From positions 7,637-71,636 of the forward strand of contig DASYRN010000045.1 in assembly GCA_036004365.1 (NCBI GenBank): 64,000 nucleotides of DNA. The letters are read 5' to 3'. Source of the stretch: Candidatus Binatia bacterium (GTDB lineage: Bacteria > Desulfobacterota > Binatia > UBA9968). Numbering within the stretch: the stretch's first letter is position 1; the number at the start of each line of letters is the position of its first letter. The translations under genes were made by a program, and so were the position numbers. This document shows, in pieces, positions 1-64,000 of this stretch. Below the pieces are notes generated by a model that searched no databases, was not told the DNA's origin, and was given only the letters and a program-made list of their open reading frames with translations.

Positions 1-369
1 CGTAGAGATTACGACGAAGCTTGGAAGTTCCTGGAGCAAAAAGATTACAAGCGAGCCATCGATCGCTTCAAGGGCTTTGTGAAGAAGTATCCGAAGAGCG
101 CCTATGCGGACAATGCCCAGTACTGGATCGGCGAATGTCATTACGCCCTGAGAGAGTTTGACCAGGCGATCCTGGAATTCGACGCTGTCCGGCGCAATTA
201 CCCAAAGGGAGATAAAGTGCCGGCTGCGCTCCTTAAGCAGGGATTTGCCTTCGCTGAGCTGGGAGACAAGGTCGATGCCCGTCTGATTCTCCAGGAATTG
301 ATCAATCGATATCCTCAGTCATCGGAAGCGTCCAAAGCCAAGCAGAAACTCAAGTCTCTGGAATCGTAG
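1..369 (+). CDS. cpoB: Tol-Pal associated protein CpoB/YbgF, C-terminal TPR part (5' end outside window)
   Basis: Frame 1 is open from base 1. TPR-like text KYPKSAYADNAQYWIGECHYALREFDQAILEFDAVRRNYPKGDKVPAALLKQGFAF is typical of the YbgF C-terminus. Confidence 0.7.
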   Translation, partial: RRDYDEAWKFLEQKDYKRAIDRFKGFVKKYPKSAYADNAQYWIGECHYALREFDQAILEFDAVRRNYPKGDKVPAALLKQGFAFAELGDKVDARLILQELINRYPQSSEASKAKQKLKSLES

Positions 370-504
370 CGTAGTCACTGGAATCCCGCACTCTAAAGAC
401 TAACCTTAGCGTTGAATAGCTTTCAGCAGTCAGCCATCCGCAAGACAGATAAGGCCGGAGAACGAAGCTGAATACTGAGTGCTGAAGGTTGTTATCCAAA
501 AATC

Positions 505-1461
505 ATGCAGATTTACCGCCATATCGAGGATCGTGAAGTTTCACTTCGAGATCCCATATTGACGATGGGGAATTTTGACGGCGTTCATCTGGGTCACCAA
601 GCTCTTTTGTCCCGCATCGTTAAGGAAGCCCGAGAGAGGAAGGGCTCGTCTACTGTTCTGACTTTCGAGCCCCATCCCCTGAAGATTCTCGCGCCGAATC
701 GGGCGCCGCGGTTGATTTTGGCGCACAAGGACAAGATGCGCTTGCTCCAATCGCTGGGAATCGATGTCGTCATTATTCAGACGTTCAATTCCGCCTTCGC
801 GAATCTCGAGGCGGAGGAATTTGTCCGACGCTACCTTGTCAATCGGATCAAGGTTCGTAAAATTTGGGTCGGAAAGGATCTGAGGTTTGGCAAAGCGAGA
901 AAGGGCAGAGTGGAGGATTTGATCCGATGGGGAAAAGAGACCGGATTCGAGGTCGGAATCATAGAGCCCATACAGGTTGAAGGTGAGCGGATCAGTAGCA
1001 GCCGCATTAGGGAGCTCCTATTGAAGGGCGAGGTGCATGAGGCCGAAAGATTTCTCGGCCGCTACCATTTCATCTCAGGGAGAGTCGTGCGGGGACACCA
1101 GAGAGGTCGGCAGCTCGGGTTTCCGACTGCGAATATTATGAGCCAGACCGAAGTGCTGCCCGCGGACGGAATCTACGCTACGCTCTTGGAATCCGACGGA
1201 CGCCGTTGGCCGAGCGTCTCTAACATAGGAATCAATCCCACGTTTGGCTCGGGGCCGAGAACCATCGAGAGTTACCTGTTTGAGTTTTCCGGAGATCTCT
1301 ACGGCCAAACCGTGAGGCTGTTCTTTGTGAAGAGGATCCGGGAGGAAAAGAAATTTTCTTCAGCGGAAGTCTTGGTGGAGCAGATGAAGAAGGATGTTGC
1401 GAGCGCGCAGGAGATCCTGAGCCAGCTCCGGCCCCAAGAGGGCGCGGAACTTTCAAGGTAA
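505..1461 (+). CDS. ribF: bifunctional riboflavin kinase / FMN adenylyltransferase
   Basis: 318 aa. N-terminal GNFDGVHLGHQ nucleotidyltransferase motif and C-terminal riboflavin-kinase text GxxLGFPTANI. Confidence 0.9.
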   Translation: MQIYRHIEDREVSLRDPILTMGNFDGVHLGHQALLSRIVKEARERKGSSTVLTFEPHPLKILAPNRAPRLILAHKDKMRLLQSLGIDVVIIQTFNSAFANLEAEEFVRRYLVNRIKVRKIWVGKDLRFGKARKGRVEDLIRWGKETGFEVGIIEPIQVEGERISSSRIRELLLKGEVHEAERFLGRYHFISGRVVRGHQRGRQLGFPTANIMSQTEVLPADGIYATLLESDGRRWPSVSNIGINPTFGSGPRTIESYLFEFSGDLYGQTVRLFFVKRIREEKKFSSAEVLVEQMKKDVASAQEILSQLRPQEGAELSR

Positions 1462-1472
1462 CCTGAGCGCCC

Positions 1473-2447
1473 ATGCAGGTTGCCGTAACCGAGCAGGAAG
1501 ATGCGGGGACGCGCCTGGACCTGTTTTTGGCGCGTCGCAAGCTGGCTGCACCGGAGTGGAGCCGCTCGGCCATCCAGAAAATGATTCAGGAAGGAGCGAT
1601 CCTGCTTAACGGTCTTCGACCTAAGCCCAGCACGCGTCTTAAACTCAACGATCTCGTCGAAATTCGCGGCCTTCCCGTCAAGAACGCGAGGGTGGTGCCC
1701 GAGCCGATTCCTCTAGATGTTCTCTATGAAGATGCGGATTGCATCGCGGTCAACAAGCCGCCCGGCATCGTTGTCCATCCTGCGGCGGGAAAACAAACCG
1801 GGACTTTGGTGAACGCTCTCCTTTATCACTGTCGCGATCTCAAAGGCATCGGAGGAGAGCGGAGGCCCGGGATCGTCCACCGATTGGACAAGGACACTTC
1901 GGGCGTAATGATTGTCGCGAAGCATGCGCGGGCCTTCCATGGATTGGCCTTGCAGTTCAAGGAAAGGCGCATTCTCAAAGAGTATGTCGCGCTGGTGTGG
2001 GGCAAGGTGAAGCCAGAGAAGGGCCATATCCGTCGTCCGATCGGGCGCCACCGCAGGGACCGGAAAAGGATGTCGAGCCTCTACGCCTTGCCGCGGTTGA
2101 GAGAGGCAACGACAGAGTGGCACGTCGAAGAGCGCTTTCGTGTGGGCTCAGCGGTCGACTCATGGGTTACTTGGTTACGCGTTAAACCCTATACGGGACG
2201 AACCCATCAAATCCGAGTGCATTTATCCGATGAGGGATTCCCGATCGTGGGCGATAGGATTTACGGGCAAAAACAAAAGCGGCTCTCGACCTTGGCGCCT
2301 GCTGAGCTGCTGAACTTTCCGCGTCAGGCGCTCCATGCGGAGAGACTTCGATTTGACCACCCAGTGACGGGGAGACCGGTGGAGATTCGCGCTCCGCTCT
2401 TTTCCGATATGGAAGGTCTTCTACAGCGCTTAAGGAAGCCAGAGTGA
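1473..2447 (+). CDS. rluD: RluA-family 23S rRNA pseudouridine synthase (RluD-like) with S4 domain
   Basis: 324 aa. Catalytic HRLDKDTSG motif, KPPGIVVHP and GRTHQIRVH. Confidence 0.85.
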   Translation: MQVAVTEQEDAGTRLDLFLARRKLAAPEWSRSAIQKMIQEGAILLNGLRPKPSTRLKLNDLVEIRGLPVKNARVVPEPIPLDVLYEDADCIAVNKPPGIVVHPAAGKQTGTLVNALLYHCRDLKGIGGERRPGIVHRLDKDTSGVMIVAKHARAFHGLALQFKERRILKEYVALVWGKVKPEKGHIRRPIGRHRRDRKRMSSLYALPRLREATTEWHVEERFRVGSAVDSWVTWLRVKPYTGRTHQIRVHLSDEGFPIVGDRIYGQKQKRLSTLAPAELLNFPRQALHAERLRFDHPVTGRPVEIRAPLFSDMEGLLQRLRKPE

Positions 2448-2473
2448 TCAATCGAAAAACAAAGCGTGGGGGG

Positions 2474-2502
2474 TTGACAAGAGAACGGGTTTTTTTTAGT
2501 AT
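2474..2502 (+). promoter_or_regulatory. candidate sigma70-type promoter for rho (TTGACA-17 nt-TAGTAT), implying a leader of about 280 nt
   Basis: TTGACA at 2474-2479, 17-nt spacer, TAGTAT at 2497-2502. No ORF between it and rho. Confidence 0.3.
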
Positions 2503-2787
2503 AAGTAGAGTAATAATCAAGTCAACGTTCTCTAAGACAAAGCCCACGCGCAAGGTAATCACTCCGACCTAAACTTTAATTTGGATTTCGAACGAACGGT
2601 TTCGTCTGTGTCAAGTTCCCTATTACCTTGAGACGCTCCCCGCGAAAAGATCGACCTGCCTGAGGCAGGTAGCTGCCAATTTGTTTGGTAATCCTTGCGT
2701 GGTGTGAGGACGATTGCAGGCGGATCCTGAAGATGAGAATCGGCTTTCAGGAAATTTATTCTGCGGGATGAAAGGAGAGGTATATCA

Positions 2788-4086
2788 ATGGTACGTGGAA
2801 GGACCAAGGCCGAACCAGAGACTGTAGACGAGAACGGGCTCAATCTTAAGTCTCTTAAAGAAAAAAAGATCAGCGAGCTGGCATTGATTGGAAAGAACTT
2901 CAATATCGAGGGCGCAGCCAATATGCGCAAGCAGGAGCTCATCTTCGCCATATTGCAAGCTCAAACGGAGCAGAACGGGTACATTTACGGTGAGGGCGTG
3001 CTGGAGACGCTTCCTGACGGCTTTGGTTTCCTCAGGGCGCCGGACTATAACTATCTGCCCGGCCCCGACGATATTTACGTCTCTCCCAGCCAGATCCGGC
3101 GCTTCAATCTTCGCACGGGCGACATCATCTCAGGACATATCCGCCCTCCCAAAGAGGGCGAGCGTTACTTCGCCCTGCTCAAGGTGGAGTCCATCAATTA
3201 TGAGGATCCGGAAAAGGCGAGGGAAAAGATCCTCTTCGATAACCTCACTCCTCTTTATCCCAACCAACGGTTCCAGTTGGAATACCTGCCCGACGAATAT
3301 ACGACGCGGGTCGTCGATCTTATGACCCCGATCGGAAAAGGGCAAAGGGGGCTCATCGTCGCGGCCCCGCGCACGGGTAAGACCATGATGCTGCAGGCCA
3401 TCGCTAAGGCCGTGGCCCAGAACCATAAAGAGGTTATTTTGATCGTTCTTCTGATCGACGAGCGGCCAGAAGAGGTTACGGACATGCAGCGGTCTGTGGA
3501 TGGAGAGGTGGTGAGCTCCACGTTTGATGAGCCGGCCACGCGCCACGTGCAAGTCGCCGAGATGGTGATCGAGAAAGCCAAACGCTTAGTGGAGCATGGA
3601 AAGGACGTTGTCATCCTTCTCGATAGCATCACCCGGCTCGCACGGGCGTACAACACGGTTGTGCCGCCCAGCGGCAAGATTTTGTCCGGCGGCGTCGATT
3701 CCAATGCGCTTCACAAGCCGAAGAAATTTTTTGGGGCAGCGCGCAATATCGAGGACGGGGGAAGCCTGACGATTATTGCGACGGCGCTTATCGATACGGG
3801 AAGCCGCATGGACGAGGTGATCTTCGAGGAATTTAAAGGGACCGGTAATATGGAGATTCATCTGGACCGTCGGCTGATGGATAAGAGGGTTTTCCCGGCT
3901 ATTGACATCAACAAGTCGGGCACAAGAAAAGAAGAGCTTTTGATACCCAAGGAAGATTTGAATCGGATCTGGATCCTGCGCAAGGTATTGTCTCAACTCA
4001 GTGTGGTTGAGGCTATGGAATTTTTGCTGGATAAGATTCGTGGGACCAAAAACAACAAGGAATTTCTCGAATCCATGAATCAATAA
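2788..4086 (+). CDS. rho: transcription termination factor Rho
   Basis: 432 aa. Rho N-terminal and RNA-binding text, Walker A PRTGKT, and an RBS GAAAGGAGAGG upstream of the ATG. Confidence 0.95.
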
Positions 4087-4325
4087 ATGCCCCGTTCCCC
4101 CCTTATGACCGCCTTGCACAGGCTGCCGATCTTTGTTACAACCCCTAAATTGCCGAGTTGTTTGTATTGATTTCCAGATGCCCCTATTTTTCTGGCTCTG
4201 CGGGGGTAATCATCCTGGATAGAAAATTTCACACCCTTCCGGATCCCTTTCTAGGGTGCTCAGGTTTACGGGAATAGTTGGGAGTCGATGGAAGGGGAGG
4301 AGACCACAAAGGAGTAAACTTCTTT

Positions 4326-5117
4326 ATGACCGAGATCGCTATGAAGCAGCTCTTGGAAGCGGGCGTCCATTTTGGCCACCAGACGAGCCGCTGGAACCCG
4401 AAGATGAAGCCCTATATTTTCGGCGCGCGCAACGGAATCCATATTATCGACCTGCAGCAGACCGTTGCTATGTTCAAGGACGCCGCTGCCTTCCTTCGCG
4501 ACCTGGCGTCTTCGGGAGGGCATATCCTCTTCGTGGGGACCAAGAAGCAGGCGCAGGAGGCGATCAAGGAGGAGGCGCAAAGGTGCGGCATGTTTTATGT
4601 CCACAACCGTTGGCTAGGAGGAACGCTGACGAATTTTGCAACGATCCGGCAGAGTATTGAGAGGTTGAGAAAAATCGAAGAGATGGAGAATGATCCGAAG
4701 ATTGTCGAGGCCTTGACCAAAAAGGAGCTGCTGGGCCTCAAGCGTGAAAAGGAAAAGCTGGAGCAGTCTCTAGGCGGCATCAAAGGCATGAGGAAACTAC
4801 CCGAAGCGATCTTTGTGGTCGATCCCAAGCAGGAAGAGATCGCGGTTCGGGAGGCCAGGAAGCTCGGGATCCCCGTCGTCGCCGTCGTAGACACGAATTG
4901 TGATCCGGATATGGTCGATTACAAAGTTCCTGGAAATGATGACGCCATCCGGGCGATCCGGCTTTTCTGCGCCGCTTTCGCCGACGCGATTATCGAAGGG
5001 AAGACGATCTACGAGCAGTCCTTGGCCGGCAAGGAGAAGGAGGAGAAGGAATCCTCAGCGGCTCCTCAGGTGCACGAGACGGTCGAAAATTCAGCGGCGG
5101 GAGGGACCGCATTCTGA
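4326..5117 (+). CDS. rpsB: 30S ribosomal protein S2
   Basis: [20 protein letters not shown] prefer the ATG at 4326 (AAGGAG upstream) over the ORF-track start at 4278. Confidence 0.95.
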
Positions 5118-5726
5118 ATGGAAGTCAGCGCTTCTACAGTCAAAGAGTTGCGCGAGAAGACCGGCGCCGGGATGATGGATTGCAAGAAGGCCCTCGCGGA
5201 GTCCGGCGGCGATGTGGAAAAGGCGATCGATTATCTTCGACGCAAAGGGCTCGCGGCAGCGGCGAAGAAGATGAGCCGCGTAGCCGGAGAGGGGCTCGTG
5301 GGCGCCTATGTGCACCCTGGGGGTAAGATCGGCGTCTTGGTGGAGTTGAATTGCGAAACCGACTTTGTGGCTCGCACAGCGGAATTTCAAAACCTGCTCA
5401 AGGATATTGCGATGCAGATTGCCGCCGCCAACCCACGCTACGTGAAGCCGGAAGACGTCCCTCAAGCGGAACTGGAACGCGAGCGGGAGATCTATCGCCG
5501 ACAGGCGCTTGAATCGGGAAAGCCCGAGGAAGTCTTAGATAAAATCGTAGAAGGAAAGCTGGAGCGTTATTATTCCGAGATTTGCCTGCTGGAGCAAGCT
5601 TTTATCAAAGACCCGGATCGCAAAGTAGGAGATTTCATAAAAGACGCGGTGTTTAAGCTCAAGGAAAATATCCAAGTGCGGCGCTTCGCGCGTTACCATC
5701 TCGGGGAAGGCGTCGAAAAGCCTTAG
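5118..5726 (+). CDS. tsf: elongation factor Ts (short form)
   Basis: 202 aa. [19 protein letters not shown]. The ATG directly follows the rpsB stop. Confidence 0.9.
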
Positions 5727-5742
5727 GGTGCTTTAGGCCATT

Positions 5743-5825
5743 GCAAGCGCAAAGTGCAACAGTCAAAATTAAGAACTTTCGATCCTCGTTTTTGCATTTT
5801 TCAATTTGCATTCTTCATTTTGCCT
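5743..5825. repeat. 7-nt-period degenerate repeat arrays (TGCAAxx / xTTTGCA words) in inverted arrangement
   Basis: xCA recurs at 5795, 5802, 5809, 5816 and 5823. The left arm GCAAGCGCAAAGTGCAAC is the approximate reverse complement. Confidence 0.7.
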
Positions 5826-5840
5826 TGACCGCTTCGGTCT

Positions 5841-6566
5841 ATGGGAATGCTCAAGTATAAACGGATCATCCTGAAAGTTACGGGAGAAGTCCTCGCCGGG
5901 GGCGAGAGGTACGGCATCGACAACAATATGCTGAGCTCCTTCGCCCAGGAAATCAAAGAGGTGAAGGAGATGGGGAGCGAGATCGCCCTGGTGATGGGTG
6001 GAGGGAATATCTTTCGCGGCGCGGAGCTGAGCGAGGGAGGGATCGAGCGGGCGACCGCGGATTACATGGGAATGCTGGCCACGGTGATCAACAGCTTGGC
6101 GCTGCAGGATGCGTTGGAGAAAATCGGCGTTCCCACGCGGTGCATGTCTGCGATTGAGATGCGTCAGGTCGCGGAGCCGTATATCCGCCGGCGGGCCACG
6201 CGTCATTTGGAGAAGGGCAGGGTGGTCATTTTTGCCGGAGGCACCGGCAATCCTTATTTCACAACCGACACCACCGCAAGCCTGCGGGCGATGGAAATCG
6301 GAGCCGAGGTGATCCTTAAAGCCACGAAAGTGGAAGGAGTCTATGACGCGGATCCCCTGAAGCACCATAGCGCGAAAAAATACGGTGAGCTGACCTACAT
6401 CGAAGTGCTTAATAAAGAGCTTAAGGTCATGGACTCCACGGCGATCTCTCTTTGCATGGATAATCGGTTGCCCATCGTCGTCTTCAATATTATGGAGAAG
6501 GGGAACATCAAGCGAGTAGTGAGTGGAGAGGAGATCGGGACTCTCGTAAGCGCGGGAAGAAGATGA
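5841..6566 (+). CDS. pyrH: UMP kinase
   Basis: 241 aa. [14 protein letters not shown]...GGGNIFRG. Confidence 0.95.
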
Positions 6567-7120
6567 ACGAGCCCTTTTTTGCCGATCTGCAAAAAGAGAT
6601 GGAGAAGTCGATCGCGGCCTTTCGCAAGGACCTGGCGAAGATTCGAACCGGCCGCGCTTCGACGGCGCTGCTCGAAGGGGTCATGGTCGATTACTACGGG
6701 ACTTCGACTCCACTCAACCAGTTAGCCAACCTGTCCGCTCCCGAGCCGCGCCTGTTGGTCATCCAGCCCTACGATCGCGGGGCCATCGGCAATATCGAGA
6801 AAGCCATTCTTAAGTCTGACCTCGGCCTGACGCCGAATAACGATGGGAAGGTGATCCGGATTCCCATCCCGGAATTGACCGAGGAGAGGCGCAAAGAGCT
6901 GGCCAAACATGTGAAGAAGATCGCCGAAGAATTTCGCGTATCGGTGCGCAATCATCGAAGGCTTGCGGTCGAGAAACTCAAGGAGATGGAGAAGAAAAAA
7001 GAACTCACCGCGGACGACCTTAAACACAGTCAGGACCGAGTCCAGAAAATGACCGACGAATATATCCTCCGGGTCGATAAGGTGCTCAAGGCGAAAGAAG
7101 ACGAGATCATGGAGGTCTGA
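6563..7120 (+). CDS. frr: ribosome recycling factor
   Basis: 185 aa. [25 protein letters not shown] overlap with pyrH. Confidence 0.95.
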
Positions 7121-7157
7121 GCGATCCCACCCTCCCTGCAAAAATCCCGCCTGTAAA

Positions 7158-7934
7158 ATGGATCTGAGGGGCCTAGACAAGAGTCGACTGCCCAAGCATG
7201 TCGCCATTATCATGGATGGTAATGGACGCTGGGCCAAACTCAGAGGCAAAAGCCGTATCGAAGGCCATCGGCGAGGCAAGACTTCAGTTCGGGCCGTCGT
7301 AGAGATGAGCCGAAAATTGGGGATTGCTTACCTTTCTCTCTACGCGTTTTCCATTGAGAACTGGATGCGCCCCAAGGCGGAGGTCCACGCGTTGATGACC
7401 CTGCTCGAGCATTACCTTGTGACCGAGCAGGCAAGGATGAACCGGCTGGGAATCCGTCTCCTTTCTATTGGTAACCGAAAGTGGCTTCCGGCTTCCGTGC
7501 TGAGGACCCTCGATAAAACCGTGAGAGCGACCAGCAAGAATAAAAGGATGACCGTCGTCCTAGCGCTGAGTTACAGCGGCCGCGACGATATTGTGAGAAT
7601 GGTCAAGAGAGTAGCCGCAAAAGTCAAAGATGGAAGCTGCACCCTAGAAGAAATCGATGAACGGATGGTCTCCACTCACGTCGAGACTAGATTCATTCCC
7701 GACCCGGACCTCCTCATCCGGACCAGCGGCGAGATGCGAATCAGCAACTTCTTCCTCTGGCAGATCCCTTATACGGAACTTTACGTCACGCCGACCCTGT
7801 GGCCCGATTTTCGAGAGGCGGAATACCTTCAAGCTCTATTGGAATTTCAGAGGCGCCGCAGGAGATTCGGGCGGACCGACGAGCAGCTGACGCCGTCCGC
7901 TTCGGAGGCCGGTGAAGCCCAAGATCATTCCTAG
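7158..7934 (+). CDS. uppS: undecaprenyl (isoprenyl) diphosphate synthase
   Basis: 258 aa. HVAIIMDGNGRWA and LLIRTSGEMRISNFFLWQ. Confidence 0.9.
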   Translation: MDLRGLDKSRLPKHVAIIMDGNGRWAKLRGKSRIEGHRRGKTSVRAVVEMSRKLGIAYLSLYAFSIENWMRPKAEVHALMTLLEHYLVTEQARMNRLGIRLLSIGNRKWLPASVLRTLDKTVRATSKNKRMTVVLALSYSGRDDIVRMVKRVAAKVKDGSCTLEEIDERMVSTHVETRFIPDPDLLIRTSGEMRISNFFLWQIPYTELYVTPTLWPDFREAEYLQALLEFQRRRRRFGRTDEQLTPSASEAGEAQDHS

Positions 7935-8718
7935 AACGATCACCGCCCTGATCGGAATCCCCGTCCTGATCGCCATCATCAGCTGGGCGCGCCCGTGGCA
8001 GTTCGCCTTGGTGATTTTTCTCCTCACGCTAAAAGCCCTTCATGAATACTTTTCCCTCGTCTTTCCCGAGGACTGGGGGCACCGGGCGTTTGGCATCATC
8101 CTCGGCGCGCTCGTCTCTTGCGGAATAGTAATTCCTGCCTTCCGTGAAGCGAGTCTTGGGCTGGCGGGCTTGGTTGCCGTCATCTTCGCTGTTTATCTTT
8201 TTTCCGGTCCTAATTTGCGTGGCCGGTATCCGCGCCTCGGATGGACGCTTCTCGGAGCGCTCTACGTCGGTTATCTGATCCCGCATTTCAGCCTTCTCTA
8301 CAATTTACCTTCCGGAAGTGATTGGATTTTCTGGCTTCTTTCGGTCATCATGATCGGGGATAGCGCGGCTTATTTCATCGGCTCTTCGTTCGGGAAGAGG
8401 AAGCTTTCTCCGAGAATCAGTCCAGGTAAAACGGTTGAAGGCGCGTGGGCGTCGATGGCGGCAAGCCTTTGCGCGGGCGTTGTCGCAGGAATGTTTTTGC
8501 TGCCGCATTTGGCATGGCAAGAGTTGCTGTTGCTTGCGCTTGTTCTGAACGTCGTAGGGCAGGCAGGCGACCTCTTCGAGTCCTGGATCAAACGAAGCTT
8601 TTCCGTGAAGGACTCCGGGGCTATTCTTCCCGGCCACGGAGGGTTGCTCGATCGCATCGATAGTCTTATATTCCCGGTTGCTTTAACCACCTATTACATT
8701 AAGCTCTTTCACTCATGA
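7912..8718 (+). CDS. cdsA: phosphatidate cytidylyltransferase
   Basis: 268 aa multi-pass membrane protein with C-terminal signature SxxKRxxxxKDSGxxxPGHGGxLDRxDS. GTG start overlaps the uppS end. Confidence 0.85.
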   Translation: MKPKIIPRTITALIGIPVLIAIISWARPWQFALVIFLLTLKALHEYFSLVFPEDWGHRAFGIILGALVSCGIVIPAFREASLGLAGLVAVIFAVYLFSGPNLRGRYPRLGWTLLGALYVGYLIPHFSLLYNLPSGSDWIFWLLSVIMIGDSAAYFIGSSFGKRKLSPRISPGKTVEGAWASMAASLCAGVVAGMFLLPHLAWQELLLLALVLNVVGQAGDLFESWIKRSFSVKDSGAILPGHGGLLDRIDSLIFPVALTTYYIKLFHS

Positions 8719-9869
8719 AGTCCCTTGTCATTCTCGGTTCTACTGGCAGCATCGGGATAAACGCGCTCGATCTGGTGCGTCGTTTCCCTGACAAGTTTAG
8801 AGTGCGAGGCCTCGTCGCCGGCCGGAACCTAAAGCTCCTGGCGGCGCAGGCGCGCGAGTTTTCTCCAGACTGGATAAGTATCCGGGAGCAAGGCGAGGTC
8901 TCGCTCCTGAGTGAGCTTTTGCACAACCGAAAGGTTGAGATCCTATGGGGCGAGCAAGGGGCTATTTCCATTGCTAGGGCCGAGGGCGTTGACGTGGTCT
9001 TGGCGGCTATTGTCGGAGGCGCAGGTTTGGTGCCGACGTTGGAGGCGGTGCGCGCCGGGAAAGAGGTTGCGCTTGCGAATAAAGAAGCTCTGGTCATGGC
9101 GGGGGAAATTTTTGTCGCGGAAGCAAAAAAAAAAGGCGTGAGGCTCTTTCCCGTGGATAGCGAGCACAGCGCAATCTTCCAGTGCCTCCAGGGAAACCGG
9201 CGTGATGAGGTCGATCGAATCATTCTCACAGCCTCCGGCGGCCCTTTTCTCCGCGCTTCGTTGAAGAGTCTCAATCGGGTCAGCGTGAAGCAGGCCCTCA
9301 AACATCCGAATTGGAAAATGGGGCCCAAGATTACGGTCGATTCGGCCACGATGATGAACAAAGGTCTCGAGGTGGTTGAGGCCAGATGGTTATTTGATAT
9401 GATACCCACTCAGGTAGAGGTTGTAATTCATCCCGAGAGCATCATCCATTCCATGGTCCGATACCAGGACGGCTCGATCATCGCGCAATTGGGCATCCCC
9501 GACATGCGCATACCGATCGCCTATGCCCTTTCTTTTCCGCATCGACTCAAGGCGGGACTCAGGTCGCTTGAGTTGACCCGGCTCGGTAAGCTAACTTTTC
9601 TTCCGGTCGAAAAGAGGAGATATCCGGCTCTGGGTTTGGCTTACCGGGCTTTGGCTGTGGGAGGCACGATGCCCGCAGTTCTGAATGCCGCGAACGAGAT
9701 CGCGGTCGGCGCCTTCCTGGACAAACGGATCGGATTCCGGCAGATTCATCGGGTGATCGAGAAGACTATGGAGAGCCACACCACGCTCCGGCCAAAGGAG
9801 GTGGGCGAGATTCTCGAGGTGGATCGCTGGGCGAGGGAGAAAAGCCGGACTCTTGTCGAGAAGATCTAA
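8715..9869 (+). CDS. dxr: 1-deoxy-D-xylulose 5-phosphate reductoisomerase
   Basis: 384 aa. ILGSTGSIG, LANKEALV and NWKMGPKITVDSATMMNKGLE. Confidence 0.95.
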   Translation: MKSLVILGSTGSIGINALDLVRRFPDKFRVRGLVAGRNLKLLAAQAREFSPDWISIREQGEVSLLSELLHNRKVEILWGEQGAISIARAEGVDVVLAAIVGGAGLVPTLEAVRAGKEVALANKEALVMAGEIFVAEAKKKGVRLFPVDSEHSAIFQCLQGNRRDEVDRIILTASGGPFLRASLKSLNRVSVKQALKHPNWKMGPKITVDSATMMNKGLEVVEARWLFDMIPTQVEVVIHPESIIHSMVRYQDGSIIAQLGIPDMRIPIAYALSFPHRLKAGLRSLELTRLGKLTFLPVEKRRYPALGLAYRALAVGGTMPAVLNAANEIAVGAFLDKRIGFRQIHRVIEKTMESHTTLRPKEVGEILEVDRWAREKSRTLVEKI

Positions 9870-9881
9870 AGGAGAAAGCGA

Positions 9882-10952
9882 ATGTTAACCGTTGCTTATG
9901 CCATCGTTTCAGCCCTTATAGGGTTAGGGGTTTTGATCATTATTCACGAGTTGGGCCACTTCCTTGTGGCCAAAAAGCTCGGCGTGGGGGTTTTAACCTT
10001 TTCAGTCGGCTTTGGCCCCAAGCTCTTAAAGCGAAAGATCGGTGAAACCGAATACGCCTTGAGCGCCTTCCCCCTTGGAGGATACGTCAAAATGATTGGA
10101 GAGGATCCGGAGGAAGAGGTTAGCCAGGCGGATATCGAGCGATCTTTTTCCCACCAGGGAGTCGGAAAGCGCGCGGCGATCGTTGCCGCGGGTCCGCTGT
10201 TTAACCTGCTGCTCGCTGTCGTACTCTTCGGCGCCATCTTCATGTTCTACGGGGTCCCGCTCCTGACAACCCGAATCGCCGGCGTTGAGCCGGGTTCTCC
10301 AGCCGCGAAGGCGGGGATACAAAAGGGTGACCGCGTCGTTGCCGTAGACGGCGACGCGATAAGAGAATGGGAGGAGCTTTCGGCTCGGATCAAGCAAAGT
10401 CAGGGCAAACCTTTACAGCTAACGGTTCAAAGAGCGGATCAGGAGATCACCGTCACGGTTCAGCCGACCATGAGAGAGGGAAAAAACATCTTCGGAGAAA
10501 CAATAGACACCTGGGTCATTGGAATCGCCAGCGAGGTCTCGATGGAAAAAAGCAACCCTTTGTTGGCGATCGGAAATGGATTTTACAAGACCGGAGAATA
10601 TTCGGTTCTCACCCTGCTCGGCCTTGTGAAGATGATCAGAGGGGATGTGTCGCCGAAAAATCTCGGCGGTCCTCTTTTGATCGCCCAGATGGCTGGCCAG
10701 CAGGCGCAAGAGGGGCTGGCAAGTTTTTTATTTTTCGTCGCGATACTGAGTGTCAATCTTGGAGTATTGAATCTCCTGCCGATTCCCGTTCTTGACGGCG
10801 GCCATCTGCTTTTTTTCCTGATCGAGTCGCTCTTGGGCCGGCCGGTTGAGGTAAAACATCGGGAGAGGGCGCAGCAGATCGGAATTTTTGTTCTGATCCT
10901 CATCATGGTTTATGCCTTCTATAACGATATCTCCAGGTTATTCGAAGGATAA
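9882..10952 (+). CDS. rseP: RIP metalloprotease RseP (site-2 protease, single PDZ)
   Basis: 356 aa. HELGHF zinc motif in TM1, a PDZ segment, and C-terminal NLLPIPVLDGGH. Confidence 0.9.
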   Translation: MLTVAYAIVSALIGLGVLIIIHELGHFLVAKKLGVGVLTFSVGFGPKLLKRKIGETEYALSAFPLGGYVKMIGEDPEEEVSQADIERSFSHQGVGKRAAIVAAGPLFNLLLAVVLFGAIFMFYGVPLLTTRIAGVEPGSPAAKAGIQKGDRVVAVDGDAIREWEELSARIKQSQGKPLQLTVQRADQEITVTVQPTMREGKNIFGETIDTWVIGIASEVSMEKSNPLLAIGNGFYKTGEYSVLTLLGLVKMIRGDVSPKNLGGPLLIAQMAGQQAQEGLASFLFFVAILSVNLGVLNLLPIPVLDGGHLLFFLIESLLGRPVEVKHRERAQQIGIFVLILIMVYAFYNDISRLFEG

Positions 10953-10960
10953 TCTAGTAA

Positions 10961-11040
10961 GTCAGTTTCGAGTTTTGGATGCTTAATTCTTAGTTGTGTT
11001 AATCCTCAGCAACTCAAAACTTAAAACTCAAAACTAGAAA
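10961..11040. repeat. 7-nt-period degenerate arrays (xxGAGTT / CTCAAAA words) forming an imperfect inverted pair
   Basis: CT at 11013, 11020, 11027 and 11034 (CTCAAAA CTTAAAA CTCAAAA CTAGAAA). The left arm GTCAGTT TCGAGTT TTGGATG CTTAATT CTTAGTT is in opposite polarity. Confidence 0.8.
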
Positions 11041-11043
11041 TTC

Positions 11044-11778
11044 ATGGCGATTCTCGGCATCGACACTTCCACTGCCATCGCCAGCGTGGCCTTGGTGGAA
11101 ATGGGGAAGGTGGTCTGCGAGGAGATTCAGCAAGCTGGAAGTAAAACTAACGGCACGAGTCATGCCAACCATGCGGAGACTCTGTTGCCGTTAATTGATG
11201 GCATTCTCAAAAAGGCCTCTCTCCCCTTATCGGAGCTTTCCGCTATCGCACTCTCGATCGGTCCGGGATCTTTCACCGGTCTTCGGATCGGGTTGAGCAC
11301 CGTGAAAGGGCTCGCCTACGGCTCGAATATCTCGGTCGTTGGCATCTCCACATTGCTTGCGACGGCGGCGCGGGCAAAGGGCTGGGACGGCTTGGCGTGT
11401 CCTTTCCTCGATGCGCGAAAAAAAGAGGTCTATGCCGCGCTGTTCAGAAAGAAGGGTGAGAGCTTGGAGCGCCTGACCGAAGATCTCGTCGCTCCGCACC
11501 GAAAGATAGTCGAACTCGTTCTGTCCCGCGCCAACCAGGAGCGCTGCCTTTTCATCGGAGATGGGACTAAAACCTATGGTGACGTTCTTACCATGGCTCT
11601 CGGGGAAAAGTGTGTTTTGACCCTGGGCGAAGATTATCCCTCGACCGCTTCAGCAGTAGCCCGCTTGGCGGAAGAAAGATTGCGCGGCGAGCCATCCGAC
11701 CCGGTTGGTCCTTTGAGTCCGCTTTACCTTCGTCCTTCGGAGGCTGAGCTTAAACGGTTGAAGCAGGATGCGCAGTAG
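11044..11778 (+). CDS. tsaB: tRNA t6A biosynthesis protein TsaB (YeaZ)
   Basis: 244 aa. ILGIDTSTAIASVAL...GPGSFTGLRIG. Confidence 0.85.
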   Translation: MAILGIDTSTAIASVALVEMGKVVCEEIQQAGSKTNGTSHANHAETLLPLIDGILKKASLPLSELSAIALSIGPGSFTGLRIGLSTVKGLAYGSNISVVGISTLLATAARAKGWDGLACPFLDARKKEVYAALFRKKGESLERLTEDLVAPHRKIVELVLSRANQERCLFIGDGTKTYGDVLTMALGEKCVLTLGEDYPSTASAVARLAEERLRGEPSDPVGPLSPLYLRPSEAELKRLKQDAQ

Positions 11779-11907
11779 CTCGATCGCTCCACTCGGGATT
11801 TGGTCAATTGAAAAAAAATTGTTCTCAGGTCGGTCACGTTGACAAAAAAAAGGGCGTAGGATAAGTTAGCGATTTATGAAATAAAAAAACAAAATGAGGA
11901 GGCTCTC

Positions 11908-12153
11908 ATGGAGCAGCGAGAGGAAGAGCTGATCGTCTCTCTTTTGGACAAGGATGCGGAGCTGAAGAAATATTATGAAGAGCATCAGGAACTAGAGAAA
12001 AAGCTCTCGCTTTATCAGCATAAACCTCATCTGAGCGCGATGGAAGAAGTAGAGAAGAAAAGGCTTCAGAAACTCAAGCTTTTAGGAAAAGACAAAATCA
12101 TGGAAATTTTGGAGAGATACCGGCATGGACGAGCCCAAGGAGAAGCGAAATGA
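11908..12153 (+). CDS. DUF465/YdcH-like small coiled-coil protein
   Basis: 81 aa. HQELEKKL...LQKLKLLGKDKIMEIL. RBS AGGAGG. ATGA overlap with ilvB. Confidence 0.6.
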   Translation: MEQREEELIVSLLDKDAELKKYYEEHQELEKKLSLYQHKPHLSAMEEVEKKRLQKLKLLGKDKIMEILERYRHGRAQGEAK

Positions 12154-13928
12154 AAAAAACCGGCGCTGAGATATTTGTTGAGTCGCTCAAGCAGGAAGGT
12201 GTCAAAGTCGTCTTCGGCATCCCCGGAGGAGTCGTTTTAAAAATCTTTGATGTGTTGCACCAACAAAAGGACGTTGAAGTTATCCTGACCCGGCATGAAC
12301 AGGGTGCCGCCCATATGGCCGAGGGGTATGCGAAGGCGACAGGAAAGGCAGGAGTCGCGCTGGTGACTTCCGGCCCGGGAATGACCAACATCGTGACCGG
12401 TCTGACCGATGCTTTCATGGATTCAGTGCCTCTGGTTGCTTTTACCGGCCAGGTCTCGACTAGCTTGATCGGCAACGACGCCTTTCAGGAAGCGGACAAC
12501 GTGGGGATCAGCCGTCCCTGTACAAAGCACAACGTCTTGGTCAAAGACGTGAATGATCTGGCGCGCACCATCAAAGAAGCGTTTTACATCGCCACGACCG
12601 GGCGGCCCGGACCGGTGTTGGTCGATATTCCAAAAGATGTCAGCACCGAGAAGGCGGAATTCAAGTATCCGGACAAAGTGAGCCTGCGCGGTTACAATCC
12701 GACCTACGAGGGAAACAGATATCAGATTCGGCAGGCAGCCGAAGAGATCATGAACGCCAAGAAGCCGGTGATCTATGTCGGAGGCGGGGCGCTCTTTTCC
12801 GACGCAGCCGATGAGATCCTGGAATTGGCGGACATGACGCAAATTCCGGTCACGATGACGCTTATGGGCTTGGGAAGCTTTCCGGGAACTCACGCGCTTT
12901 CCATGGGAATGCTAGGCATGCACGGCGGTTACTGGACCAACATGGCGATGCATCAGGCCGATTTGCTCATCGCCGTTGGGGCGCGGTTTGATGACCGCGT
13001 CACCGGGAAGCTGTCCGATTTTTGCCCTGAGGCTAAGGTCATCCATATCGATATCGACCCGACTTCGATCAAGAAGAATGTCTTTACCCACATCCCCATC
13101 GTCGGGGATGTGAAGGCGGTGCTGCGGCAGCTCAATATCGTTCTGCGGTCGTTGGACGGCAATCAGGCTGAGCTCAAGGAAAGGCGGCGCCCCTGGCACA
13201 AGCAGATCGAGGAGTGGAAACGGGCCCACCCGCTGCGCTATCACCAGGACACCAAGATCACCAAGCCGCAGTACGTCATCGAGAAGCTCTACGAGATCAC
13301 CCGACACGATGCGATCGTCGCCACGGACGTCGGCCAACATCAGATGTGGGCCGCGCAGTATTTCAAGGGAACCAAGCCGCGGACCTTTCTCACCTCAGGC
13401 GGTCTGGGGACGATGGGATTCGGCTTCCCGGCCGCGCTCGGCGCGCAGAAGGCATACCCGGACAGGCTGGTGCTCTGCATCACGAGCGAGGGCAGCTTCC
13501 AGATGAATCTTCAGGAGCTGGCCACCGCGCAGGAACATAAGCTTCCGGTCAAGATCGTTTTGCTCAATAACGGATTTCACGGGATGGTGCGCCAATGGCA
13601 GGATCTCTTCTACGAAGGCCGTTATGCCGCCAGCTATCTTGGAAAACTCCCGGACTTCGTCAAGCTCGCCGACGCCTATGGCATCCGCGGCCTGCGCGCG
13701 GAGAAACCTTCCGAGGTCGAGTCGGTCATCCGGGAGGGGCTGAAGCACAAAGGCCCTGTGCTGATGGATTTTCAGGTTGACCCGTACGAAAACTGCTACC
13801 CGATGATCCCGGCGGGTGGCGCCCACCATGAGATGGTTCTCGAAGATCCACCCGAACTCAAGACCGCACGAAAGGGCGGAGTAGCAAAAAAGAAGGTTGA
13901 GGAGGGGGAAGGCGTTCTGCCCGCCTAG
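12150..13928 (+). CDS. ilvB: acetolactate synthase large (catalytic) subunit
   Basis: 592 aa. ThDP-enzyme text GIPGGVVLKIFD and GLGTMGFGFPAALGAQ. Confidence 0.95.
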   Translation: MKKTGAEIFVESLKQEGVKVVFGIPGGVVLKIFDVLHQQKDVEVILTRHEQGAAHMAEGYAKATGKAGVALVTSGPGMTNIVTGLTDAFMDSVPLVAFTGQVSTSLIGNDAFQEADNVGISRPCTKHNVLVKDVNDLARTIKEAFYIATTGRPGPVLVDIPKDVSTEKAEFKYPDKVSLRGYNPTYEGNRYQIRQAAEEIMNAKKPVIYVGGGALFSDAADEILELADMTQIPVTMTLMGLGSFPGTHALSMGMLGMHGGYWTNMAMHQADLLIAVGARFDDRVTGKLSDFCPEAKVIHIDIDPTSIKKNVFTHIPIVGDVKAVLRQLNIVLRSLDGNQAELKERRRPWHKQIEEWKRAHPLRYHQDTKITKPQYVIEKLYEITRHDAIVATDVGQHQMWAAQYFKGTKPRTFLTSGGLGTMGFGFPAALGAQKAYPDRLVLCITSEGSFQMNLQELATAQEHKLPVKIVLLNNGFHGMVRQWQDLFYEGRYAASYLGKLPDFVKLADAYGIRGLRAEKPSEVESVIREGLKHKGPVLMDFQVDPYENCYPMIPAGGAHHEMVLEDPPELKTARKGGVAKKKVEEGEGVLPA

Positions 13929-13935
13929 ACTACAA

Positions 13936-13998
13936 GTTTCGGGTTCCGAGTCCCGAGTTTCGAGTCAAACCCGAAACGCGGAGCCAGAAACTCGACAC
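13936..13998. repeat. 7-nt-period degenerate array (GTTTCGG GTTCCGA GTCCCGA GTTTCGA GTCAAAC CCGAAAC ...) containing self-complementary halves
   Basis: GT at 13936, 13943, 13950, 13957 and 13964. xAAAC units end at 13970, 13977, 13991 and 13998. GTTTCGGGTT and AACCCGAAAC are complementary. Confidence 0.8.
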
Positions 13999-14012
13999 TG
14001 ATCTTTGGTTGC

Positions 14013-14531
14013 ATGGAACATATCATTTCGATTCTCGTTGAGAATAAGTTCGGGGTATTGGCTCGCGTCGCGGGCCTGTTCAGCGCACGGGGCTACAACA
14101 TCGAAAGCCTCTCGGTTGCTCCGACGCTCGATCCGACGACTTCCATGATTACGATCGTGACGCAGGGGGAGGATCGGATCATCGAGCAGATCATCAAGCA
14201 GCTCAACAAGGTCATCGAGGTTCTCAAAGTGACCGACCTTACCGAGACGAGTTTTCTCGACCGCGAGACCGCTCTGATCAAGATCAACACCAAACCGGAG
14301 CACCGCGAGGAGGCGATCCGCATCGCGGAGATCTTTCGGGCGAAAATCGTCGACTCCTCGCCTATGACCTACACGATCGAGGTCACCGGCGACGTGGACA
14401 AGGTGGAGGCGCTCATCAATATGCTGCGCCCGCTCGGGATCAAAGAGCTCGTGCGCACAGGGCGCATCGCGATTGCTCGCGAAGGCGCGAAAGTATCCGT
14501 ACGCCGCGAAGCCCAGGCCGTGAAAGCCTGA
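14013..14531 (+). CDS. ilvN: acetolactate synthase small (regulatory) subunit
   Basis: 172 aa. ACT-domain start HIISILVENKFGVLARVAGLFSARGYNIESL. Confidence 0.9.
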   Translation: MEHIISILVENKFGVLARVAGLFSARGYNIESLSVAPTLDPTTSMITIVTQGEDRIIEQIIKQLNKVIEVLKVTDLTETSFLDRETALIKINTKPEHREEAIRIAEIFRAKIVDSSPMTYTIEVTGDVDKVEALINMLRPLGIKELVRTGRIAIAREGAKVSVRREAQAVKA

Positions 14532-14545
14532 AATTTTTTCACCCA

Positions 14546-14585
14546 CTTTCCGTTTTCATCTTTCCGTTTTTATCCTTTATCCGTT
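14546..14585. repeat. 7-nt-period array, pyrimidine-strand version of the GGATGAA family (CTTTCCG TTTTCAT CTTTCCG TTTTTAT CCTTTAT)
   Basis: Read directly. It shares a 12-nt core TTCATCTTTCCG with the reverse complement of 15729-15765. Confidence 0.75.
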
Positions 14586-14623
14586 CTTCTTGCCTTGCCG
14601 TAAAGAATCGGCATACTGGCGGT

Positions 14624-15727
14624 ATGTTGAAGACTAGGATAAGAATTTTTCTCGCGCTTCTTACCGGACTGGTTCTGAGCAGCGTGCCGGCATCATCCGC
14701 GACGACCCAACCGAATGTTGAAGTTGTCGCCGAGGGATTAGAAACTCCCTGGGCGATCGCCTTCGCGCCCGACAGGCGCATCTTCATCACCGAGCGGCCG
14801 GGACGCATCCGGGTGATCAAAGACGGTAAATTGCAGAAAGAGCCGTGGATGGAGATCGAGATCTACGAGGCTGGTGAGGCGGGGCTTATGGGGCTCGCTC
14901 TGGACCCGCAATTTGAGCGCAATCGGTTTGTCTATGTCGCCTATACCCATCGCGACAGCGCCGGTCGGATGAGAAATCACCTGGCGAGGCTGCGGGAGGA
15001 TCAAGGCAAGGGCGTCATGGATAAGGTCTTAGTCGACGGAGCGAGAGGAGCCAGAAATCACGACGGCGCGCGGGTCAAGTTCGGTCCCGATGGGAAACTT
15101 TACTTGACGATGGGCGATGCCCAGGACGCGGACACAGCACAAAACCTATCTTCCTTGAACGGCAAAATACTCAGGATGAACCCGGACGGGACAATTCCCT
15201 CGGATAATCCCTTCAAAAATTCTCCGGTCTATTCTTATGGCCATAGAAACCCGCAGGGACTCGCCTGGCAGCCTGGGACCGGAAGGCTTTACGCGACCGA
15301 GCACGGTCCGAGCGGCTTTCAGGGATGCTGTCGCGATGAGCTGAATTTTATCGAGCCGGGAAAGAATTACGGTTGGCCGGTCATACGCGGCGACCAAACC
15401 CGCGAGGGGATGGTGCCGCCGATTCTCCACAGCGGAACGAACGAGACATGGGCTCCCTGCGGGGCGACCTTTGTGACGCGCGGGCCGTGGGCTGGATCGC
15501 TTGTATTTACCGGCCTGCGCGGACAGACCCTTTACCGCGTGATCTTGGACAAAGACGATCCGCGCAAAGTCGCCGGATTCGAACGGGACTTTGCACGTGA
15601 GTTCGGACGGCTGCGTGACGTAGTCGAGGGACCGGACGGCGCGCTCTATGTTCTCACCAGCAACCGCGACGGCCGCGGCAGCCCGGCGTCGAACGACGAC
15701 CGCGTGTTGCGGCTCACTCTTAAGTAA
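14624..15727 (+). CDS. PQQ-dependent soluble sugar (aldose/sorbosone) dehydrogenase-like beta-propeller, secreted
   Basis: 367 aa with a signal-like N-terminus. PWAIAFAPDRRIFITERPGRIR, GLMGLALDP and YSYGHRNPQGLAW are typical of the YliI/GSDH family. Confidence 0.8.
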   Translation: MLKTRIRIFLALLTGLVLSSVPASSATTQPNVEVVAEGLETPWAIAFAPDRRIFITERPGRIRVIKDGKLQKEPWMEIEIYEAGEAGLMGLALDPQFERNRFVYVAYTHRDSAGRMRNHLARLREDQGKGVMDKVLVDGARGARNHDGARVKFGPDGKLYLTMGDAQDADTAQNLSSLNGKILRMNPDGTIPSDNPFKNSPVYSYGHRNPQGLAWQPGTGRLYATEHGPSGFQGCCRDELNFIEPGKNYGWPVIRGDQTREGMVPPILHSGTNETWAPCGATFVTRGPWAGSLVFTGLRGQTLYRVILDKDDPRKVAGFERDFAREFGRLRDVVEGPDGALYVLTSNRDGRGSPASNDDRVLRLTLK

Positions 15728-15728
15728 C

Positions 15729-15765
15729 AGGATGAAAGCGGAAATCGGAAAGATGAAATGAAAGG
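15729..15765. repeat. 7-nt-period array, purine-strand GGATGAA family (AGGATGA AAGCGGA AATCGGA AAGATGA AATGAAA)
   Basis: Read directly. It is the inverted partner of 14546-14585. Confidence 0.75.
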
Positions 15766-15990
15766 AATTGATTGCCTTGCGCCCTATCGACTCGCGCCTA
15801 TTCCATTTTTTGCTTTGCTAAAAAACTCAAAATCGTAGTAAAATTATCTTGTTTTCTCTACCTTTCCACACAATGCCGTGAAAGCCTTCGCAGAGGTTCA
15901 AGAAGAGACAGATAGGTGAAAGCCGCGTGCGACGTTGCGGCCCGAAATCCTACCTGTCATCAGGCGGGAATCGAAGAGGAGAAAATTTCC

Positions 15991-16611
15991 ATGGAAAGTC
16001 AGGATAAGTCTCCGGCAAAGGTCTATCCAGGTGGTTCAGCGGCTGAAAGTTTCGTTAATAGAGTTTTTGAGATCGTTAAGATAACCATCAAGGAAATTCC
16101 TCCGAGTGATCAGATCAAGCATTCTAACCCGGAGCTTCATGCCCGTGTATTGACAAAAGCAGCTGCTTTGAAGGCCGCCGCAGTATCAGGCACCTTGGCG
16201 CTCCCGCCCGGACCTTGGGGGCTTATGACCGTCTTGCCGGATCTGATCGAAATCTGGCGGCTGCAGGCTCGGCTCGTCTCCGATATAGCGGCCGTGTACG
16301 GAGAGAGAGCCAGCCTGACCCACGAAACATTGCTGTACTGCCTGTTTCGCCACGCCGTGGCTCAAGTCATCAGGGATTTGGTTACGCGCGTGGGCGAGAG
16401 AATCGTGGTCCAACGCGCCTCCTGGCGGCTGAGCCAGAGAATTCTACACAGGGTCGGTATGGAAATTACCCGGCGCGTCACCGGCAGGAGCGTCTCGCGT
16501 CTTCTTCCACTGATCGGAGCTTTAGGCGTCGCCGGGTACGCGTATTACGACACCGCGCAGGTCGGACAAACGGCCATCGAGTTTTTCAGCAGAGAAATTG
16601 AGCTTAAATAA
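15991..16611 (+). CDS. EcsC-like family protein (tentative)
   Basis: The ATG at 15991 is preceded by GAGGAG. Text PPGPWGLMTVLPDLIEIWRLQARLVSDIAAVYG resembles EcsC proteins as I recall them. Confidence 0.5.
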   Translation: MESQDKSPAKVYPGGSAAESFVNRVFEIVKITIKEIPPSDQIKHSNPELHARVLTKAAALKAAAVSGTLALPPGPWGLMTVLPDLIEIWRLQARLVSDIAAVYGERASLTHETLLYCLFRHAVAQVIRDLVTRVGERIVVQRASWRLSQRILHRVGMEITRRVTGRSVSRLLPLIGALGVAGYAYYDTAQVGQTAIEFFSREIELK

Positions 16612-16722
16612 CTAAGCACTTATCACAACTAACGAACACGATCACAAATCACGATCCGCCTTTTGCTCTTTCGATTCTATCCTTTATCCTTCATCCTTTA
16701 TTCTTTTTCTTGGAGGTAACCC

Positions 16723-17166
16723 GTGTATTACTTTGCCTACGGCTCGAACATGAACTGGGCGCAGATGAAGCAACGCTGCTCGTCGGCCAGGTTCGTGTCG
16801 GTGGCATGCCTGAAGGACCGCCGCTTTGCAATCACGCGACGATCGCGCCGGCGCCTGTGCGGGACGGCGGATGTCCTTCCTGAACCCGGCAGCGAGGTCT
16901 TGGGAGTCGTCTACGAGATCGATGATTGTGATCTCGGCCTACTCGATGGCTTCGAAGATGGCTACGGCAGAGAAAAGATGTTCGTGGATCCTATCGGCGA
17001 CGGCGGCCGTCGGCTGGAGGCGTGGGTTTATATCGCTGAGAAAGAAACGTATCCCCCGCTTCCCAACGCGCTCTACAAACGGCTCATCGTCGAGGGCGCG
17101 AGGCACTGGAAGCTGCCGGAAGCGTACATCGATATGCTGGAGAAAATCGAGATAGCAATCGAGTAA
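16723..17166 (+). CDS. gamma-glutamylcyclotransferase (AIG2/GGACT-like) family protein
   Basis: 147 aa. The N-terminal YYFAYGSNMN motif is typical of the family. GTG start with RBS GGAGG. Confidence 0.75.
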   Translation: MYYFAYGSNMNWAQMKQRCSSARFVSVACLKDRRFAITRRSRRRLCGTADVLPEPGSEVLGVVYEIDDCDLGLLDGFEDGYGREKMFVDPIGDGGRRLEAWVYIAEKETYPPLPNALYKRLIVEGARHWKLPEAYIDMLEKIEIAIE

Positions 17167-17257
17167 AGAGTAGCGAGTAACGAGGAAAGAGTTTAGAGTA
17201 GGAGTTCAGTCCTGTTTGTTACCTCATTACTCAATACTTGCTCCTTGCCCCTTTTGT

Positions 17258-17893
17258 TCACCTCGTTCCAGATGCGCGCACCGTGATCTGCGAGGCGGAA
17301 AGCGAACCGTCGGCTTGAGTCCCCTGGATCAACACCTCGGCGCCGGGCTTGAGCCATCCCGCGTCCCCGAGCACCCGCTTCACGACGGGGATATCCGGTG
17401 GCACAAGGACCTTGATCTCTCCATCCTTGTACTTGAGGGTCAGCATCCGTCCTTTCACGTCCTGAACCGCCACGTCTTCTACGGTCTCGACGTTGGCGTT
17501 CGTCATCGTCAATCCGCTTTGCGGCGCCGAACTCAGCGGTTTATGGCCTTCTCCGGTGCCACGTTGGTCCTCCGAGAATATATGCAATCGGGTGGCGCGG
17601 AACGTACCGTCAGCTGCTTTCGCCGCGGTGACCTCCACGTACATACCGGGTGTGATCTCAGAAAACTTGATTGGAACTTCACCGCGGATAATCGTCTTAT
17701 CCGCTGTCTTAACTTGGACGTCTCCGTTGGGGGCGGCGACGATCAATTCTTGGCCTTTAACAGACGTGATTTTCCCTGCGACGCTGACTGCGCCTTCCGC
17801 TGGACCGACTTGAGCTCGGAGGAGTGAAACCCCTAGGCTAAGGAAAATGGTCGGAAACAGCCAAAGAAAAATCGAAAGTGCAACTTTCATCAT
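17258..17893 (-). CDS. secreted hypothetical protein with repeated beta-rich modules
   Basis: Start at ATGATG 17893/17890 after AAGGAGG, with signal peptide MMKVALSIFLWLFPTIFLSLGVSLLRAQ. The opposite-strand ORF 17216-17827 looks non-coding. Confidence 0.55.
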   Translation of the reverse strand: MMKVALSIFLWLFPTIFLSLGVSLLRAQVGPAEGAVSVAGKITSVKGQELIVAAPNGDVQVKTADKTIIRGEVPIKFSEITPGMYVEVTAAKAADGTFRATRLHIFSEDQRGTGEGHKPLSSAPQSGLTMTNANVETVEDVAVQDVKGRMLTLKYKDGEIKVLVPPDIPVVKRVLGDAGWLKPGAEVLIQGTQADGSLSASQITVRASGTR

Positions 17894-18122
17894 GCCCTCC
17901 TTCAAGCAGCCTGCCTTATCCTTCATCCTTTATCTCTTATCTTTTTTTGCCACGAACACGTATCACGAACACGTTTTTTTCCGTTTTCCGCTTTCATCTT
18001 TCATAATTCCACATTCTCCTTGACCGTTCCTATATGTTAGTCGCCGATCCGGCGCAAGGCATGCTTCCTGCTCCCGGTCTGCCTTGACAGTCGCAGGGTT
18101 TTGGCTTAGACCGGCCCGAAGG

Positions 18123-19178
18123 ATGAAAACGCAAAATCGACCGATCAATCTTTTCGAATTTGAGACCGCCGCCAAGGAGCGCCTACCCAAGGAGGAGTAC
18201 GACTATATCGCCGGGGGTGCGACCGATGAGCTCAGTGTGGAGCGGAATCGCCGCGCCTTTGAGTCGTGGGCTTTGCGCCCGAGGGTGCTGAGGAACGTGA
18301 GCAAGCTTGACCTTTCGACCACGGTGCTGGGCACGAAGGTGAGCCTGCCGGTTCTTATCGCACCCTGCGGCGGGCATAAGAAGGCTCATCCCGAGGGAGA
18401 GTTCGCTACTTACCGGGCGGCGTCTGCAGTGGGGACCATCCTGGCGGTCAGCGCCAATGCAAGCACGAATTTCGAAGAATTAGCGACGGCGGCGGCCGGT
18501 CATCTCTGGATGCAGTTCTATCCTTTTCCGCACCGGGAAATGACCAAAACTTGGCTGCGCCGCGCGAAAGAAGCTGGCTATGAGGCGGTCTGTATGACTC
18601 TGGATTCCCAGTGGCCGCCCAAGCGGGAGCGCAATATCCGAAACAACTATAGAAGAAAGCGCGGAGTCAACTTTCCAACACTCGCTCCTGGGGAGGCCTC
18701 GCCCCAGGGCGGATGCGACCCTGCTGCGACTTGGAAGGATTTAGAGTGGATCAAATCGGAGACCGACCTTCCCGTCGTCGCCAAAGGCATCATGACGGGC
18801 GAGGACGTTGAAATGTGCGCGGAGGTTGGAGCCGACGCCGTCATCGTCTCCAACCACGGCGGCCGGCATCTCGATAACACGTTGGCGACGATCGAGGTTC
18901 TCTCCGAAGCCGTCGTCGCCGCTAAGGGGCGCATGGAGATTCTGCTGGATGGGGGTATTCGACGGGGAGCCGACGTCGTGAAGGCGCTGGCATTAGGGGC
19001 CAAGGCGGTTTTTATAGGCCGTCCGTTCTTCTGGGGTCTCGCCGTGGACGGCGAGCGAGGAGTTGTTCGAGTCTTGGAGATTCTCCGTGAGGAGATCGAG
19101 ATCACCATGGCCAAGTGCGGCAGGCCTACCATTGCGAGCATCGATTCCACTGTGGTGGTCAAGGCGCCGAGGTTGTGA
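18123..19178 (+). CDS. FMN-dependent alpha-hydroxy-acid oxidase/dehydrogenase (LldD/glycolate-oxidase family)
   Basis: LFEFETAAKERLPKEEYDYIAGGA and VSNHGGRHLD are hallmarks of the family. I prefer the ATG at 18123. Confidence 0.85.
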   Translation: MKTQNRPINLFEFETAAKERLPKEEYDYIAGGATDELSVERNRRAFESWALRPRVLRNVSKLDLSTTVLGTKVSLPVLIAPCGGHKKAHPEGEFATYRAASAVGTILAVSANASTNFEELATAAAGHLWMQFYPFPHREMTKTWLRRAKEAGYEAVCMTLDSQWPPKRERNIRNNYRRKRGVNFPTLAPGEASPQGGCDPAATWKDLEWIKSETDLPVVAKGIMTGEDVEMCAEVGADAVIVSNHGGRHLDNTLATIEVLSEAVVAAKGRMEILLDGGIRRGADVVKALALGAKAVFIGRPFFWGLAVDGERGVVRVLEILREEIEITMAKCGRPTIASIDSTVVVKAPRL

Positions 19179-19258
19179 AAAAAAGGGCGTTCAATTGGGT
19201 CACGTTTTTCATAGGAGGCCCCGTGACGTGCGCGGTAGAAAGCCGCAAGCGAAGAGGG

Positions 19259-19498
19259 ATGAAGAGCGTATCTTATAAAGGCCACGTCATTGAGCTTGTC
19301 TCGCAAAAGCTTCGGTCCGGAAGATGGATTGCTCGCGCGACAGTGATCATCAATGAAGCGAATACCGTCAAAATGATCCCTATCTTCGGTCGCCGTCGAG
19401 CCAGCTTTGATAACCGGCGGGAGGCCGACGCCTATGCTTTGGAGCTGGCGAGGCTGTGGGTGGAGGGGAGAATCTGGGGAGCGAACGGCCACGGATAG
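19259..19498 (+). CDS. small hypothetical protein
   Basis: 79 aa from the ATG at 19259, preceded by GAAGAGGG. No family recognised. Confidence 0.35.
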   Translation: MKSVSYKGHVIELVSQKLRSGRWIARATVIINEANTVKMIPIFGRRRASFDNRREADAYALELARLWVEGRIWGANGHG

Positions 19499-19524
19499 TG
19501 GAAGTGAGAAAAAGTAAAAGCTCC

Positions 19525-20058
19525 ATGATTCTTCACACCGCACTTACACAATTATCGGCTAATCAGTTCGTAGCCTTGATCTTGGATAACGAAGTGACGG
19601 TTGGCCATTTTGTTACAACTCCACCGCTACCCTGGACCCGTTTGACCCAGCGCAATGGAATCTACCAGGTCGCCAAAGGATATCCGTCTCTTTTGACGAC
19701 CGAGCAAGCCAAGTTCGAGATGAGAAACTGGGATGAGGTTTCGTTGCAGAGAATCATGGGCACGTTGAAAGAGCTGGATGACTCCGTGGATTATGTGCTC
19801 ATCGGAAACAATGCCGGCCAAGGGCTTCCGCTCGCTCAGAGCCTCCCGCAGAACTTAATCGGCAAGCACGCTGCGATCATCTACGGAGAGAGCCTTCCGG
19901 AAATAAAAGAATACGAGAAAACGGGTTATCGAACCTTCTTTCGGAGGAGCAAGGCTGCTTCCCGTCTGCTCGAGCTGACAAAGAGCGCGCGCCGACCTCT
20001 GGCCCTCTTCTTCATCAACACCATCCAACACAACGAGTTCAACTATCACGACCCGTAG
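19525..20058 (+). CDS. hypothetical protein
   Basis: 177 aa from the ATG at 19525. Coding-like composition. No family recognised. Confidence 0.45.
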   Translation: MILHTALTQLSANQFVALILDNEVTVGHFVTTPPLPWTRLTQRNGIYQVAKGYPSLLTTEQAKFEMRNWDEVSLQRIMGTLKELDDSVDYVLIGNNAGQGLPLAQSLPQNLIGKHAAIIYGESLPEIKEYEKTGYRTFFRRSKAASRLLELTKSARRPLALFFINTIQHNEFNYHDP

Positions 20059-20155
20059 TCAGAAAGGATGAGGGCGAAAGGATAAGGGATGAAAGTAAGT
20101 TAAAATCGAAAAGCGTGTCGGTTGTAAAGCTGGGAACGGTAAAGACACGACTAAC

Positions 20156-20794
20156 TCACAGTTTCGGAATCCGCAGGGTCTTACTAATCATGGCCGAACC
20201 GCTCACGAGATAGAGCAAGGAGAACGGGTGCCACTGCAGGGAGCCGATTTCGAAGACACCGAGTGGCAGATCGTCGCCGACGCGATCCATATGGAAGCAG
20301 AAAGCGAGCACAATAACGAGCACTAAACTGGAGGGAATTGGCGTTCCCTCGAAGTACTTTACTTTACCACCAAGGTCGGAAAATTCAGCCGCGGTGATGT
20401 TATACCGCGCTAGGCGGCTGATCCCGCAAACCACAAAGAATAAGAGGATAGGGACGTCTAGGCCACCGCGCATCCCCAATCCATAGGCGAGTGCCGTGGG
20501 TGCCACCCCGAAGCTCACAACATCCGCTAGCGAGTCGAGCTCCCCGCCGAAGCATGAATGCTTGTTGCGCCACCGGGCAACCCTGCCATCGGCCACATCC
20601 AATGCAAGAGCGAGCGGGAACAGCCCGACAGCCAAATAAACGCGCCAGCGGTCGGGCGTCACCAAGTAACTCATGATGGCAAAAATCGCCGCGGTTCCCA
20701 CGGCGCCGTTGCCAAGCGTGAGCAGATCCGCCACGTGATAACTGCGCAGCATGGAGAAGTGGACAGGCTTTTTTGGCGAAATGTCATGGTCCAT
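20156..20794 (-). CDS. pssA: CDP-diacylglycerol--serine O-phosphatidyltransferase (CDP-alcohol phosphatidyltransferase family)
   Basis: 212 aa membrane protein. Motif DVADGRVARWRNKHSCFGGELDSLADVVSFGVAP fits DGx2ARx8Gx3Dx3D. Confidence 0.85.
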   Translation of the reverse strand: MDHDISPKKPVHFSMLRSYHVADLLTLGNGAVGTAAIFAIMSYLVTPDRWRVYLAVGLFPLALALDVADGRVARWRNKHSCFGGELDSLADVVSFGVAPTALAYGLGMRGGLDVPILLFFVVCGISRLARYNITAAEFSDLGGKVKYFEGTPIPSSLVLVIVLAFCFHMDRVGDDLPLGVFEIGSLQWHPFSLLYLVSGSAMISKTLRIPKL

Positions 20795-20929
20795 CCAATG
20801 ATCTCCTCTTGGTCTTTTGTGAATCCATAGGACTACGCCAGAGTCGAGAATTCCCGAAGGGTCGAAATGGACGTGCGCCTGTCTTTTGCTAAGCGGTAGC
20901 TAAGAGGCAGGAGAGAGAACGCGAGGGTA

Positions 20930-21244
20930 TTATTTTGATGCCTTCTCGAGTTCGGTTTCACCGGCAATGTAAAATTCACTCTCGCGAAGTTTGATCTGGT
21001 ACAAGGTTCTGCCTTTTCGATAAACATCATCGGACGCATGGGCGGGGAGTTGGCCCACAAACACACCGTCCTTGACCTCTCCCTTTAACGACGGATCATC
21101 CTTCCATCTGACAATGTCTCCTTTTTTAAAGGAAAAGAGAAAAGAAAAGGTCTCGTCAAGCCGCGGGTCGTCGATTTTTATAAAATCCATAACCGATATT
21201 GTGTGGGGTAAAAATTCCTTTGTCAAAGGGGATTCGCCTAGCAA
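20930..21244 (-). CDS. hypothetical protein (alternative start 21190)
   Basis: 104-aa ORF. No family recognised. Confidence 0.4.
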   Translation of the reverse strand: MLGESPLTKEFLPHTISVMDFIKIDDPRLDETFSFLFSFKKGDIVRWKDDPSLKGEVKDGVFVGQLPAHASDDVYRKGRTLYQIKLRESEFYIAGETELEKASK

Positions 21245-21509
21245 GAACCGCGGAATCAGCCATTAACGATCGCGCTGAATACGGCTGACATTTGTTGAGA
21301 ATTCTTACGCATTGGCCAGAATTGTCATTTTGGACGATCTTCGTTCCATTTAAACCACTATGAGTGCGATTCTTAACTTCACCCAAAAGACCGCAAATCC
21401 TTTAAAAAACCGCGTCTTGTGTTGCTAAGCTAAAGATTGGCATGGATTGTGCTACATCTTTTCCGCTCTTGTGGGGGGTCGAAAGAGTAAAGCAGACCTC
21501 GAAATTTTA

Positions 21510-22118
21510 ATGGAAACAATCATCGCCTGCAAAACGTGCGGCCTGGTGCAGCGCATGGAGGAAGTCCAGTCGGACATAGCGGCGGAGTGTTGTCGCTGTG
21601 GGTCGATCATCGGCAAGCTCAACGTCAACAGCCTCGCACGCACGGCAGCGTTCTCGCTAGCCGCGCTGATTCTTTACGTACCGGCCAATATCTATCCGAT
21701 TCTCCATATGAATTATTACGGCGTGTATTCCGAAAGCACTGTTTGGGACGGCTGCGTGAAACTCTTTCGGGACGGCCAGTGGCTGGTGGCCGTGATCGTT
21801 TTTCTCGCCAGTATTTTGATTCCACTTTTAAAACTGCTCGGGCTTTTCTATTTGGTCGTCAGCGCGAAATTCAAATCCGCGCGTCAGCAGCAGGAACGGA
21901 CTTGGATTTACAAGACCATCGAAGTGATCGGTCCATGGGCAATGCTCGACGTCTTCCTCCTCGCGGTGCTCGTGGCGTTGGTCAAGCTGCAGCAGATCGC
22001 TACCGTCCTCCCTGGTCGGGGGCTCTTGGCGTTCACCGCCATGGTGGTGTTGACTATTTTGGCTTCGGCCAGTTTTGACCCGAGGTTGATTTGGAACGAA
22101 ACGGATGAAGAGTCATGA
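21510..22118 (+). CDS. pqiA: PqiA-like integral membrane protein, single module
   Basis: The N-terminal CxxC...CxxC Zn-ribbon-like text (ACKTCGLV...CCRCGS) followed by TM helices is typical of one PqiA repeat. ATGA overlap with the next gene. Confidence 0.7.
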   Translation: METIIACKTCGLVQRMEEVQSDIAAECCRCGSIIGKLNVNSLARTAAFSLAALILYVPANIYPILHMNYYGVYSESTVWDGCVKLFRDGQWLVAVIVFLASILIPLLKLLGLFYLVVSAKFKSARQQQERTWIYKTIEVIGPWAMLDVFLLAVLVALVKLQQIATVLPGRGLLAFTAMVVLTILASASFDPRLIWNETDEES

Positions 22119-23032
22119 GCGATTTGCAAAAAAATGCTGAAACCACCGAAGAGTTGCCCAAGGCAAAGGTCAAGATAAAGAGATGGAACTTTCCCGTCGT
22201 CTGGATTGTTCCCGTGATTGCCGCCATTGTTACAGGCTATCTTGTTTACGATCGCGTGCAGGAGTTTGGTCCGAAGATCACGATCAGGTTCAAGAACGGC
22301 AGCGGCCTTAAGATCGGCCAAACACCAATTAAGTATCGCGGCGTGCAGATTGGCGAAGTGACGGCGGTTGAATTGAGCGACGACCAGCAGAACGTGCTGG
22401 TGAAGGTACGACTGCGCCGCTCGGCGGCTTCCATTGCCCGGGAAGGAGCGGTTTTCTGGATCGTGCGTCCCGAAATGGGACTTTCAAACATCGCTGCCTT
22501 GGGGACGGTCATTACCGGACCGGAGATTGCGGTATTGCCGGGCACTGGCAAGGACCAAGCAGAATTTGTGGGTCTGGAGAGTTCGCCGGTGGTAGTAGAA
22601 GGTAATGAGCTGAAGATCGTTCTGGTCTCCGGCCGTGCCGGGTCATTGATAGCGAGTTCGCCGGTTTACTATCGGGGCGTCGAGGTAGGCACCATCCAAG
22701 ATATTCAGCTCAACAACGACGCCCGCACGGTGAACATCCACGTGTTCATCAAGCAGCGGTATGCGAACCTGGTCCGGAGCAGCTCGAAGTTTTGGAATGT
22801 AAGTGGCGTGGATGTGAGCATCGGCTTGTTCCGCGGCATGGAAATCAATATGGAATCGCTGAGATCGCTGGCGGTCGGGGGAATCGCCTTTGCCACCCCG
22901 AACGATCCAAAAGGCAAGCCGGCGAAGGACGGGATGGTATTTCCCCTTCACGACAAATCGAATAAGGAATGGTTGGAGTGGGCGCCGAAGATACCGATTC
23001 CACGGGAGAAACAGTTAGAGAAGTCGAGATAA
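22115..23032 (+). CDS. pqiB: MCE/MlaD-domain protein (PqiB-like, about two MCE domains)
   Basis: 305 aa with an N-terminal TM. Repeated MCE text (GLKIGQTPIKYRGVQIGEV ; LIASSPVYYRGVEVGTI). Confidence 0.7.
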   Translation: MSDLQKNAETTEELPKAKVKIKRWNFPVVWIVPVIAAIVTGYLVYDRVQEFGPKITIRFKNGSGLKIGQTPIKYRGVQIGEVTAVELSDDQQNVLVKVRLRRSAASIAREGAVFWIVRPEMGLSNIAALGTVITGPEIAVLPGTGKDQAEFVGLESSPVVVEGNELKIVLVSGRAGSLIASSPVYYRGVEVGTIQDIQLNNDARTVNIHVFIKQRYANLVRSSSKFWNVSGVDVSIGLFRGMEINMESLRSLAVGGIAFATPNDPKGKPAKDGMVFPLHDKSNKEWLEWAPKIPIPREKQLEKSR

Positions 23033-23352
23033 GTTCGATTAGCGGCGGATCTGTGTCCAGCCTGATAGGACCTATTTCCCCTTGCGGTAACACAACACGC
23101 ACCGATTTTTTGCAGTCCTAATTCCTTGCACCTGGGTGAATATTACCCTTCTTGACAGCTTGATCTCTCTCAAATATCGTCAAGCTATCATTCTTCAAGA
23201 TTAGTATTCGGTGGTATGAGTGACGGCCGAATTTTTTTTGCTTTAGGACTGCATCGTAGGTGGTCAGTGGAAATTTCCGCGGATAGAAACGGCCGAAAAC
23301 AAAAAATGAGCAGAACAACGGAATCCACATTGAATTAGTTGAGGAGGTAAAA

Positions 23353-23604
23353 ATGCCACTTTTTATGGACATCCACAGGAAAGCAGACGGAATAACGTCC
23401 CAAGCGCTCGCCGAGGCACACCGTAAGGATCTTGCCGTGCAGGGAAAGCACGGCGTCAAGTTCGTCAACTACTGGTACAATGAAGGCGAGGGCGCGATTT
23501 TTTGTTTGTGCGAAGCTCCAAGTAAAGAGGCGGCTGAAGCGGTACATCGCGAGGCTCACGGTGAGTTAGCAGACGAAATCATCGAGGTTAAAGAGGGGTC
23601 GTAG
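23353..23604 (+). CDS. DUF4242 (SCO4226-like) small protein
   Basis: 83 aa. MPLFMDIH...A..AH..DL..Q.KHGVKFVNYWYNE..G.IFCL.EAPS.EA. Strong RBS GAGGAGG. Confidence 0.7.
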   Translation: MPLFMDIHRKADGITSQALAEAHRKDLAVQGKHGVKFVNYWYNEGEGAIFCLCEAPSKEAAEAVHREAHGELADEIIEVKEGS

Positions 23605-23791
23605 CAAGCTGAGGGAGCCATGAAACGATCCGCAGGTTCTTCGATCACCCACAGAAAAGCGGTCAGCCCTTGAAAACATGAATTCTGCTTTGCTGAGGCT
23701 GCGCTGGCACGAGGCCGGTTGATCGAGTATCCGAGCATCCTGAATCGATTCCGGGTTTCCGAAGCCCTTCCCTGTTTCACCGCCGTTCAAC

Positions 23792-24025
23792 ATGACCCTT
23801 TGCAATCACACAACGCTCGAACTGTTACCTGAAAAGAAAAAAAGAGTGCGGTGCCGGCACTGCCACCTGATCCTAGACGGCGAGGAGCTGGGAGATGGCT
23901 ATTGCCCGGAATGTTTTGAGACGTCCGGCAAGAAGCAATATGACTTCGAGGATATGGAACCCGAAAGGGGAGGGGTCGCCCGCTACAGATGCGAAGAGTG
24001 CGGTGCCATCGTTGAAAGCGCGTAG
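23792..24025 (+). CDS. zinc-ribbon protein (three or four CxxC pairs)
   Basis: 77 aa. CRHC...CPEC...CEEC. Confidence 0.5.
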   Translation: MTLCNHTTLELLPEKKKRVRCRHCHLILDGEELGDGYCPECFETSGKKQYDFEDMEPERGGVARYRCEECGAIVESA

Positions 24026-24133
24026 TAAACTACTTGGCGCTACTGTGCCATTGAGTTTGTCTCGGACAAACTGTGATCAGGAGGACGGGTTCACAGATCA
24101 GTCAGGCAGCAAAAACCGCATGGCGAACAAGGA

Positions 24134-24295
24134 TCAGTAGCTTTCCACCGGTGATTGGGGGCGGATCTCTCCTGTGATCGGATCTTCACCCTCAACAGGT
24201 GGCCCGCCTCGCTTTTTCTCTGCCTTGCGCTGCTGGCGGCGAGCGACCTTTTCTATTTGCTTCTGCCGGCGCGCCATCTCCTTCTGGCGTTTCAT
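24134..24295 (-). CDS. possible 53-aa Lys/Arg-rich protein (below the ORF-track cutoff)
   Basis: Hand translation gives MKRQKEMARRQKQIEKVARRQQRKAEKKRGGPPVEGEDPITGEIRPQSPVESY. It competes with + ORF 24155-24382. Confidence 0.3.
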   Translation of the reverse strand: MKRQKEMARRQKQIEKVARRQQRKAEKKRGGPPVEGEDPITGEIRPQSPVESY

Positions 24296-24383
24296 GTAAG
24301 TTTGATTTCCCATACGGATAGATTAACACATACCAAAGGCAACAGGAACCGCCTCTTCAAAGAAAGCCGCGTTAAAGTATAAA

Positions 24384-24410
24384 GGGGCGTACTGATCTAC
24401 GCCCCTTTTT
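24384..24410. terminator. intrinsic-terminator hairpin (GGGGCGTA-loop-TACGCCCC) flanked by A and T runs, usable from both strands
   Basis: AAAGGGGCGTACTGATCTACGCCCCTTTTT lies immediately downstream of the RRM gene. Confidence 0.6.
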
Positions 24411-24431
24411 GCTTAGATTCTACAAGATAGG

Positions 24432-24746
24432 CTACCAGCGGTCGCGCCTGCCACCTCCACCGCCACCCCTTCTATCCCCACCGAACCCTGACCGCTTCTC
24501 CTGAGGCCGCGCCTCATTGACAGTGAGATTGCGCCCGTCGAACTCGGTTCCGTTCAGAGCCTGGATCGCTTTCTGGGCCTCCGCGCCGGAGCTCATCTCG
24601 ACAAAACCAAAGCCCTTGGACCGGCCGGTGAATTTGTCGGTGATCACCCGGGCGGATTCGACGGTGCCGTGCGCCGAGAATAGTTCCTCGAGCTGCTTGT
24701 CGGTGGTCGCGTAGGACAATCCACCTACGTAGACTTTATTCGTCAT
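24432..24746 (-). CDS. RRM (RNP-1) RNA-binding protein with Gly/Arg-rich tail
   Basis: RNP2 VYVGGL, RNP1 KGFGFVEM and a C-terminal GGDRRGGGGGGRRDRW tail. ATG at 24746 after AAGGAGG. Confidence 0.85.
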   Translation of the reverse strand: MTNKVYVGGLSYATTDKQLEELFSAHGTVESARVITDKFTGRSKGFGFVEMSSGAEAQKAIQALNGTEFDGRNLTVNEARPQEKRSGFGGDRRGGGGGGRRDRW

Positions 24747-25307
24747 GTTCTCCTCCTTTAGAAAAATGTTAGTGTCTTTCACCCTGGAATCTGATTACCG
24801 CGGGAGCAGAACATGGGGTTGGAACCCAGCGCTGGCCGGATTATCCTCCAAGGTAATACTTCGCAAGGAAAGACTCCCCCCGAGCCTTAAACTTTTATCT
24901 GTCTCACTTTCAGAAGGCCCCATACTGAAGTGACTTTAGCTTGTCTTGTTTGCCCTCTCGGTGCAACGGAGCCGGGCGCGTCCTTTATCGTGCAGACGAC
25001 GGCTCGACACGAGCCCAAGTCACTATCATTCTAGGGTCGTCCGACGCAAGAGGTAGGCGGCGCGCAAGAAAACGTTGGAACAGAATGCGCAAAGAGGCCA
25101 AGAGCTTTTTGAGCGATATAAAGGGGTGTAGGAAGCCTCCGATAGTGCCTATTAATGTCGTGTTAATGGAAGGGGAGGTTGGGTCCTCCAGGAACCAAGC
25201 ATGCTTTATGAAACGCGATCGTATCCTTTCGATGGTGGTCTCTGGGTCCGACCAGCACCTAAGGCGCATCGACTCCGGAAGAATTATTTTAACCAACCGG
25301 CGACCGT

Positions 25308-25321
25308 TTGAGAATTCTCAA
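25308..25321. repeat. 14-bp perfect palindrome TTGAGAATTCTCAA, copy 1
   Basis: Read directly. Shared flanks are CG-TTT on the left and GA(A)G(G)TCAAAA on the right. Confidence 0.9.
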
Positions 25322-25613
25322 GAAGGTCAAAATGAACAAACGCGTCAAAGATGACGTTTTTGCAATTGCGAGAGTACGAAAATGTGGTTTGAAGCCTGTC
25401 TAGCGGATCTTCTTTTATAAACGCAGTGGATGTCTGTCAAGTAGGAAAAAGGAAAAAAGGGGAGGATTTCCGAAATATCCAAAAAGCCGCGATCGTGGTC
25501 GTGAAATGTGATCAGGCAGCAGGCCGCGTTGGCGGAATAGCAAGGCAACCGATTTAATCGAGGTTTAAAAAAAAAGCTTGACAGCCCGCGCGACCGCGAT
25601 ATACCTAGGTCCC

Positions 25614-25901
25614 ATGACCGGCATGGAACTCATAAAGCTCAGAAAGCGACTGTCTATGACGCAAACCAGTCTCGCCCGCGCCGTCGGAATGAAGAGAAAA
25701 TCGGTCATTCTCATGGAGCGGGGAGAGGAGCCCATCTTAAGGACCACCGAGCTGTCGGTGAGGCTGCTGCTGCTGAAGAAGCAAGCTGCGAGGTTCGTAT
25801 TGCGGATAAAAGGGAGAAGACGCTATAGGCCCCGGCCGCGGCAAAACGGAGCTTCACTGTCAGAAATCTTGTCGCATCTTTCTACAGATAGACGGGAATA
25901 A
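25614..25901 (+). CDS. XRE-family helix-turn-helix protein
   Basis: LIKLRKRLSMTQTSLARAVGMKRKSVILMERGEEP. TTGACA at 25578 and TATACC at 25600 sit directly upstream, so the transcript may be leaderless. Confidence 0.65.
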   Translation: MTGMELIKLRKRLSMTQTSLARAVGMKRKSVILMERGEEPILRTTELSVRLLLLKKQAARFVLRIKGRRRYRPRPRQNGASLSEILSHLSTDRRE

Positions 25902-25989
25902 TCCTGACTGGCTTGAGGAGAAAAAAAAGAGACAGGCCATTTTTTCGTTGAAAACGGAAAGCTGACAACGGAAAAAGCTGCCAGCGTTT

Positions 25990-26229
25990 TCATTCCTTTC
26001 GGGCCTTTTCTCCACTTTCCCGTATTCTCTTACCGGCCTCTTTCATTGCCTCGCCGGCTTTTTCCATCGCTTGACCCGTTTGTTCCTTGGCCTTCTCCAT
26101 TGCTTGATCGACAGCCTTGCCCGTTTTTTCCATAGCACCTTTATCGTCTTCGGATTTTGAGCAGGAGCCCAAGGCAAGCGCAGACAGTCCGACGAGCAAT
26201 GCCAGGCACACGTTTTTGATCAGCTTCAT
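25990..26229 (-). CDS. small lipoprotein with AMEKxG(K/E)A repeats
   Basis: Signal peptide plus lipobox MKLIKNVCLALLVGLSALALGSC. RBS GGAGGG. Repeated KAVDQAMEKAKEQTGQAMEKAGEAMKEAGK. Confidence 0.55.
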   Translation of the reverse strand: MKLIKNVCLALLVGLSALALGSCSKSEDDKGAMEKTGKAVDQAMEKAKEQTGQAMEKAGEAMKEAGKRIRESGEKARKE

Positions 26230-26384
26230 TTGTCGGTTACCCTCCTCGTCCAAGTCTTAGTCTAATCCCTATAATAAAAACTCTTGGCACACAAGAAAGG
26301 TTTCTTGACAATCTGGAAGGTTGCGGAATGGGTTGGTTCTCTTAATGTCACAGGGGTTAAAATCCCGTCGGGATGCCACTGGCA

Positions 26385-26666
26385 TCAGTCGGATGCCTTT
26401 GGTTTCGGCGGCCCCGGATATCGGGTAGCAGCCTGGTTTGAAAAGCCATCTAATGCGGCGAGTTGACGCGCGAGGTCGAAGATGGTGTTCTCGATGGCCA
26501 TCCTGGAGGCCTCAATCTCATCGAGCGTTGATCGCGCTATCCCTACCGCTTCCACGAGCTTTACTCCCTCGGGCCGCCTTGCCAGTATCGTGAGACGGTA
26601 ATCGGCCTGGAAAACGCGCCAGTTGAGATAGACGCTTCGCACCTCAGCCTGTAGGTCTGAGGACAT
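26385..26666 (-). CDS. hypothetical protein, possibly the 3' part of a degraded gene
   Basis: 93-aa ORF. The reading frame stays open upstream of the ATG and neighbouring frames carry related-looking text (see findings). Confidence 0.35.
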   Translation of the reverse strand: MSSDLQAEVRSVYLNWRVFQADYRLTILARRPEGVKLVEAVGIARSTLDEIEASRMAIENTIFDLARQLAALDGFSNQAATRYPGPPKPKASD

Positions 26667-27091
26667 ATACCGGATCGAAACGGGAGCAGCGGGATCGTCC
26701 TCCAGGACGTAGAAAAGCGCCCGGCCGACGTGGTACTCCCCCCACTTAACTCCGGAGTATCGACACTTCCCACAGCTCGGCGAGAGCCGGATCGACCTGC
26801 ACCTTTACCCTTCGCTCTGGCGGAAGCTGGTAGCGCTGGTCGAAGAGGACCGTTTGGCCTCAGGCGCCAAGCCCGAGCGAAAGGAAAAACAAAGTGAAAA
26901 GGGAGGTCTTGCTCATGAGACGATCTGCAATTTCTTAGCATCTCTCCTAAAAGAGTAAAAGCCCCCGCAAGATAAAGGATGAAGGATAAGGGAAAGATGC
27001 TCATAAGACAGCGGACTTTCGGGGCCGTTCAAAGAATTTTGCTGGTGGCCACATCGAAGCTGTGCTATGTTGGTATGAAATTTTGAGAGCG

Positions 27092-27793
27092 ATGCGAAAG
27101 ACAGGTTTTGCTGCGCGAGATTTTCTCTTCTCGTGCCGATTGATTGTTTTCTGCTTATTTTCTCTATCTTGCTCTATACCCCCGAAGATTCCCACAGTTG
27201 CCGATGAGCGGCTCGAGGCCATGGTTAGAAATGAGGCCTCCGAGATCATAGAAGTGACCCCGGATAAAGAGGAGCTTTCTCGGTATCAGATTTTTCTGTC
27301 AGCCTTTCCCCGGAAGGATATATTAGGAGTGAGTGTCGGGAACCGTCGTATTTATATCAGTTATGAGCTGGTACAACTCGCGTTCAACAGTCCCCGCTAT
27401 CGTTGGCTGCTGAGGCAGACCTTGGCCCACGAGATTGCGCATGAAATAGCGGGGCATGCGAAAGATAGGCGAGTTGTCTCCTACAGTCCTTTTACGTTCG
27501 GCCGCGGCGTGACAGGCGGAGATATCGGCCTTCCGTCGAGCGTGCGATTCCATCATTATTCGGCGGAAAAAGAACTGGAGGCGGATTTAAACGGAATGAA
27601 GTACTGGAGAAAGCTTCAGTGGGACTGCCGGATCTGGGTGCGCATCTTGAGGCAATATTTTCAGATCAACTACACGGGCGATATTTTTCATCCGACAGAC
27701 GAGCGCCTAAGACAAGCATTGAGCGTGTGCCTTCCAGAGTCAGATCCGGAGCGGATCGCTATAGAGAAGAGACTCGAGGCAGTGAGGAGGTAG
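27092..27793 (+). CDS. M48-like zinc metalloprotease (HExxH) with N-terminal membrane/signal segment
   Basis: LAHEIAHEIAGH motif and a downstream E (EKELEAD). Confidence 0.6.
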   Translation: MRKTGFAARDFLFSCRLIVFCLFSLSCSIPPKIPTVADERLEAMVRNEASEIIEVTPDKEELSRYQIFLSAFPRKDILGVSVGNRRIYISYELVQLAFNSPRYRWLLRQTLAHEIAHEIAGHAKDRRVVSYSPFTFGRGVTGGDIGLPSSVRFHHYSAEKELEADLNGMKYWRKLQWDCRIWVRILRQYFQINYTGDIFHPTDERLRQALSVCLPESDPERIAIEKRLEAVRR

Positions 27794-27952
27794 GCAGGCC
27801 GATCTAAGAAAGGTACAAAGGCCCGTGCTCGTGATCGTGAAACGTCATCGTGACTAAAGACAAGGATGAAGTATAAGGGATGGAAGCAGAAAAAGAAGTG
27901 GACGTGATCGCGACTCGTGTGCGTGGAAACTTAGCAGACGCCTTGTGTGAGA

Positions 27953-28348
27953 TTATTGCTCTAAATCGGAAGCTCTCACCCAGCCGACAGCACCCGTCGA
28001 ACTCTTAACCATATACCACAGTCCGCTGCTACCAGCCGCCTTAGCCATTACTGTAAGCGTGTCTCCTCGCTCCAGTTTAGCGACGAGCGGTGAATACTCG
28101 TCCTGGCGGGCGTAGAGATGGACCTCGCTCTGCTTGACCGCGAGGAGAGCGGAGACCGGCGCCTGTGATCCTGCCGGAGCGTTGACGGAGTGTCTGTTTG
28201 CAGCAGGACTCCTCGTGTTTACCCCACGGCGGCTCTCCTTTAGAGCTCCGGTTTGTTTTCCGTATTCGAAGATGGCTTGAGCATCGCTTCTCTCGGCCAT
28301 AACCATGAAGAGCATGGGCACCCAAACCACGGCTAGCACGTGCTTCAT
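27953..28348 (-). CDS. secreted bacterial SH3-domain protein
   Basis: Signal peptide MKHVLAVVWVPMLFMVMAERSDAQA. C-terminal SH3b-like text LYARQDEYSPLVAKLERGDTLTV...WYMVKSSTGAVGWV. Confidence 0.65.
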   Translation of the reverse strand: MKHVLAVVWVPMLFMVMAERSDAQAIFEYGKQTGALKESRRGVNTRSPAANRHSVNAPAGSQAPVSALLAVKQSEVHLYARQDEYSPLVAKLERGDTLTVMAKAAGSSGLWYMVKSSTGAVGWVRASDLEQ

Positions 28349-28409
28349 AGCCTCCCAATTATAGTCGCGAGAGAAGGTCGCCGCAATTCAGTGAGCGGCA
28401 CGGACAAGA

Positions 28410-28480
28410 GATGAGGGATGAATGATAAAAGATAACGGATGAAGGATCGAAGCGGAAAGAGGAAAAGAGAAAGAGAAAAA
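28410..28480. repeat. ten consecutive degenerate heptads (GATGAGG GATGAAT GATAAAA GATAACG GATGAAG GATCGAA GCGGAAA GAGGAAA ...)
   Basis: GAT at 28410, 28417, 28424, 28431, 28438 and 28445. G continues at 28452, 28459 and 28473. Confidence 0.9.
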
Positions 28481-28625
28481 AGACCTGATCGGATTCGTGC
28501 TCGTCATCGTAAAGGAACAGCCTTGACACGTTTTCGGCCTTCGAATAGGTTAGTTTTGGCCAAGTCGTTGATCCTCAAGAGACGTGCACGTGTTCGAGAT
28601 TCGTGTTCGTGTAAACTTGCACGTT

Positions 28626-28639
28626 TTGAGAATTCTCAA
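28626..28639. repeat. 14-bp perfect palindrome TTGAGAATTCTCAA, copy 2
   Basis: Read directly. Confidence 0.9.
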
Positions 28640-28870
28640 AGCTTCGAAAAGCGCCACGATCGTCTTCGTGGAACGTGATCGTGAACAAGAACTGATGCTG
28701 TTATCACTTTTACGATTGCGCAAGTGCGCAAATGAGAAAATGTCCCAAGGCGCGAGCCTTGAGGTATGAGGACAAAAGGTGAGGATGATTCAGGAGGAAC
28801 GATAGCGGAACAAGGGAAAACGGCGGGGAGAAGAGGCTGGAGAGACCGGATAATTTTTTCTACGAGGAAG

Positions 28871-29686
28871 ATGGCGGCAACAAACCGCACCCGGAGAATT
28901 AAGGGAGTGGTTCGGGTCTGCGGGCTGTTCTTCCTGTACGATCTACTTGCTGTTTCCCCCGGTTTTTCCTGGCATGACAAAGGCCATCGCGTTGTGGCGA
29001 TCATCGCCCAGGCGAATCTCACCCCGGAGGCCAAAAAACGGATTCAGGAGATAGTACCTTCAGGCACCACTCTCGCCGACGCAGCCGTCTGGCCGGACTA
29101 CGAAGGGAGAAAAGTGGGAGATTTGGATCCGCTCCACTACGTCAGTATTTCCGACGGCGCCAACGGCTACGATCAAGCGCGTGACTGTCCGGAGAAAAAC
29201 TGTATGGTTGAAGCACTCAAGTGGTTTTCATCGAACATCGCCGACGAGAATGCCCCGACCGTCATGAGACGAATCGCTCTGCGGTATGTCGCGCATCTGG
29301 TCGGTGACCTGCACCAGCCGCTGCATGCGGGCAGGGCAACGGATCGAGGCGGCACGGATATCACGGTGACGTATAGAAGACAGACGACCAACCTGCACTT
29401 CTTTTGGGATAAAGACTTAGTGGAGATGGAAGAAGGAAACGCAGAGGAGGTAGCTGAGCGGCTTGGGGCGAGCCTTACTGAAGAGGAACGTCTTAAATGG
29501 CGGGCGGGCGACCCGAAACAATGGACTGATGAGTCGCTCGTGCTTGCAAGATCCTATGCGTACCCTATAGGGGGATCCTTTGAGCTTTCTGACGACTACG
29601 TAGAAAGGGCCCGACCGATTGTGCGAGTAAGGCTTGTTCAGGCTGGGATAAGATTAGCATGGTTGCTGAACATGGCTTTCAAATAG
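28871..29686 (+). CDS. S1/P1-family zinc nuclease, secreted
   Basis: W-H-x-x-GH after the signal segment, WPDYEGR, LHYVSI, CPEKNCMVEAL, ALRYVAHLVGDLHQPLH and GGTDITV...NLHFFWD match fungal P1 / plant S1 landmarks from memory. ATG at 28871 after GAGGAAG. Confidence 0.85.
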   Translation: MAATNRTRRIKGVVRVCGLFFLYDLLAVSPGFSWHDKGHRVVAIIAQANLTPEAKKRIQEIVPSGTTLADAAVWPDYEGRKVGDLDPLHYVSISDGANGYDQARDCPEKNCMVEALKWFSSNIADENAPTVMRRIALRYVAHLVGDLHQPLHAGRATDRGGTDITVTYRRQTTNLHFFWDKDLVEMEEGNAEEVAERLGASLTEEERLKWRAGDPKQWTDESLVLARSYAYPIGGSFELSDDYVERARPIVRVRLVQAGIRLAWLLNMAFK

Positions 29687-29693
29687 GATTGTT

Positions 29694-30071
29694 ATGAAAC
29701 CGCACCTTGTGTCAGGGCTAGGGCTCTTGCTAGGGGTTCTTGCCGCAAAGAGCGCACCCGCCGCGATGTATTGCGGCGACACACTGATAGACAAAGGGAT
29801 GACGAAGCTGGACGTCATCTCAAAGTGTGGCCAGCCTGATTTACGGGAAGTGACCTCGCTAGTTTTCCAGGTAAGGGAGGTCTGGCACTATAACTGCGGC
29901 GAGGGCAGGCTGAACAGGAGCCTTGTCTTTGAGGGCGAGACGCTTGTATCGGTCCAGGAAAGCAAAGTTACGGCAGCGGCCCGGAGAAGTGCAAATAAAA
30001 CGGAACTAATAGCAAGGAAGCACGAGGCAGCGATACGCTTCATTCCCGGCCGGGATCGAGCTCAATGCTGA
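29694..30071 (+). CDS. DUF2845-like secreted protein
   Basis: Signal peptide, then C..TLIDKGMTKLDVISKCGQPD...EVWHYNCGEGRLNRSLVFEGETLVSV. Confidence 0.65.
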   Translation: MKPHLVSGLGLLLGVLAAKSAPAAMYCGDTLIDKGMTKLDVISKCGQPDLREVTSLVFQVREVWHYNCGEGRLNRSLVFEGETLVSVQESKVTAAARRSANKTELIARKHEAAIRFIPGRDRAQC

Positions 30072-30321
30072 TGAGCTCGTAGCGTTCCGAAGAATACTCT
30101 CCCCGTTGTCTCAGGCTTTCTCGACGTTGGCGGTCGAGCACGGCGTGGTCCTGGTGTATCCGCTGCTGTTGTTCGTCCTGCCTCTGTTCTCGAACCTGGA
30201 GAAGTTCACCGACGGGAGCACCAGCCCCTCGCTCAAGGCTACTACAACCGATAGGAGTCATTAGAAGAGTTACCGCAATCAACTCTATAGAGAGGTTCTT
30301 CGCGTAACCAAACCGAATCAT
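30040..30321 (-). CDS. putative small lipoprotein, Gln/Arg-rich
   Basis: LLMTPIGC lipobox-like N-terminus. Overlaps the 3' end of the DUF2845 ORF by about 30 nt. Confidence 0.4.
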   Translation of the reverse strand: MIRFGYAKNLSIELIAVTLLMTPIGCSSLERGAGAPVGELLQVREQRQDEQQQRIHQDHAVLDRQRRESLRQRGEYSSERYELISIELDPGRE

Positions 30322-30676
30322 AATCCTCCTCCTCGAGATTTTGGTGCAAGGGCTTTTGCCCGAGACAGCTGACGCGATGCAAGCGATATACCAAGGGCCA
30401 GAATAATTAAACCGTGGATTGTTAAAGGGATTGGAAGTTCGGCTCTTCTGACACGGTCCCTAATTGTTATGGAAAGGCCTAAATTGTACCGTCAAGTAAC
30501 TTGATCGTTGTCTAAGAGGAATGGGATCCTCGTCTTGATCTTGGATTCTTGAGCCAGGTCACCCGGTCTGCCATGTGTATCTTGGCGATCCAAGAAAGGG
30601 ACGAGGCAAGAGGTGATAGGCGATAGTTTTTAGTCGCTCTCGCAACTATTGTATATTATAACATGGCTCTCGCGTT

Positions 30677-30690
30677 TTGAGAATTCAAAA
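30677..30690. repeat. half-degenerate copy of the palindrome (TTGAGAATTCAAAA), copy 3
   Basis: Read directly. The left flank CGCGTTT is conserved. Confidence 0.7.
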
Positions 30691-30746
30691 ATGTAAAAAC
30701 GAGTTAATGATGGAATCTTGCCCTATACGATTGTAACATTGGATAG

Positions 30747-30893
30747 GACCGAATTGCCGGCTTGATGACTTCCTATGGATACGCGAATATTCTCCACGCC
30801 GGTTTCTGCGCCTTGGAGCTTCTTGAATGGGAAGTCGATCAGGTTTTGGGCGTTGGGCCTTTCACGTCCGCCGAATTGCGCGCCGATCGTTAG
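30747..30893 (+). pseudogene. 3' remnant of a YciI-family gene (paralogue of 35809-36117)
   Basis: 30798-30893 aligns with 36022-36117 with 12 mismatches in 96 nt (hand count), including a 30-nt identical run. Translation ..IAGLMTSYGYANILHAGFCALELLEWEVDQVLGVGPFTSAELRADR*. An in-frame TAG at 30744 cuts off the rest. Confidence 0.7.
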
Positions 30894-30941
30894 CAGTTGG
30901 AGATTCACATCTTCGGCGGAAGATTTGAGAAGGAGGTATCC

Positions 30942-31031
30942 ATGTTGGCCATTCTTCCCCCGCTGATAATGATTCTTCTCGTAGCTCTTATTTTCTATCT
31001 TGCCTGGTGGGACGCTAACAGACGTAAGTAG
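30942..31031 (+). CDS. possible 29-aa hydrophobic peptide MLAILPPLIMILLVALIFYLAWWDANRRK
   Basis: Strong SD GAAGGAGG 6 nt before the ATG. One TM helix plus a basic tail. Below the ORF-track size cutoff. Confidence 0.45.
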   Translation: MLAILPPLIMILLVALIFYLAWWDANRRK

Positions 31032-31155
31032 AAGTAAAAAGGCGTTGGGACAGCCATTGTGCGTCGGGCAATTCAATCGGAGCTAACGTTGAGGACGCAA
31101 AGCAGCACAAAGTGGCCGAGTTTATCACCGAAGGTAAGACAAGAAAGGAGAATCT

Positions 31156-31605
31156 ATGCCGAGAGTGACTTCGTTGGGTCATGTAGGCCTTTACGTGGGC
31201 GACATTGAGCGTTCCAAGGCATTTTATCGGGATATCCTTGGCCTGAAGGTGAGCGACGAGAGTCCCAACAGGGGCGCAGTATTCATGACGGCCAAAGACC
31301 GGCTGGAAGAGCACCACGAGCTCCTGCTCATGCCGGGCCGAGAGGATGGCAAAGTCGTCCAGCAAGTTTCTTTCCGCTGTGCCAGCCTCGCCGATATCAA
31401 AGACTTTTACCGAGTTTTTTTGCAGAACAAAATCCCCATCAACCGCATCGTAAGCCACGGCAATGCTATAGGGATCTATTTTCAAGATCCCGACGGAAAC
31501 CAGATCGAAGTTTACTGGCCCACCGGCATCGACTGGCCCCAGCCCTTTGGGAAGCCGGTCGACCTGGCCGTAACCGACGAGGAGATCCTTGCGCAGCTGA
31601 CGTAG
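31156..31605 (+). CDS. VOC (glyoxalase/bleomycin-resistance/extradiol dioxygenase) family protein
   Basis: 149 aa. LGHVGLYVGDIERSKAFYRDILGLKV. Confidence 0.8.
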   Translation: MPRVTSLGHVGLYVGDIERSKAFYRDILGLKVSDESPNRGAVFMTAKDRLEEHHELLLMPGREDGKVVQQVSFRCASLADIKDFYRVFLQNKIPINRIVSHGNAIGIYFQDPDGNQIEVYWPTGIDWPQPFGKPVDLAVTDEEILAQLT

Positions 31606-31636
31606 CCTGTAAGGCGGGCCTTAAAAAGTAAAAGCA

Positions 31637-32164
31637 ATGTCGAAACGACTGATTTTCCTCCCATGGATGTTGTCTCTACTTCTGCTACCGGCCTGCATCC
31701 ATGGCCTAACGATGCACTCCATGGACGGAGAGACCTTAAGCGGAAAGTATCGTTTCGCGCGCGAAGGCAAAGGATTGATCAAGGTCATCCGATCCGATGG
31801 CGAGGTCTTGACGGGCCATTTTGTGACGGTTGGGCCGAAGGCTTTTGTCGAGAGTTTCAAGAAGGCTTTCGGCAGCGGATCTATCGTTGTCTTCGGTCCC
31901 GATGCCTCCGCTTACGGAAATGCCTTCGGAGGCACCTTTGCAAGTGCGCACGGGACTGCAGGGGCTGCCTATGGCGAGACGTTCAATACCGGCTCCGGTC
32001 AATCCACAACCGTGGTGACCGGGCCGCGTTTTTACTGGACGGCATTCCTTCAGGGCAGTGGAGGAACAACGATGGCATGTTTTTTCATCGGCTCCTCGTA
32101 TACGGGTCACGGATTTGGAAGATGTAAGAGCAACATGGGGAAGGAGTATAGTGTAGAGTTTTAA
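31637..32164 (+). CDS. putative lipoprotein, Gly-rich
   Basis: MSKRLIFLPWMLSLLLLPAC lipobox. Confidence 0.55.
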   Translation: MSKRLIFLPWMLSLLLLPACIHGLTMHSMDGETLSGKYRFAREGKGLIKVIRSDGEVLTGHFVTVGPKAFVESFKKAFGSGSIVVFGPDASAYGNAFGGTFASAHGTAGAAYGETFNTGSGQSTTVVTGPRFYWTAFLQGSGGTTMACFFIGSSYTGHGFGRCKSNMGKEYSVEF

Positions 32165-32523
32165 GATCTCTAGTCTTTTTTCAGAGGTCAAAATAAATAG
32201 TAGATGAGCGTGCTCGATCCTGCCATTGTCTCACGTTTGCGTGATTGCGACGAAGAAACAGTGGCCTGTCGGCCCGGATATCTGAGCGGTCGGGGACGGA
32301 TACTCCTCCTGCGTTGTCTCTAACCGAATTTCCGGAGAGTTGTTCATAATTGTCATATTGGACGGTTTCGGTCCACTTACCACGAGCCCTTATTCGACTT
32401 GTGAGCGGGAAATCCTTTTTAAAAACCACATATTGTATTGATAGGCCAAAATAAGGGCCTTTGGCATGAATTATGAATCTTATCCACTATATAGGCCCAT
32501 CTATCTTAAGAGAGCGATCCCTT

Positions 32524-33954
32524 ATGCGAGACGTCGCAATAGCAACCGAGGCAGCATCACTTTCCAAGGAATGTCCTGGATGTGGCGCTCTCCTGGAACT
32601 GACTCTCGAGGCGTGCTGGAAATGCGGCGGAAAAGTCGAACCGGATATTCCCACAGCGCCGTACGAAGAGAAACGACCCTTCAAGCCCTATCTAGACAGA
32701 AGCGCCGACCTTGGAAGAGAGGTCTACGAACGGCTTATCCAAGCCTTTTCAGAAGTGAATCCCCGCGAAAGACCCTGGTGTGGCATAGGGGTTAAAGCTG
32801 ACCTTCTCGCGGTATCACCAAGATCCGTGACAGTCGCGGTGATAAAGGAGCTGAGCGGGGTCAAGAAAGGCCTCGTTCATGTCTCGCAGAATTGGCGGGA
32901 ACCTTGGCAGGTAGAAACCGTCGATAGGGAGAAACATCAGATACGAAGCAATCCTTGCGAGCAGGCGGAGCGGGCGATCAGCGCTGTCAAAAGTAGTCTC
33001 AAGTCTTTTCTCAAGGCCAATGAGCAGGCTGTATTCCCGCGCATAAAGTGTTTAATCGTTTTCCCCGATGGATACGACTTTGAAGGGCCAAAGGATTTTT
33101 CCATGCTCGACCACGACGGGGTGATCACGCTGAGTCTACTAAACTTTCGTGATTTACCGGATGCGATATTACGACCGACGGACCACGAAGGACTGGATTC
33201 CCGGCAGTACAGGAAATGGATTGAAGAACTTCTAAGGAGCAACGATGAGTCCACCCTCGGGACATGGCTTGATCCGGCCTTCGATAAGCCGGAGCCGGAG
33301 CCGCCCAAGAGACAGCTCTGGCGGTTACGTTATCCGCGCCGCCGAAAAGTGCCGGCAAAGGAAGAGGAACTCTCTTGGTCAAATAGTCCGCGAAAGAGAT
33401 CGGTCCAGGCGAAATTGAAGGGGACTCGACTCAAATTTACCGTGACGGTTATCACGGGTATGCTCGTTGGAATGGTCGGATGGCAAATGTATAGTGTTGG
33501 GGAACATACCGCGCCGCCTCCACGCGCGGAAACTACCCCTGAAGTCACTCAAGCGGTGCCACCCCAAGATGTCCCGTTGTCAACGGAACTCGAGAAGGAG
33601 GAGATATTGCCTCCGCCGCAGCCAGTAGAATCCCGCGAACCGCAGGCGCCTATAGCGCCGAAAGAGGATCAACCCATCAAAGGCGCGAATAAATCTGAGG
33701 TCACCCGCACTCAGGCTCCTGGCGATTTAGAGCTCAAGCGGCAGAAGGTGGAACTCAAGATCCATGATGCTATTCTCCGTCGCGCGATCACCGGTGTGAC
33801 GGTTTACTTCGCCGGGGACACGGCTTACCTCCGCGGCCAGGTCGAGACCGAAAACCAAAAATCTGCTGCCGAAAAGGCCGCGAGGAGCGTCCCGGGGGTT
33901 AAGGAAATCCGCAATTCAATTGAGGTCAATCCCCCATCCCCTGCGGATGGCTAG
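32524..33954 (+). CDS. Zn-ribbon / NERD-like / TM / Pro-rich linker / BON domain fusion protein
   Basis: CPGCG..CWKCGG. NERD-like text ADLLAVSPRSVTVAVIKELSG....W.....NPCEQAERAISAVKSSL. TM LKFTVTVITGMLVGMVGWQMY. C-terminal BON text VTVYFAGDTAYLRGQVETENQKSAAEKAARSVPGVKEIRNSIEV. Confidence 0.65.
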   Translation: MRDVAIATEAASLSKECPGCGALLELTLEACWKCGGKVEPDIPTAPYEEKRPFKPYLDRSADLGREVYERLIQAFSEVNPRERPWCGIGVKADLLAVSPRSVTVAVIKELSGVKKGLVHVSQNWREPWQVETVDREKHQIRSNPCEQAERAISAVKSSLKSFLKANEQAVFPRIKCLIVFPDGYDFEGPKDFSMLDHDGVITLSLLNFRDLPDAILRPTDHEGLDSRQYRKWIEELLRSNDESTLGTWLDPAFDKPEPEPPKRQLWRLRYPRRRKVPAKEEELSWSNSPRKRSVQAKLKGTRLKFTVTVITGMLVGMVGWQMYSVGEHTAPPPRAETTPEVTQAVPPQDVPLSTELEKEEILPPPQPVESREPQAPIAPKEDQPIKGANKSEVTRTQAPGDLELKRQKVELKIHDAILRRAITGVTVYFAGDTAYLRGQVETENQKSAAEKAARSVPGVKEIRNSIEVNPPSPADG

Positions 33955-34030
33955 CCTGATGACGGCCAGATAACACTTCGCTTTTCCTTCAGATCAAAGT
34001 AAAGAGCAGCGAGCGTCCGCTGACTGTCCC

Positions 34031-34486
34031 TCAAGTTTGATTACTAATGAACTGAAATATCTTTGCAGCGGCGTCAGCGCCGGTCGTCGTTGTCGTGTCG
34101 ATTCTTATAGTCGGATTGTTCGGCGGCTCCATTCGATGGAACATGATGTGGAGTGCTTTTTCGGATATATTCGGCTGCCGTTCTCGATTGCGCCGAAGAG
34201 CGACCTCTAAGGGGCAATCAAGAAAAACGGTTACAACTCTCTCCGCTTGTGCCCGCGCTTTGACCTGGCACCGCCATTCCTTTTTGTAAAACGTGGCGTC
34301 AAAAATTAGGAAATCCGTTCTCCTCCGATCGGGCGCCAGCGCATTGAAAAACTTCCGGTAGACCGGCGGTCTTAGCCTGTCGGAACTCAAGATCTGAACG
34401 CTGCCTAATTCAGCGAGGCGCTCGGCCAGCTTTTCTGCTATCGTACTCTTACCCGATCCGGGAATGCCGCAAAAGAGAATAATCAA
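34031..34486 (-). CDS. P-loop kinase, KTI12/PSTK-like (AAA_33-type)
   Basis: Walker A ILFCGIPGSGKST. The later text LIFDATFYKKEWRCQV...FLDCPLEVALRRNRERQPNISEKALHIMFHRMEPP resembles archaeal O-phosphoseryl-tRNA kinase / KTI12 as I recall them. Confidence 0.7.
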   Translation of the reverse strand: MIILFCGIPGSGKSTIAEKLAERLAELGSVQILSSDRLRPPVYRKFFNALAPDRRRTDFLIFDATFYKKEWRCQVKARAQAERVVTVFLDCPLEVALRRNRERQPNISEKALHIMFHRMEPPNNPTIRIDTTTTTGADAAAKIFQFISNQT

Positions 34487-34514
34487 TAAGATATGTTCGT
34501 GACGCCGCGCTGGG

Positions 34515-34772
34515 CTATCGGCGGGGTCGGGCGAGCCTCATCGCTTGCTCAATGGTGGGAATGATCTCGGGGCAACATTGCCTGGCGATTTCGAGAATGA
34601 TGCGCGCTTGGTTCTGGTCACAGGGGATCGTGTAGCCTTTAAAAAATACGCCCTCAAACGAATGATCAATTCGCGTGGCCTTGGCAATGGCCTCATAGGC
34701 GGGAGACTCAACGGGAATTCGACTCCGCAGTCGGTCAAAGTGTGGAGGAGCGACCTTAATGAATATCTCCAT
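34515..34772 (-). CDS. hypothetical protein
   Basis: 85-aa ORF between the kinase and phosphatase genes on the same strand. Confidence 0.4.
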   Translation of the reverse strand: MEIFIKVAPPHFDRLRSRIPVESPAYEAIAKATRIDHSFEGVFFKGYTIPCDQNQARIILEIARQCCPEIIPTIEQAMRLARPRR

Positions 34773-34894
34773 GGCGCCACCTCACCAAAAATACGTTAGG
34801 ATGCTCAATTCAACCTACCAAATAGGGCCGTTATTTCAATGCGGGTCCGTCAACCTTCACCGGTCGAGTTTCCCAAAACCCGCTCGTCAAGGCA

Positions 34895-35350
34895 TCACAC
34901 TCTAGTAGCAAAACGGATCGCATCGATATTAGGTAAGCAAGAGCGGCATTGGGTGACGTGTGCGACGGCGGCGTCCAAATCCCAGCCGCAGCACCAAGAG
35001 AGATACGCGACCGCGACCGTAGGAGATCGGCCAGCGCCGGCGGAGCAATGGAGATAGACTGTATGGCCAGACTCCATGAGCTCGTTTAGCGCGGACACGC
35101 ACGCCGGGAGCTTGTCTTGCAGATCGACTGGGTCCAAGTCGCGCACTGGGACACGACAAGGGTGAATGCGGCAGATTTGGTAGTGGGTTGCCAGCGAATT
35201 CCAATCCAGGCTAAAGTGCTGCATGTCCTCGTCGGTTTGTAGATTGAGCACAGCCGAAATGGCGGCATCGCGCTTTAATATCTCGATGTCACCAGCGCTT
35301 CCTGGGTAGGAACCGACAAAGAGTTTGGAAAGAATCTGATGGTAATCCAT
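34895..35350 (-). CDS. dual-specificity (Cys-based) phosphatase, DSP domain only
   Basis: Active site HCSAGAGRSPT (HCx5R[ST]). Flanking text NLQTDEDMQHF, VRDLDPVDL..KLPA and RSCLPNIDAIRFAT resembles plant SEX4/LSF glucan-phosphatase DSP domains from memory. Confidence 0.8.
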   Translation of the reverse strand: MDYHQILSKLFVGSYPGSAGDIEILKRDAAISAVLNLQTDEDMQHFSLDWNSLATHYQICRIHPCRVPVRDLDPVDLQDKLPACVSALNELMESGHTVYLHCSAGAGRSPTVAVAYLSWCCGWDLDAAVAHVTQCRSCLPNIDAIRFATRV

Positions 35351-35444
35351 AGCTTGGGTAGGTCGTAAGGAGTGAGGCGTAAACAGGAGAACCCCTTGCA
35401 CGTTTTACGTTTCACTAGCCATGACTATCATCCTGACGTTACGG

Positions 35445-35666
35445 TCACGGACTCTCTTTGACGGCGAGAAGTGAGGCCAGCGGGCACAACACTTTGTATT
35501 CGGCTTTGCCTGTTTTTTCTTTCCAGCTGGCGGCGCCTGGAGCTCCGTCAATGAATTCGTAAGCATCCACGCCGAATGTGCTTTTACCGTCAATCAGCAG
35601 GACTTCGTGCCATCCGTCGGCAAGCAGCACATAACGCACTTTCTCTACATTGAGCTTCAGAGCCAT
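35445..35666 (-). CDS. hypothetical protein
   Basis: 73-aa ORF, first gene of the same-strand run 35666->34031. Confidence 0.4.
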   Translation of the reverse strand: MALKLNVEKVRYVLLADGWHEVLLIDGKSTFGVDAYEFIDGAPGAASWKEKTGKAEYKVLCPLASLLAVKESP

Positions 35667-35808
35667 GTTTTGCCTCCTTTCCTCAGGATCCGAACGTTGC
35701 GTTCGAGGTTCCTTGTCGTGATATTTTATCAGGATTCAAGGCTCGCTCCAGGGGTAGGCCCGCTAAGGGGTAAAGGATGCAATAAACTATAAAAGCTAGG
35801 AGGACAGC

Positions 35809-36117
35809 ATGTGGTATCTGATCCATCGTAAGCCCATACGACCGCGTGAGGAATGGACCGTGAGTCTCGACGAGCATCTTGTCTGGATGAAACAGCAGCA
35901 CGAGGCCGGCCGGATCCTTTTTTCCGGCCCGACCCGGGATCGCACGTTGGGGATTTACGCGATACGCGCCGGCTCCAGGGAAGAAGCCGAGCGGATCGCC
36001 GGCAGCGATCCTTACACGAAGGCCGGTTTCTGCGCTTTCGAGCTTTTTGAGTGGGAGGTGCACCAAGTTTTGGGCGTCGGGCCTTTCACGTCCGCCGAAT
36101 TGCGCGCCCATCGCTAG
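35809..36117 (+). CDS. YciI-family protein
   Basis: 102 aa. RiLfSGPt....G.yaIRAgSrEEAerIAgsDPy. Confidence 0.8.
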   Translation: MWYLIHRKPIRPREEWTVSLDEHLVWMKQQHEAGRILFSGPTRDRTLGIYAIRAGSREEAERIAGSDPYTKAGFCAFELFEWEVHQVLGVGPFTSAELRAHR

Positions 36118-36153
36118 CGGTCTACAAGGAGCTCAGAAGAGCACTTTCACCGT

Positions 36154-36167
36154 TTGAGAATTCTCAA
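36154..36167. repeat. 14-bp perfect palindrome TTGAGAATTCTCAA, copy 4
   Basis: Read directly. Lies between the convergent YciI and pdaD stops. Confidence 0.9.
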
Positions 36168-36200
36168 GAGTCAAAAGGATTTGGGAACAAGAAAAGGACT

Positions 36201-36950
36201 TTAAGAAGGGTTCTTTCTTGTGGGAGGAACGATTCTAGCCTGTTCGATGGCGGGTTTGGCCGCTTCCTTATGAGGGCGAGCTAGCTGGTCTGGAGCGTCG
36301 GTCGTTTTAGGCTGACCTTCTATTGTTTGTCTTAGAATTTCCTCTTGCAGCGAACCTTTATTGTTCCCAGCTACGGGCTTTCCCGTCTCAATGTCGTCAT
36401 TGATGAAAACTGCGGCTGCAAAGACAGTCGTCCAGAGCCCATCTTTATTGCCAACGGCAGACTGAGTGATATTGGTAGTACGGACGATCTTGCCGGACAT
36501 CTTGAAAAGTTGCTCGCGCTCGTCCCAATCCAATTCAGGATCAAATTCAATCCCCAGGGTAGTCGCGAGCATGCTGGCGGCGAGGTCTTCCGCATATTCT
36601 CCCGCTCGTTCATCGGTTTCTCCAAACGAATGATGCTCGGAAAGATAACCGTGCATGGAAGAATCCGCGGGGATCGCCAAGCCGATAGAAGCTGCGATGA
36701 GACGATTTGGCTCGTTGTTACTTTCTCGATCATAAACGGCAAATACAATCTCTCCGGGCCGTAAGAGCTTTAATCCTTCCTCCTTGGAGATAATCTTGCA
36801 GGCTGGGGGATAGATGCTGGAGACGAGAACCAAATTGCAGTGGGCCAAGCCGGCAACCCGCAGCGCCATCTCAAAGGAGGCCAACCGTTCCTTATGAACG
36901 CCGACTCCTTTGGTGAAAAAAACTTTCTTAGGAACCATATGTGGCTGCAT
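36201..36950 (-). CDS. pdaD: pyruvoyl-dependent arginine decarboxylase with about 70-aa C-terminal extension
   Basis: [44 protein letters not shown] carries the Ser-Ser self-cleavage site. Start is 36950 or 36938. Confidence 0.85.
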
Positions 36951-37076
36951 TTTAACATGACGAAAATGAGCTGACAAGAAAATTTCTTATCCTGAGATTA
37001 TTTTTATTGACATTCGCTTGCTCATGATCTAGAGGCTTAACAAGATCACCAAAACAAGTTGGAGGAGGTATCCACG

Positions 37077-37346
37077 ATGACCAAGGCTGACCTCATCAAT
37101 GTAGTGGCCAGGGCGGCAAGGATGAGCAAGAGAGGAGCGGAAGACGCCATCAATGCAACCTTTGATGCTCTGACCAAAGGCATCAAGAAGGACAAACGGT
37201 TTCAGGTGCCGGCGTTCGGCACCTTCTCGGTCAGGGCACGGAAGGCAAGGCCGGGAAGGAATCCTCGGACGGGCGAGGCCATCACTATCAAGGCGAGTCG
37301 AACGGTGGGTTTCAAGCCGGCACCCAGGCTAAAGAAGGGCCTCTAG
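37077..37346 (+). CDS. hup: HU-family DNA-binding protein
   Basis: MTKADLI...FGTFSVRARKARPGRNPRTGEAITIKASRTVGFKPA. RBS GGAGGAGG. Confidence 0.9.
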   Translation: MTKADLINVVARAARMSKRGAEDAINATFDALTKGIKKDKRFQVPAFGTFSVRARKARPGRNPRTGEAITIKASRTVGFKPAPRLKKGL

Positions 37347-37376
37347 AAGTCTGAGCTGATCCCGACAGGTTAGTTG

Positions 37377-37670
37377 CTATCCTTGGCGCCTGCGTGCTGA
37401 GCCCGCCATTGCACGGACACGCTTTTCATCGTTGTTACGAGCCTCGGCGCTCGCTTTCAACGACCCTATAAAGGGCTCCAGCACGGCAGTCTCTTTGCGT
37501 CTCCGCCCGGTCCGTCTAAGCCATGAATCTTCCCGGAAAAGTTCGGGGCTATCATAGCCGCGAACCACGGGCTTTTCCGGCACCTTTAGGTCTGGCTTTG
37601 GATCTGGGCAGAGATGCGGGAAGAGTTTTCCTATCGCATTTCTGTACCAGCCAATAAAGACTTCATACAT
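37377..37670 (-). CDS. hypothetical protein with RGYDSPELFRED motif
   Basis: 97-aa ORF. A frameshifted paralogue lies at 39935-40229. Confidence 0.4.
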   Translation of the reverse strand: MYEVFIGWYRNAIGKLFPHLCPDPKPDLKVPEKPVVRGYDSPELFREDSWLRRTGRRRKETAVLEPFIGSLKASAEARNNDEKRVRAMAGSARRRQG

Positions 37671-38225
37671 GGCTCACGCAATCGTTACGATGCAGGCAAG
37701 TTCCAGCGCTAATAGACACCCAATTGCTATGTTGCCTACAATCGTCAATGGCTCTCCCATCCTACTGCAACGAAGCGAACCGGAAATTGTGCATCGATCG
37801 CACCGATGATCTTCGGGAACCGCGTCTTGTGTTTCGCGGTTCGCCGCTTTGACGGTCCGTGGCAAGAATCAAAGCCAAGGCGATGGCTTTCATGCAGCGC
37901 GGCAAGGAGTTAAAAAGACAAGTAATAAATGACAATCCGGTGCCGCTCTGATTGATCAGGTGGTAGGCACGGTCGACATTTGTCGTCACTTGCGAACGCT
38001 TATTGTACAGTCCATCATGCTTCGCGAACCTGAAACGACTGCGAGCGGTGCGGGAGCGGTGGCAGAGGGTCAACTGCCGCGTAGTGGGGAATGCAAAGGC
38101 TCAGTACCCGAGATTCCTTGAATGCGGCGAAGGCGGCCTGGCAGCAGGGGATCTGGGCATCGAAGTGGGTAACTTCGCTTGATCCTTATGACCAAGAGCC
38201 TGATGGGCGGGCGAAAACATTGGGT

Positions 38226-38648
38226 CTACGGCGTGGTCCAAACGATCGTTCCGTCTTTGCCGTAAAATTCCACCCCCGGGGTGTTGTTAGATCGTATTCC
38301 CAGTGCGATGCCCGTCTTTCCGTCCTGGCCGTCCAGTCTCAACGCCGGGTTACGACTAACCCCCATGCCCAAGGTGACACCGGCCTTTCCGTTCTTATCT
38401 CTTATCTCCAGGCCCATGTTCCCATTGGGGATGGCTCCGAGCACGGCGCTCACCGAGCCCGAACTGTCGCGCACGACGAACCTTTCAGCCTCGATGACCT
38501 TACCGACGTTGCCGGGTTCGGCCTGTCCCATGACCACCAATGCGACCGCCCCGAAGAGCGCCAAGGCGCCTATGCGTTTGATCCGCCGGTTTTCCTTTTC
38601 CAGGCGCTCCAGCCGTCTCAGCATCTGATCCATGCTAGGCTCGTTCAT
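38226..38648 (-). CDS. membrane-anchored protein with coiled-coil N-terminus and about four xDxxGKxxxxLG beta repeats
   Basis: MDQMLRRLERLEKENRRIKRIGALALFGAVALVVMGQA. Repeats RDSSGSVSAVLG / RDKNGKAGVTLG / DGQDGKTGIALG / YGKDGTIVW. Confidence 0.5.
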   Translation of the reverse strand: MNEPSMDQMLRRLERLEKENRRIKRIGALALFGAVALVVMGQAEPGNVGKVIEAERFVVRDSSGSVSAVLGAIPNGNMGLEIRDKNGKAGVTLGMGVSRNPALRLDGQDGKTGIALGIRSNNTPGVEFYGKDGTIVWTTP

Positions 38649-38913
38649 TATTCTCTCCTTTCTTACCGGGTGGTGTTTCAAGCTTACTCCCGTAGCCGCT
38701 TTAAACCAACTGGATTGGCCTCTAACAAAAAGGGCCGGGGCGGCTCTATCCTAACACTCCCGCGATCTCGGGGACAATTTAAAACTTCGGTGATCCTTTT
38801 GTGCGCACTCCTGCTGATTCTCTAGCCTTTGGCCCCTGGTGAATCTGCTTTTTGAGTGCGCTTCGAAAAGCGGCGCTCGACTGGTATAATAGTCATTCGA
38901 GAGGCAGAATTTT

Positions 38914-39543
38914 ATGAAGATGGCACTGTCGCGCGACTTTGGTATTTCCATTTTGATCGCCACGCTTGCTCTCACTGGCTGTTCCACCACTCAGATGATT
39001 GTCAGTGAATGGAGCAATCCCCGCTACGTCTCACCTTCGTTCAAGAGGATCATGGTGGGCGGTGTCGGCGAAGAAACCAGCATCCGGCGTAACTTCGAAG
39101 ACGAGTTCGTCGCTCAGCTCAGGGCAGCCGGCGTCGCGGCGTTGCCGAGCTACCGATATATGCCTGAGGATGAGAAGATTGACGAAAGCAAACTCAAACA
39201 AGCGGCACAAAGGGCCGGCACCGATGGCGCCATCCTCGCCCGTTCGGTAAGCGTCGAACAGAAAACGGAGTATGGCCCGAGCTATTACCCGCTTGCCGGC
39301 TTCGGCATCTTTGGTCGGAACGTCGGCGCCTCATGGTCGGGGCCTTACGGTGCACCAAGCGTCTCCCGCTACAACGTGTATACCTCGGAGACCACTCTGT
39401 ACGACGTCACCAAGAACGAGGTGGTCTGGACCGGCACCATCAAGACCACCGAGCCGGACAATATTAACACCGCGATCAAGGACTATGTCGGAACGGTCAT
39501 AAAAGCGCTCAACGAGAAGAATCTTCTCGGAGTTAAGAAATGA
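38914..39543 (+). CDS. lipoprotein (possibly DUF4136-like)
   Basis: Lipobox LALTGC. 209 aa. Confidence 0.55.
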   Translation: MKMALSRDFGISILIATLALTGCSTTQMIVSEWSNPRYVSPSFKRIMVGGVGEETSIRRNFEDEFVAQLRAAGVAALPSYRYMPEDEKIDESKLKQAAQRAGTDGAILARSVSVEQKTEYGPSYYPLAGFGIFGRNVGASWSGPYGAPSVSRYNVYTSETTLYDVTKNEVVWTGTIKTTEPDNINTAIKDYVGTVIKALNEKNLLGVKK

Positions 39544-39571
39544 GGGCCGGGTGGGACGGAAGGAAACAACC

Positions 39572-39883
39572 CTACGGAGCATGACTGAAATCCAGCCCGC
39601 CGATGTGTTGAACGGTATGGCCACAATGACCACGCAGTAACGCAAAGATCTGGCTGCAGAACGAGGTGTCATCAAATAAAAGACATCCCATATATGCGGC
39701 TCGTTCGTATTCAACGATTAAATAGCACCTGTTGGACGGTTGGAGTGTAGACAACATCACATCCTGCAGGATGCCGACCTCGCCTTTTGGGTGTTTGTTT
39801 TCTTCCCCACCTATCCAAGTCCAGGTCGGAGGCCAGTTGGGAAGACCTTGGTGAGACATGAGGGGATGATCTCGCAGCTTCAT
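39572..39883 (-). CDS. hypothetical protein
   Basis: MKLRDHPLMSHQGLPNWPPTWTW... I prefer the start at 39883. Confidence 0.45.
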   Translation of the reverse strand: MKLRDHPLMSHQGLPNWPPTWTWIGGEENKHPKGEVGILQDVMLSTLQPSNRCYLIVEYERAAYMGCLLFDDTSFCSQIFALLRGHCGHTVQHIGGLDFSHAP

Positions 39884-39934
39884 GGTTGGTTCTAAATCTG
39901 TGGTCGATAAATGATTCATTTATCTAGATCTTCG

Positions 39935-40229
39935 TTACGCGGATCCGGGATCGTTGTCATCGTCGGTTGATGGTTTTCTAGAACGGACGTTGAATTGGAT
40001 CTTGGATAGTTCCGAGTCCAGCCACCGCATCCTTTTGAGAGTATCCTCTCGGAAAAGCTGTGGACTGTCGTAGCCGCGGTACACTTCACACCTCTGGGTT
40101 GTGACTCCAGGTAAACGGAAAGCTTACACAATGAATCCGGCGTAGCTTGTCGGGCAACCCTATCAATGCGCAATGGCTGTGCCAGACCAGAAGATTCGTA
40201 TTATCGAATAGTTGTAAAAGTTCAGCCAT
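39935..40229 (-). pseudogene. frameshifted paralogue of 37377-37670
   Basis: ATG at 40229 opens a 47-codon frame ending ..SHNPEV*. A shifted frame continues (C)EVYRGYDSPQLFREDTLKRMRWLDSELSK..., matching VVRGYDSPELFREDSWLRR of the intact copy. Confidence 0.4.
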
Positions 40230-40444
40230 GACGAGATGGGTAAAAAGGTAAGAGCTGGGAAGAAATTACGCGATAAGTAAGAGTAGAGACTGCAAATTAT
40301 AGCTGGAGGATTGCTCCTTTGGGCGTTTCCTCTAACGTGGGCTTTTCACGTTTCGACTATTTTCGAAATGTCGAAACGATGAGCGGCGCTTGTTCGGACA
40401 AGCGATTGACTCATTTGATGCGGCTGTGATAGCGCTCGAAAGCC

Positions 40445-41518
40445 ATGTCAGGCGAAAGTTTCCGTGGCGAGATCGGACTCCACTTTCCGTTGCATGTCCT
40501 TAACCGCTACTCTCTCCCCGAGCTGATCCGCCTTGCGGAACGCGCTGTGGAGGCACTTCGACAGTTCGGCTTCACGCAGATCTGGACCAACGATAATCTA
40601 GAGTATCGAAGCGTTTTGGCGAGCTCCGCTGCACTCGTGGCGCGGGTTCCGGTCAAGCTCGGAACGGCCGTCACCGTTCCCTATTTTCGCAACCCCATCG
40701 ATCTGGCCGCGGCGTTCGTCACTCTCTCCGAACTCACAAACGGGCAGGAAATCTCGCTTGGCCTGGGACCCGGCTCGAGGTCGATCCTGACCCATCAAGT
40801 CGATCGTGTGAAGCCGCTGATCATCATGGCCGAGTTGGCGACGGCTCTGCGGAAGCTCTTCGATGGAAAGGCAATCGGGCGCAATGAAATTCCGAATTTG
40901 GCTTCCTATTTTCACTTGAACGCGGAAAGTTACACTTTGCGCTTCAAGGCCCAGTCGCCGATCCGGCTTTACTATGGTCCAAGCCTGCTCAAGCCCGCGG
41001 TCTTAAATCTAATCGGATGCCACTTCGATGGGGTCATCCTGCAAACTCTGTATAGCGGGGCGGATATGGAGGCTACGCTCTCGAGTCTGAAACGTGCCCG
41101 CGCACAGTCCGCTCTAAGGGAGCCGCTAGCTAAAATCATGCTTATCAACGCGTCCGTTTCTCGCGACGGACGGGCGGCGAGAGAGCACGCCAAGCGCTTC
41201 GTGTCCCACATCATCGCCGGATGGCCGGACGACACCCTCCAAAGGAAAGGCATTGACCCAGCCTCCGTTCAGTCGGTGCGCCGAGCCTACGCTCAGAACC
41301 GCGGAGTGGATTATGCGGCGTCGCTGACTCCGGAGGAAGCGGTGGACCGTCTGGTCGTCGCTGGCACGCCGGAGCAGTGCATCGAACGGATCTCCGAACT
41401 CTTTTCCACCGGCGCGAAGCACGAATTCGGGCAGATCTTTATCGGCGTGCCACTTGGACCCGATGTCGGTGAAGTGATCGATATCTGGGCTAAAGAGATC
41501 CTGCCGGCTCTTTCGTAA
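40445..41518 (+). CDS. LLM-class (luciferase-like) flavin/F420-dependent oxidoreductase
   Basis: 357 aa. TIM-barrel LLM-type text (FTQIWTNDNLEY...LGTAVTVPYFRNP...GLGPG). Confidence 0.75.
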   Translation: MSGESFRGEIGLHFPLHVLNRYSLPELIRLAERAVEALRQFGFTQIWTNDNLEYRSVLASSAALVARVPVKLGTAVTVPYFRNPIDLAAAFVTLSELTNGQEISLGLGPGSRSILTHQVDRVKPLIIMAELATALRKLFDGKAIGRNEIPNLASYFHLNAESYTLRFKAQSPIRLYYGPSLLKPAVLNLIGCHFDGVILQTLYSGADMEATLSSLKRARAQSALREPLAKIMLINASVSRDGRAAREHAKRFVSHIIAGWPDDTLQRKGIDPASVQSVRRAYAQNRGVDYAASLTPEEAVDRLVVAGTPEQCIERISELFSTGAKHEFGQIFIGVPLGPDVGEVIDIWAKEILPALS

Positions 41519-41648
41519 TCCGAAAGATGTGGGCGAATTCAGATCTCCGCCTTGCCACACTCAGGCAGATGCGCGGTGAACTGTCTACCCCCGAAACCTG
41601 ACTTCTGAAACGCTGCGCCAAAACGGGAATGTAGAAGACTCGATGCGC

Positions 41649-42311
41649 TCAGTGGCCGGGGCTCTCCAAGACGGCGAGCGCGGCCTGGCAGCAGAGGATG
41701 TCCTGCTCGGCTCGGCTACCGCCGGCTACGCCGATGGCGCCGACGATCGCCGCGCCGTCAACGATCGCAATGCCTCCACCCGCCGGCATGATGCGACCGC
41801 GGTGCGAGATGACGAGGCTGCGAAACCAGGGGCGGCGCGCTTGGGGCGCCAACTCGGCGGTGGCCAGGTGAAAGGCGGCGGCCGTGTAGGCCTTATTGAA
41901 GGCGAGCTCTGCAGTCCTGGGCTCGGCTTGGTCCATCCGTCCGACGGCGATAGGAGTGCCAGCTTCATCTACGACCACGGCCGTCACCGCGATCCCCGCT
42001 CTTTCCGCGTAGGCGTGCGCTCGATGCACCATCTCCCATGCCTTGTCCACCGGAACCGGCCCAACTGCTGCTTTGTTCTTACGGAAGAAGCTGGCATTGA
42101 CCTCGATGGAGGCCTCATGCTCGGCGGGGAGCTTGGAATCGAGGAAGATCGCGTCCACCGGGCAGACGATCTCACACTGCTCGCACTCGATGCACACTTC
42201 GGGATCAACGTAGTGTTGTGGAGCCCCCGGGAGGGTATGAATGCAGGCGACCGGGCAGACGTCGACGCACGCCCCATCATTTGTACACAGCGAGGTGATA
42301 ATGTACGTCAC
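41649..42311 (-). CDS. ferredoxin (7Fe-type Cys pattern) fused to GlcG/HbpS-like (DUF336) domain
   Basis: C9-x5-C15-x3-C19-P and C40-x2-C43-x2-C46-x3-C50-P. The C-terminal half (ITAVVVDEAGTPIAVGRMD...FNKAYTAAAF...GGIAIVDGAAIVGAIGVAGG) is paralogous to 44593-44991. Confidence 0.8.
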   Translation of the reverse strand: MTYIITSLCTNDGACVDVCPVACIHTLPGAPQHYVDPEVCIECEQCEIVCPVDAIFLDSKLPAEHEASIEVNASFFRKNKAAVGPVPVDKAWEMVHRAHAYAERAGIAVTAVVVDEAGTPIAVGRMDQAEPRTAELAFNKAYTAAAFHLATAELAPQARRPWFRSLVISHRGRIMPAGGGIAIVDGAAIVGAIGVAGGSRAEQDILCCQAALAVLESPGH

Positions 42312-42351
42312 GGAAATCCCTTCTACTAGGTAGCTTCAGAACTCCTCTGAA

Positions 42352-42441
42352 CGTCATGCCAGCCGAGCCCGCGACAGCGGGCGAGAGCCGGAATCCAGGC
42401 AAATATAAGAAGTGCTGGATTTCCGCTTCCGCGGAAATGAC
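42352..42441. repeat. REP/MITE-like palindromic element (CGTCAT...CCGGAATCCAG / CTGGATTTCCG...ATGACG)
   Basis: Terminal CGTCAT/ATGACG, inner CCGGAATCCAG vs CTGGATTTCCG, and an internal hairpin GCCCGC-GACA-GCGGGC. One frame translates to LDFRFRGNDE, a string I recall from dispersed repeats of many bacteria. Confidence 0.55.
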
Positions 42442-42485
42442 GAACCCCGAGGGTCGATTCTTTGGCTGATTTCACACATAGGTGC

Positions 42486-43082
42486 CTATCCATCCGCCCT
42501 CAGCGGCAAATCGGTGCGAATGACGTTCGTCACATGGACGCGGGTCCCATATTTGGGAGTCACTAGCCTCCCGTTAGGGTTGAGAGTACCCAGCCCCGCC
42601 GCCGCGGCGAGCCGCTCGGCATTGGGATCCGGCGCTGCCGTGGCGCGAAAGCCAAGCTCTCTGATCCACGCGCTGAGAACGAAAGTGACGAACAGCCCGT
42701 TCTGCACCGGCACCTGGCCGCCGATGCCCGGGGCCTCTCGCGGGTCATAATCGGCTCGAACCGCACAGATGACGGCGAAGGGATACTGCTCGTCTTTCGA
42801 ATCCAATCTGGCGATACCCACCAGATCGGTGCCCAGGTAGCGGGCCAGCTCCTTGACATGGTTGGACGTGATCTCGGGCGTGTGGATGTCCGCTTTGGTC
42901 GGGAAGACGTTACCCTCGGGCGCACTGCGGATCAGCTCCGTCACCGAATTGGCCAGATCTTCCGGAGGCGTGTTGATGAAAAAATCCCAGTATGGGTCGC
43001 CTGCCCTGAGCCTGGTCGAAGGGTCGTGCTGGGAGCGTGTCTTCGGCCACGGGATTTTTAGCGGGCCCAGTCTGAGGGTCAC
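42486..43082 (-). CDS. RdhA/QueG-superfamily core-only paralogue (no Fe-S domain)
   Basis: The GTG at 43082 shares its G with the TAG stop of the upstream gene. KELARYLGTDLVGIARL...GLGTLNPNGRLVTPKYGTRVHVTNVIRTDLPL parallels KAVARYMGADVVAIAR...GVGELGRNGLIINEKFGARIHMPDPIMTDLPL of the 433-aa protein, and it ends just where that protein's Cys motifs begin. Confidence 0.6.
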   Translation of the reverse strand: MTLRLGPLKIPWPKTRSQHDPSTRLRAGDPYWDFFINTPPEDLANSVTELIRSAPEGNVFPTKADIHTPEITSNHVKELARYLGTDLVGIARLDSKDEQYPFAVICAVRADYDPREAPGIGGQVPVQNGLFVTFVLSAWIRELGFRATAAPDPNAERLAAAAGLGTLNPNGRLVTPKYGTRVHVTNVIRTDLPLRADG

Positions 43083-44383
43083 TAAACGTCCCGCTTGACG
43101 AATCGGTTGGTATTCTCTTTCAGCGGAGCATAGTAGCCGATATCTCCCGCCACCTTTCCCGAGTTCGCCTCGTGCGCCGCGGTGCAACCGGCAACGGTAC
43201 ACGCGTGCTCTCCGGGCTTGATGCCGGAGTCATACCCAAGCCAGCGCACCCGCTTCTGACTCACCACGCCCCAGAAGCGATCATCGATCGCCTTCAGCGC
43301 GTGCACGAGCGCCGGTCGCGCGGGGATAGGGCAGGTGCGCAGAGCCCAGACCGTAAGGCTGCGCCACCAAACGTTGGGTTTGGTGAACGGGCAAACGGTG
43401 GCGCAGGTCAGGCAGCTCATCCAGTGGTCGTGGGTGTACGGCCGCAGCTTATAGCAGGTCAGCCAGTTGATCTTGTACTTCTCGACGCCGTTGAAGACCA
43501 CCTTATCGCCGAAGGGGATGCTGTTGGTGGGACAGTTGACAGCGCATTTGCGGCAAATCTTGCAGAAGTCCTCGACGCCTATGTCGACGGGTTGGTCCGG
43601 CACCAGCGGGAGGTCGGTCATGATGGGATCGGGCATGTGGATGCGGGCACCGAACTTCTCGTTGATGATGAGTCCGTTTCGGCCCAGTTCGCCCACGCCG
43701 GCGGCCAGCCCGGCGGCCTGAGGGTTCGCCACGCCCCGTAGAGCGGTGTAACCCAGCTCCTTGACGTAGCCCTCCAGGGCCTTGAGGATCATGACACCTT
43801 TCATTTGAGAGACGTGGTAGGCCGCATCGCCGACGTGATGGCGGTGCGCCTGAAGCTTATCGTGGTCCCATGCGGTCGTCGTGACGATGATGTAGGGGAA
43901 CTTCCGCACCAGCTCCTCGGGAGTGCTTTGTTGGTACGCGTCCTCTGCCGTGCCGTCTTGCACGTAGCGGTTGCCAGCGTACATGAAGGATGGATGCGCC
44001 CTGGCGATGGCGACGACGTCAGCGCCCATATAACGGGCGACGGCCTTGATGTGGCGCGTCATCGCCGCGGGATCCGTCACTGGCACCTGCTTCGAGTTGA
44101 CCTTGCCCTTGCTGGCTTGGTTAATCACCGTGGTCAGGAAATGTCTGCGATCGGCGAAATGGTTCGGGGCCGACACCCGGGTAAGTGGATCTTTGGAGAT
44201 CGTGTTGCGGTACCAGTTGAAAAGGGCCTTCCCCAGCTCACCGCGCTGGTTTTTGGGATGCGGCGACTGGTTCATATCGACATTAGCGACAGGCCCCACG
44301 ACACGGGCTGACCGGCCGAGGTTGGGTACGGGCGGGATATCCAAGCCTCTTTGATTAACCTTGTCTAGCGTTGCGTTCCCCAT
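43082..44383 (-). CDS. reductive dehalogenase / epoxyqueuosine reductase superfamily protein, cytoplasmic type (no Tat signal)
   Basis: 433 aa. Fe-S motifs CKICRKCAVNCP and C-x14-CLTCATVCP in the C-terminal third, and an N-terminal core with the GADVVAIA motif. No RRxFxK and no RdhB-like gene nearby. Confidence 0.65.
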   Translation of the reverse strand: MGNATLDKVNQRGLDIPPVPNLGRSARVVGPVANVDMNQSPHPKNQRGELGKALFNWYRNTISKDPLTRVSAPNHFADRRHFLTTVINQASKGKVNSKQVPVTDPAAMTRHIKAVARYMGADVVAIARAHPSFMYAGNRYVQDGTAEDAYQQSTPEELVRKFPYIIVTTTAWDHDKLQAHRHHVGDAAYHVSQMKGVMILKALEGYVKELGYTALRGVANPQAAGLAAGVGELGRNGLIINEKFGARIHMPDPIMTDLPLVPDQPVDIGVEDFCKICRKCAVNCPTNSIPFGDKVVFNGVEKYKINWLTCYKLRPYTHDHWMSCLTCATVCPFTKPNVWWRSLTVWALRTCPIPARPALVHALKAIDDRFWGVVSQKRVRWLGYDSGIKPGEHACTVAGCTAAHEANSGKVAGDIGYYAPLKENTNRFVKRDV

Positions 44384-44592
44384 GGCGAATTTTCCCTTCT
44401 TTTAGAAAGGATGAAGTATGAAATCGGAAGGATGAAGTGACAATGGCGCATTGACAGATGTTTTTTTATCCCTTAGCCTTCATCCTTTAGTTCTCCTGTA
44501 TGTTTGCCACGAAAACCGACTCTGATGCAACTCCTTATATGTCATATGTCCCGTGCGCCTAGAGGGAGCCGGCGTCTGACGTGCATCCCATC

Positions 44593-44991
44593 TCAGGCAT
44601 AGGAGGCGAGAGCGGCTTCAGCGCAGCGCTGGTCCTGCTCTTCAGTACCACCCGCTACGGCGATGGCGCCCACAACATTGCCGCCCTCCACGATGGGCAA
44701 TGCGCCTGCACCGGGCATGATTCGACCGTTGCTGGAGACGACCAGGCTTTGAAACCATGTCTGCCCGGCAACTCCCGCCAACTCCTTGGTAGGCTGCTGG
44801 AAACTCGCTGCCGTGTAGGCTTTGTTGAGAGCAATTTCCACCGTAATGGGACGAGCACGGTCCATACGGCCTAGCGCGATCATACGGCCACTGTGGTCAA
44901 CGACCACAGCGGTGACTGCGATATCCAACTGCGTGGCCTCAAGGTGGGCGGTTCGCACCATCTGAATCGCTTTTTCTCCGGGGATAGCCAT
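44593..44991 (-). CDS. GlcG/HbpS-like (DUF336) protein
   Basis: 132 aa. VTAVVVDHSGRMIALGRMD...ALNKAYTAASF...GALPIVEGGNVVGAIAVAGG. Confidence 0.8.
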   Translation of the reverse strand: MAIPGEKAIQMVRTAHLEATQLDIAVTAVVVDHSGRMIALGRMDRARPITVEIALNKAYTAASFQQPTKELAGVAGQTWFQSLVVSSNGRIMPGAGALPIVEGGNVVGAIAVAGGTEEQDQRCAEAALASYA

Positions 44992-45175
44992 CGTCGTTCG
45001 CGGTCCTCCTTGTCGTCGAAGTGGCGCCTAGTGTAACAGGTAATGCTAACCAACAGTCAAGCACTTACAGGCTGTTGAAAGCGCCGCGAGTCAGTGGTTC
45101 CCACAAGAGGGTAAATCCAAGCAAGGAGCGCGTACTAAGGGATGAAGGATGAAATGCCTAATCAGTTCATTGCCT

Positions 45176-46579
45176 TTAAGGTTTATCGTTCGGGACGAGG
45201 AGTCGGGCGAGCTTCCCGGCGTCTTCGAGCCTGTCTAGACTTTCAATCGTATCTTGGAGTTCGTCGATACGGGACGGCGAAAGGACTCGCGAGGCAAGCA
45301 GGCGAAATTTTTCGCTGACCTCGACGCGTGTCATGGGATGCTTATCACTTCCCTTGGCGTGAAGCACTTTGGCCCCGTAGCTCTTCCCGTCTCTCGTCTC
45401 GACCTCTAGAATCACGCCGTGGCGCCCTTCGTCTCCTAGGGCCTCGAGCTCGGTATCTTCAACCACCTCGATCTTTTTCGTCGTATTCAGGACGTCAGCC
45501 CTGTTTATGGATTTCTCCGTCACCTGATCGACGAAGAAGTCCCGGTCGTGGAGCAACACCGCAACACAATAAAGAAGATTCATTTGCGCCGTGGTCAGGC
45601 TGTTCGGCACATAAGGCCAACCGACATGAAGCTTGGTGGCGCGGGTTGTGCGGATGGTGATTTTTTCCGCGTTCTCCGCGCTTACGTCGGGGTGCTCACG
45701 GAGAATTTTCTTGAGCGCATCGATCGAAGTGTGATTGCTGCCGCAGCAAGGATAAGGTTTGAAGCCGACGTTCAGGGCCTCGAACCGTTCGCCAAGATCT
45801 CGCGTCAGGTGGGATAGGTTGGGATTGTCGCAGAAGGTCGAGCAGAAGCCTCCATAAGGCGCTTCGAGAATATCCTCGATTCCGGTAAATCCCTTAGCGG
45901 CGAGCAGTGCTCCGTACACACCTGCCTGTGATGCCCTACCAGGGTGCATGCGCTTTACCATCGAAGCTTGTTGGGCAGCCATAAGGCCCGCGGCCTGAGT
46001 GCCAGCGATTCCCAAGGCGTGGAGTGTCTCTGACGGATCAAGTCCAAGCATTTTTGCCGCCGCGGCTCCAGCAGCGAAGGTTCCTGAGGTGGCCGTAGGG
46101 TGGAAGCCCCGGCGCAACTGGGAAGCGCCCCCTGTCATGGCCACGCGGCAGCCTGCCTCATAACCAGCGATTACAGCCGTAAGGAATCTCTTGCCGTCTG
46201 TCGCGCCGTCGTAGCGTACCAGGGCATCTGCCGCAGGTATCGCTTCGGCGCCCGGGTGGATGACGCCGACGCGGTGAAGATCGTCCATTTCAAAGCTGTG
46301 GATCAAGGTACCATTGGCCAACGGCGCGCTCGTGCTGGGAACCTCTGCGCCATCGCCCCAGAGAAGAGCCCCTTTGCCCGCGCCTAGCTCCTTTGCAAAG
46401 CCTGTGATGATTTTTCCCCAAGGAAGGGTCGAGCCGAAAAGGGCGCATCCGAGAGAATCGAGTAGGCAGAGCTTGACGTGTGAGATGACCTCTCCGGGAA
46501 TATCACTGTACGAAAGCGACGATACAAACTGCGCGAGAGCGCGGGTGGGCGAGGTCTCTGGGCTTTGACTCGTTAACAT
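45176..46579 (-). CDS. MmgE/PrpD family protein (2-methylcitrate dehydratase-like)
   Basis: 467 aa. LLDSLGCALFGS...AEAIPAADAL...HPTATSGTFAAGAAAAKMLGL. Confidence 0.85.
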   Translation of the reverse strand: MLTSQSPETSPTRALAQFVSSLSYSDIPGEVISHVKLCLLDSLGCALFGSTLPWGKIITGFAKELGAGKGALLWGDGAEVPSTSAPLANGTLIHSFEMDDLHRVGVIHPGAEAIPAADALVRYDGATDGKRFLTAVIAGYEAGCRVAMTGGASQLRRGFHPTATSGTFAAGAAAAKMLGLDPSETLHALGIAGTQAAGLMAAQQASMVKRMHPGRASQAGVYGALLAAKGFTGIEDILEAPYGGFCSTFCDNPNLSHLTRDLGERFEALNVGFKPYPCCGSNHTSIDALKKILREHPDVSAENAEKITIRTTRATKLHVGWPYVPNSLTTAQMNLLYCVAVLLHDRDFFVDQVTEKSINRADVLNTTKKIEVVEDTELEALGDEGRHGVILEVETRDGKSYGAKVLHAKGSDKHPMTRVEVSEKFRLLASRVLSPSRIDELQDTIESLDRLEDAGKLARLLVPNDKP

Positions 46580-46664
46580 GAGGTTCGATCAACCGGATAG
46601 ATTTTGCCCATCCTCTTATTGTATACGTGGTTCTGTCAAGGCCCAGGAACACGAGGGAGGAAAA

Positions 46665-47735
46665 ATGCGCCTGCAAAAGTGGTCTCTGGTTGGGGTGATC
46701 CTGGCGATCTTCGCTTCTCCCCATCGCAGCTATGCACAGTCGGCCGGAGAGATCCTCAAGCGCTACGAAGGGCTGAGCCCAAAGCAGCGCCAGGAAAAGC
46801 TCGTTGAGGGCGCGCGGAAGGAAGCAGCAGTCGTGATTTACAGTTTTACCGCAGTCGACCAGCTCACGCCATTACTTGAAGAATTCTACAAGAAATACCC
46901 GTTTGTTAAACCAGAGCACTACAGGGCCAACGCCTCAGGCGTTTTTAATAAGTTTATCACCGAGGCGCGCGCCGGCCGGACCCTGGCCGATGTGCTCGAT
47001 ATCTCGGCGGGCGAAGCCTATACCCTACGCCAGATGGGACTCGTCGATCCTTATTCTTCTCCCTTTAGAGAAGGGATTCCAAAAGATTTTCTGGACGAGC
47101 GAGGGTATTGGGCCGCGCATTACCACTTCGTAGTCGCCTTGGGCGCTAATACCAGAGCCATCAGCGCCTCGGAGGCACCGAGAAGCTACGGAGAGCTACT
47201 CAACCCGAAATGGAAAGGGCGCTTCTCGCTGGATCCCGCTGATCAAGATCTTTTTGGTGCGCTGCTGATGTATTGGGGGAAAGAGAAGACGCTTGACTAT
47301 TTTAAAAATCTCGCAAAACTCGAACCCCGGATGGTCACCGGCCACACGCAACAAGCCAATCTCGTTGGGTCGGGCGAGATTCACATGGCTCCGTGGCTTT
47401 ACGGCTATCGTCCGCTTCAATTAAAGGACGAGGGAGCTCCGGTTGAGGTCTTTCTCTTTGATCCTGTTCTCACCAACCCCGCTTATCTTTTGCTGGCGAA
47501 GAATTCTCCTCACGCTCACGCGGCCGCGCTCCTGATCGATTGGGCTCTTTCCGCTGACGGAGGGATGAAGTTTTTTGCCGAGAAATTCGGTCGAACGCCT
47601 ACTCGGCCGGGACTCAAGGAGAGGTTTCCACAACTTCGGGTGGAGAAATACCTCGTCGTCAAACCCGAAGTCGTCGGGCCAAACTTCAAAGAGTTCACCA
47701 AGGTCTATAACGAGATTTTTGCGATTGGTAAGTAG
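46665..47735 (+). CDS. periplasmic solute-binding protein (SBP family 1, iron(III)/polyamine-like)
   Basis: ATG at 46665 after GAGGGAGG, with a signal peptide. Paralogous to 50047-51171 (KKYPFVKPEHYRA.. vs KKYPFVKVMVWRS..). Confidence 0.75.
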   Translation: MRLQKWSLVGVILAIFASPHRSYAQSAGEILKRYEGLSPKQRQEKLVEGARKEAAVVIYSFTAVDQLTPLLEEFYKKYPFVKPEHYRANASGVFNKFITEARAGRTLADVLDISAGEAYTLRQMGLVDPYSSPFREGIPKDFLDERGYWAAHYHFVVALGANTRAISASEAPRSYGELLNPKWKGRFSLDPADQDLFGALLMYWGKEKTLDYFKNLAKLEPRMVTGHTQQANLVGSGEIHMAPWLYGYRPLQLKDEGAPVEVFLFDPVLTNPAYLLLAKNSPHAHAAALLIDWALSADGGMKFFAEKFGRTPTRPGLKERFPQLRVEKYLVVKPEVVGPNFKEFTKVYNEIFAIGK

Positions 47736-47741
47736 GGAGGT

Positions 47742-48677
47742 TTATTTTTTCCCGCGAAAACGGAACAGTTCGACGAGCTTTCGCCGAACCACCTCCTCGC
47801 CGCCCGGCAGGATGTCAAACTTTGTTGTGTTATCCATCTTTTGCATTATTTTCCGGCCTTCGTCATCTTGATGCATCGAAAGCAAGGTCTCCTGAAGACG
47901 CTTGGCCACCTCCGGATGCAAACCCCTGCGAATAGAAACGAGATGGCGTGGAACCGTCTCCGTTTCGGCCAGGATAGCGATCTCGGCCCTTGCTTTCTCG
48001 TCAAGCGTGGCGTAGTCGTCATCGCTAAACGCACCAGCCATCACCTTCTTTGAGAGAAGGAGGTCAGCGATATTTTTGTGTGTAGAGGCAAAGATGTAGC
48101 CAATCTCCTTAGGAGAAACCTTGGCTTCGAGCCCGGGTTTTTCGGTAAGTCTGAATCCCTTCCTTAGAAGGAAGACCTTTGGCAAAAGATAGGCTGAAGT
48201 AGACCCGGGATCCTCGAAGGCGATGATCTTACCCTGTAGGTCTTCAAGCCGGGCTATGCCGCTCTCTTTGCTCGTGGCAAGGATGCCTCGATATTCGCCC
48301 TTCCCCCCCTTCCAACGCCTGAGCAACAATCTCGCGGACCCTTGCCTGTTGATGAGATAGGTCGGATAGGGGCTTTCCATATAAAAATCAACCCGCTTCT
48401 CCTCAAGCAGCTTTGCGAGTTGTAGCGCTGTCGGAGCCACAACAACCGTTCCTTTGATCTCGGAAGTGGAGGAGAGTTTTCGCGCGACATAACCCACAAA
48501 ATCGCGGAAATGCTCCTCGATCTCCTTCTGATGTATTTGAGAGACGAGTCCTAAAGAGATCGTTTTAACTGTGCCGGTCTCCGGCGCCTGTCCGGCAGCT
48601 TCAAGCTCAGGGGTTAGGAGAGAAACAAGAGCGGCAACGGCAAATATGAGGGAGGCATGATGTGTGTGTCTCTTCAT
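47742..48677 (-). CDS. PhnD-like (phosphonate/phosphite-type) solute-binding protein
   Basis: 311 aa with a signal peptide. ISLGLVSQ....EEHFRDFVGYVARKL resembles PhnD-type SBPs. Confidence 0.65.
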   Translation of the reverse strand: MKRHTHHASLIFAVAALVSLLTPELEAAGQAPETGTVKTISLGLVSQIHQKEIEEHFRDFVGYVARKLSSTSEIKGTVVVAPTALQLAKLLEEKRVDFYMESPYPTYLINRQGSARLLLRRWKGGKGEYRGILATSKESGIARLEDLQGKIIAFEDPGSTSAYLLPKVFLLRKGFRLTEKPGLEAKVSPKEIGYIFASTHKNIADLLLSKKVMAGAFSDDDYATLDEKARAEIAILAETETVPRHLVSIRRGLHPEVAKRLQETLLSMHQDDEGRKIMQKMDNTTKFDILPGGEEVVRRKLVELFRFRGKK

Positions 48678-48965
48678 GACGACCTGTCACAGCCGGGAAT
48701 TTGCCGCGGGAGAACCCGAGAGCAATGGCGAACGACAAAGCCCACGCTACGTATATATAAACGAGGCAAACTTGGCAAGAATGAAAACAGATTCGGAAGC
48801 ACCTGGTGTCGCAAATCCTCGCCAAACGCCGAAACGACTCCGGGGAGGCCGGCTGTTTCACACCGGTGTATGAGGTCAGTGGACAGGCACGGAGAGGTTG
48901 TAATATAAGCAGTCTTGTCGTGGCTGCCGGGCGATTGCGGCGACACCAAAATCGGAGGTGAGATC

Positions 48966-50027
48966 ATGTGGTACAAAGCGAAGGCGCTCGATTTATTCGG
49001 AGTGGCGTTGGGATTCGGCTGCTTAGTGATTTTTCCCAAAGACGCTTTCTCTCAGGCCGGCTACTACCAGGGGAAGACCATCACGATTGTTCGGGGCGGG
49101 GAACCGGGGGGCTCAGGGGATATGCAGGCCAGGGCGTTGATACCGTTCCTCAAAAAACATATTCCCGGGAATCCGAATATTATCGTGGAGAACATGCCCG
49201 GCGCCGCCGGGATGAAAGCGGTCAACCATATTTATACGGCGAAGCCCGATGGGCTCACGATCACCGCCGTCGGCTCCGGCCTCGCCGCAGGCCCGATCCT
49301 CGGCTTGCCGGGAGTAAAATACGACATCGATAAGCTGATTTATCTGGGGTCGACGGAGCATGGCGATCCCTATGTCTTTTTAAGCCGGAAAGAAGCCGGT
49401 TTCGACAGTCTGGAAAAGCTGCGTGCTGCGTCGGGGATCAGGCTCGGTGCGCAAACCGTGGGCCACGCGGTTTATATTAGCGGGCGTATCTTCGCGCATC
49501 TTCTGGGTCTCAAGGATCCCAAGGTCGTTGTCGGCTTTGGAGGACCAGAGCTCGACATCGCTTTGGCCCGAGGCGAGGTTGACGCCAGAGCGAACAGCGC
49601 GGATACGGTGGTGCGCAGAAACGCCGATGCGCTGGAAAAAGGTCAGTTCAACATTCACGCCACCATCACGATTCCAAAAGGGAAGTTTCACCCGCGCTTC
49701 GCGAACGTCCCCGATGTGGAGACGCTTGCTAAAAACGACAAAGAGCGCCAACTGGTAAATCTGTTCCGCGCGTTTCTCTATCCGCGTTGGCCTTACGTGC
49801 TGCCGCCAGGCACCCCCGCGGAAATCGTCAAGGTCCTGCGCGAAGGGATGGTCAAGGCCTTTAAGGACCCGGGTTTTCACCAGGAATTTAAAAAACTCAT
49901 GGCGAGCGATCCATCCCCTCTCACCGGAGAAGAGGTGGAGACATCCATTAGAGAGCTGCCGCGCGATCCCGAGGTCATTGGACTATATAAAAAGATGGCC
50001 GAGCATGGACCGCTGCCGCCGCGCTAG
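48966..50027 (+). CDS. Bug/TctC-family tripartite tricarboxylate transporter solute-binding protein
   Basis: YYQGKTITIVRGGEPGGSGDMQARALIPFLKKHIPGNPNIIVENMPGAAGMKAVNHIY. ATG at 48966 after GGAGG. Confidence 0.8.
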   Translation: MWYKAKALDLFGVALGFGCLVIFPKDAFSQAGYYQGKTITIVRGGEPGGSGDMQARALIPFLKKHIPGNPNIIVENMPGAAGMKAVNHIYTAKPDGLTITAVGSGLAAGPILGLPGVKYDIDKLIYLGSTEHGDPYVFLSRKEAGFDSLEKLRAASGIRLGAQTVGHAVYISGRIFAHLLGLKDPKVVVGFGGPELDIALARGEVDARANSADTVVRRNADALEKGQFNIHATITIPKGKFHPRFANVPDVETLAKNDKERQLVNLFRAFLYPRWPYVLPPGTPAEIVKVLREGMVKAFKDPGFHQEFKKLMASDPSPLTGEEVETSIRELPRDPEVIGLYKKMAEHGPLPPR

Positions 50028-50046
50028 GGTGGGCATTTCCTTTCAT

Positions 50047-51171
50047 CTATCTCCTGCTGATGAAGAGCTGCCGCATTAGAGCTTCCCACTCAGCAAATCT
50101 CTTCTCATACTCTTCGAGAGAGTATTTGGCCTCGAGGTAGGTTTTCTTGAATTTCGTCTCCAACGAGCCGATGTCGCTCCGCGGCGAGTTCAGGCCGCCT
50201 TTCATCGCAACTTGCTGTCCCTCTCTTGAATGGATGTAGTCAAGGAAAAGAAGCGCAGCATGGGGATGGGGAACCTTGTTGAGCAACCCGGACTTGCCGA
50301 CGCTCGCAATCACCGGCTCTAAAGGACGCCACTCGACGGGAGCTCCCTTCTGCCTGGCCGTGGTGATATTGGAGTCGAAGATTGTGGGAGAAAGCGGCAC
50401 CTCGCCAGAGGCCACGAGACCTGCCAGCGCCGCTCCCGACATGTTTTGGACGTTCACCTGCTGTTGGCTCATCTTTTCGAGAAACTCGCGGCCCATCCCC
50501 TCCAGCAGATTTCCCACCCACTGGACCCCCGTAGTCGTGCCGGCAATGGACATTTTTCCCTTCCATTTGGGATCGAGGAGATCTTTCAGGCTCCGAGGCG
50601 CCTCGGCCGGCGGCACGAGCTTGGTGTTGAATCCCAGACTGATATAGATCTCTCGATTCGCCCAATAAACAACGCCGTTTTTTCCTTTCGTCTTCACTTC
50701 GTCGCCATAAAAAGCCATCTCAGGCGAATAGTGTTCTTGGAGCATGTCGTTTTTATGCAACAGCGCCATGTATTCAGGGCTCGTCTCCAAGACGTCGGCG
50801 ATGAGGCGGCCTGAGGCATATTCCTCTGTGACACGCTTGAGCAATTCCTTAGAGTCGCTGCGCCATACCATGACCTTAACGAACGGGTATTTCTTTTCGA
50901 ATGCCTGGGGCAACGCGCTCGCCATCCACGTGTTCGATGTGTAAAACGTCACTTGTCCTTCTTTCTTGGCCCCTTCGATCAAGAGCGGCTCCCTGTCGCG
51001 GCCTTGATAAAGGGCGATCTCGGCAAGCGCTTTGGGCTTACTGGCGGTCGCTGCAAGGCCTGGGGTTGGCAGCGACAGGAACCCGGCCGTCAGCAGAGAG
51101 CCTGCCACTATGAAAAAGCGCGAAGATTGGAAGCGGGCAAACCGGCAAAGCATAAGAAAGCATCCTCCCAC
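50047..51171 (-). CDS. periplasmic solute-binding protein (SBP family 1), paralogue of 46665-47735
   Basis: 374 aa with a signal-like N-terminus (start may be 51153). Confidence 0.75.
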   Translation of the reverse strand: MGGCFLMLCRFARFQSSRFFIVAGSLLTAGFLSLPTPGLAATASKPKALAEIALYQGRDREPLLIEGAKKEGQVTFYTSNTWMASALPQAFEKKYPFVKVMVWRSDSKELLKRVTEEYASGRLIADVLETSPEYMALLHKNDMLQEHYSPEMAFYGDEVKTKGKNGVVYWANREIYISLGFNTKLVPPAEAPRSLKDLLDPKWKGKMSIAGTTTGVQWVGNLLEGMGREFLEKMSQQQVNVQNMSGAALAGLVASGEVPLSPTIFDSNITTARQKGAPVEWRPLEPVIASVGKSGLLNKVPHPHAALLFLDYIHSREGQQVAMKGGLNSPRSDIGSLETKFKKTYLEAKYSLEEYEKRFAEWEALMRQLFISRR

Positions 51172-51197
51172 TATTTTGTACTTTAGAGGCTATGAAT

Positions 51198-51845
51198 CTA
51201 AAATTTCTTCCACGGGTTGATCCCCAACTCTACATGCTTTCGGTATAACATGGCTACATAGATAAAATCGAAAATGAATATGGACACATAAAGAAAGTTC
51301 AGAAGAACCGAGGCGGGAAAGCGAAGAAAAAACAGTATCGACGGCAATAAAGTTCCGAGCATCTTAAATAAGGCTATATAAATCGACTGGCCACTCACGT
51401 CTCTCCGATTCAGCAGCATCGATATAAACAAAACAGACATCATAAGATTTTGCCCGAAGGCTGCGTACTTGCCGTCCCAGTCTTTGAACTCATAGGTTAT
51501 GGCCAGGATGGCGCCAAAACTTAGGATTAGCGTTACAAGGAAAGTAAGATAGAAAAAGCGCGCCGGCAGTATTTGATTCAAGGCCTTCCCTCCGAAGCGG
51601 AGAGTTTGAAAGACGATGATCGTATCAAAGGCAAACCAAGCGATATTGATATAATTCTGAGGAGGCTCGTGCGGGTGCATGAAGGAAAATATAAATTCCC
51701 AGGAGATATTCGCCGATAGAGCCGCTACCGGCATCCCATAAGTCTTGTCCTGGAATCCCACTCGGAGGATCAAGATATAGGCCAAGGTCCAGAAGACTCC
51801 CGATCCGATCTGCAAGCTCAAGCTTATCTCAGGAGGAACCGCCAT
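51198..51845 (-). CDS. multi-pass membrane protein resembling PaxB/Pyr4-type transmembrane terpene cyclases (tentative)
   Basis: 215 aa with about 6-7 TM helices. FWTLAYILILRVGFQDKTYGMPVAALSANISWEFIFSF resembles W..NY......F.DETYGM....L..NI.WE of fungal PaxB as I recall it. Confidence 0.5.
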   Translation of the reverse strand: MAVPPEISLSLQIGSGVFWTLAYILILRVGFQDKTYGMPVAALSANISWEFIFSFMHPHEPPQNYINIAWFAFDTIIVFQTLRFGGKALNQILPARFFYLTFLVTLILSFGAILAITYEFKDWDGKYAAFGQNLMMSVLFISMLLNRRDVSGQSIYIALFKMLGTLLPSILFFLRFPASVLLNFLYVSIFIFDFIYVAMLYRKHVELGINPWKKF

Positions 51846-52091
51846 AACATACCGCTTTTGCGGATGCTAACTTACTCTCCCCGTTTTTAGCAATGACGGC
51901 CAGCATGAAAGGTAGAGCGTTGGTATCCGTAAGCCGCTTCATCTAAGTCATTTCGACATTTCGGGAATTCTCGAAGCATGGAAGCGTGGCAGAAGCTCCC
52001 GCTGGAATTGAATGTGCGGGCGGCAGCGGCGGGTGTCGTCAACTATGTCGGTGCAAAACGATGGCGAAGATGAGAGAATGCGCCGGGAACG

Positions 52092-53183
52092 ATGCGCATC
52101 GTCGTGCATGTCGATATGGACGCGTTCTACGCCGCCGTGGAGGAGCGGTACAATCCTCAATTGCGCGGCCTTCCTGTGGTCGTAGGAGCCGACCCTAAAG
52201 AAGGAAGAGGACGAGGCGTGGTGACGACGGCCAACTACACGGCGCGCAGGTTCGGCATCCACTCGGCCCTGCCGATCTCACGCGCGTGGCGGCTTGCAGA
52301 AGCCGCTCGGAAGCGAGGCGAGCCCGCAGCGGTCTTCATCCGGACGAACTTCCAGCTGTATGGGGAGGTTTCGGCCCGCATCATGCAGATTCTCGAAAGC
52401 CGGGCCGATTCTTTTGAAGAGGCGAGCATCGATGAGGCCTATCTCGAAATCTCATCGCTTGGGAGCTTTGAGGTCGCAGTAGGGCACATGAGTGCGTTAA
52501 AGACCGAGATCCGGGACAAGGAGGAGCTTAGCTGCTCCGTCGGCATCGGTCCAAACAAGCTTATCGCCAAAATTGCCTCGGGCCACAACAAGCCTGACGG
52601 CCTCACCGTTGTGAGGCCGGAGCAGGTCCAGGAGTTCCTCGATCCTCTCCCTATCCGCGTGATTCCCGGCATCGGGCCCAAGGGCGAGGCCTTCCTCCAC
52701 GAGCAAAAGATTCAGACCGTAAAAGAGCTGCGGGAAATTCCCGGCTCAAAGCTCATGGACTGGTTTGGAAAATGGGGTCATAGTCTTTTTGAAAAGGCTC
52801 GGGGCGTCGATGACTCACCGGTTTCAAACGAGTGGACGAGAAAGTCGGCGGGCGAGCAGGAAACATTCGATCAGGACACCCGAAGCCTTTCTTTTGTTAC
52901 CGAGCGGCTTTATGCGATCGCCGAGCGGGTCATCGGCAAACTCAGGGAAAAAGAGTTCGCCGGTTTCCGCACTGTCACCTTGACGGTGCGCTTTTCCGGT
53001 TTTGAAACTAAGAACCGTTCCCGCAGCTTCAAGAATGGAATCGTGCTCGACAACGATGGAGTGGCGCTCCAACTCCTCAAGCAGGAGACCCTAAAACTCG
53101 TACTTCCTTTTTTCGACTCGCGGGAAAACCCGCGGGGAAAGGCGATCCGGCTCATCGGCCTCCGCCTGGAAAAACTTTTCTGA
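52092..53183 (+). CDS. dinB: DNA polymerase IV
   Basis: 363 aa. IVVHVDMDAFYAAVEERYNPQLRGLPVVVG and SIDEAYLE. Confidence 0.9.
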   Translation: MRIVVHVDMDAFYAAVEERYNPQLRGLPVVVGADPKEGRGRGVVTTANYTARRFGIHSALPISRAWRLAEAARKRGEPAAVFIRTNFQLYGEVSARIMQILESRADSFEEASIDEAYLEISSLGSFEVAVGHMSALKTEIRDKEELSCSVGIGPNKLIAKIASGHNKPDGLTVVRPEQVQEFLDPLPIRVIPGIGPKGEAFLHEQKIQTVKELREIPGSKLMDWFGKWGHSLFEKARGVDDSPVSNEWTRKSAGEQETFDQDTRSLSFVTERLYAIAERVIGKLREKEFAGFRTVTLTVRFSGFETKNRSRSFKNGIVLDNDGVALQLLKQETLKLVLPFFDSRENPRGKAIRLIGLRLEKLF

Positions 53184-53504
53184 GATGATCCTCCACGTTT
53201 CATCGATTCAACTTTAGCCGCTGCGATGGATAGTACATTTTAGGCCTTTGCCGGCTAAGAATTGCGGCCCTATCGTCCCACAAGTCTCTTCAAATTTCCT
53301 GAAGAATTAACGGCTTAGTTACCTGCTGGCCGTGGTATATGCCTTGCATAATGGTAAACAGTAAGAGCCCTCGACAGCGACGGAACCAGGTCGAACAGGA
53401 TCACCAACATCGAGAGACGGAAGGCTAAGATGGCAATAGCAGCATTAAGACCATTCATCGGAAGTTTACCGGCATCGGTATCGAAGTGTGATGAAGGAGG
53501 CACC

Positions 53505-54440
53505 GTGAAAGGAAGAGGAAGATATTTGGCTGTCGTTCATTCAGTCCATCTAAGCTGTCTTGCTTTTGCGAGCTTCTTCGCATTAGTTCCAGTTTTAGCT
53601 TCCCAGGCTCAGATGGATCCGATTCCAACGGAGGAAAACCGCATGCGAGAGCTGGTTGATGACCTAAAAGATCTCATCCAGAAGGCGGACGGAGACGACA
53701 GATCAGAGCCTGGGTTGCTTCGGCAGCTCCGCGACCTCGTGGGCCGTTACGATTGGCCGTGGAGAGTGTTGCTCTTACGCGAGGATTTTCGCGATGGCGA
53801 TTATACTTACGATCCGCCATGGATCGTGAACCACGGGGAGTTCCGGGTCGTGAACGGATCCGGACTTAAAACTGTCTTTCACCCAGTACGCCAAGGCCGT
53901 TATTTAGCGGACACGAAAGGCGAAAATCCCGTGGACGTTTTGGACGAAATTTTTGGCCGCGTGAGAGAACGGGAAGAAAAAGATGATCTTCAGAGAACTT
54001 CACCATCCGCAGCCGAAATCTACACTCAGCTCGATATCAGTAACGCTTTTGCCGTGAAGGTTCAGCTTAAGCTTAGCGGATACCACGACCGGAACAATCG
54101 ACTTGAATTGGGTCCCTATCTGACTGATGAGCGCAACTCGGGATATCGGCTTGCCTATGAGTCTGGAAACGGGCCGTCTATAAGCTTGTTGCGAGTTGCG
54201 CCGGGCAGTTCGGCGGTCATTGAGATATGGGATCGAGGAGTCGACGTGGAAGACGGGAACCCGCACATCATTGAGTGGCGCCGCCGAGCTGACGGTGAAA
54301 TGGTAGTGTTTTTGGATGCCAAAGAAATCATCCGGGCCATGGACCGCGCCCCAATAGATTGGTTTGATGGCTTTAGTATTATCAATAAGGGCGGCGATTA
54401 CGAATTGACGGAAATCTCTATCTTTGGAGCCTACCGGTAA
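53505..54440 (+). CDS. secreted hypothetical protein (jelly-roll/LamG-like C-terminal half?)
   Basis: GTG at 53505 after GGAGG, with signal segment LSCLAFASFFALVPVLASQAQ. Confidence 0.5.
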   Translation: MKGRGRYLAVVHSVHLSCLAFASFFALVPVLASQAQMDPIPTEENRMRELVDDLKDLIQKADGDDRSEPGLLRQLRDLVGRYDWPWRVLLLREDFRDGDYTYDPPWIVNHGEFRVVNGSGLKTVFHPVRQGRYLADTKGENPVDVLDEIFGRVREREEKDDLQRTSPSAAEIYTQLDISNAFAVKVQLKLSGYHDRNNRLELGPYLTDERNSGYRLAYESGNGPSISLLRVAPGSSAVIEIWDRGVDVEDGNPHIIEWRRRADGEMVVFLDAKEIIRAMDRAPIDWFDGFSIINKGGDYELTEISIFGAYR

Positions 54441-54584
54441 AACAAGTCATTCTACGTCGCTGCTGCGAGATATTCTTTGTTGATACTTCTTCTTTCCAGA
54501 CACTTTTCCTCTCCAGGATTGTAAAGATATTCAGGCTGGACCAAGGCGCACGGCGGACTCTGCTGTCCAGAGTTTTCGATGGTG

Positions 54585-55511
54585 TCAGGAGCGCCAAAGG
54601 TTGCGGAACCGGACAGCCACCACTTGGTCGTAGGGCACCGGGCCGGGCAGCAGGCCGGCGGATTGGGCGAATCGGTTGAGCCCAGCGATGGCCTCTTCGG
54701 AGATGACGGGATCGTAGAAGGGCAAGTCCCGGTCGACGATCGGTGCAATTAGCTCCGCAGCCTCCGGAGGAAAGCGGCGCCGCCCCACCTCTGCGGCCTG
54801 CGCTGGTTCTGCCCGGAGGGCTCGTTGAGTTTTCACGATGGCTCGGACAGCTGCCGCGGCGCGCTCCGGGTCCCGCGCGATCAGCGTCTCAGTCGTGGCG
54901 AGCGCAGCAAACGTGAAGTGGCGGACTTCGGCTGGGTCATCGCCGCGCCGCACATCGAGGAGGATCTTGCCCACACCCCGCCGGACCGCGGCCTCGCTAC
55001 CCATCGCGTTGGCCCAGAAGCCATCGATCTGGCCCGCCTCCAGAGCGCGGGCCGCGAACACGCCAAAGGAGACATCGCGCGCCCGGGAGCCCGGCAGCTC
55101 CACGATCTGCAGCTCTAGGTCCGGATCGATTCCGGCATCGATCAGCATCTGTCGTAGCGCCAGGTCGGGTCCCTCCGCCGCCGTGAGCCGAAGCCCCTTC
55201 AACGCCCGAATGTCGCCGCGCTTTGCGGGGAGATCGGCACGGACGACGAGAAGCCAGGGGGTCCCTTGGGAGAGGGCCACGATCAGCTTCGCCCCTTGCC
55301 AGCGGGGAAACGCCGTCAAGAGGTCATGCACCGAACCGGCGACCATGGCATCTGCGGCGCCGTCCCGCAGCGCTTTAGTCGCCCCAAGCATGGGGAAGAG
55401 TTCCACATGGGCATCCAGACCCTCGGCACTGTAGAAGCCTAGCTCCTCAGCGGCGAGCGCGGGGAAACAGGTATTGCTGACGAGGTCGACCGCTGCGATG
55501 CGCATGTGCAC
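54585..55511 (-). CDS. NMT1/SsuA-like substrate-binding-fold protein without obvious signal peptide
   Basis: 308 aa. Locally higher GC. Text ...LRLTAAEGPDLALRQMLIDAGIDPD.. resembles nitrate/sulfonate/bicarbonate-type SBPs. Confidence 0.6.
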   Translation of the reverse strand: MHMRIAAVDLVSNTCFPALAAEELGFYSAEGLDAHVELFPMLGATKALRDGAADAMVAGSVHDLLTAFPRWQGAKLIVALSQGTPWLLVVRADLPAKRGDIRALKGLRLTAAEGPDLALRQMLIDAGIDPDLELQIVELPGSRARDVSFGVFAARALEAGQIDGFWANAMGSEAAVRRGVGKILLDVRRGDDPAEVRHFTFAALATTETLIARDPERAAAAVRAIVKTQRALRAEPAQAAEVGRRRFPPEAAELIAPIVDRDLPFYDPVISEEAIAGLNRFAQSAGLLPGPVPYDQVVAVRFRNLWRS

Positions 55512-55547
55512 GGCACCACTACTCCTGAACTTCTTTGTTCGTAAGAT

Positions 55548-55946
55548 TTACCTCGCCGGCGCGTAAAGCTGCAGCAGGTTGCCTTCGGTGTCGAAGAAGT
55601 AAAAACCGCTGGCCCCGCCCCGATCGACCCGCTCCCTGGCATGGAGCTTTACGCCCCACTCCTTTATTTTCTGGGCCGCCAGCTCAAAATCTTCCCGCTC
55701 GATCTCGAAGGCCTGGTGCGTCGCGCCATCCTCTTCAATGGCATTTTTCTTGGCAAGATGCGGCCGCTCAAAAAGAACGATGAGATCGTCACCGGATCTG
55801 AGCTCGGTGCGCGCCAGGATTTTTCCCATGTCGTCCTTTCCGGTTTTGGATACCTTCATTCCAAGGACTTCGGTGTAGAACTTCACTGCCCGGTCCATAT
55901 CATCGACCGGTATCCCCATGTGATGAATTCCTTTGGTTCTGATCAT
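55548..55946 (-). CDS. VOC (glyoxalase) family protein
   Basis: 132 aa. IHHMGIPVDDMDRAVKFYTEVLGMKV. Confidence 0.8.
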   Translation of the reverse strand: MIRTKGIHHMGIPVDDMDRAVKFYTEVLGMKVSKTGKDDMGKILARTELRSGDDLIVLFERPHLAKKNAIEEDGATHQAFEIEREDFELAAQKIKEWGVKLHARERVDRGGASGFYFFDTEGNLLQLYAPAR

Positions 55947-56368
55947 CCCTAACCTCCTTTGAGCGCCTTTGGCCGGTCAGCGGATTTCGAGGATAACGCA
56001 TGCGCCGAAATATCTCACGATGCGCATCAGTGTTTTTTTCGTAAGTGCCAGGACTTCCAATGTTAGCTTCTAATAGCCGAGACTGAAGTATCACACGATG
56101 GTTTTGCGATCAACCGTTACGCTCCGTCACAATGTATTTCCGCGGCCTTGAGAATCCAGAGCAGCCGTAACGTAGACTGGTTCTCTTCTCTTAGGTGGTG
56201 GCTAACCATCCAATAGAGTGTATGCAAAAGCCTGCATTACACCTTAATATTTGGCAGTATAATCTGCAGTTCGCGCCTCTCGAAATCCTCAGATCGCATG
56301 TAACTCGGTATCAAAAAGAAAGATTCAATTCTGGCATGTAATTTGTTTCTCCCCCGGATGGTCCGCCC

Positions 56369-57199
56369 ATGAAGCCTGCTAGACTCACCCTTGTTGGCGT
56401 AACCGGACTTATCCTCCTTTGCGCTACGGTGCTCGCCGGAGCCCAAACTAGGAATAAACAAGCAAAAACTAGCTACGGCAGCTCGCCGCGGCTCGGATCC
56501 TCGGAGAAGACCCTTTTAGAGAAGCGAAAAGAACTCATCGAAAGAAAGAAGGCCTCAAGGGACGGTCTGGGAAATCTCCTCCAGGTCTATGAAAAAAAAT
56601 TGGAGCGCCAGTCCGCCGATTATGAGACGAAGAAGGAATTGTATCAGAGCGACTTGATTTCAAAGGCGGAACTTGAGGAGAGCAGGCGCGCTATGACTCA
56701 TACTCGCCTCGAGATCCAACAAGTCCAGCAATGGATCGCGGAAGATGATGTCGCGCTCTTACTGTCAGAGCTCGCGGCGCAGGGAAAGCTGGAGCGCCTT
56801 CCCTTAGGAGGGTACCATGAAACCGCGACCTTCATTCGCTACAACGGCGCCGCGGATTGGTCGCTCGCCAATACAGGAAAGATCAAAGAGTTCTTCTTGA
56901 AGCGGTTTGGCCGGCCGCTCCCTGTAAGCGCCATGGGCCAGTCCTCGACTCACGACGACATGGGCTTTGATCATCGAGATGCCATTGATGTCGCGGTGCG
57001 TCCAGATAGCGAAGAAGGGCGTGGGCTCATGGCATACTTGCGGAAGGCCGGCATCCCATTCATCGCTTTTCGGAACAAGGTGCGCGGCATGGCCACGGGA
57101 GCGCATATTCACATAGGTAGGCCGTCGCTGAGAATTGCGCAGGTGAAGCAGGGGTTGACGCACCCGGCCTTGCTACAGAAAGCCGGAGACGAGAGCTGA
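56369..57199 (+). CDS. secreted protein with coiled-coil region and C-terminal possible LAS-type metallopeptidase-like motif
   Basis: Signal peptide MKPARLTLVGVTGLILLCATVLAGA. DHRDAIDV ... GAHIHIG resembles H-x(n)-D / H-x-H zinc ligands (weak). Confidence 0.45.
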   Translation: MKPARLTLVGVTGLILLCATVLAGAQTRNKQAKTSYGSSPRLGSSEKTLLEKRKELIERKKASRDGLGNLLQVYEKKLERQSADYETKKELYQSDLISKAELEESRRAMTHTRLEIQQVQQWIAEDDVALLLSELAAQGKLERLPLGGYHETATFIRYNGAADWSLANTGKIKEFFLKRFGRPLPVSAMGQSSTHDDMGFDHRDAIDVAVRPDSEEGRGLMAYLRKAGIPFIAFRNKVRGMATGAHIHIGRPSLRIAQVKQGLTHPALLQKAGDES

Positions 57200-57697
57200 C
57201 CCATTTTCTATAGGCACCCCTTTCATCGGTCGTCTGCGTTCTCTCTCGAGTGATCTGGCAAGCAACAAATCCTCTTGACACGTATCCCGCGCGTTTACTA
57301 TATCCGGTAGTAGCAATAGAGCATATTTTTCTCACGCGAGATCATCACCAATCACGACGTGTAAGACCCTCGGAGGCACGGAAAGGCGTTCTCGTAGTGA
57401 GAAGCATCTGCAGGAAGTTTGCTTGCGTATGACCATGAGCTTGCGCATCCGCTTTAACGAAAACAAGCTCAAACAGAGCCTGTATCAAACGGAAGATGAC
57501 TTTGTCCCTGAGGTTAGCGGCGCGGGCTGGCCGAAGAATACTTGGTTCCAAGAACGTTTACGCCATGTCAGAGAACAGCAACGAAAGAAAATGGGAGAAC
57601 CTGATTTTGTGTATGAATGCCCGTTGGGCACCATTACACTTCGGCACTCGAATGGCGGGGATTAAGAAAGGGGAATAGTATGGCCGATGTCCCGGCT

Positions 57698-58636
57698 TTA
57701 GACCATGGGGAGCACTTCCTGTGCCAACCAGTCCAATCGTTTTAAAGTCTCTGCCGGACCAGGACTCCGGACATCGAAAATAAGGCAATTCACTCCAGCC
57801 TTTTGATAGTCTCTCACGTCGGATGCGACCTGCCCCGCGCTGCCGATGAATCTTCTTCGTCGCCCCGCCTGAGCTTCGACTTCCCGATCAAACAACGAGG
57901 CTTTGAAAGCTACGCGGATTTCGCTCGGATTCCTGCCTGCCGCTTGAGCGTACTCAGCGAGTGTTTCCAACTTTCTTTCAAGATCTGCCGGTTCCAGAGG
58001 TACGGTCGGCACGCCTCCTATGGGATGCCATCCATCCCCTAACTCAGCGGCGCGGCGCAGAGCCCGGTTGCTATGCCCTCCGATCCAAATCGGAATGTGA
58101 GGCTTTTGCGCTGGCTTCGGTAGAAATGCCAAGTCGGAAAACTTGCAATAAGTGCCCTTAAAGGTGGGATTCTCCTTTGTCCAGAGCTCCTTAAAAGCTT
58201 TAATGTATTCGTCCGTAACACGGCCACGATCCTCAAACGGAGGAGCTCCAACAAGCAGGAATTCTTCTTTCATCCATCCGACTCCCAATCCCAGAATCAC
58301 TCGGCCGCCTGAAAGGAAGTCCAGGGTTGAAAGCATCTTGGCGACAACGACAGGAGGGCGATAAGGGGCAATCATGACGCTGGCGACGAAGGAGATGCGC
58401 TGAGTGGCGCTGGCAAGAAACGCCATGACCGTCATTTGATCGAGATGATGACCTTTTCCGGGATACTTCTTGTCTACAGTATAAGGATAAGGGGAAGCGA
58501 TGTTTCTCGGGATGACGATGTGATCAGCGACGGTTACACAGAAAAAATCCAATTCCTCCGCGCGCTTAACGAAATGGATCAGATCTTCGGGTTTTACTCG
58601 GGGGTCGGACACAGCTAGGTGAAGCCCATAGTCCAT
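57698..58636 (-). CDS. LLM-class F420-dependent oxidoreductase
   Basis: 312 aa. VADHIVIP......LDQMTVMAFLASAT.RI.F..SVMI.PYRPP...AK.L.TLD.LSGGR..LG.GVGW fits the LLM family. Confidence 0.8.
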   Translation of the reverse strand: MDYGLHLAVSDPRVKPEDLIHFVKRAEELDFFCVTVADHIVIPRNIASPYPYTVDKKYPGKGHHLDQMTVMAFLASATQRISFVASVMIAPYRPPVVVAKMLSTLDFLSGGRVILGLGVGWMKEEFLLVGAPPFEDRGRVTDEYIKAFKELWTKENPTFKGTYCKFSDLAFLPKPAQKPHIPIWIGGHSNRALRRAAELGDGWHPIGGVPTVPLEPADLERKLETLAEYAQAAGRNPSEIRVAFKASLFDREVEAQAGRRRRFIGSAGQVASDVRDYQKAGVNCLIFDVRSPGPAETLKRLDWLAQEVLPMV

Positions 58637-58893
58637 CAGAAGCCTGAACCCATCTTTTCCGCAGATCGGTTGGCGGAAGAAGAGAACGTTTTCTTAGTTT
58701 CGCTATTGTCAAAACATGAAAGCTTGGACATGCATATTCCAATCATGCTCCGCGTTGTTGAGAAGCAGATCGAGGAATCCATTCTTCCACGCCCGCCACA
58801 GCTCGGAAGGACAGAGCCGTTAGGGACTATGCCACAGTGCGAAAGCTTTATGTGCGGGGAGAAGCCCAGTTGGAGAGACGCGTTCGCAAGTAC

Positions 58894-59349
58894 TTAAATG
58901 ATTCTGGCACGTCCTTTATCCCGCTGTTTGTACATGCGGACGCTGAGATCGTAGAGACCCGAGGCGCGGAGCTCTTCCTTTTTGCGCTCACGCATGCCCG
59001 TTTGGTACTCGACGCTAAGCAACGATATAGCGCCGGAGGGGACTTGCCTGGAGAGCCTTACGAACCGACCCTCTTTGCGATCGATATACTGACCGATTGC
59101 GCGCAGGGCTTGGGACAGCGTCGACAAATCAGGCGTTCTGGATGGGTCGCTCCGTTTGGCCCGGCCTTGGCGCTCCAGACGCCCTATATCTTCCGGGGTA
59201 TACCGCAGCTCGAGCGGTTCTGGCGATGCCGCAGTCTGAACGAGATAGTCTTTGCCTTCGCTCTTGATGTCGAAGTACTTTAGATTAAGCTCCTCCAGAT
59301 CCTGGCCGATAGCGCGGAGGACTTGAGCGTACCGAGGACTCTCAATCAC
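58894..59349 (-). CDS. hypothetical protein with internal duplication
   Basis: YAQVLRAIGQDLEE.. and LSQALRAIGQYIDR.. mark two repeats. Confidence 0.5.
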   Translation of the reverse strand: MIESPRYAQVLRAIGQDLEELNLKYFDIKSEGKDYLVQTAASPEPLELRYTPEDIGRLERQGRAKRSDPSRTPDLSTLSQALRAIGQYIDRKEGRFVRLSRQVPSGAISLLSVEYQTGMRERKKEELRASGLYDLSVRMYKQRDKGRARII

Positions 59350-59545
59350 AGCAATTTACTCCTATCTCTCCCGCGATAGCACGTCAATAGGGTAAACAGC
59401 CGCGTGGTTTGGTACTCTGAACTAGGCAGCCGGTTCATATGAGTCGCCAGGGCAATAGTCGATGAGGTTCCGCCCGAGTCAATGTTTCTTCTAACTATCT
59501 AGCGTTGTCAGTCTCTTCTGTTATGATTTAATAAAAGAAGGAGTC

Positions 59546-59710
59546 ATGGCAACTGAAAAGCAAAGACGAGCAGCAGGAAAAAACATCAAAAGAGCTGCCC
59601 GGGCAATAAAGCGAAAACAGACTCTTAAGAAACTCCCGAAAAAGACCCGCGTTGCTCTTGGTAAACAAGCAGCGAAGGTCGCCAGGGCGCGCCGACGACG
59701 GGCCCGCTAA
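59546..59710 (+). CDS. 54-aa Lys/Arg-rich protein (below the ORF-track cutoff)
   Basis: Strong SD AAGAAGGAG 5 nt before the ATG. Translation MATEKQRRAAGKNIKRAARAIKRKQTLKKLPKKTRVALGKQAAKVARARRRRAR. Confidence 0.45.
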   Translation: MATEKQRRAAGKNIKRAARAIKRKQTLKKLPKKTRVALGKQAAKVARARRRRAR

Positions 59711-59732
59711 AGGGTTTTTCTTCCATGCCCGA

Positions 59733-60362
59733 TCATTCTCGCATGAACGCTTGGAGGAGGAAGTGCGTCGGCAAGTAGACACAGACCGGAACGAAGGCTA
59801 ACAACAACGCCAAGTAAAGTCTCGGAGCGATCTTCTGTTGCGGCTGACCACCCAGGCCGAACACCCAATTGATATTCTCGGAAGGTTCGGTGAAGAAAAA
59901 GCAGACGAGCGAAACCGCCCAAAAGAAAATCGTCTGCGCGATCCAGGCACGCCGGTCGTATCCGAGGCGGTAGACGAGCCAAACGAGAAAGAACGGAAGC
60001 ACAAGATGAAATAGGGATAGCCCCCGCAGAAACAGCGGCTTGTCCGACTCGAACATGTACTCGGCAATTCCAATGAAACGGATACCGGTCGTCAACCGTG
60101 CCAAGAAGTCGACAATCCATACCAGCTCCAGTAAGGAGACCGAAATCGCCTGCATGCTGGCCAGCAGTCGGTTTTCCAGCCACAGCGCCAGCAGTCCGAG
60201 GAGCAGTGCCAGGTCGGAAAACCATAGGAAATTGGCGGGACCGTAGTGGCGCCAGTACGTTGGAATCAGAACACAGACAAAAACTGTGTAGAGAAGTTTC
60301 ACCGGGAGGGAAATCCCTCGGCTCGAAAGAAGCCATTGAACGGTTTCCCGCCAATCAACCAT
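59733..60362 (-). CDS. multi-pass membrane protein, unknown family
   Basis: About 6 hydrophobic helices. I prefer the start at 60362 (MVDWRET). Confidence 0.5.
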   Translation of the reverse strand: MVDWRETVQWLLSSRGISLPVKLLYTVFVCVLIPTYWRHYGPANFLWFSDLALLLGLLALWLENRLLASMQAISVSLLELVWIVDFLARLTTGIRFIGIAEYMFESDKPLFLRGLSLFHLVLPFFLVWLVYRLGYDRRAWIAQTIFFWAVSLVCFFFTEPSENINWVFGLGGQPQQKIAPRLYLALLLAFVPVCVYLPTHFLLQAFMRE

Positions 60363-60423
60363 TGCGGTTATTCCATGCCGATTCGGGCGAAAGGTCGCCG
60401 GAAAACCGACACCGAACACTTGC

Positions 60424-61914
60424 TCAGGAAAAGCTCGGCAACTTAAGAATTCTTCCTCGCTCTATTTCTTCATTCAAACCGACCTGATTCAAGATAGCCA
60501 AGTCTTCGGCGGTCATGTCGCGAGGTAAGTCGCGGGGAATTAACGCCTTGAAGGGCGCCGAGCGGGTCACGGGCTGTAAACGAATCCGGACCGGCTGCCG
60601 ATTTAGGATCTCACGATTGTCGATCTCTCCGAATCCGCGCATCGGTTGCAGAAATAGGTTTCTGAAACGATCAAACGCCTGCGGCGCAGTGTAAGCGACG
60701 AACTGGTAGACGCCCCCCCGATACTCTATGAAGTAAGTAAGCAGTCTCACGATCTGCCCGTTCTGAGTTTGAGCGTCTGCGACGGCTGCAAAAGCCGGCA
60801 ACCCGTCGGAGCGGGCCGGGCCGCTCTCAAGAACCCTCAAGCCCGGCTGAGATAGGAATTTCGAAGCCACCGCCCGCGCGGATTTCTCTCCGCTGCCGGT
60901 AAATCCAATCATGGCGCGCTGCTGATTGTCTACCATAATGACCTGCGTGGGCTGGTTGACGACTCTGAAACCTTGGGGCACGGGGAAGCGGAAGCGCAGC
61001 TCTGGGTGATAGAAAACGCTCCGCTCGACAAAGCCTTGCCGCGGATCTTCACCCAGTATGATCCCGTCGATCGCTTTATAGTAGGCTCCGCGATCCGCTT
61101 CTCTGACAGCTGTTTTTGCGCGCCAACCGGCCGCCAGCTCTTTAACGCGCGTCAGTCGGTCGCCGGGGTCAGGATGCGTCGAAAGGAAGTTGGGTAACCC
61201 TTGCCCTTCTTTCTCGGTTATTCGCGAAAGCGCACGAAAGAAGCCCACCACGTCCTCCGCCTGATAGCCGGCCAGCGAACTGTATTCGACACTGAGTCGA
61301 TCAGCATCCAATTCATCTTCACGGCTATAGCGCAGGAAGATCATTTGCGCTGCCATGCTGCCAAGGTTCAGCATCTGTTCCGCAGGCAGCCCCAGGACTT
61401 GCTGGCCGAGAATCGCACCGCCGAGAAGGAGACCTTGACCCAGCTGTTGCTGCCAGGCGCGTCGCGCTGCGTGGCGCGCGGCAATGTGGCCGATCTCGTG
61501 ACCTAACACGGCCGCGAGTTGGTCCTCGCTGTTTAAGTGAGCGAGCAATCCTCGAGTGACGTAGATATAGCCTCCCGGAAGAGCCATGGCATTGACGGTC
61601 GGACTATCGAGTACGCGGAACGTGATCGGTGTATTGCGAATTTCCTGATCCATTTCAGGACGTCGAAGATGGCTTTTTGCCAGTACCCGCTGTCCTACCT
61701 CCTGCACGTACCGTTCCAGTTTTGGATCCTCGTAAATACCAAAGAGTGTCGCAATCTCTTTGTTGGCCTGCTTACCTATCTCAAGCTCCTTTTCCCAGCT
61801 AAAGCCGACAAAGCGTTTCTCTCCTGTCGCCGGGATGATCCCCCTCGTGCAAGCCCAGGCTAGCGCCGCGCTTAAAGGCACGATGAAGAGCCACGCTTTG
61901 AAACGTGACCGCAT
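60424..61914 (-). CDS. M48-family zinc metalloprotease (BepA/YfgC-like N-terminal half) with C-terminal extension
   Basis: 496 aa with a signal/lipobox-like N-terminus. HEIGHIAARH plus a downstream E...DxxG region. Confidence 0.85.
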   Translation of the reverse strand: MRSRFKAWLFIVPLSAALAWACTRGIIPATGEKRFVGFSWEKELEIGKQANKEIATLFGIYEDPKLERYVQEVGQRVLAKSHLRRPEMDQEIRNTPITFRVLDSPTVNAMALPGGYIYVTRGLLAHLNSEDQLAAVLGHEIGHIAARHAARRAWQQQLGQGLLLGGAILGQQVLGLPAEQMLNLGSMAAQMIFLRYSREDELDADRLSVEYSSLAGYQAEDVVGFFRALSRITEKEGQGLPNFLSTHPDPGDRLTRVKELAAGWRAKTAVREADRGAYYKAIDGIILGEDPRQGFVERSVFYHPELRFRFPVPQGFRVVNQPTQVIMVDNQQRAMIGFTGSGEKSARAVASKFLSQPGLRVLESGPARSDGLPAFAAVADAQTQNGQIVRLLTYFIEYRGGVYQFVAYTAPQAFDRFRNLFLQPMRGFGEIDNREILNRQPVRIRLQPVTRSAPFKALIPRDLPRDMTAEDLAILNQVGLNEEIERGRILKLPSFS

Positions 61915-61939
61915 TACCCCTCCGATCGACAGCCAGAAA

Positions 61940-62677
61940 CTATTTTTCTCGCCATACTCTCAGCCCATCCAGCCTTGTTTCCGCATGTCCCAGGCCGCCT
62001 GTATAGTTGGCGTAGACCCCGATATAGCCTGAGCCGATGCGTTCGAGCCGGAAGGGACCCCCAGGGAGCAGGATAGAGTCCCAGTAAACTTCCGCTTCGT
62101 CATTCTTGACTTCAATAGCCACACGGTGCCAACCGCTCTGCGCCGGTCGGCCCCCGGGTAGCTCAGCAGACTTCCACTGGACCAGGTGGATCGGGAAATT
62201 ATTCGAGTCTTTACCTACGTAGGCGAGGCTTAAGAAAGAATCTTTGGCAAAATGGGTCGCCAGTCGATAGAATCGGTTAGCCGCCGGCTCGACTCTGAAC
62301 GCGATGCCGTTAAGTGGCCCTTTCTCTTCGTTGACGAGCTGGACGTAGAGCCACGCTTCCAGATAGAAATCAGAAATCGCCCGGGTGTTTGCATAGGAGA
62401 GGGCGGCGAACCCGCCGACGCTCTTATTGTCCAAAACGCCGACTCCAGGGTCACCTTCGGGTGACGTGGGATCGATGGCCCCTCTAAGATTGTCGTGATT
62501 GAAGTGAGGATGCGGAACCCATTCGAGCTGGGGCTTTCCCCCTGTAAAACTGTCACTGATTAGCAGTTCACCGGCTCGCTCCATGGCGATAACATGAGAG
62601 GTCGGCGGGAAATTCAAAGCCGCGAGAAGCGGTAAGCCGATTGAAGCAAGTCGCCACACTGAGATCAAGGCTCCCAC
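61940..62677 (-). CDS. secreted hypothetical protein (concanavalin/LamG-like fold suspected)
   Basis: Signal segment. GWHRVAIEVKNDEAEVYWD is typical of jelly-roll lectin-like domains. Confidence 0.45.
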   Translation of the reverse strand: MGALISVWRLASIGLPLLAALNFPPTSHVIAMERAGELLISDSFTGGKPQLEWVPHPHFNHDNLRGAIDPTSPEGDPGVGVLDNKSVGGFAALSYANTRAISDFYLEAWLYVQLVNEEKGPLNGIAFRVEPAANRFYRLATHFAKDSFLSLAYVGKDSNNFPIHLVQWKSAELPGGRPAQSGWHRVAIEVKNDEAEVYWDSILLPGGPFRLERIGSGYIGVYANYTGGLGHAETRLDGLRVWREK

Positions 62678-62725
62678 TCCGAAAGTCGAAAAGCAAAACT
62701 ATTTGCCGAGACTAGGAAAGTCTTA

Positions 62726-63103
62726 CTAGGATTTCTCTTGCTCCTCTTGAATTAACTTAAGGGTTTTCTTACGTAGTTCAACATCATCCTTCACGCTATT
62801 GAATATCCTGACATAAGCTTCACGGGTGAGCCCTTGATCTTCGACAGCCTTTTCCATTTTCACTGTCGCTTCCCGCTGAATATTCTGCAGTTGTTCCGGG
62901 TCCCGGGCGTTTCGCAGAGAGGGTTCATAGGCTAATCTTATTTTGTCGACTTCTACGTACGCCTTAGCAAACGCTTTGAGATCCTGGTCACTAACATTAG
63001 CCTTCTCCTGTAGCTCTTGCGCTAGGATTAGGGAACTGAATCCTAGTCCAATCAGGCTGACAGCCAGGGATAGCATGAAAGTATTTCTCAATGATTTTTG
63101 CAT
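62726..63103 (-). CDS. DUF4168-like secreted protein
   Basis: ATG at 63103 after GAGGAGG. VSDQDLKAFAKAYVEVDKI...EDQGLTREAYVRIFNSVKDD. Confidence 0.6.
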   Translation of the reverse strand: MQKSLRNTFMLSLAVSLIGLGFSSLILAQELQEKANVSDQDLKAFAKAYVEVDKIRLAYEPSLRNARDPEQLQNIQREATVKMEKAVEDQGLTREAYVRIFNSVKDDVELRKKTLKLIQEEQEKS

Positions 63104-63204
63104 TCTATAACCTCCTCTTGTATGCAGCGGTTGGAACCCATTTGAAGCCAACTGCGCGGCCTTGAATTTTATTTCTCTGTGAGGCGATCTCGTCTTGTTC
63201 GATG

Positions 63205-63639
63205 TTACTCGGAGTCGCCCGGCTGGACGTCCAGAATCTTAACGTCGAATGTCAAGGTTTTCCCCGCTAGAGGATGATTGAGGTCCAAAACTACGCTCTC
63301 CTCTTTGATCTCATGGACACGAAAAGCAACGTCTTCTCCGTGCGGACCGCGAACACGAAGCATGGTCCCGGTTTTCAAACCTTCAGCGGGAATATGCTTT
63401 CTGGGTACTTCCTTGAAACCTTCAGGATCCACAGGCCCGTACGCGTCTTTCGGCCCGAGGCGAATATTCTTCTTCTCGCTTATCCCCATTACCGAAAGCG
63501 CCTTCTCTAAGGCGGGGATAATTTCCTCTTCGCCGTGAGTATAAGTTACGGGCGCCTCTCCTTTGTTCGATTCAATGACTGCGCCGCTTTCATCGGATAG
63601 AGTATACTCGAAACTCACGACAGAGTCCTTTTTGATCAT
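63205..63639 (-). CDS. FKBP-type peptidyl-prolyl cis-trans isomerase (SlyD-like, with insert-in-flap)
   Basis: 144 aa. VVSFEYTL.DESG.VIES......VTYTHGEEEIIPALEKAL and LNHPLAGKTLTFDVKILDV. Confidence 0.9.
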   Translation of the reverse strand: MIKKDSVVSFEYTLSDESGAVIESNKGEAPVTYTHGEEEIIPALEKALSVMGISEKKNIRLGPKDAYGPVDPEGFKEVPRKHIPAEGLKTGTMLRVRGPHGEDVAFRVHEIKEESVVLDLNHPLAGKTLTFDVKILDVQPGDSE

Positions 63640-64000
63640 GTGTTTCTCCTTGGATATTTGCTCAGTGAGCCAATCTGTGGATTGATGAGGACGGCCGTAA
63701 ACAGTTTGGGGGTAGTACTATCTAATCCTCGCTTGAGAAACTTGCTTAAAATTGCGACGCAAATTTAATACCATCCCGTACGTCATTGATTTCATTGGAT
63801 ACCAATGTTTCTGAGTTGGATCTCTGACTGCAATTCCCTACATTTGTTGTTCGGCTTCGACGTTGATCTACTTCCATCTTTCTAGAACGTCACAGTTGAT
63901 CGCCAAACTATCGTGTGATAGTTCGATATCGGCTGTAAATTCCTGGAAGGACCATGAAAAGATTCTCTTTGTCAGAATAATGATCATTGAACGGAGTGTC

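Follow-up and report, generated by a model that had tools for sequence, protein, structure and literature searches.

Four genes on the minus strand of the window, by which we mean the whole 64-kb stretch of DNA that was analysed, make up a real cassette, which hundreds of uncultured bacteria from soil carry almost unchanged. The best explanation, to which we give a probability of about 0.5, is that their products form a soluble corrinoid/iron-sulfur reductase that is self-contained and located in the cytoplasm. The combination of a relative of RdhA-type enzymes, a probable cofactor-less copy of that protein and two GlcG/DUF336 proteins was found in no paper. The sequence-only reading knew of no described partnership of this kind, and a full-text literature search gave no paper pairing 'reductive dehalogenase' with GlcG or DUF336.

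The listing of open reading frames confirmed all four genes. They are GlcG1 (44593..44991, 132 aa), a free-standing GlcG/HbpS-like (DUF336) protein without a signal peptide; alpha (43082..44383, 433 aa), an RdhA-superfamily protein with a putative corrinoid and two [4Fe-4S] clusters; beta (42486..43082, 198 aa), a paralogue that covers the core of alpha but lacks its Fe-S domain; and a ferredoxin-GlcG fusion (41649-42311, 220 aa). The longest reading frame for beta is 42486-43202 (238 aa). Since beta homologues at other loci have 188-192 aa and start 0-5 nt past the alpha stop, the GTG start at 43082, which shares 1 nt with the stop codon of alpha and gives 198 aa, is the sensible one. Between the genes there are gaps of 209 and 174 nt, a PrpD-like and an LLM gene flank the cassette, and no nearby reading frame fits an RdhB-like anchor; the N-terminus of alpha, read directly, has no twin-arginine signal. 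Both absences had been noticed earlier. The spacer between GlcG1 and alpha (44384..44592, minus strand) contains three copies of RGGATGAAG, a TTGCATC...TTTTCGTGG element and one sigma-70-like site (44443-44415). It gave no Rfam match and its RNA fold was not significant (z = -1.2); it is possibly a promoter or operator.

Alpha matched the NCBIfam reductive dehalogenase model TIGR02486 with E 7.6e-43 and 147.5 bits, 13 bits short of the curated cut-off of 160.35 bits, and the QueG model TIGR00276 with 50.2 bits against a cut-off of 200 bits. Pfam gave no Dehalogenase match to alpha; Fer4_7/Fer4_16 matches fell in residues 274-331. Among PDB sequences NpRdhA (4RAS, 8.8e-31) and PceA (6e-29) were recovered. 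An AF2 model of alpha (pLDDT 81.4, pTM 0.83) found NpRdhA best in Foldseek (E 1.8e-21, TM 0.66), with respiratory dehalogenase structures at TM 0.50-0.53 (PceA 0.50), QueG at 0.36 and weak matches to MMACHC (E about 0.02). Profile and fold bear out the proposal that alpha belongs, as a cytoplasmic protein, to the RdhA/QueG superfamily. Its classification as an RdhA or a QueG proper is not supported, given the scores below both cut-offs, the missing Dehalogenase match and the residues Gln193 and His249 at the canonical catalytic columns. The 120 best homologues, from several phyla, are 74-90% identical, and public annotation pipelines name alpha homologues 'reductive dehalogenase'.

The YMGADVVAIA core was present, as were both Fe-S motifs in residues 274-331 (43391..43564, minus strand): CKICRKCAVNCP and C310-x13-CLTCATVCP, the spacing of the second having been trivially miscounted before as x14. 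In a 97-sequence superfamily alignment C274, C277, C280, C284 and C310 are invariant and C324, C327 and C331 are kept in at least 90% of sequences; of the core residues, alpha keeps G229, G231 and R235, which never vary there, and E232, found in at least 90%. The 88 distant relatives have Glu at column 232 in 80 cases and Arg at column 235 in 87. At both ends alpha is extended by highly conserved stretches, of about 100 aa at the N-terminus and about 70 aa at the C-terminus. Residues 389-433 are extremely conserved, yet modelled with low confidence, and contain a Cys/Cys/His cluster, CTVAGCTAAH (residues 395-404; 43172..43201, minus strand), in which, of 84 sequences, 79 have C395, 80 have C400 and 82 have H404. 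Another cysteine, C351, is shared by 62/84, chiefly members of the crown clade.

Judged from aligned columns, the active site is rearranged relative to B12-type reductive dehalogenases. The family-specific helix motif HRHHxGDxxYHxSQ (residues 180-193; 43805..43846, minus strand) reads QAHRHHxGDxxY in full around Tyr189, which lies one helical turn before the canonical tyrosine position. H180, R181, H182, D186 and Y189 occur in 83 of 84 aligned sequences, the sole exception being a canonical-type paralogue, and column 189 is Tyr in none of the 88 distant relatives. The canonical column, 193, aligns with PceA Y246 and NpRdhA Y426 and is Tyr in 80/88 distant relatives but in 0/84 alpha-family members, alpha having Gln193. 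Column 249, the Arg/Lys partner in relatives (PceA R305, NpRdhA K488), is His in 81/84 family members, including alpha. Arg314, invariant in a 29-sequence family alignment, aligns with NpRdhA R552, a substrate-binding residue (PMC10463259). Since beta retains Arg247 and His249 as well, the two may have a structural and not a catalytic role. A halogenated substrate is uncertain because of the sub-cut-off scores, the lack of a Dehalogenase match and the substitutions at columns 193 and 249.

The earlier suggestion that beta is a paralogue of the alpha core only was supported by hhalign, in which the two families aligned over alpha 51-264 at 31% identity, with a probability of 99.9%. Given this span, the loss of the HRHH motif, and the replacement of the superfamily-conserved residues E232 and R235 of alpha by Thr and Pro, beta is the alpha core in truncated form. 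It arose by independent duplication of this family's own alpha and is probably a cofactor-less partner subunit.

GlcG1, recognised from the start as GlcG-like, matched PF03928 (HbpS-like/GlcG) with E 3.9e-29 and 101.7 bits (cut-off 25). Its best PDB relatives are OrfY (2A2L, 1.4e-19), NahX (9JTH) and the PduO C-domain (5CX7), all closer than EfgA (E 1e-9), and its identity across crown-clade loci is 77-95%. The fourth protein is, as had been claimed, a 7Fe ferredoxin fused to a GlcG domain. Its residues 89-213 (GlcG2; 41673..42047, minus strand) matched PF03928 with E 3.3e-28 and are 44-57% identical to GlcG1. Residues 1-85 (42057..42311, minus strand) form the [3Fe-4S][4Fe-4S]-type domain, with the pattern C9-x5-C15-x3-C19P ... 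C40xxC43xxC46xxxC50P kept in 63-65 of 65 homologues; this part matched FdxA_Actino (E 2.4e-20, residues 1-84), FdxA_Protbact and FdxA_fam in NCBIfam, all below cut-off. No ferredoxin reductase gene is conserved near the cassette. The PduO C-domain binds haem with a Kd of 0.16 uM and gives a pink band on a native gel with aquocobalamin, HbpS binds aquocobalamin with a Kd of 34 uM, and PduOC, OrfY and HbpS are octamers (PMC4923194; PMC8153426). The haem ligand His18 of PduOC is Ile9 in GlcG1, although Arg22 is conserved as Arg13; GlcG1 has another invariant histidine, His16 (63/63 homologues), whose counterpart in GlcG2, His99, is His in only 37/65. A tetrapyrrole site common to GlcG1 and GlcG2 is therefore not obvious.

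Among species-representative genomes 282 matching stretches were confirmed, in Binatia, Rokubacteria, Acidobacteriota, Chloroflexota and others, the cassette hosts being soil and groundwater bacteria. The gene order is conserved over at least six phylum-level labels and, as it is the same at about 80 independent loci, is far from chance. Of the crown-clade loci, 59/60 have GlcG1 directly upstream of alpha, 58/59 have beta after alpha and 50/53 have the fusion after beta. A deep Chloroflexota clade has alpha then beta at 14/15 loci and beta then the fusion at 11/12, with GlcG1 at only 1/16, which makes GlcG1 inessential to the basic machine. A sister clade (39% identical) has neither GlcG nor beta nor the new active-site motif and carries a plain 84-aa ferredoxin at the position of the fusion. 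Two canonical cytosolic relatives (P0145 and P0156) still have Tyr and Arg/Lys at the canonical columns, with neither GlcG nor beta as a partner. From the high synteny counts and the absence of GlcG beside these two relatives, the link to GlcG is specific and conserved; the co-occurrence of RdhA-like and DUF336 genes is strong across phyla and not unique to the source genome. The rearranged columns, the independent duplication and the absence of GlcG from the sister clade and canonical relatives are new points. The GC content of the cassette tracks each host (0.55-0.71). Among 150 flanking genes at other loci any one Pfam family is found in 5 at most, and no gene for catabolism, transport or regulation was found to be conserved beside the cassette. 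The earlier picture of a catabolic island, drawn from the PrpD, LLM and solute-binding neighbours, fails because these flanks are not conserved elsewhere.

In the proposed reductase, the RdhA-type fold of alpha would, by homology, house a base-off corrinoid together with two [4Fe-4S] clusters, and beta, most likely cofactor-free, would pair 1:1 with alpha on the surface equivalent to the PceA homodimer interface and to the intramolecular vestigial domain of NpRdhA, which is cobalamin-free and mimics a dimer interface (PMC10463259). Electrons would enter at the 7Fe ferredoxin domain and pass through the distal and then the proximal [4Fe-4S] cluster to cobalt. The plain ferredoxin of the sister clade and the fact that NpRdhA functions in vitro with ferredoxin (PMC10463259) argue for such a donor. 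GlcG-family proteins form dimer-based tetramers or octamers; GlcG1 and GlcG2 most likely co-assemble, and the scaffold would tether the ferredoxin to the enzyme. A tetrapyrrole, either a corrinoid or haem serving as redox relay, may be bound by the GlcG domains as well, which could so load or re-reduce the cofactor; the earlier suggestion that they could deliver, reduce or protect the corrinoid is likewise conjectural. The chemistry would be a two-electron, proton-coupled reduction at cobalt, with a proton relay unlike that of described dehalogenases, comprising Tyr189 in its conserved His/Arg/His/Asp motif, His249 and Arg314.

NpRdhA from Nitratireductor pacificus (4RAS, 6ZY1), with BhbA and JtRdhA a catabolic cytosolic enzyme, is the best structural and a near-best sequence match. 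It shares with alpha the lack of a TAT signal and RdhB, the two [4Fe-4S] motifs, the arginine at R552, a core duplicate predicted to lack cobalamin (here beta) and a presumed dependence on ferredoxin. In contrast to NpRdhA, to which it is only about 25% identical, alpha has the substitutions and motif described, unique terminal extensions and GlcG/DUF336 partners without a reductase domain or gene, and beta is a separate, translationally coupled subunit, from an independent duplication, rather than an N-terminal domain. Respiratory dehalogenases (PceA of Sulfurospirillum multivorans, 4UQU; RDH complex 8Q4H) have the same corrinoid core and Fe-S domain, but the cassette has no TAT signal, RdhB anchor, RdhT chaperone or RdhK regulator, Y246/R305 of PceA are replaced, and alpha is probably heterodimeric with beta instead of homodimeric. 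QueG (5D08, 5D6S) is of the same superfamily, cytoplasmic, and resembles alpha in a conservation suggesting one conserved substrate; it is much more distant (E 1e-7 to 1e-9), and no alpha match reaches the QueG-specific parts of its model and structures. 'Simplified cytosolic' RdhA-like proteins of about 395 aa without a fused vestigial domain occur in Desulfobacterota and Chloroflexota (PMC12219181) and, like alpha, are short and come from similar phyla; the words 'heme', 'tyrosine' and 'catalytic residues' are absent from that text. P0145 and P0156, the relatives examined for this comparison, differ from alpha in their canonical catalytic residues and missing partners. The GlcG proteins share PF03928 with PduOC, OrfY and HbpS. 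OrfY is encoded in the B12-dependent dha cluster of Klebsiella, and PduOC, OrfY and the cassette GlcGs all lie beside, or are fused to, components of cobalamin-enzyme systems. Here, however, an RdhA-type enzyme takes the place of the adenosylcobalamin enzyme or adenosyltransferase as partner, a 7Fe ferredoxin is fused to one GlcG copy, and both proteins are cytoplasmic, unlike secreted HbpS.

It is possible, though doubtful, that alpha is an ordinary catabolic, non-respiratory dehalogenase that takes halogens off phenols, benzoates and similar organohalogens occurring naturally in soil, with Tyr189 substituting for the canonical tyrosine and the GlcG proteins accessory. The structural proximity to NpRdhA, the low E-value of the TIGR02486 match and its bit score only just under the cut-off, Arg314, the conserved Tyr one turn off its usual position, the pipeline names and the soil and groundwater hosts fit this. 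The near-complete replacement at both catalytic columns and the missing Dehalogenase match argue against it, as do the 74-90% cross-phylum identity, whereas dehalogenases diversify rapidly, and the lack of conserved ring-cleavage, CoA-ligase or transport genes nearby, where canonical cytosolic relatives have such clusters. That beta is a decaying pseudogene fragment, or the adjacency incidental, can be considered refuted: beta has no Pfam match and is the least conserved protein (mostly 54-82% identity), but it is intact, of constant length and in fixed position at 72/74 loci with enough flank, and the conserved gene order and the profile alignment with alpha speak against both.

Two further readings concern GlcG. 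A corrinoid or haem held by GlcG could itself be the substrate of alpha, in reductive upper-ligand removal or salvage remodelling loosely like that by CblC/MMACHC, which has the same core fold. Tetrapyrrole binding by DUF336 proteins, the weak MMACHC matches, an autonomous cassette without catabolic context, a constraint strong enough for a universal substrate and the joint appearance of GlcG and the new motif point this way; but these are purely circumstantial, alpha retains superfamily residues that suit a corrinoid of its own, the haem ligand known from PduOC is not conserved, the deep clade operates without GlcG1 and no cob, cbi or btu genes lie within the window, and we think it unlikely. 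It is very unlikely that the GlcG domains are sensors or protectants that gate or shield the enzyme when a reactive product, for instance an aldehyde, is present, handling neither cofactor nor electrons. EfgA, which GlcG1 does match, is a cytoplasmic DUF336 formaldehyde-binding sensor, and DUF336 genes occur in aldehyde-producing pathways (PMC8153426). However, the ferredoxin fusion and fixed operon membership suggest a stoichiometric redox component, GlcG1 is nearer to OrfY, NahX and PduOC, and neither a regulator nor an output domain is present.

For the four-gene reductase, the identity of 74-90% across phyla, the host-like GC content and the lack of conserved neighbours point to one conserved substrate. 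This would probably be one small compound, anionic or phenolic and widely available, rather than a range of xenobiotics.

All four minus-strand genes of the cassette were found where the sequence-only reading had placed them. The first, GlcG1 (44593-44991), encodes a free-standing GlcG/DUF336 protein of 132 aa and matches PF03928 with E 3.9e-29 and 101.7 bits (cut-off 25). It is followed by alpha (43082-44383), the RdhA-like protein of 433 aa, and by beta (42486-43082), the core-only paralogue of 198 aa, whose GTG start overlaps the alpha stop codon by one base. The last gene, Fd-GlcG (41649-42311), encodes a fusion of 220 aa with a 7Fe ferredoxin on residues 1-85 and a second GlcG domain, GlcG2, on residues 89-213 (PF03928, 98.7 bits, E 3.3e-28, cut-off 25). 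A longer beta ORF of 238 aa can be read from 43202 but this start is unlikely given that the beta homologues are 188-192 aa long and start 0-5 nt past the alpha stop. For the Fd-GlcG protein, NCBI has an identical entry (100%) that comes from a Candidatus Binatia MAG, and the public pipeline labels for the cassette genes are 'reductive dehalogenase' and 'heme-binding protein'. The motifs quoted in the sequence-only reading were present, except that the second Fe-S motif has an x13 spacer where x14 had been read. Its statements that alpha has no twin-arginine N-terminus and no rdhB gene were borne out, as there is no RR motif at the N-terminus and no space for such a gene. No small ORF for an RdhB-like membrane protein was found inside or adjoining the cassette, nor at related loci. 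The string DRRHFL at alpha residues 78-83 was considered as a TAT signal and discarded since it lies too far from the N-terminus (78 residues) and its first Arg is unconserved.

The proposed membership of alpha in the RdhA/QueG superfamily was upheld by HMM searches and Foldseek, although the curated cut-offs were missed for both families: alpha scored 147.5 bits (E 7.6e-43) against the NCBIfam RDH model TIGR02486, cut-off 160.35, and 50.2 bits against the QueG model TIGR00276, cut-off 200. The Pfam Dehalogenase model PF13486 gave no match to alpha at E <= 0.01. Sequence matches in the PDB were to the catabolic reductive dehalogenase NpRdhA (8.8e-31), the respiratory reductive dehalogenase PceA (6e-29) and the epoxyqueuosine reductase QueG (1.6e-9). 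An AF2 model made from a shallow alignment of 29 close homologues was unusable (pLDDT 46), and a 97-sequence alignment including distant representatives was used instead, giving pLDDT 81.4 and pTM 0.83. This model has the RdhA-type fold, a nitroreductase-like corrinoid core and then a bacterial-ferredoxin-like domain, and Foldseek aligned it to NpRdhA with a TM-score of 0.66 (E 1.8e-21), to an RDH complex with 0.53, to PceA with 0.50 and to QueG with 0.36. The eight cysteines of the two [4Fe-4S] motifs, C274, C277, C280 and C284 with C310, C324, C327 and C331, are invariant or nearly invariant in the 97-sequence alignment. The PDB and Foldseek matches together place alpha in the RdhA clan, nearest to the catabolic type. 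The edge of its family is sharp: in a library clustered at 50%, the best representatives are ∼55% identical to alpha, the next full-length match is 39% identical and later ones ∼30%. A search of plasmids gave only distant NpRdhA/BhbA-type matches below 30% identity and no cultured or plasmid-borne member of the family. One relative of 506 aa, P0108, was considered as a natural GlcG-alpha fusion and rejected because its N-terminal extension is low-complexity read-through.

Three residues of NpRdhA, Y426, K488 and R552, have been named as key for substrate binding and catalysis (PMC10463259), and their counterparts in alpha were located with three alignments that agreed (pairwise phmmer, family-profile and a 92-sequence MAFFT alignment). 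Arg314 occupies the column of R552 and is kept. However, the column of the canonical catalytic Tyr (PceA Y246, NpRdhA Y426) holds Gln193, and that of its Arg/Lys partner (PceA R305, NpRdhA K488) holds His249. Of 88 distant full-length relatives, 80 have Tyr in column 193, 80 have Arg or Lys in column 249 and 77 have both canonical residues, whereas in an 84-sequence alignment of proteins 50-90% identical to alpha, together with one canonical-type paralogue at 33%, Tyr was never found in column 193. Gln was present there in 71/84, the deep clade of the family having Leu, Thr or Gly instead, and His249 was present in 81/84. Alpha does not, then, carry the Tyr plus Arg/Lys pair that is canonical for RdhA. 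Five other residues, H180, R181, H182, D186 and Y189, were found in 83 of the 84 aligned sequences, and column 189 is Tyr in none of the 88 distant relatives. The invariant Tyr189 lies one helical turn before the canonical Tyr column and might be a substitute. Judged from the alignments, the Tyr has effectively been shifted by one turn and lies within a new His/Arg/His/Asp motif. The shift and the new motif argue for altered proton delivery or substrate binding; they do not prove loss of dehalogenase chemistry. Given that alpha has the fold and Fe-S motifs of RdhA but falls below the curated score and lacks the canonical catalytic residues, it should be described as an RdhA-like family of unsettled specificity and not as a dehalogenase.

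The N-terminal segment of alpha, ∼100 residues, is extremely conserved. At the C-terminal end, a CTxxGCTxxH motif (43172-43201, aa 395-404) has C395 in 79, C400 in 80 and H404 in 82 of the 84 aligned sequences, diverges at the three deepest loci (L081-L083) and might be an extra metal site. A further cysteine, C351, is found in 62/84, mostly in the crown clade. The tail GYYxPLKENTNRFVKR (43082-43135, aa 416-433) is near-invariant down to 50% overall identity. The AF2 model is of low confidence over this extension, so that CTxxGCTxxH is unreliable in it and the tail is modelled as disordered. Its near-invariance despite this disordered model points to a folding of the tail against a partner or into the active site.

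The beta family profile matched alpha over residues 51-264 (99.9% probability, 31% identity), the entire core up to the start of the Fe-S domain. The HRHH motif is absent from beta, which retains R247 and H249 and has Thr for E232 and Pro for R235, positions that are Glu in 80 and Arg in 87 of the 88 distant relatives. Descent from the N-terminal domain of NpRdhA was considered as the origin of beta. Beta matched the two NpRdhA domains equally weakly, with 10.8 and 10.5 bits, and its own alpha at 31% identity, which sets that origin aside and indicates an independent duplication of the alpha of its own family. The translational coupling of beta to alpha, its constant position and its conservation, the lowest of the four proteins, fit a 1:1 structural partner of alpha. 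The vestigial domain of NpRdhA is cobalamin-free and mimics the PceA dimer interface (PMC10463259), and the role of beta would be analogous.

Proteins of the DUF336 family form dimer-based tetramers and octamers and bind haem and aquocobalamin (PMC4923194; PMC8153426), these properties being known within the family for HbpS, PduOC and OrfY alone. The haem-ligating His18 of PduOC corresponds to Ile9 in GlcG1, and the neighbouring Arg22 is conserved as Arg13. His16 is invariant in GlcG1 and its counterpart in GlcG2 is variable. The ferredoxin domain of the fusion has the 7Fe pattern Cx(n)Cx3CP ... CxxCxxCx3CP, found in 63-65 of 65 homologues and predicting [3Fe-4S] and [4Fe-4S] clusters, and it matches FdxA models. 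Its score against FdxA_Actino was 72.7 bits (E 2.4e-20), below the equivalog cut-off of 125, which is set for full-length proteins.

The proposed partnership of alpha and GlcG genes was not unique to this genome. A co-occurrence scan using one genome per species confirmed 282 stretches with an alpha relative, from which 79 loci were fetched. The loci listed are all from MAGs, of Binatia, 'delta proteobacterium', Rokubacteria/Methylomirabilota, Acidobacteriota and Chloroflexota, with further labels of Syntrophobacter-like, Eisenbacteria, Udaeobacter and one Gammaproteobacteria. Counting synteny only where the flank was long enough, the crown clade (alpha identity at least 72%) has GlcG1 upstream in 59/60, beta following in 58/59 and Fd-GlcG following in 50/53. 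In the deep clade of Chloroflexota/Dehalococcoidia (50-67%) beta follows in 14/15 and Fd-GlcG in 11/12 but GlcG1 is upstream in only 1/16. This indicates that alpha-beta-Fd-GlcG is the ancestral unit and the free GlcG1 a later addition. One Dehalococcoidia chromosome (OZ245323.1, locus L078, 5373-9793) has two divergent alpha-beta pairs adjoining with a single Fd-GlcG gene. The partnership is specific to the alpha family: two canonical cytosolic relatives, one within a classic aromatic-acid cluster, have no GlcG. A sister clade 39% identical to alpha (P0127, L084-L086) lacks HRHH, retains a CxxxGCxxxH-like C-terminus and has a plain 84-aa ferredoxin in the beta/Fd-GlcG position, then TctCBA transporter genes, with genes for a polysaccharide deacetylase and an aldehyde:ferredoxin oxidoreductase upstream.

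No conserved flanking genes were found by all-against-all clustering of the flank ORFs and a Pfam census, no family occurring in more than 5 of 150 flanking genes. The idea of a 'catabolic island' around the cassette was therefore abandoned, and the neighbours in the window (PrpD-like, LLM, four orphan solute-binding proteins and the outer miscellany) are taken as incidental. The solute-binding-protein genes (46578-51171) are of four families, SBP_bac_6, Phosphonate-bd, TctC and SBP_bac_11, and no permease or ATPase genes were seen among the annotated ORFs around them. A Pyr4-like transmembrane terpene cyclase (51198-51845), a pyruvoyl-dependent arginine decarboxylase (36201-36977) and an S1/P1 nuclease homologue (28766-29686) are unrelated to the cassette.

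Identity across phyla is unusually high, 77-95% for GlcG1, 73-89% for alpha, 67-84% for Fd-GlcG and mostly 54-82% for beta. Recent horizontal transfer was rejected as the sole cause since cassette GC tracks that of each host over a range of 0.55-0.71 and exceeds it by just 1.5 points on average. In the window, cassette GC is 0.606 against 0.538 for the rest, an excess above the average of 0.015 in other hosts. In an NJ tree the deep diversity falls within Chloroflexota. The crown is a mixture of Binatia, Rokubacteria and Acidobacteriota with single members of other phyla, which makes older transfers likely. On this picture the cassette spread laterally long ago and has since been kept under very strong purifying selection, a pattern that one fixed substrate or set of partners fits better than xenobiotic-driven diversification.

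No Rfam match was obtained in the whole window at gathering thresholds, nor in 41400-45300 at E <= 1, and hence no cobalamin riboswitch. RNA folds in both intergenic spacers were not significant (z = -1.8 and -1.2), and promoter and terminator scans gave results at or under shuffle expectation. Ten copies of the 9-mer RGGATGAAG were counted in the window, where 1.7 would be expected. Four copies, one inverted, lie within the two intergenic regions of the cassette (44406-44491 and 45137-45155), with others at 16689, 17921, 19256, 26976, 27863 and 47562, and the 9-mer is found in the GlcG1-alpha spacer of 9/61 other loci. Either an operator or a lineage-specific intergenic repeat could explain it. 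The same spacer contains TTGCATC-N10-TTTT(C/G)GTG(G/T) (44497-44530, minus strand), also found at L005, L007 and L051. This element, without Rfam match, is common to several loci whose spacers are otherwise unrelated; a role as a conserved promoter or regulatory site is possible.

Among described systems, alpha and beta come nearest to the catabolic dehalogenases of the NpRdhA type, and the GlcG parts to the DUF336 modules found in B12 systems (the PduO C-domain and OrfY). Catabolic RdhA of the NpRdhA type is a polypeptide of ∼700 aa with a fused N-terminal vestigial cobalamin-binding domain, whereas alpha has 433 aa and its vestigial counterpart is encoded apart, as beta; respiratory RdhA has a TAT signal and an adjacent rdhB anchor and alpha has neither. 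In the proposed mechanism, electrons would enter at the 7Fe ferredoxin domain of Fd-GlcG and travel by way of the two [4Fe-4S] clusters in alpha to a putative corrinoid, which would perform a proton-coupled two-electron reduction, with beta as a cofactor-less dimer partner. No ferredoxin reductase gene is conserved near the cassette. The GlcG domains would most likely co-assemble as a tether for the ferredoxin; they may also carry a tetrapyrrole that serves in loading or re-reduction. Weak points of the mechanism are the lack of a conserved reductase gene and the replacement of the PduOC haem ligand His18 by Ile9, with His16 invariant only in GlcG1.

Full-text literature searches brought up no paper in which reductive dehalogenases are connected with GlcG, DUF336 or Binatota, and nothing relevant on NahX. 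A recent RdhA survey describes 'simplified cytosolic' types, and the words 'heme', 'tyrosine' and 'catalytic residues' are absent from it (PMC12219181). The alpha family is sharply delimited, with a rearranged active site, very strong constraint and wide spread, which makes it a good candidate for new B12 chemistry, of which there is a real chance, or, failing that, for a novel way of delivering protons at cobalt. To our knowledge only two chemistries, reductive dehalogenation and epoxyqueuosine reduction, are established in the RdhA/QueG superfamily. We give roughly one chance in four to the cassette being a third functional branch, a cobalamin-dependent non-dehalogenase acting on one conserved non-halogenated or tetrapyrrole substrate, with the DUF336 proteins as dedicated corrinoid- or electron-handling modules.

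DUF336/GlcG domains recur next to cobalamin enzymes such as PduO and OrfY. This puzzle is now testable, given that the association here is obligatory and one GlcG copy is covalently joined to a ferredoxin; the four cassette proteins are small and soluble and can be expressed together. If the third-branch reading is true, a biochemical function would at last be assigned to DUF336 in B12 enzyme systems like those of PduO and OrfY. The alpha family is widespread in abundant uncultured soil lineages, the Binatia, Rokubacteria, Acidobacteriota and Chloroflexota, and metagenomic surveys that count its genes as 'reductive dehalogenase' may overstate the organohalide-reducing potential of soils.

Follow-up and report, generated by a model that had tools for sequence, protein, structure and literature searches.

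What does a protein that looks like a terpene cyclase do when nothing around its gene points to terpenoid biosynthesis? The question is raised by a 215-codon ORF at 51198..51845 on the minus strand of the 64,000-nt stretch of Candidatus Binatia DNA analysed here (hereafter, the window), whose product, on the ORF list and its translation, is a 215-aa Pyr4-like transmembrane protein. A sequence-only reading had reported the ORF, leaving its strand unstated, as a bacterial homologue of the fungal PaxB/Pyr4-type membrane cyclases. The ORF was borne out (start ATG, 51843-51845; stop TAG, 51198-51200): the plus-strand frame over the same interval gives no open reading and contains many stops, and the protein database contains an identical sequence (100 %), P0001, annotated as a 'hypothetical protein' in a Candidatus Binatia MAG. 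An N-terminal MxV(S/P)PE is kept in the homologues, lending support to the ATG as the start codon. The overall GC content of the gene is low (0.45) on account of its amino-acid composition, while its GC3 (0.59) falls within the range of its neighbours (0.51-0.77); no signal of acquisition was therefore found, and recent horizontal transfer was rejected. The 246-bp intergenic region that it shares with the divergent dinB gene (51846..52091) is, from its position, the presumed promoter site or sites; a consensus scan of this region revealed no convincing sigma-70 promoter or terminator, and nothing above shuffle expectation.

The protein returned a single Pfam match, even at E≤10, namely to PF25129, the Pyr4-like transmembrane terpene cyclases (E value 9e-30, 104.5 bits against a gathering cut-off of 27; residues 9-198, profile positions 18-209 of 227). 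No NCBIfam model matched it, and PDB sequence searches returned no meaningful match for the single protein and 0 matches for the profile of its clade, referred to below as the standalone clade. As fungal references, we used the database returns to a query with a Pyr4 sequence, and only the returned sequences were used: an Aspergillus fumigatus fragment (P0274, 99 % identical to the query), a Penicillium orthologue (P0272, 85 %) and the curated sequences NodB (P0284) and DpmaB (P0283). In a joint alignment, the protein shares 20-23 % identity with these references, and hhalign comparison of 38 clade members with 13 fungal members, among them a Pyr4 orthologue and the curated NodB and DpmaB, returned a match over 187 columns (Prob 99.0, E value 4.6e-18). 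The proposed homology to PaxB/Pyr4-type cyclases is thus upheld by Pfam, by hhalign and by the conservation of both active-site acids of Pyr4.

These two acids lie in the middle of TM2 and TM7, respectively. The string that had been singled out from the first third of the protein, FWTLAYILILRVGFQDKTYGMPVAALSANISWEFIFSFMHP, corresponds to residues 18-58 (51672..51794, minus strand) and covers the C-terminal part of TM1, a cytoplasmic loop and TM2; within this block, W19, Y23, G37, N46, W49 and E50 are invariant or nearly so in the clade and the fungal cyclases. E50 (GAA codon, 51696..51698, minus strand) aligns in alignment A3 with E63 of P0272 and P0274 and with E62 of NodB and DpmaB, making it the equivalent of the proposed Brønsted acid of Pyr4; it is invariant among the 38 clade members, with Asp in its place in two more distant relatives. 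D193 (GAT codon, 51267..51269, minus strand) aligns with D218 of P0272 and with D217 of NodB and DpmaB, the second active-site acid, and is invariant within the clade. E63 and D218 were defined as active-site residues of Pyr4 by mutagenesis (PMC6486709), and the Glu is given as the catalytic acid of the Pyr4-like family in the supporting information (SI) of Kakumu & Helfrich (JACS 2026). A further set of residues (Y23, N46, R147, G152 and S154) is invariant in 20/20 aligned sequences from the clade and the fungi. The family motif as given in the sequence-only reading needs one correction: where it has DETYGM, the fungal sequences read D(R/Q)TYGM. The acidic catalytic residue is the Glu of N-x-A/S-W-E (Pyr4 E63) and does not lie within the D-x-TYGM block.

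The clade also carries residues of its own. D74 in TM3 (51624..51626, minus strand) is an invariant acid specific to the clade, and, with Q132/N133 (51447-51452) and Q153, sets the standalone members apart; in the columns of alignment A3, the fungal enzymes have N, C, F/Q and A/T at these positions. The differences suggest that the head group, or the chemistry, may be somewhat unlike that of the fungal meroterpenoid cyclases.

An AlphaFold2 model built from the 38-sequence alignment (pLDDT 90.4, pTM 0.84) shows seven helices (residues 5-33, 40-56, 63-89, 95-119, 126-146, 155-175 and 180-206), in agreement with the six to seven or so noted in the sequence-only reading, and the protein has a compact, all-membrane architecture (215 aa, seven TM helices) without a soluble domain. 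Loops 3-4 and 5-6 and the C-terminus are rich in K/R, and this charge bias, although modest, suggests an N-out/C-in orientation. The model has the 3+1+3 seven-helix fold of the PQ-loop/SWEET/KDEL-receptor superfamily. To our knowledge, no structure has been solved for any Pyr4-family member, which accounts for the PDB fold searches returning the KDEL receptor and SWEET. The sequence profiles assign the protein without ambiguity to the Pyr4 family, and the outcome that would have refuted the sequence-only reading, placement in an unrelated membrane-protein family, did not come about. Likeness to the KDEL receptor, SWEET and cystinosin (PQ-loop) is at the level of the fold only: identity is 7-10 %, and neither Pfam nor the PDB sequence-profile search gave a match to them. 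These are transporters or receptors, not enzymes.

With such a fold, the standalone clade could have kept an ancestral PQ-loop/SWEET/KDELR-type function (transporter, receptor or scramblase-like) instead of being enzymatic; E50 and D193 would then act in proton coupling or substrate binding, and the cluster-borne cyclases would be a neofunctionalised offshoot. We consider this unlikely. The Pfam models PQ-loop, MtN3_slv and ER_lumen_recept do not match the protein even at E≤10, no PF25129 member is known to transport anything, and the set of conserved residues is exactly that needed for Pyr4 cyclase catalysis. Were the standalone members transporters after all, they would show the recruitment of a SWEET/KDELR-type fold to carbocation chemistry.

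The gene neighbourhood also speaks against transport. A solute-binding-protein gene (SBP_bac_11/SBP_bac_6, 50047..51171) lies 26 nt downstream on the same strand, and dinB (DinB/Pol IV, 52092..53183) is transcribed divergently, confirming the two neighbours named earlier. However, the pairing with the solute-binding-protein gene is found only in the window's own species and is missing in relatives 72-80 % identical, and the region carries five orphan binding-protein genes anyway; a functional link between the two genes was therefore rejected. These five genes, belonging to the SBP_bac_6, Phosphonate-bd, TctC, SBP_bac_11/6 and NMT1 families, lie within 9 kb (46578-51171 and 54585-55511) on both strands, with no adjoining permease or ATPase genes. 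The dinB adjacency is likewise restricted to the window's own species, and a link with UV or DNA damage (dinB here, SPL in Adhaeribacter) was set aside as coincidence, as it would involve two unrelated loci only.

For the search for biosynthetic partners, ORFs of at least 150 aa were scanned from 31 to 64 kb of the window (about −20 kb to +12 kb relative to the gene). Besides the five orphan solute-binding proteins and DinB, these encode PrpD, a glyoxalase, two luciferase-like monooxygenases, an M48 peptidase, a pyruvoyl arginine decarboxylase, an S1/P1 nuclease, MlaD/PqiA and several products without a Pfam match. Among the scanned ORFs, there is no polyprenyl synthase, no UbiA, ABBA or aromatic prenyltransferase, no squalene/phytoene synthase or SHC/OSC and no P450, FAD epoxidase or PKS, and hence no terpenoid partner of the kind that the co-localisation criterion of JACS 2026 looks for within ±20 kb. 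The sole isoprenoid genes in the window, uppS (7158-7934) and dxr (8715-9869), are >42 kb from the cyclase-like gene and belong to the universal housekeeping cluster rpsB-tsf-pyrH-frr-uppS-cdsA-dxr-rseP (4278-10952); the presence of dxr indicates that the host makes its isoprenoids via the MEP pathway. This cluster is preceded by ribF, a pseudouridine synthase gene and rho (505-4086).

Two further features of the window deserve mention. The luciferase-like (flavin/F420-type) monooxygenase genes are located at 40445-41518 and 57698-58636, ~10 kb and ~6 kb from the cyclase-like gene, and only the latter copy is retained in a contig of the same species (L001); as such enzymes are not known terpenoid epoxidases and one copy only is kept, they were not taken as partners. 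In addition, neither an ORF >147 aa, nor a tRNA, nor an Rfam match was present in a stretch of ~4 kb (23100-27000) of unremarkable composition, which may be non-coding or contain numerous small genes.

An absence of neighbours could simply mean that the protein is a conventional cyclase of specialised meroterpenoid or terpenoid metabolism whose partner genes lie unclustered elsewhere in the genome. Its family and its active site are those of meroterpenoid cyclases, and our inspection covered 64 kb of the host genome and, for each homologue, up to 20 kb of surrounding sequence. Comparison with other genomes nevertheless makes this reading improbable. All-against-all clustering of ~1360 ORFs from 84 loci was used to look for conserved neighbours; beyond generic paralogous families that span taxon groups (aldo-keto reductase, ABC ATPase, histidine kinase and SufS), no neighbour family is common to different taxa across 80 related loci. 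Across 80-plus loci, from more than a dozen phyla, no linked prenyltransferase, polyprenyl synthase, epoxidase, P450 or PKS gene was detected, whereas 264 other bacterial homologues do have a terpenoid partner. The earlier statement that the gene has no biosynthetic neighbours thus holds for the scanned ORFs of the window and extends to 80 loci from other genomes. By the same token, the context lends no support to an isoprenoid substrate.

The cyclase-like gene is standalone in every lineage examined. Its context varies even inside Pontibacter, and the neighbours found tightly linked on the same strand at 20 loci are mixed (GH5, ICMT/PEMT methyltransferase, GMP synthase, PHO4, ThrRS, PfkB, GDPD, spore-photoproduct lyase, HI0933 flavoprotein, PIG-L and SDR). 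Some arrangements recur within single lineages. In Rufibacter (L037, L062, L064, L074, L079 and L084; ~10650-13000), two same-strand aldo-keto-reductase paralogues follow the cyclase homologue, the first 40-400 nt and the second ~1.2-1.5 kb downstream, an arrangement specific to this genus that could hint at a carbonyl-bearing substrate. In Chloroflexota/Anaerolineae (L011, 10673-11266, and the equivalent in L012), an ICMT/PEMT membrane methyltransferase gene is positioned 24 nt downstream on the same strand, with GH5 cellulase and NAD-epimerase genes upstream. Two apparent fusions were discarded: P0253, in which a P450 cut before its heme loop is joined to a cyclase domain, is probably an artefact, and the 280-aa N-terminal extension of P0255, considered as squalene/phytoene-synthase-like, has no Pfam or PDB match and occurs once.

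The distribution of the family is broad. A search of a 5.8-billion-protein database returned 1297 homologues at E≤1e-3, the best 120 of which are all 198-255 aa in length (mostly 212-215 aa), and searching 1.84 billion cluster representatives with a profile gave 1484 clusters at E≤1e-3, 301 of them at E≤1e-30. A pattern-seeded scan in which each GTDB species was represented by one genome identified a homologue in at least 201 species, and the best 80 of these are 48-80 % identical to the Binatia protein over the full length. Carriers include Binatia and other 'Deltaproteobacteria' MAGs, Eisenbacteria, Anaerolineae/Chloroflexota/Caldilineales, Gammaproteobacteria MAGs, Nostoc, Planctomycetia, Rubrobacteraceae, Trueperaceae, Fibrobacterota and Bacillota, the last represented among others by the complete genome of Ca. 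Formimonas warabiya; cultured carriers are found in the Hymenobacteraceae (Pontibacter, Rufibacter, Adhaeribacter, Nibribacter and Botryobacter). Among archaea, the gene is patchy but occurs in the ammonia oxidisers Nitrososphaera/Nitrososphaeraceae and Nitrosopumilus and in Ca. Methanoperedens, and the archaeal homologues are full-length and 53-58 % identical to the Binatia protein. The archaeal loci are L020, L021, L026, L028, L029, L031, L033, L035, L036, L038, L043, L045-L047, L049, L050, L061, L065, L068, L070, L073 and L081, with the match at ~10001-10640 in the full-length loci.

In a neighbour-joining tree, calculated without bootstrap, the standalone members form a tight, short-branched clade grouped by taxon, in which the archaea make up one group nested among the bacteria; long branches outside it lead to the fungal cyclases, to a Streptomyces homologue and to a variant from Clostridia. 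That variant, represented by the P0248 cluster (109 members; 330 aa) from Clostridia MAGs, has a ~70-aa N-terminal extension and insertions and is 37-38 % identical to the standalone clade, indicating that the family reaches into the Clostridia. Relatives that are ~40 % identical occur in Streptomyces, and one of these is named 'transmembrane-type terpene cyclase', which favours a cyclase with unclustered partner genes; however, cyclases of specialised metabolism are fast-diverging and lineage-restricted, while in this short-branched clade identity stays at 48-80 % between Binatia and such carriers as Nitrososphaera and Nostoc. Short branches and grouping by taxon, despite a changing context, are consistent with purifying selection on a conserved single-gene function. 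The orphans are not degenerate copies: their catalytic residues are kept, they evolve slowly and they occur in bacteria and archaea, including cultured hosts. An intact, slow-evolving, cross-domain clade with cultured hosts and a predicted SWEET/KDELR-type fold makes the standalone Pyr4-like role experimentally approachable. In the literature that we could search, no paper dealt with archaeal or cross-domain members of the standalone clade or with its conservation, and none cited PF25129.

The protein could also perform acid-base catalysis in the membrane on a lipid other than an isoprenoid, or on an exogenous hydrophobic compound, as in epoxide opening or detoxification. Such a role would suit the standalone context, the clade-specific D74, Q132, N133 and Q153 absent from fungal cyclases and the occasional redox or lipid-modifying neighbours (Rufibacter aldo-keto reductases, Chloroflexota ICMT/PEMT, SDRs) but is very doubtful, as the family offers no precedent for it and such neighbours are lineage-specific and not common to different lineages.

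What we regard as the best explanation, and to which we give about an even chance, is that the product of 51198..51845 is an acid-initiated cyclase of the non-canonical, class-II-like kind acting within the membrane on a prenyl substrate that the cell already makes. In a mechanism patterned on those of Pyr4, PaxB, MfmH and MacJ, the prenyl chain would enter a membrane-embedded cavity, where E50, helped by D193 and a conserved shell of Y23, N46, W49 and Y196, would protonate a terminal olefin or epoxide, and the resulting carbocation would be quenched after at least one ring closure. The absence of a partner epoxidase gene is no obstacle to such a scheme, since the Pyr4-family cyclases MfmH and MacJ act on unepoxidised prenyl chains, and prior epoxidation is thus not obligatory. 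Direct cyclisation of FPP by a Pyr4-family enzyme was considered and dropped, as the paper concerned instead shows cyclisation of an unepoxidised farnesyl that is already scaffold-bound.

Because the gene is standalone in every lineage, evolves slowly and is common to bacteria and archaea, its substrate is most likely not provided by a dedicated gene cluster, and a prenyl lipid that the cell already makes is the more likely candidate. Our leading guess, and it is speculation, is a prenylquinone or another common polyprenyl compound, chosen solely by reference to the prenyl lipids that we take to be common to the host taxa; the homologues in gut Clostridia MAGs do not obviously fit the prenylquinone guess. 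The lipid, hopanoid or carotenoid modification put forward in the sequence-only reading is likewise speculative. In its furthest form, which we put forward as a tentative and unlikely extension, the protein would be an ancient single-gene membrane enzyme of bacteria and archaea that cyclises or acid-activates a prenyl lipid of primary metabolism (e.g. a respiratory prenylquinone or another ubiquitous polyprenyl compound), the natural-product cyclases of fungi and actinobacteria being its specialised descendants. If so, an unrecognised class of cyclised membrane isoprenoids would exist in microbes of soil and sediment, ammonia-oxidising archaea and Methanoperedens among them; more generally, if the substrate is a common membrane prenyl lipid, a new kind of lipid modification would come to light, together with the role from which the family arose. 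A part in forming the cyclohexane ring of crenarchaeol is very unlikely, given that the same clade occurs at 55-58 % identity in bacteria without tetraether lipids and that the gene is patchy.

Set beside known systems, the protein most resembles the fungal enzymes Pyr4 (from the pyripyropene pathway of Aspergillus fumigatus), PaxB, NodB, DpmaB, AndB, AscF, MfmH and MacJ, which share its Pfam family (PF25129) and seven TM helices. The E63/D218 pair of Pyr4 is matched by E50/D193, and the W-x3-Y, TYGM and N-x-x-W-E blocks are common to both; the sizes are comparable (~240 aa in the fungal enzymes, 215 aa here), and the TM6-TM7 loop is shorter in the bacterial protein. All characterised members of the family (>60 fungal and several bacterial) are cyclases. 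The characterised fungal enzymes are clustered with a PKS or a PaxC/UbiA/DMATS prenyltransferase, and usually an FAD epoxidase, whereas the gene at 51198..51845 is without any of these. The same holds in comparison with the cluster-associated bacterial enzymes XiaH (xiamycin), TylF (tolypodiol), DmtA1, GroF and ZigF (zigralone), compared here by description: these belong to the same family and have the same proposed Glu Brønsted acid, and they are set in clusters with a polyprenyl synthase, a UbiA prenyltransferase and a P450.

Comparable in situation are the lone pyr4-like genes of fungi, bacteria and cyanobacteria, which are likewise without a core biosynthetic partner; the Nostoc homologues even belong to the same clade as the Binatia protein. 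Kakumu & Helfrich (JACS 2026) retained 264 of 1107 bacterial Pyr4-like sequences with terpenoid genes within ±20 kb, 69 % of them actinobacterial, and the Binatia protein falls with the ~76 % of bacterial matches that were filtered out for lacking terpenoid neighbours. These authors considered standalone members 'unlikely involved in meroterpenoid biosynthesis', a view that agrees with our own assessment of a cyclase with unclustered partners. In fungi, 690/1050 loci are without another core gene (Tang & Matsuda 2024). The protein is thus a further member of a known, Pfam-annotated family in a situation already on record, and its novelty is modest; in the literature that could be searched, standalone genes are mentioned merely to exclude them. 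Our analysis shows it to be a bona fide Pyr4-family member with an intact catalytic dyad outside any gene cluster. Standalone Pyr4-like proteins are currently annotated as 'hypothetical', and learning their role would improve annotation; of the approximately three-quarters of bacterial and two-thirds of fungal homologues that genome mining has dropped as standalone, 51198..51845 is a clean example.
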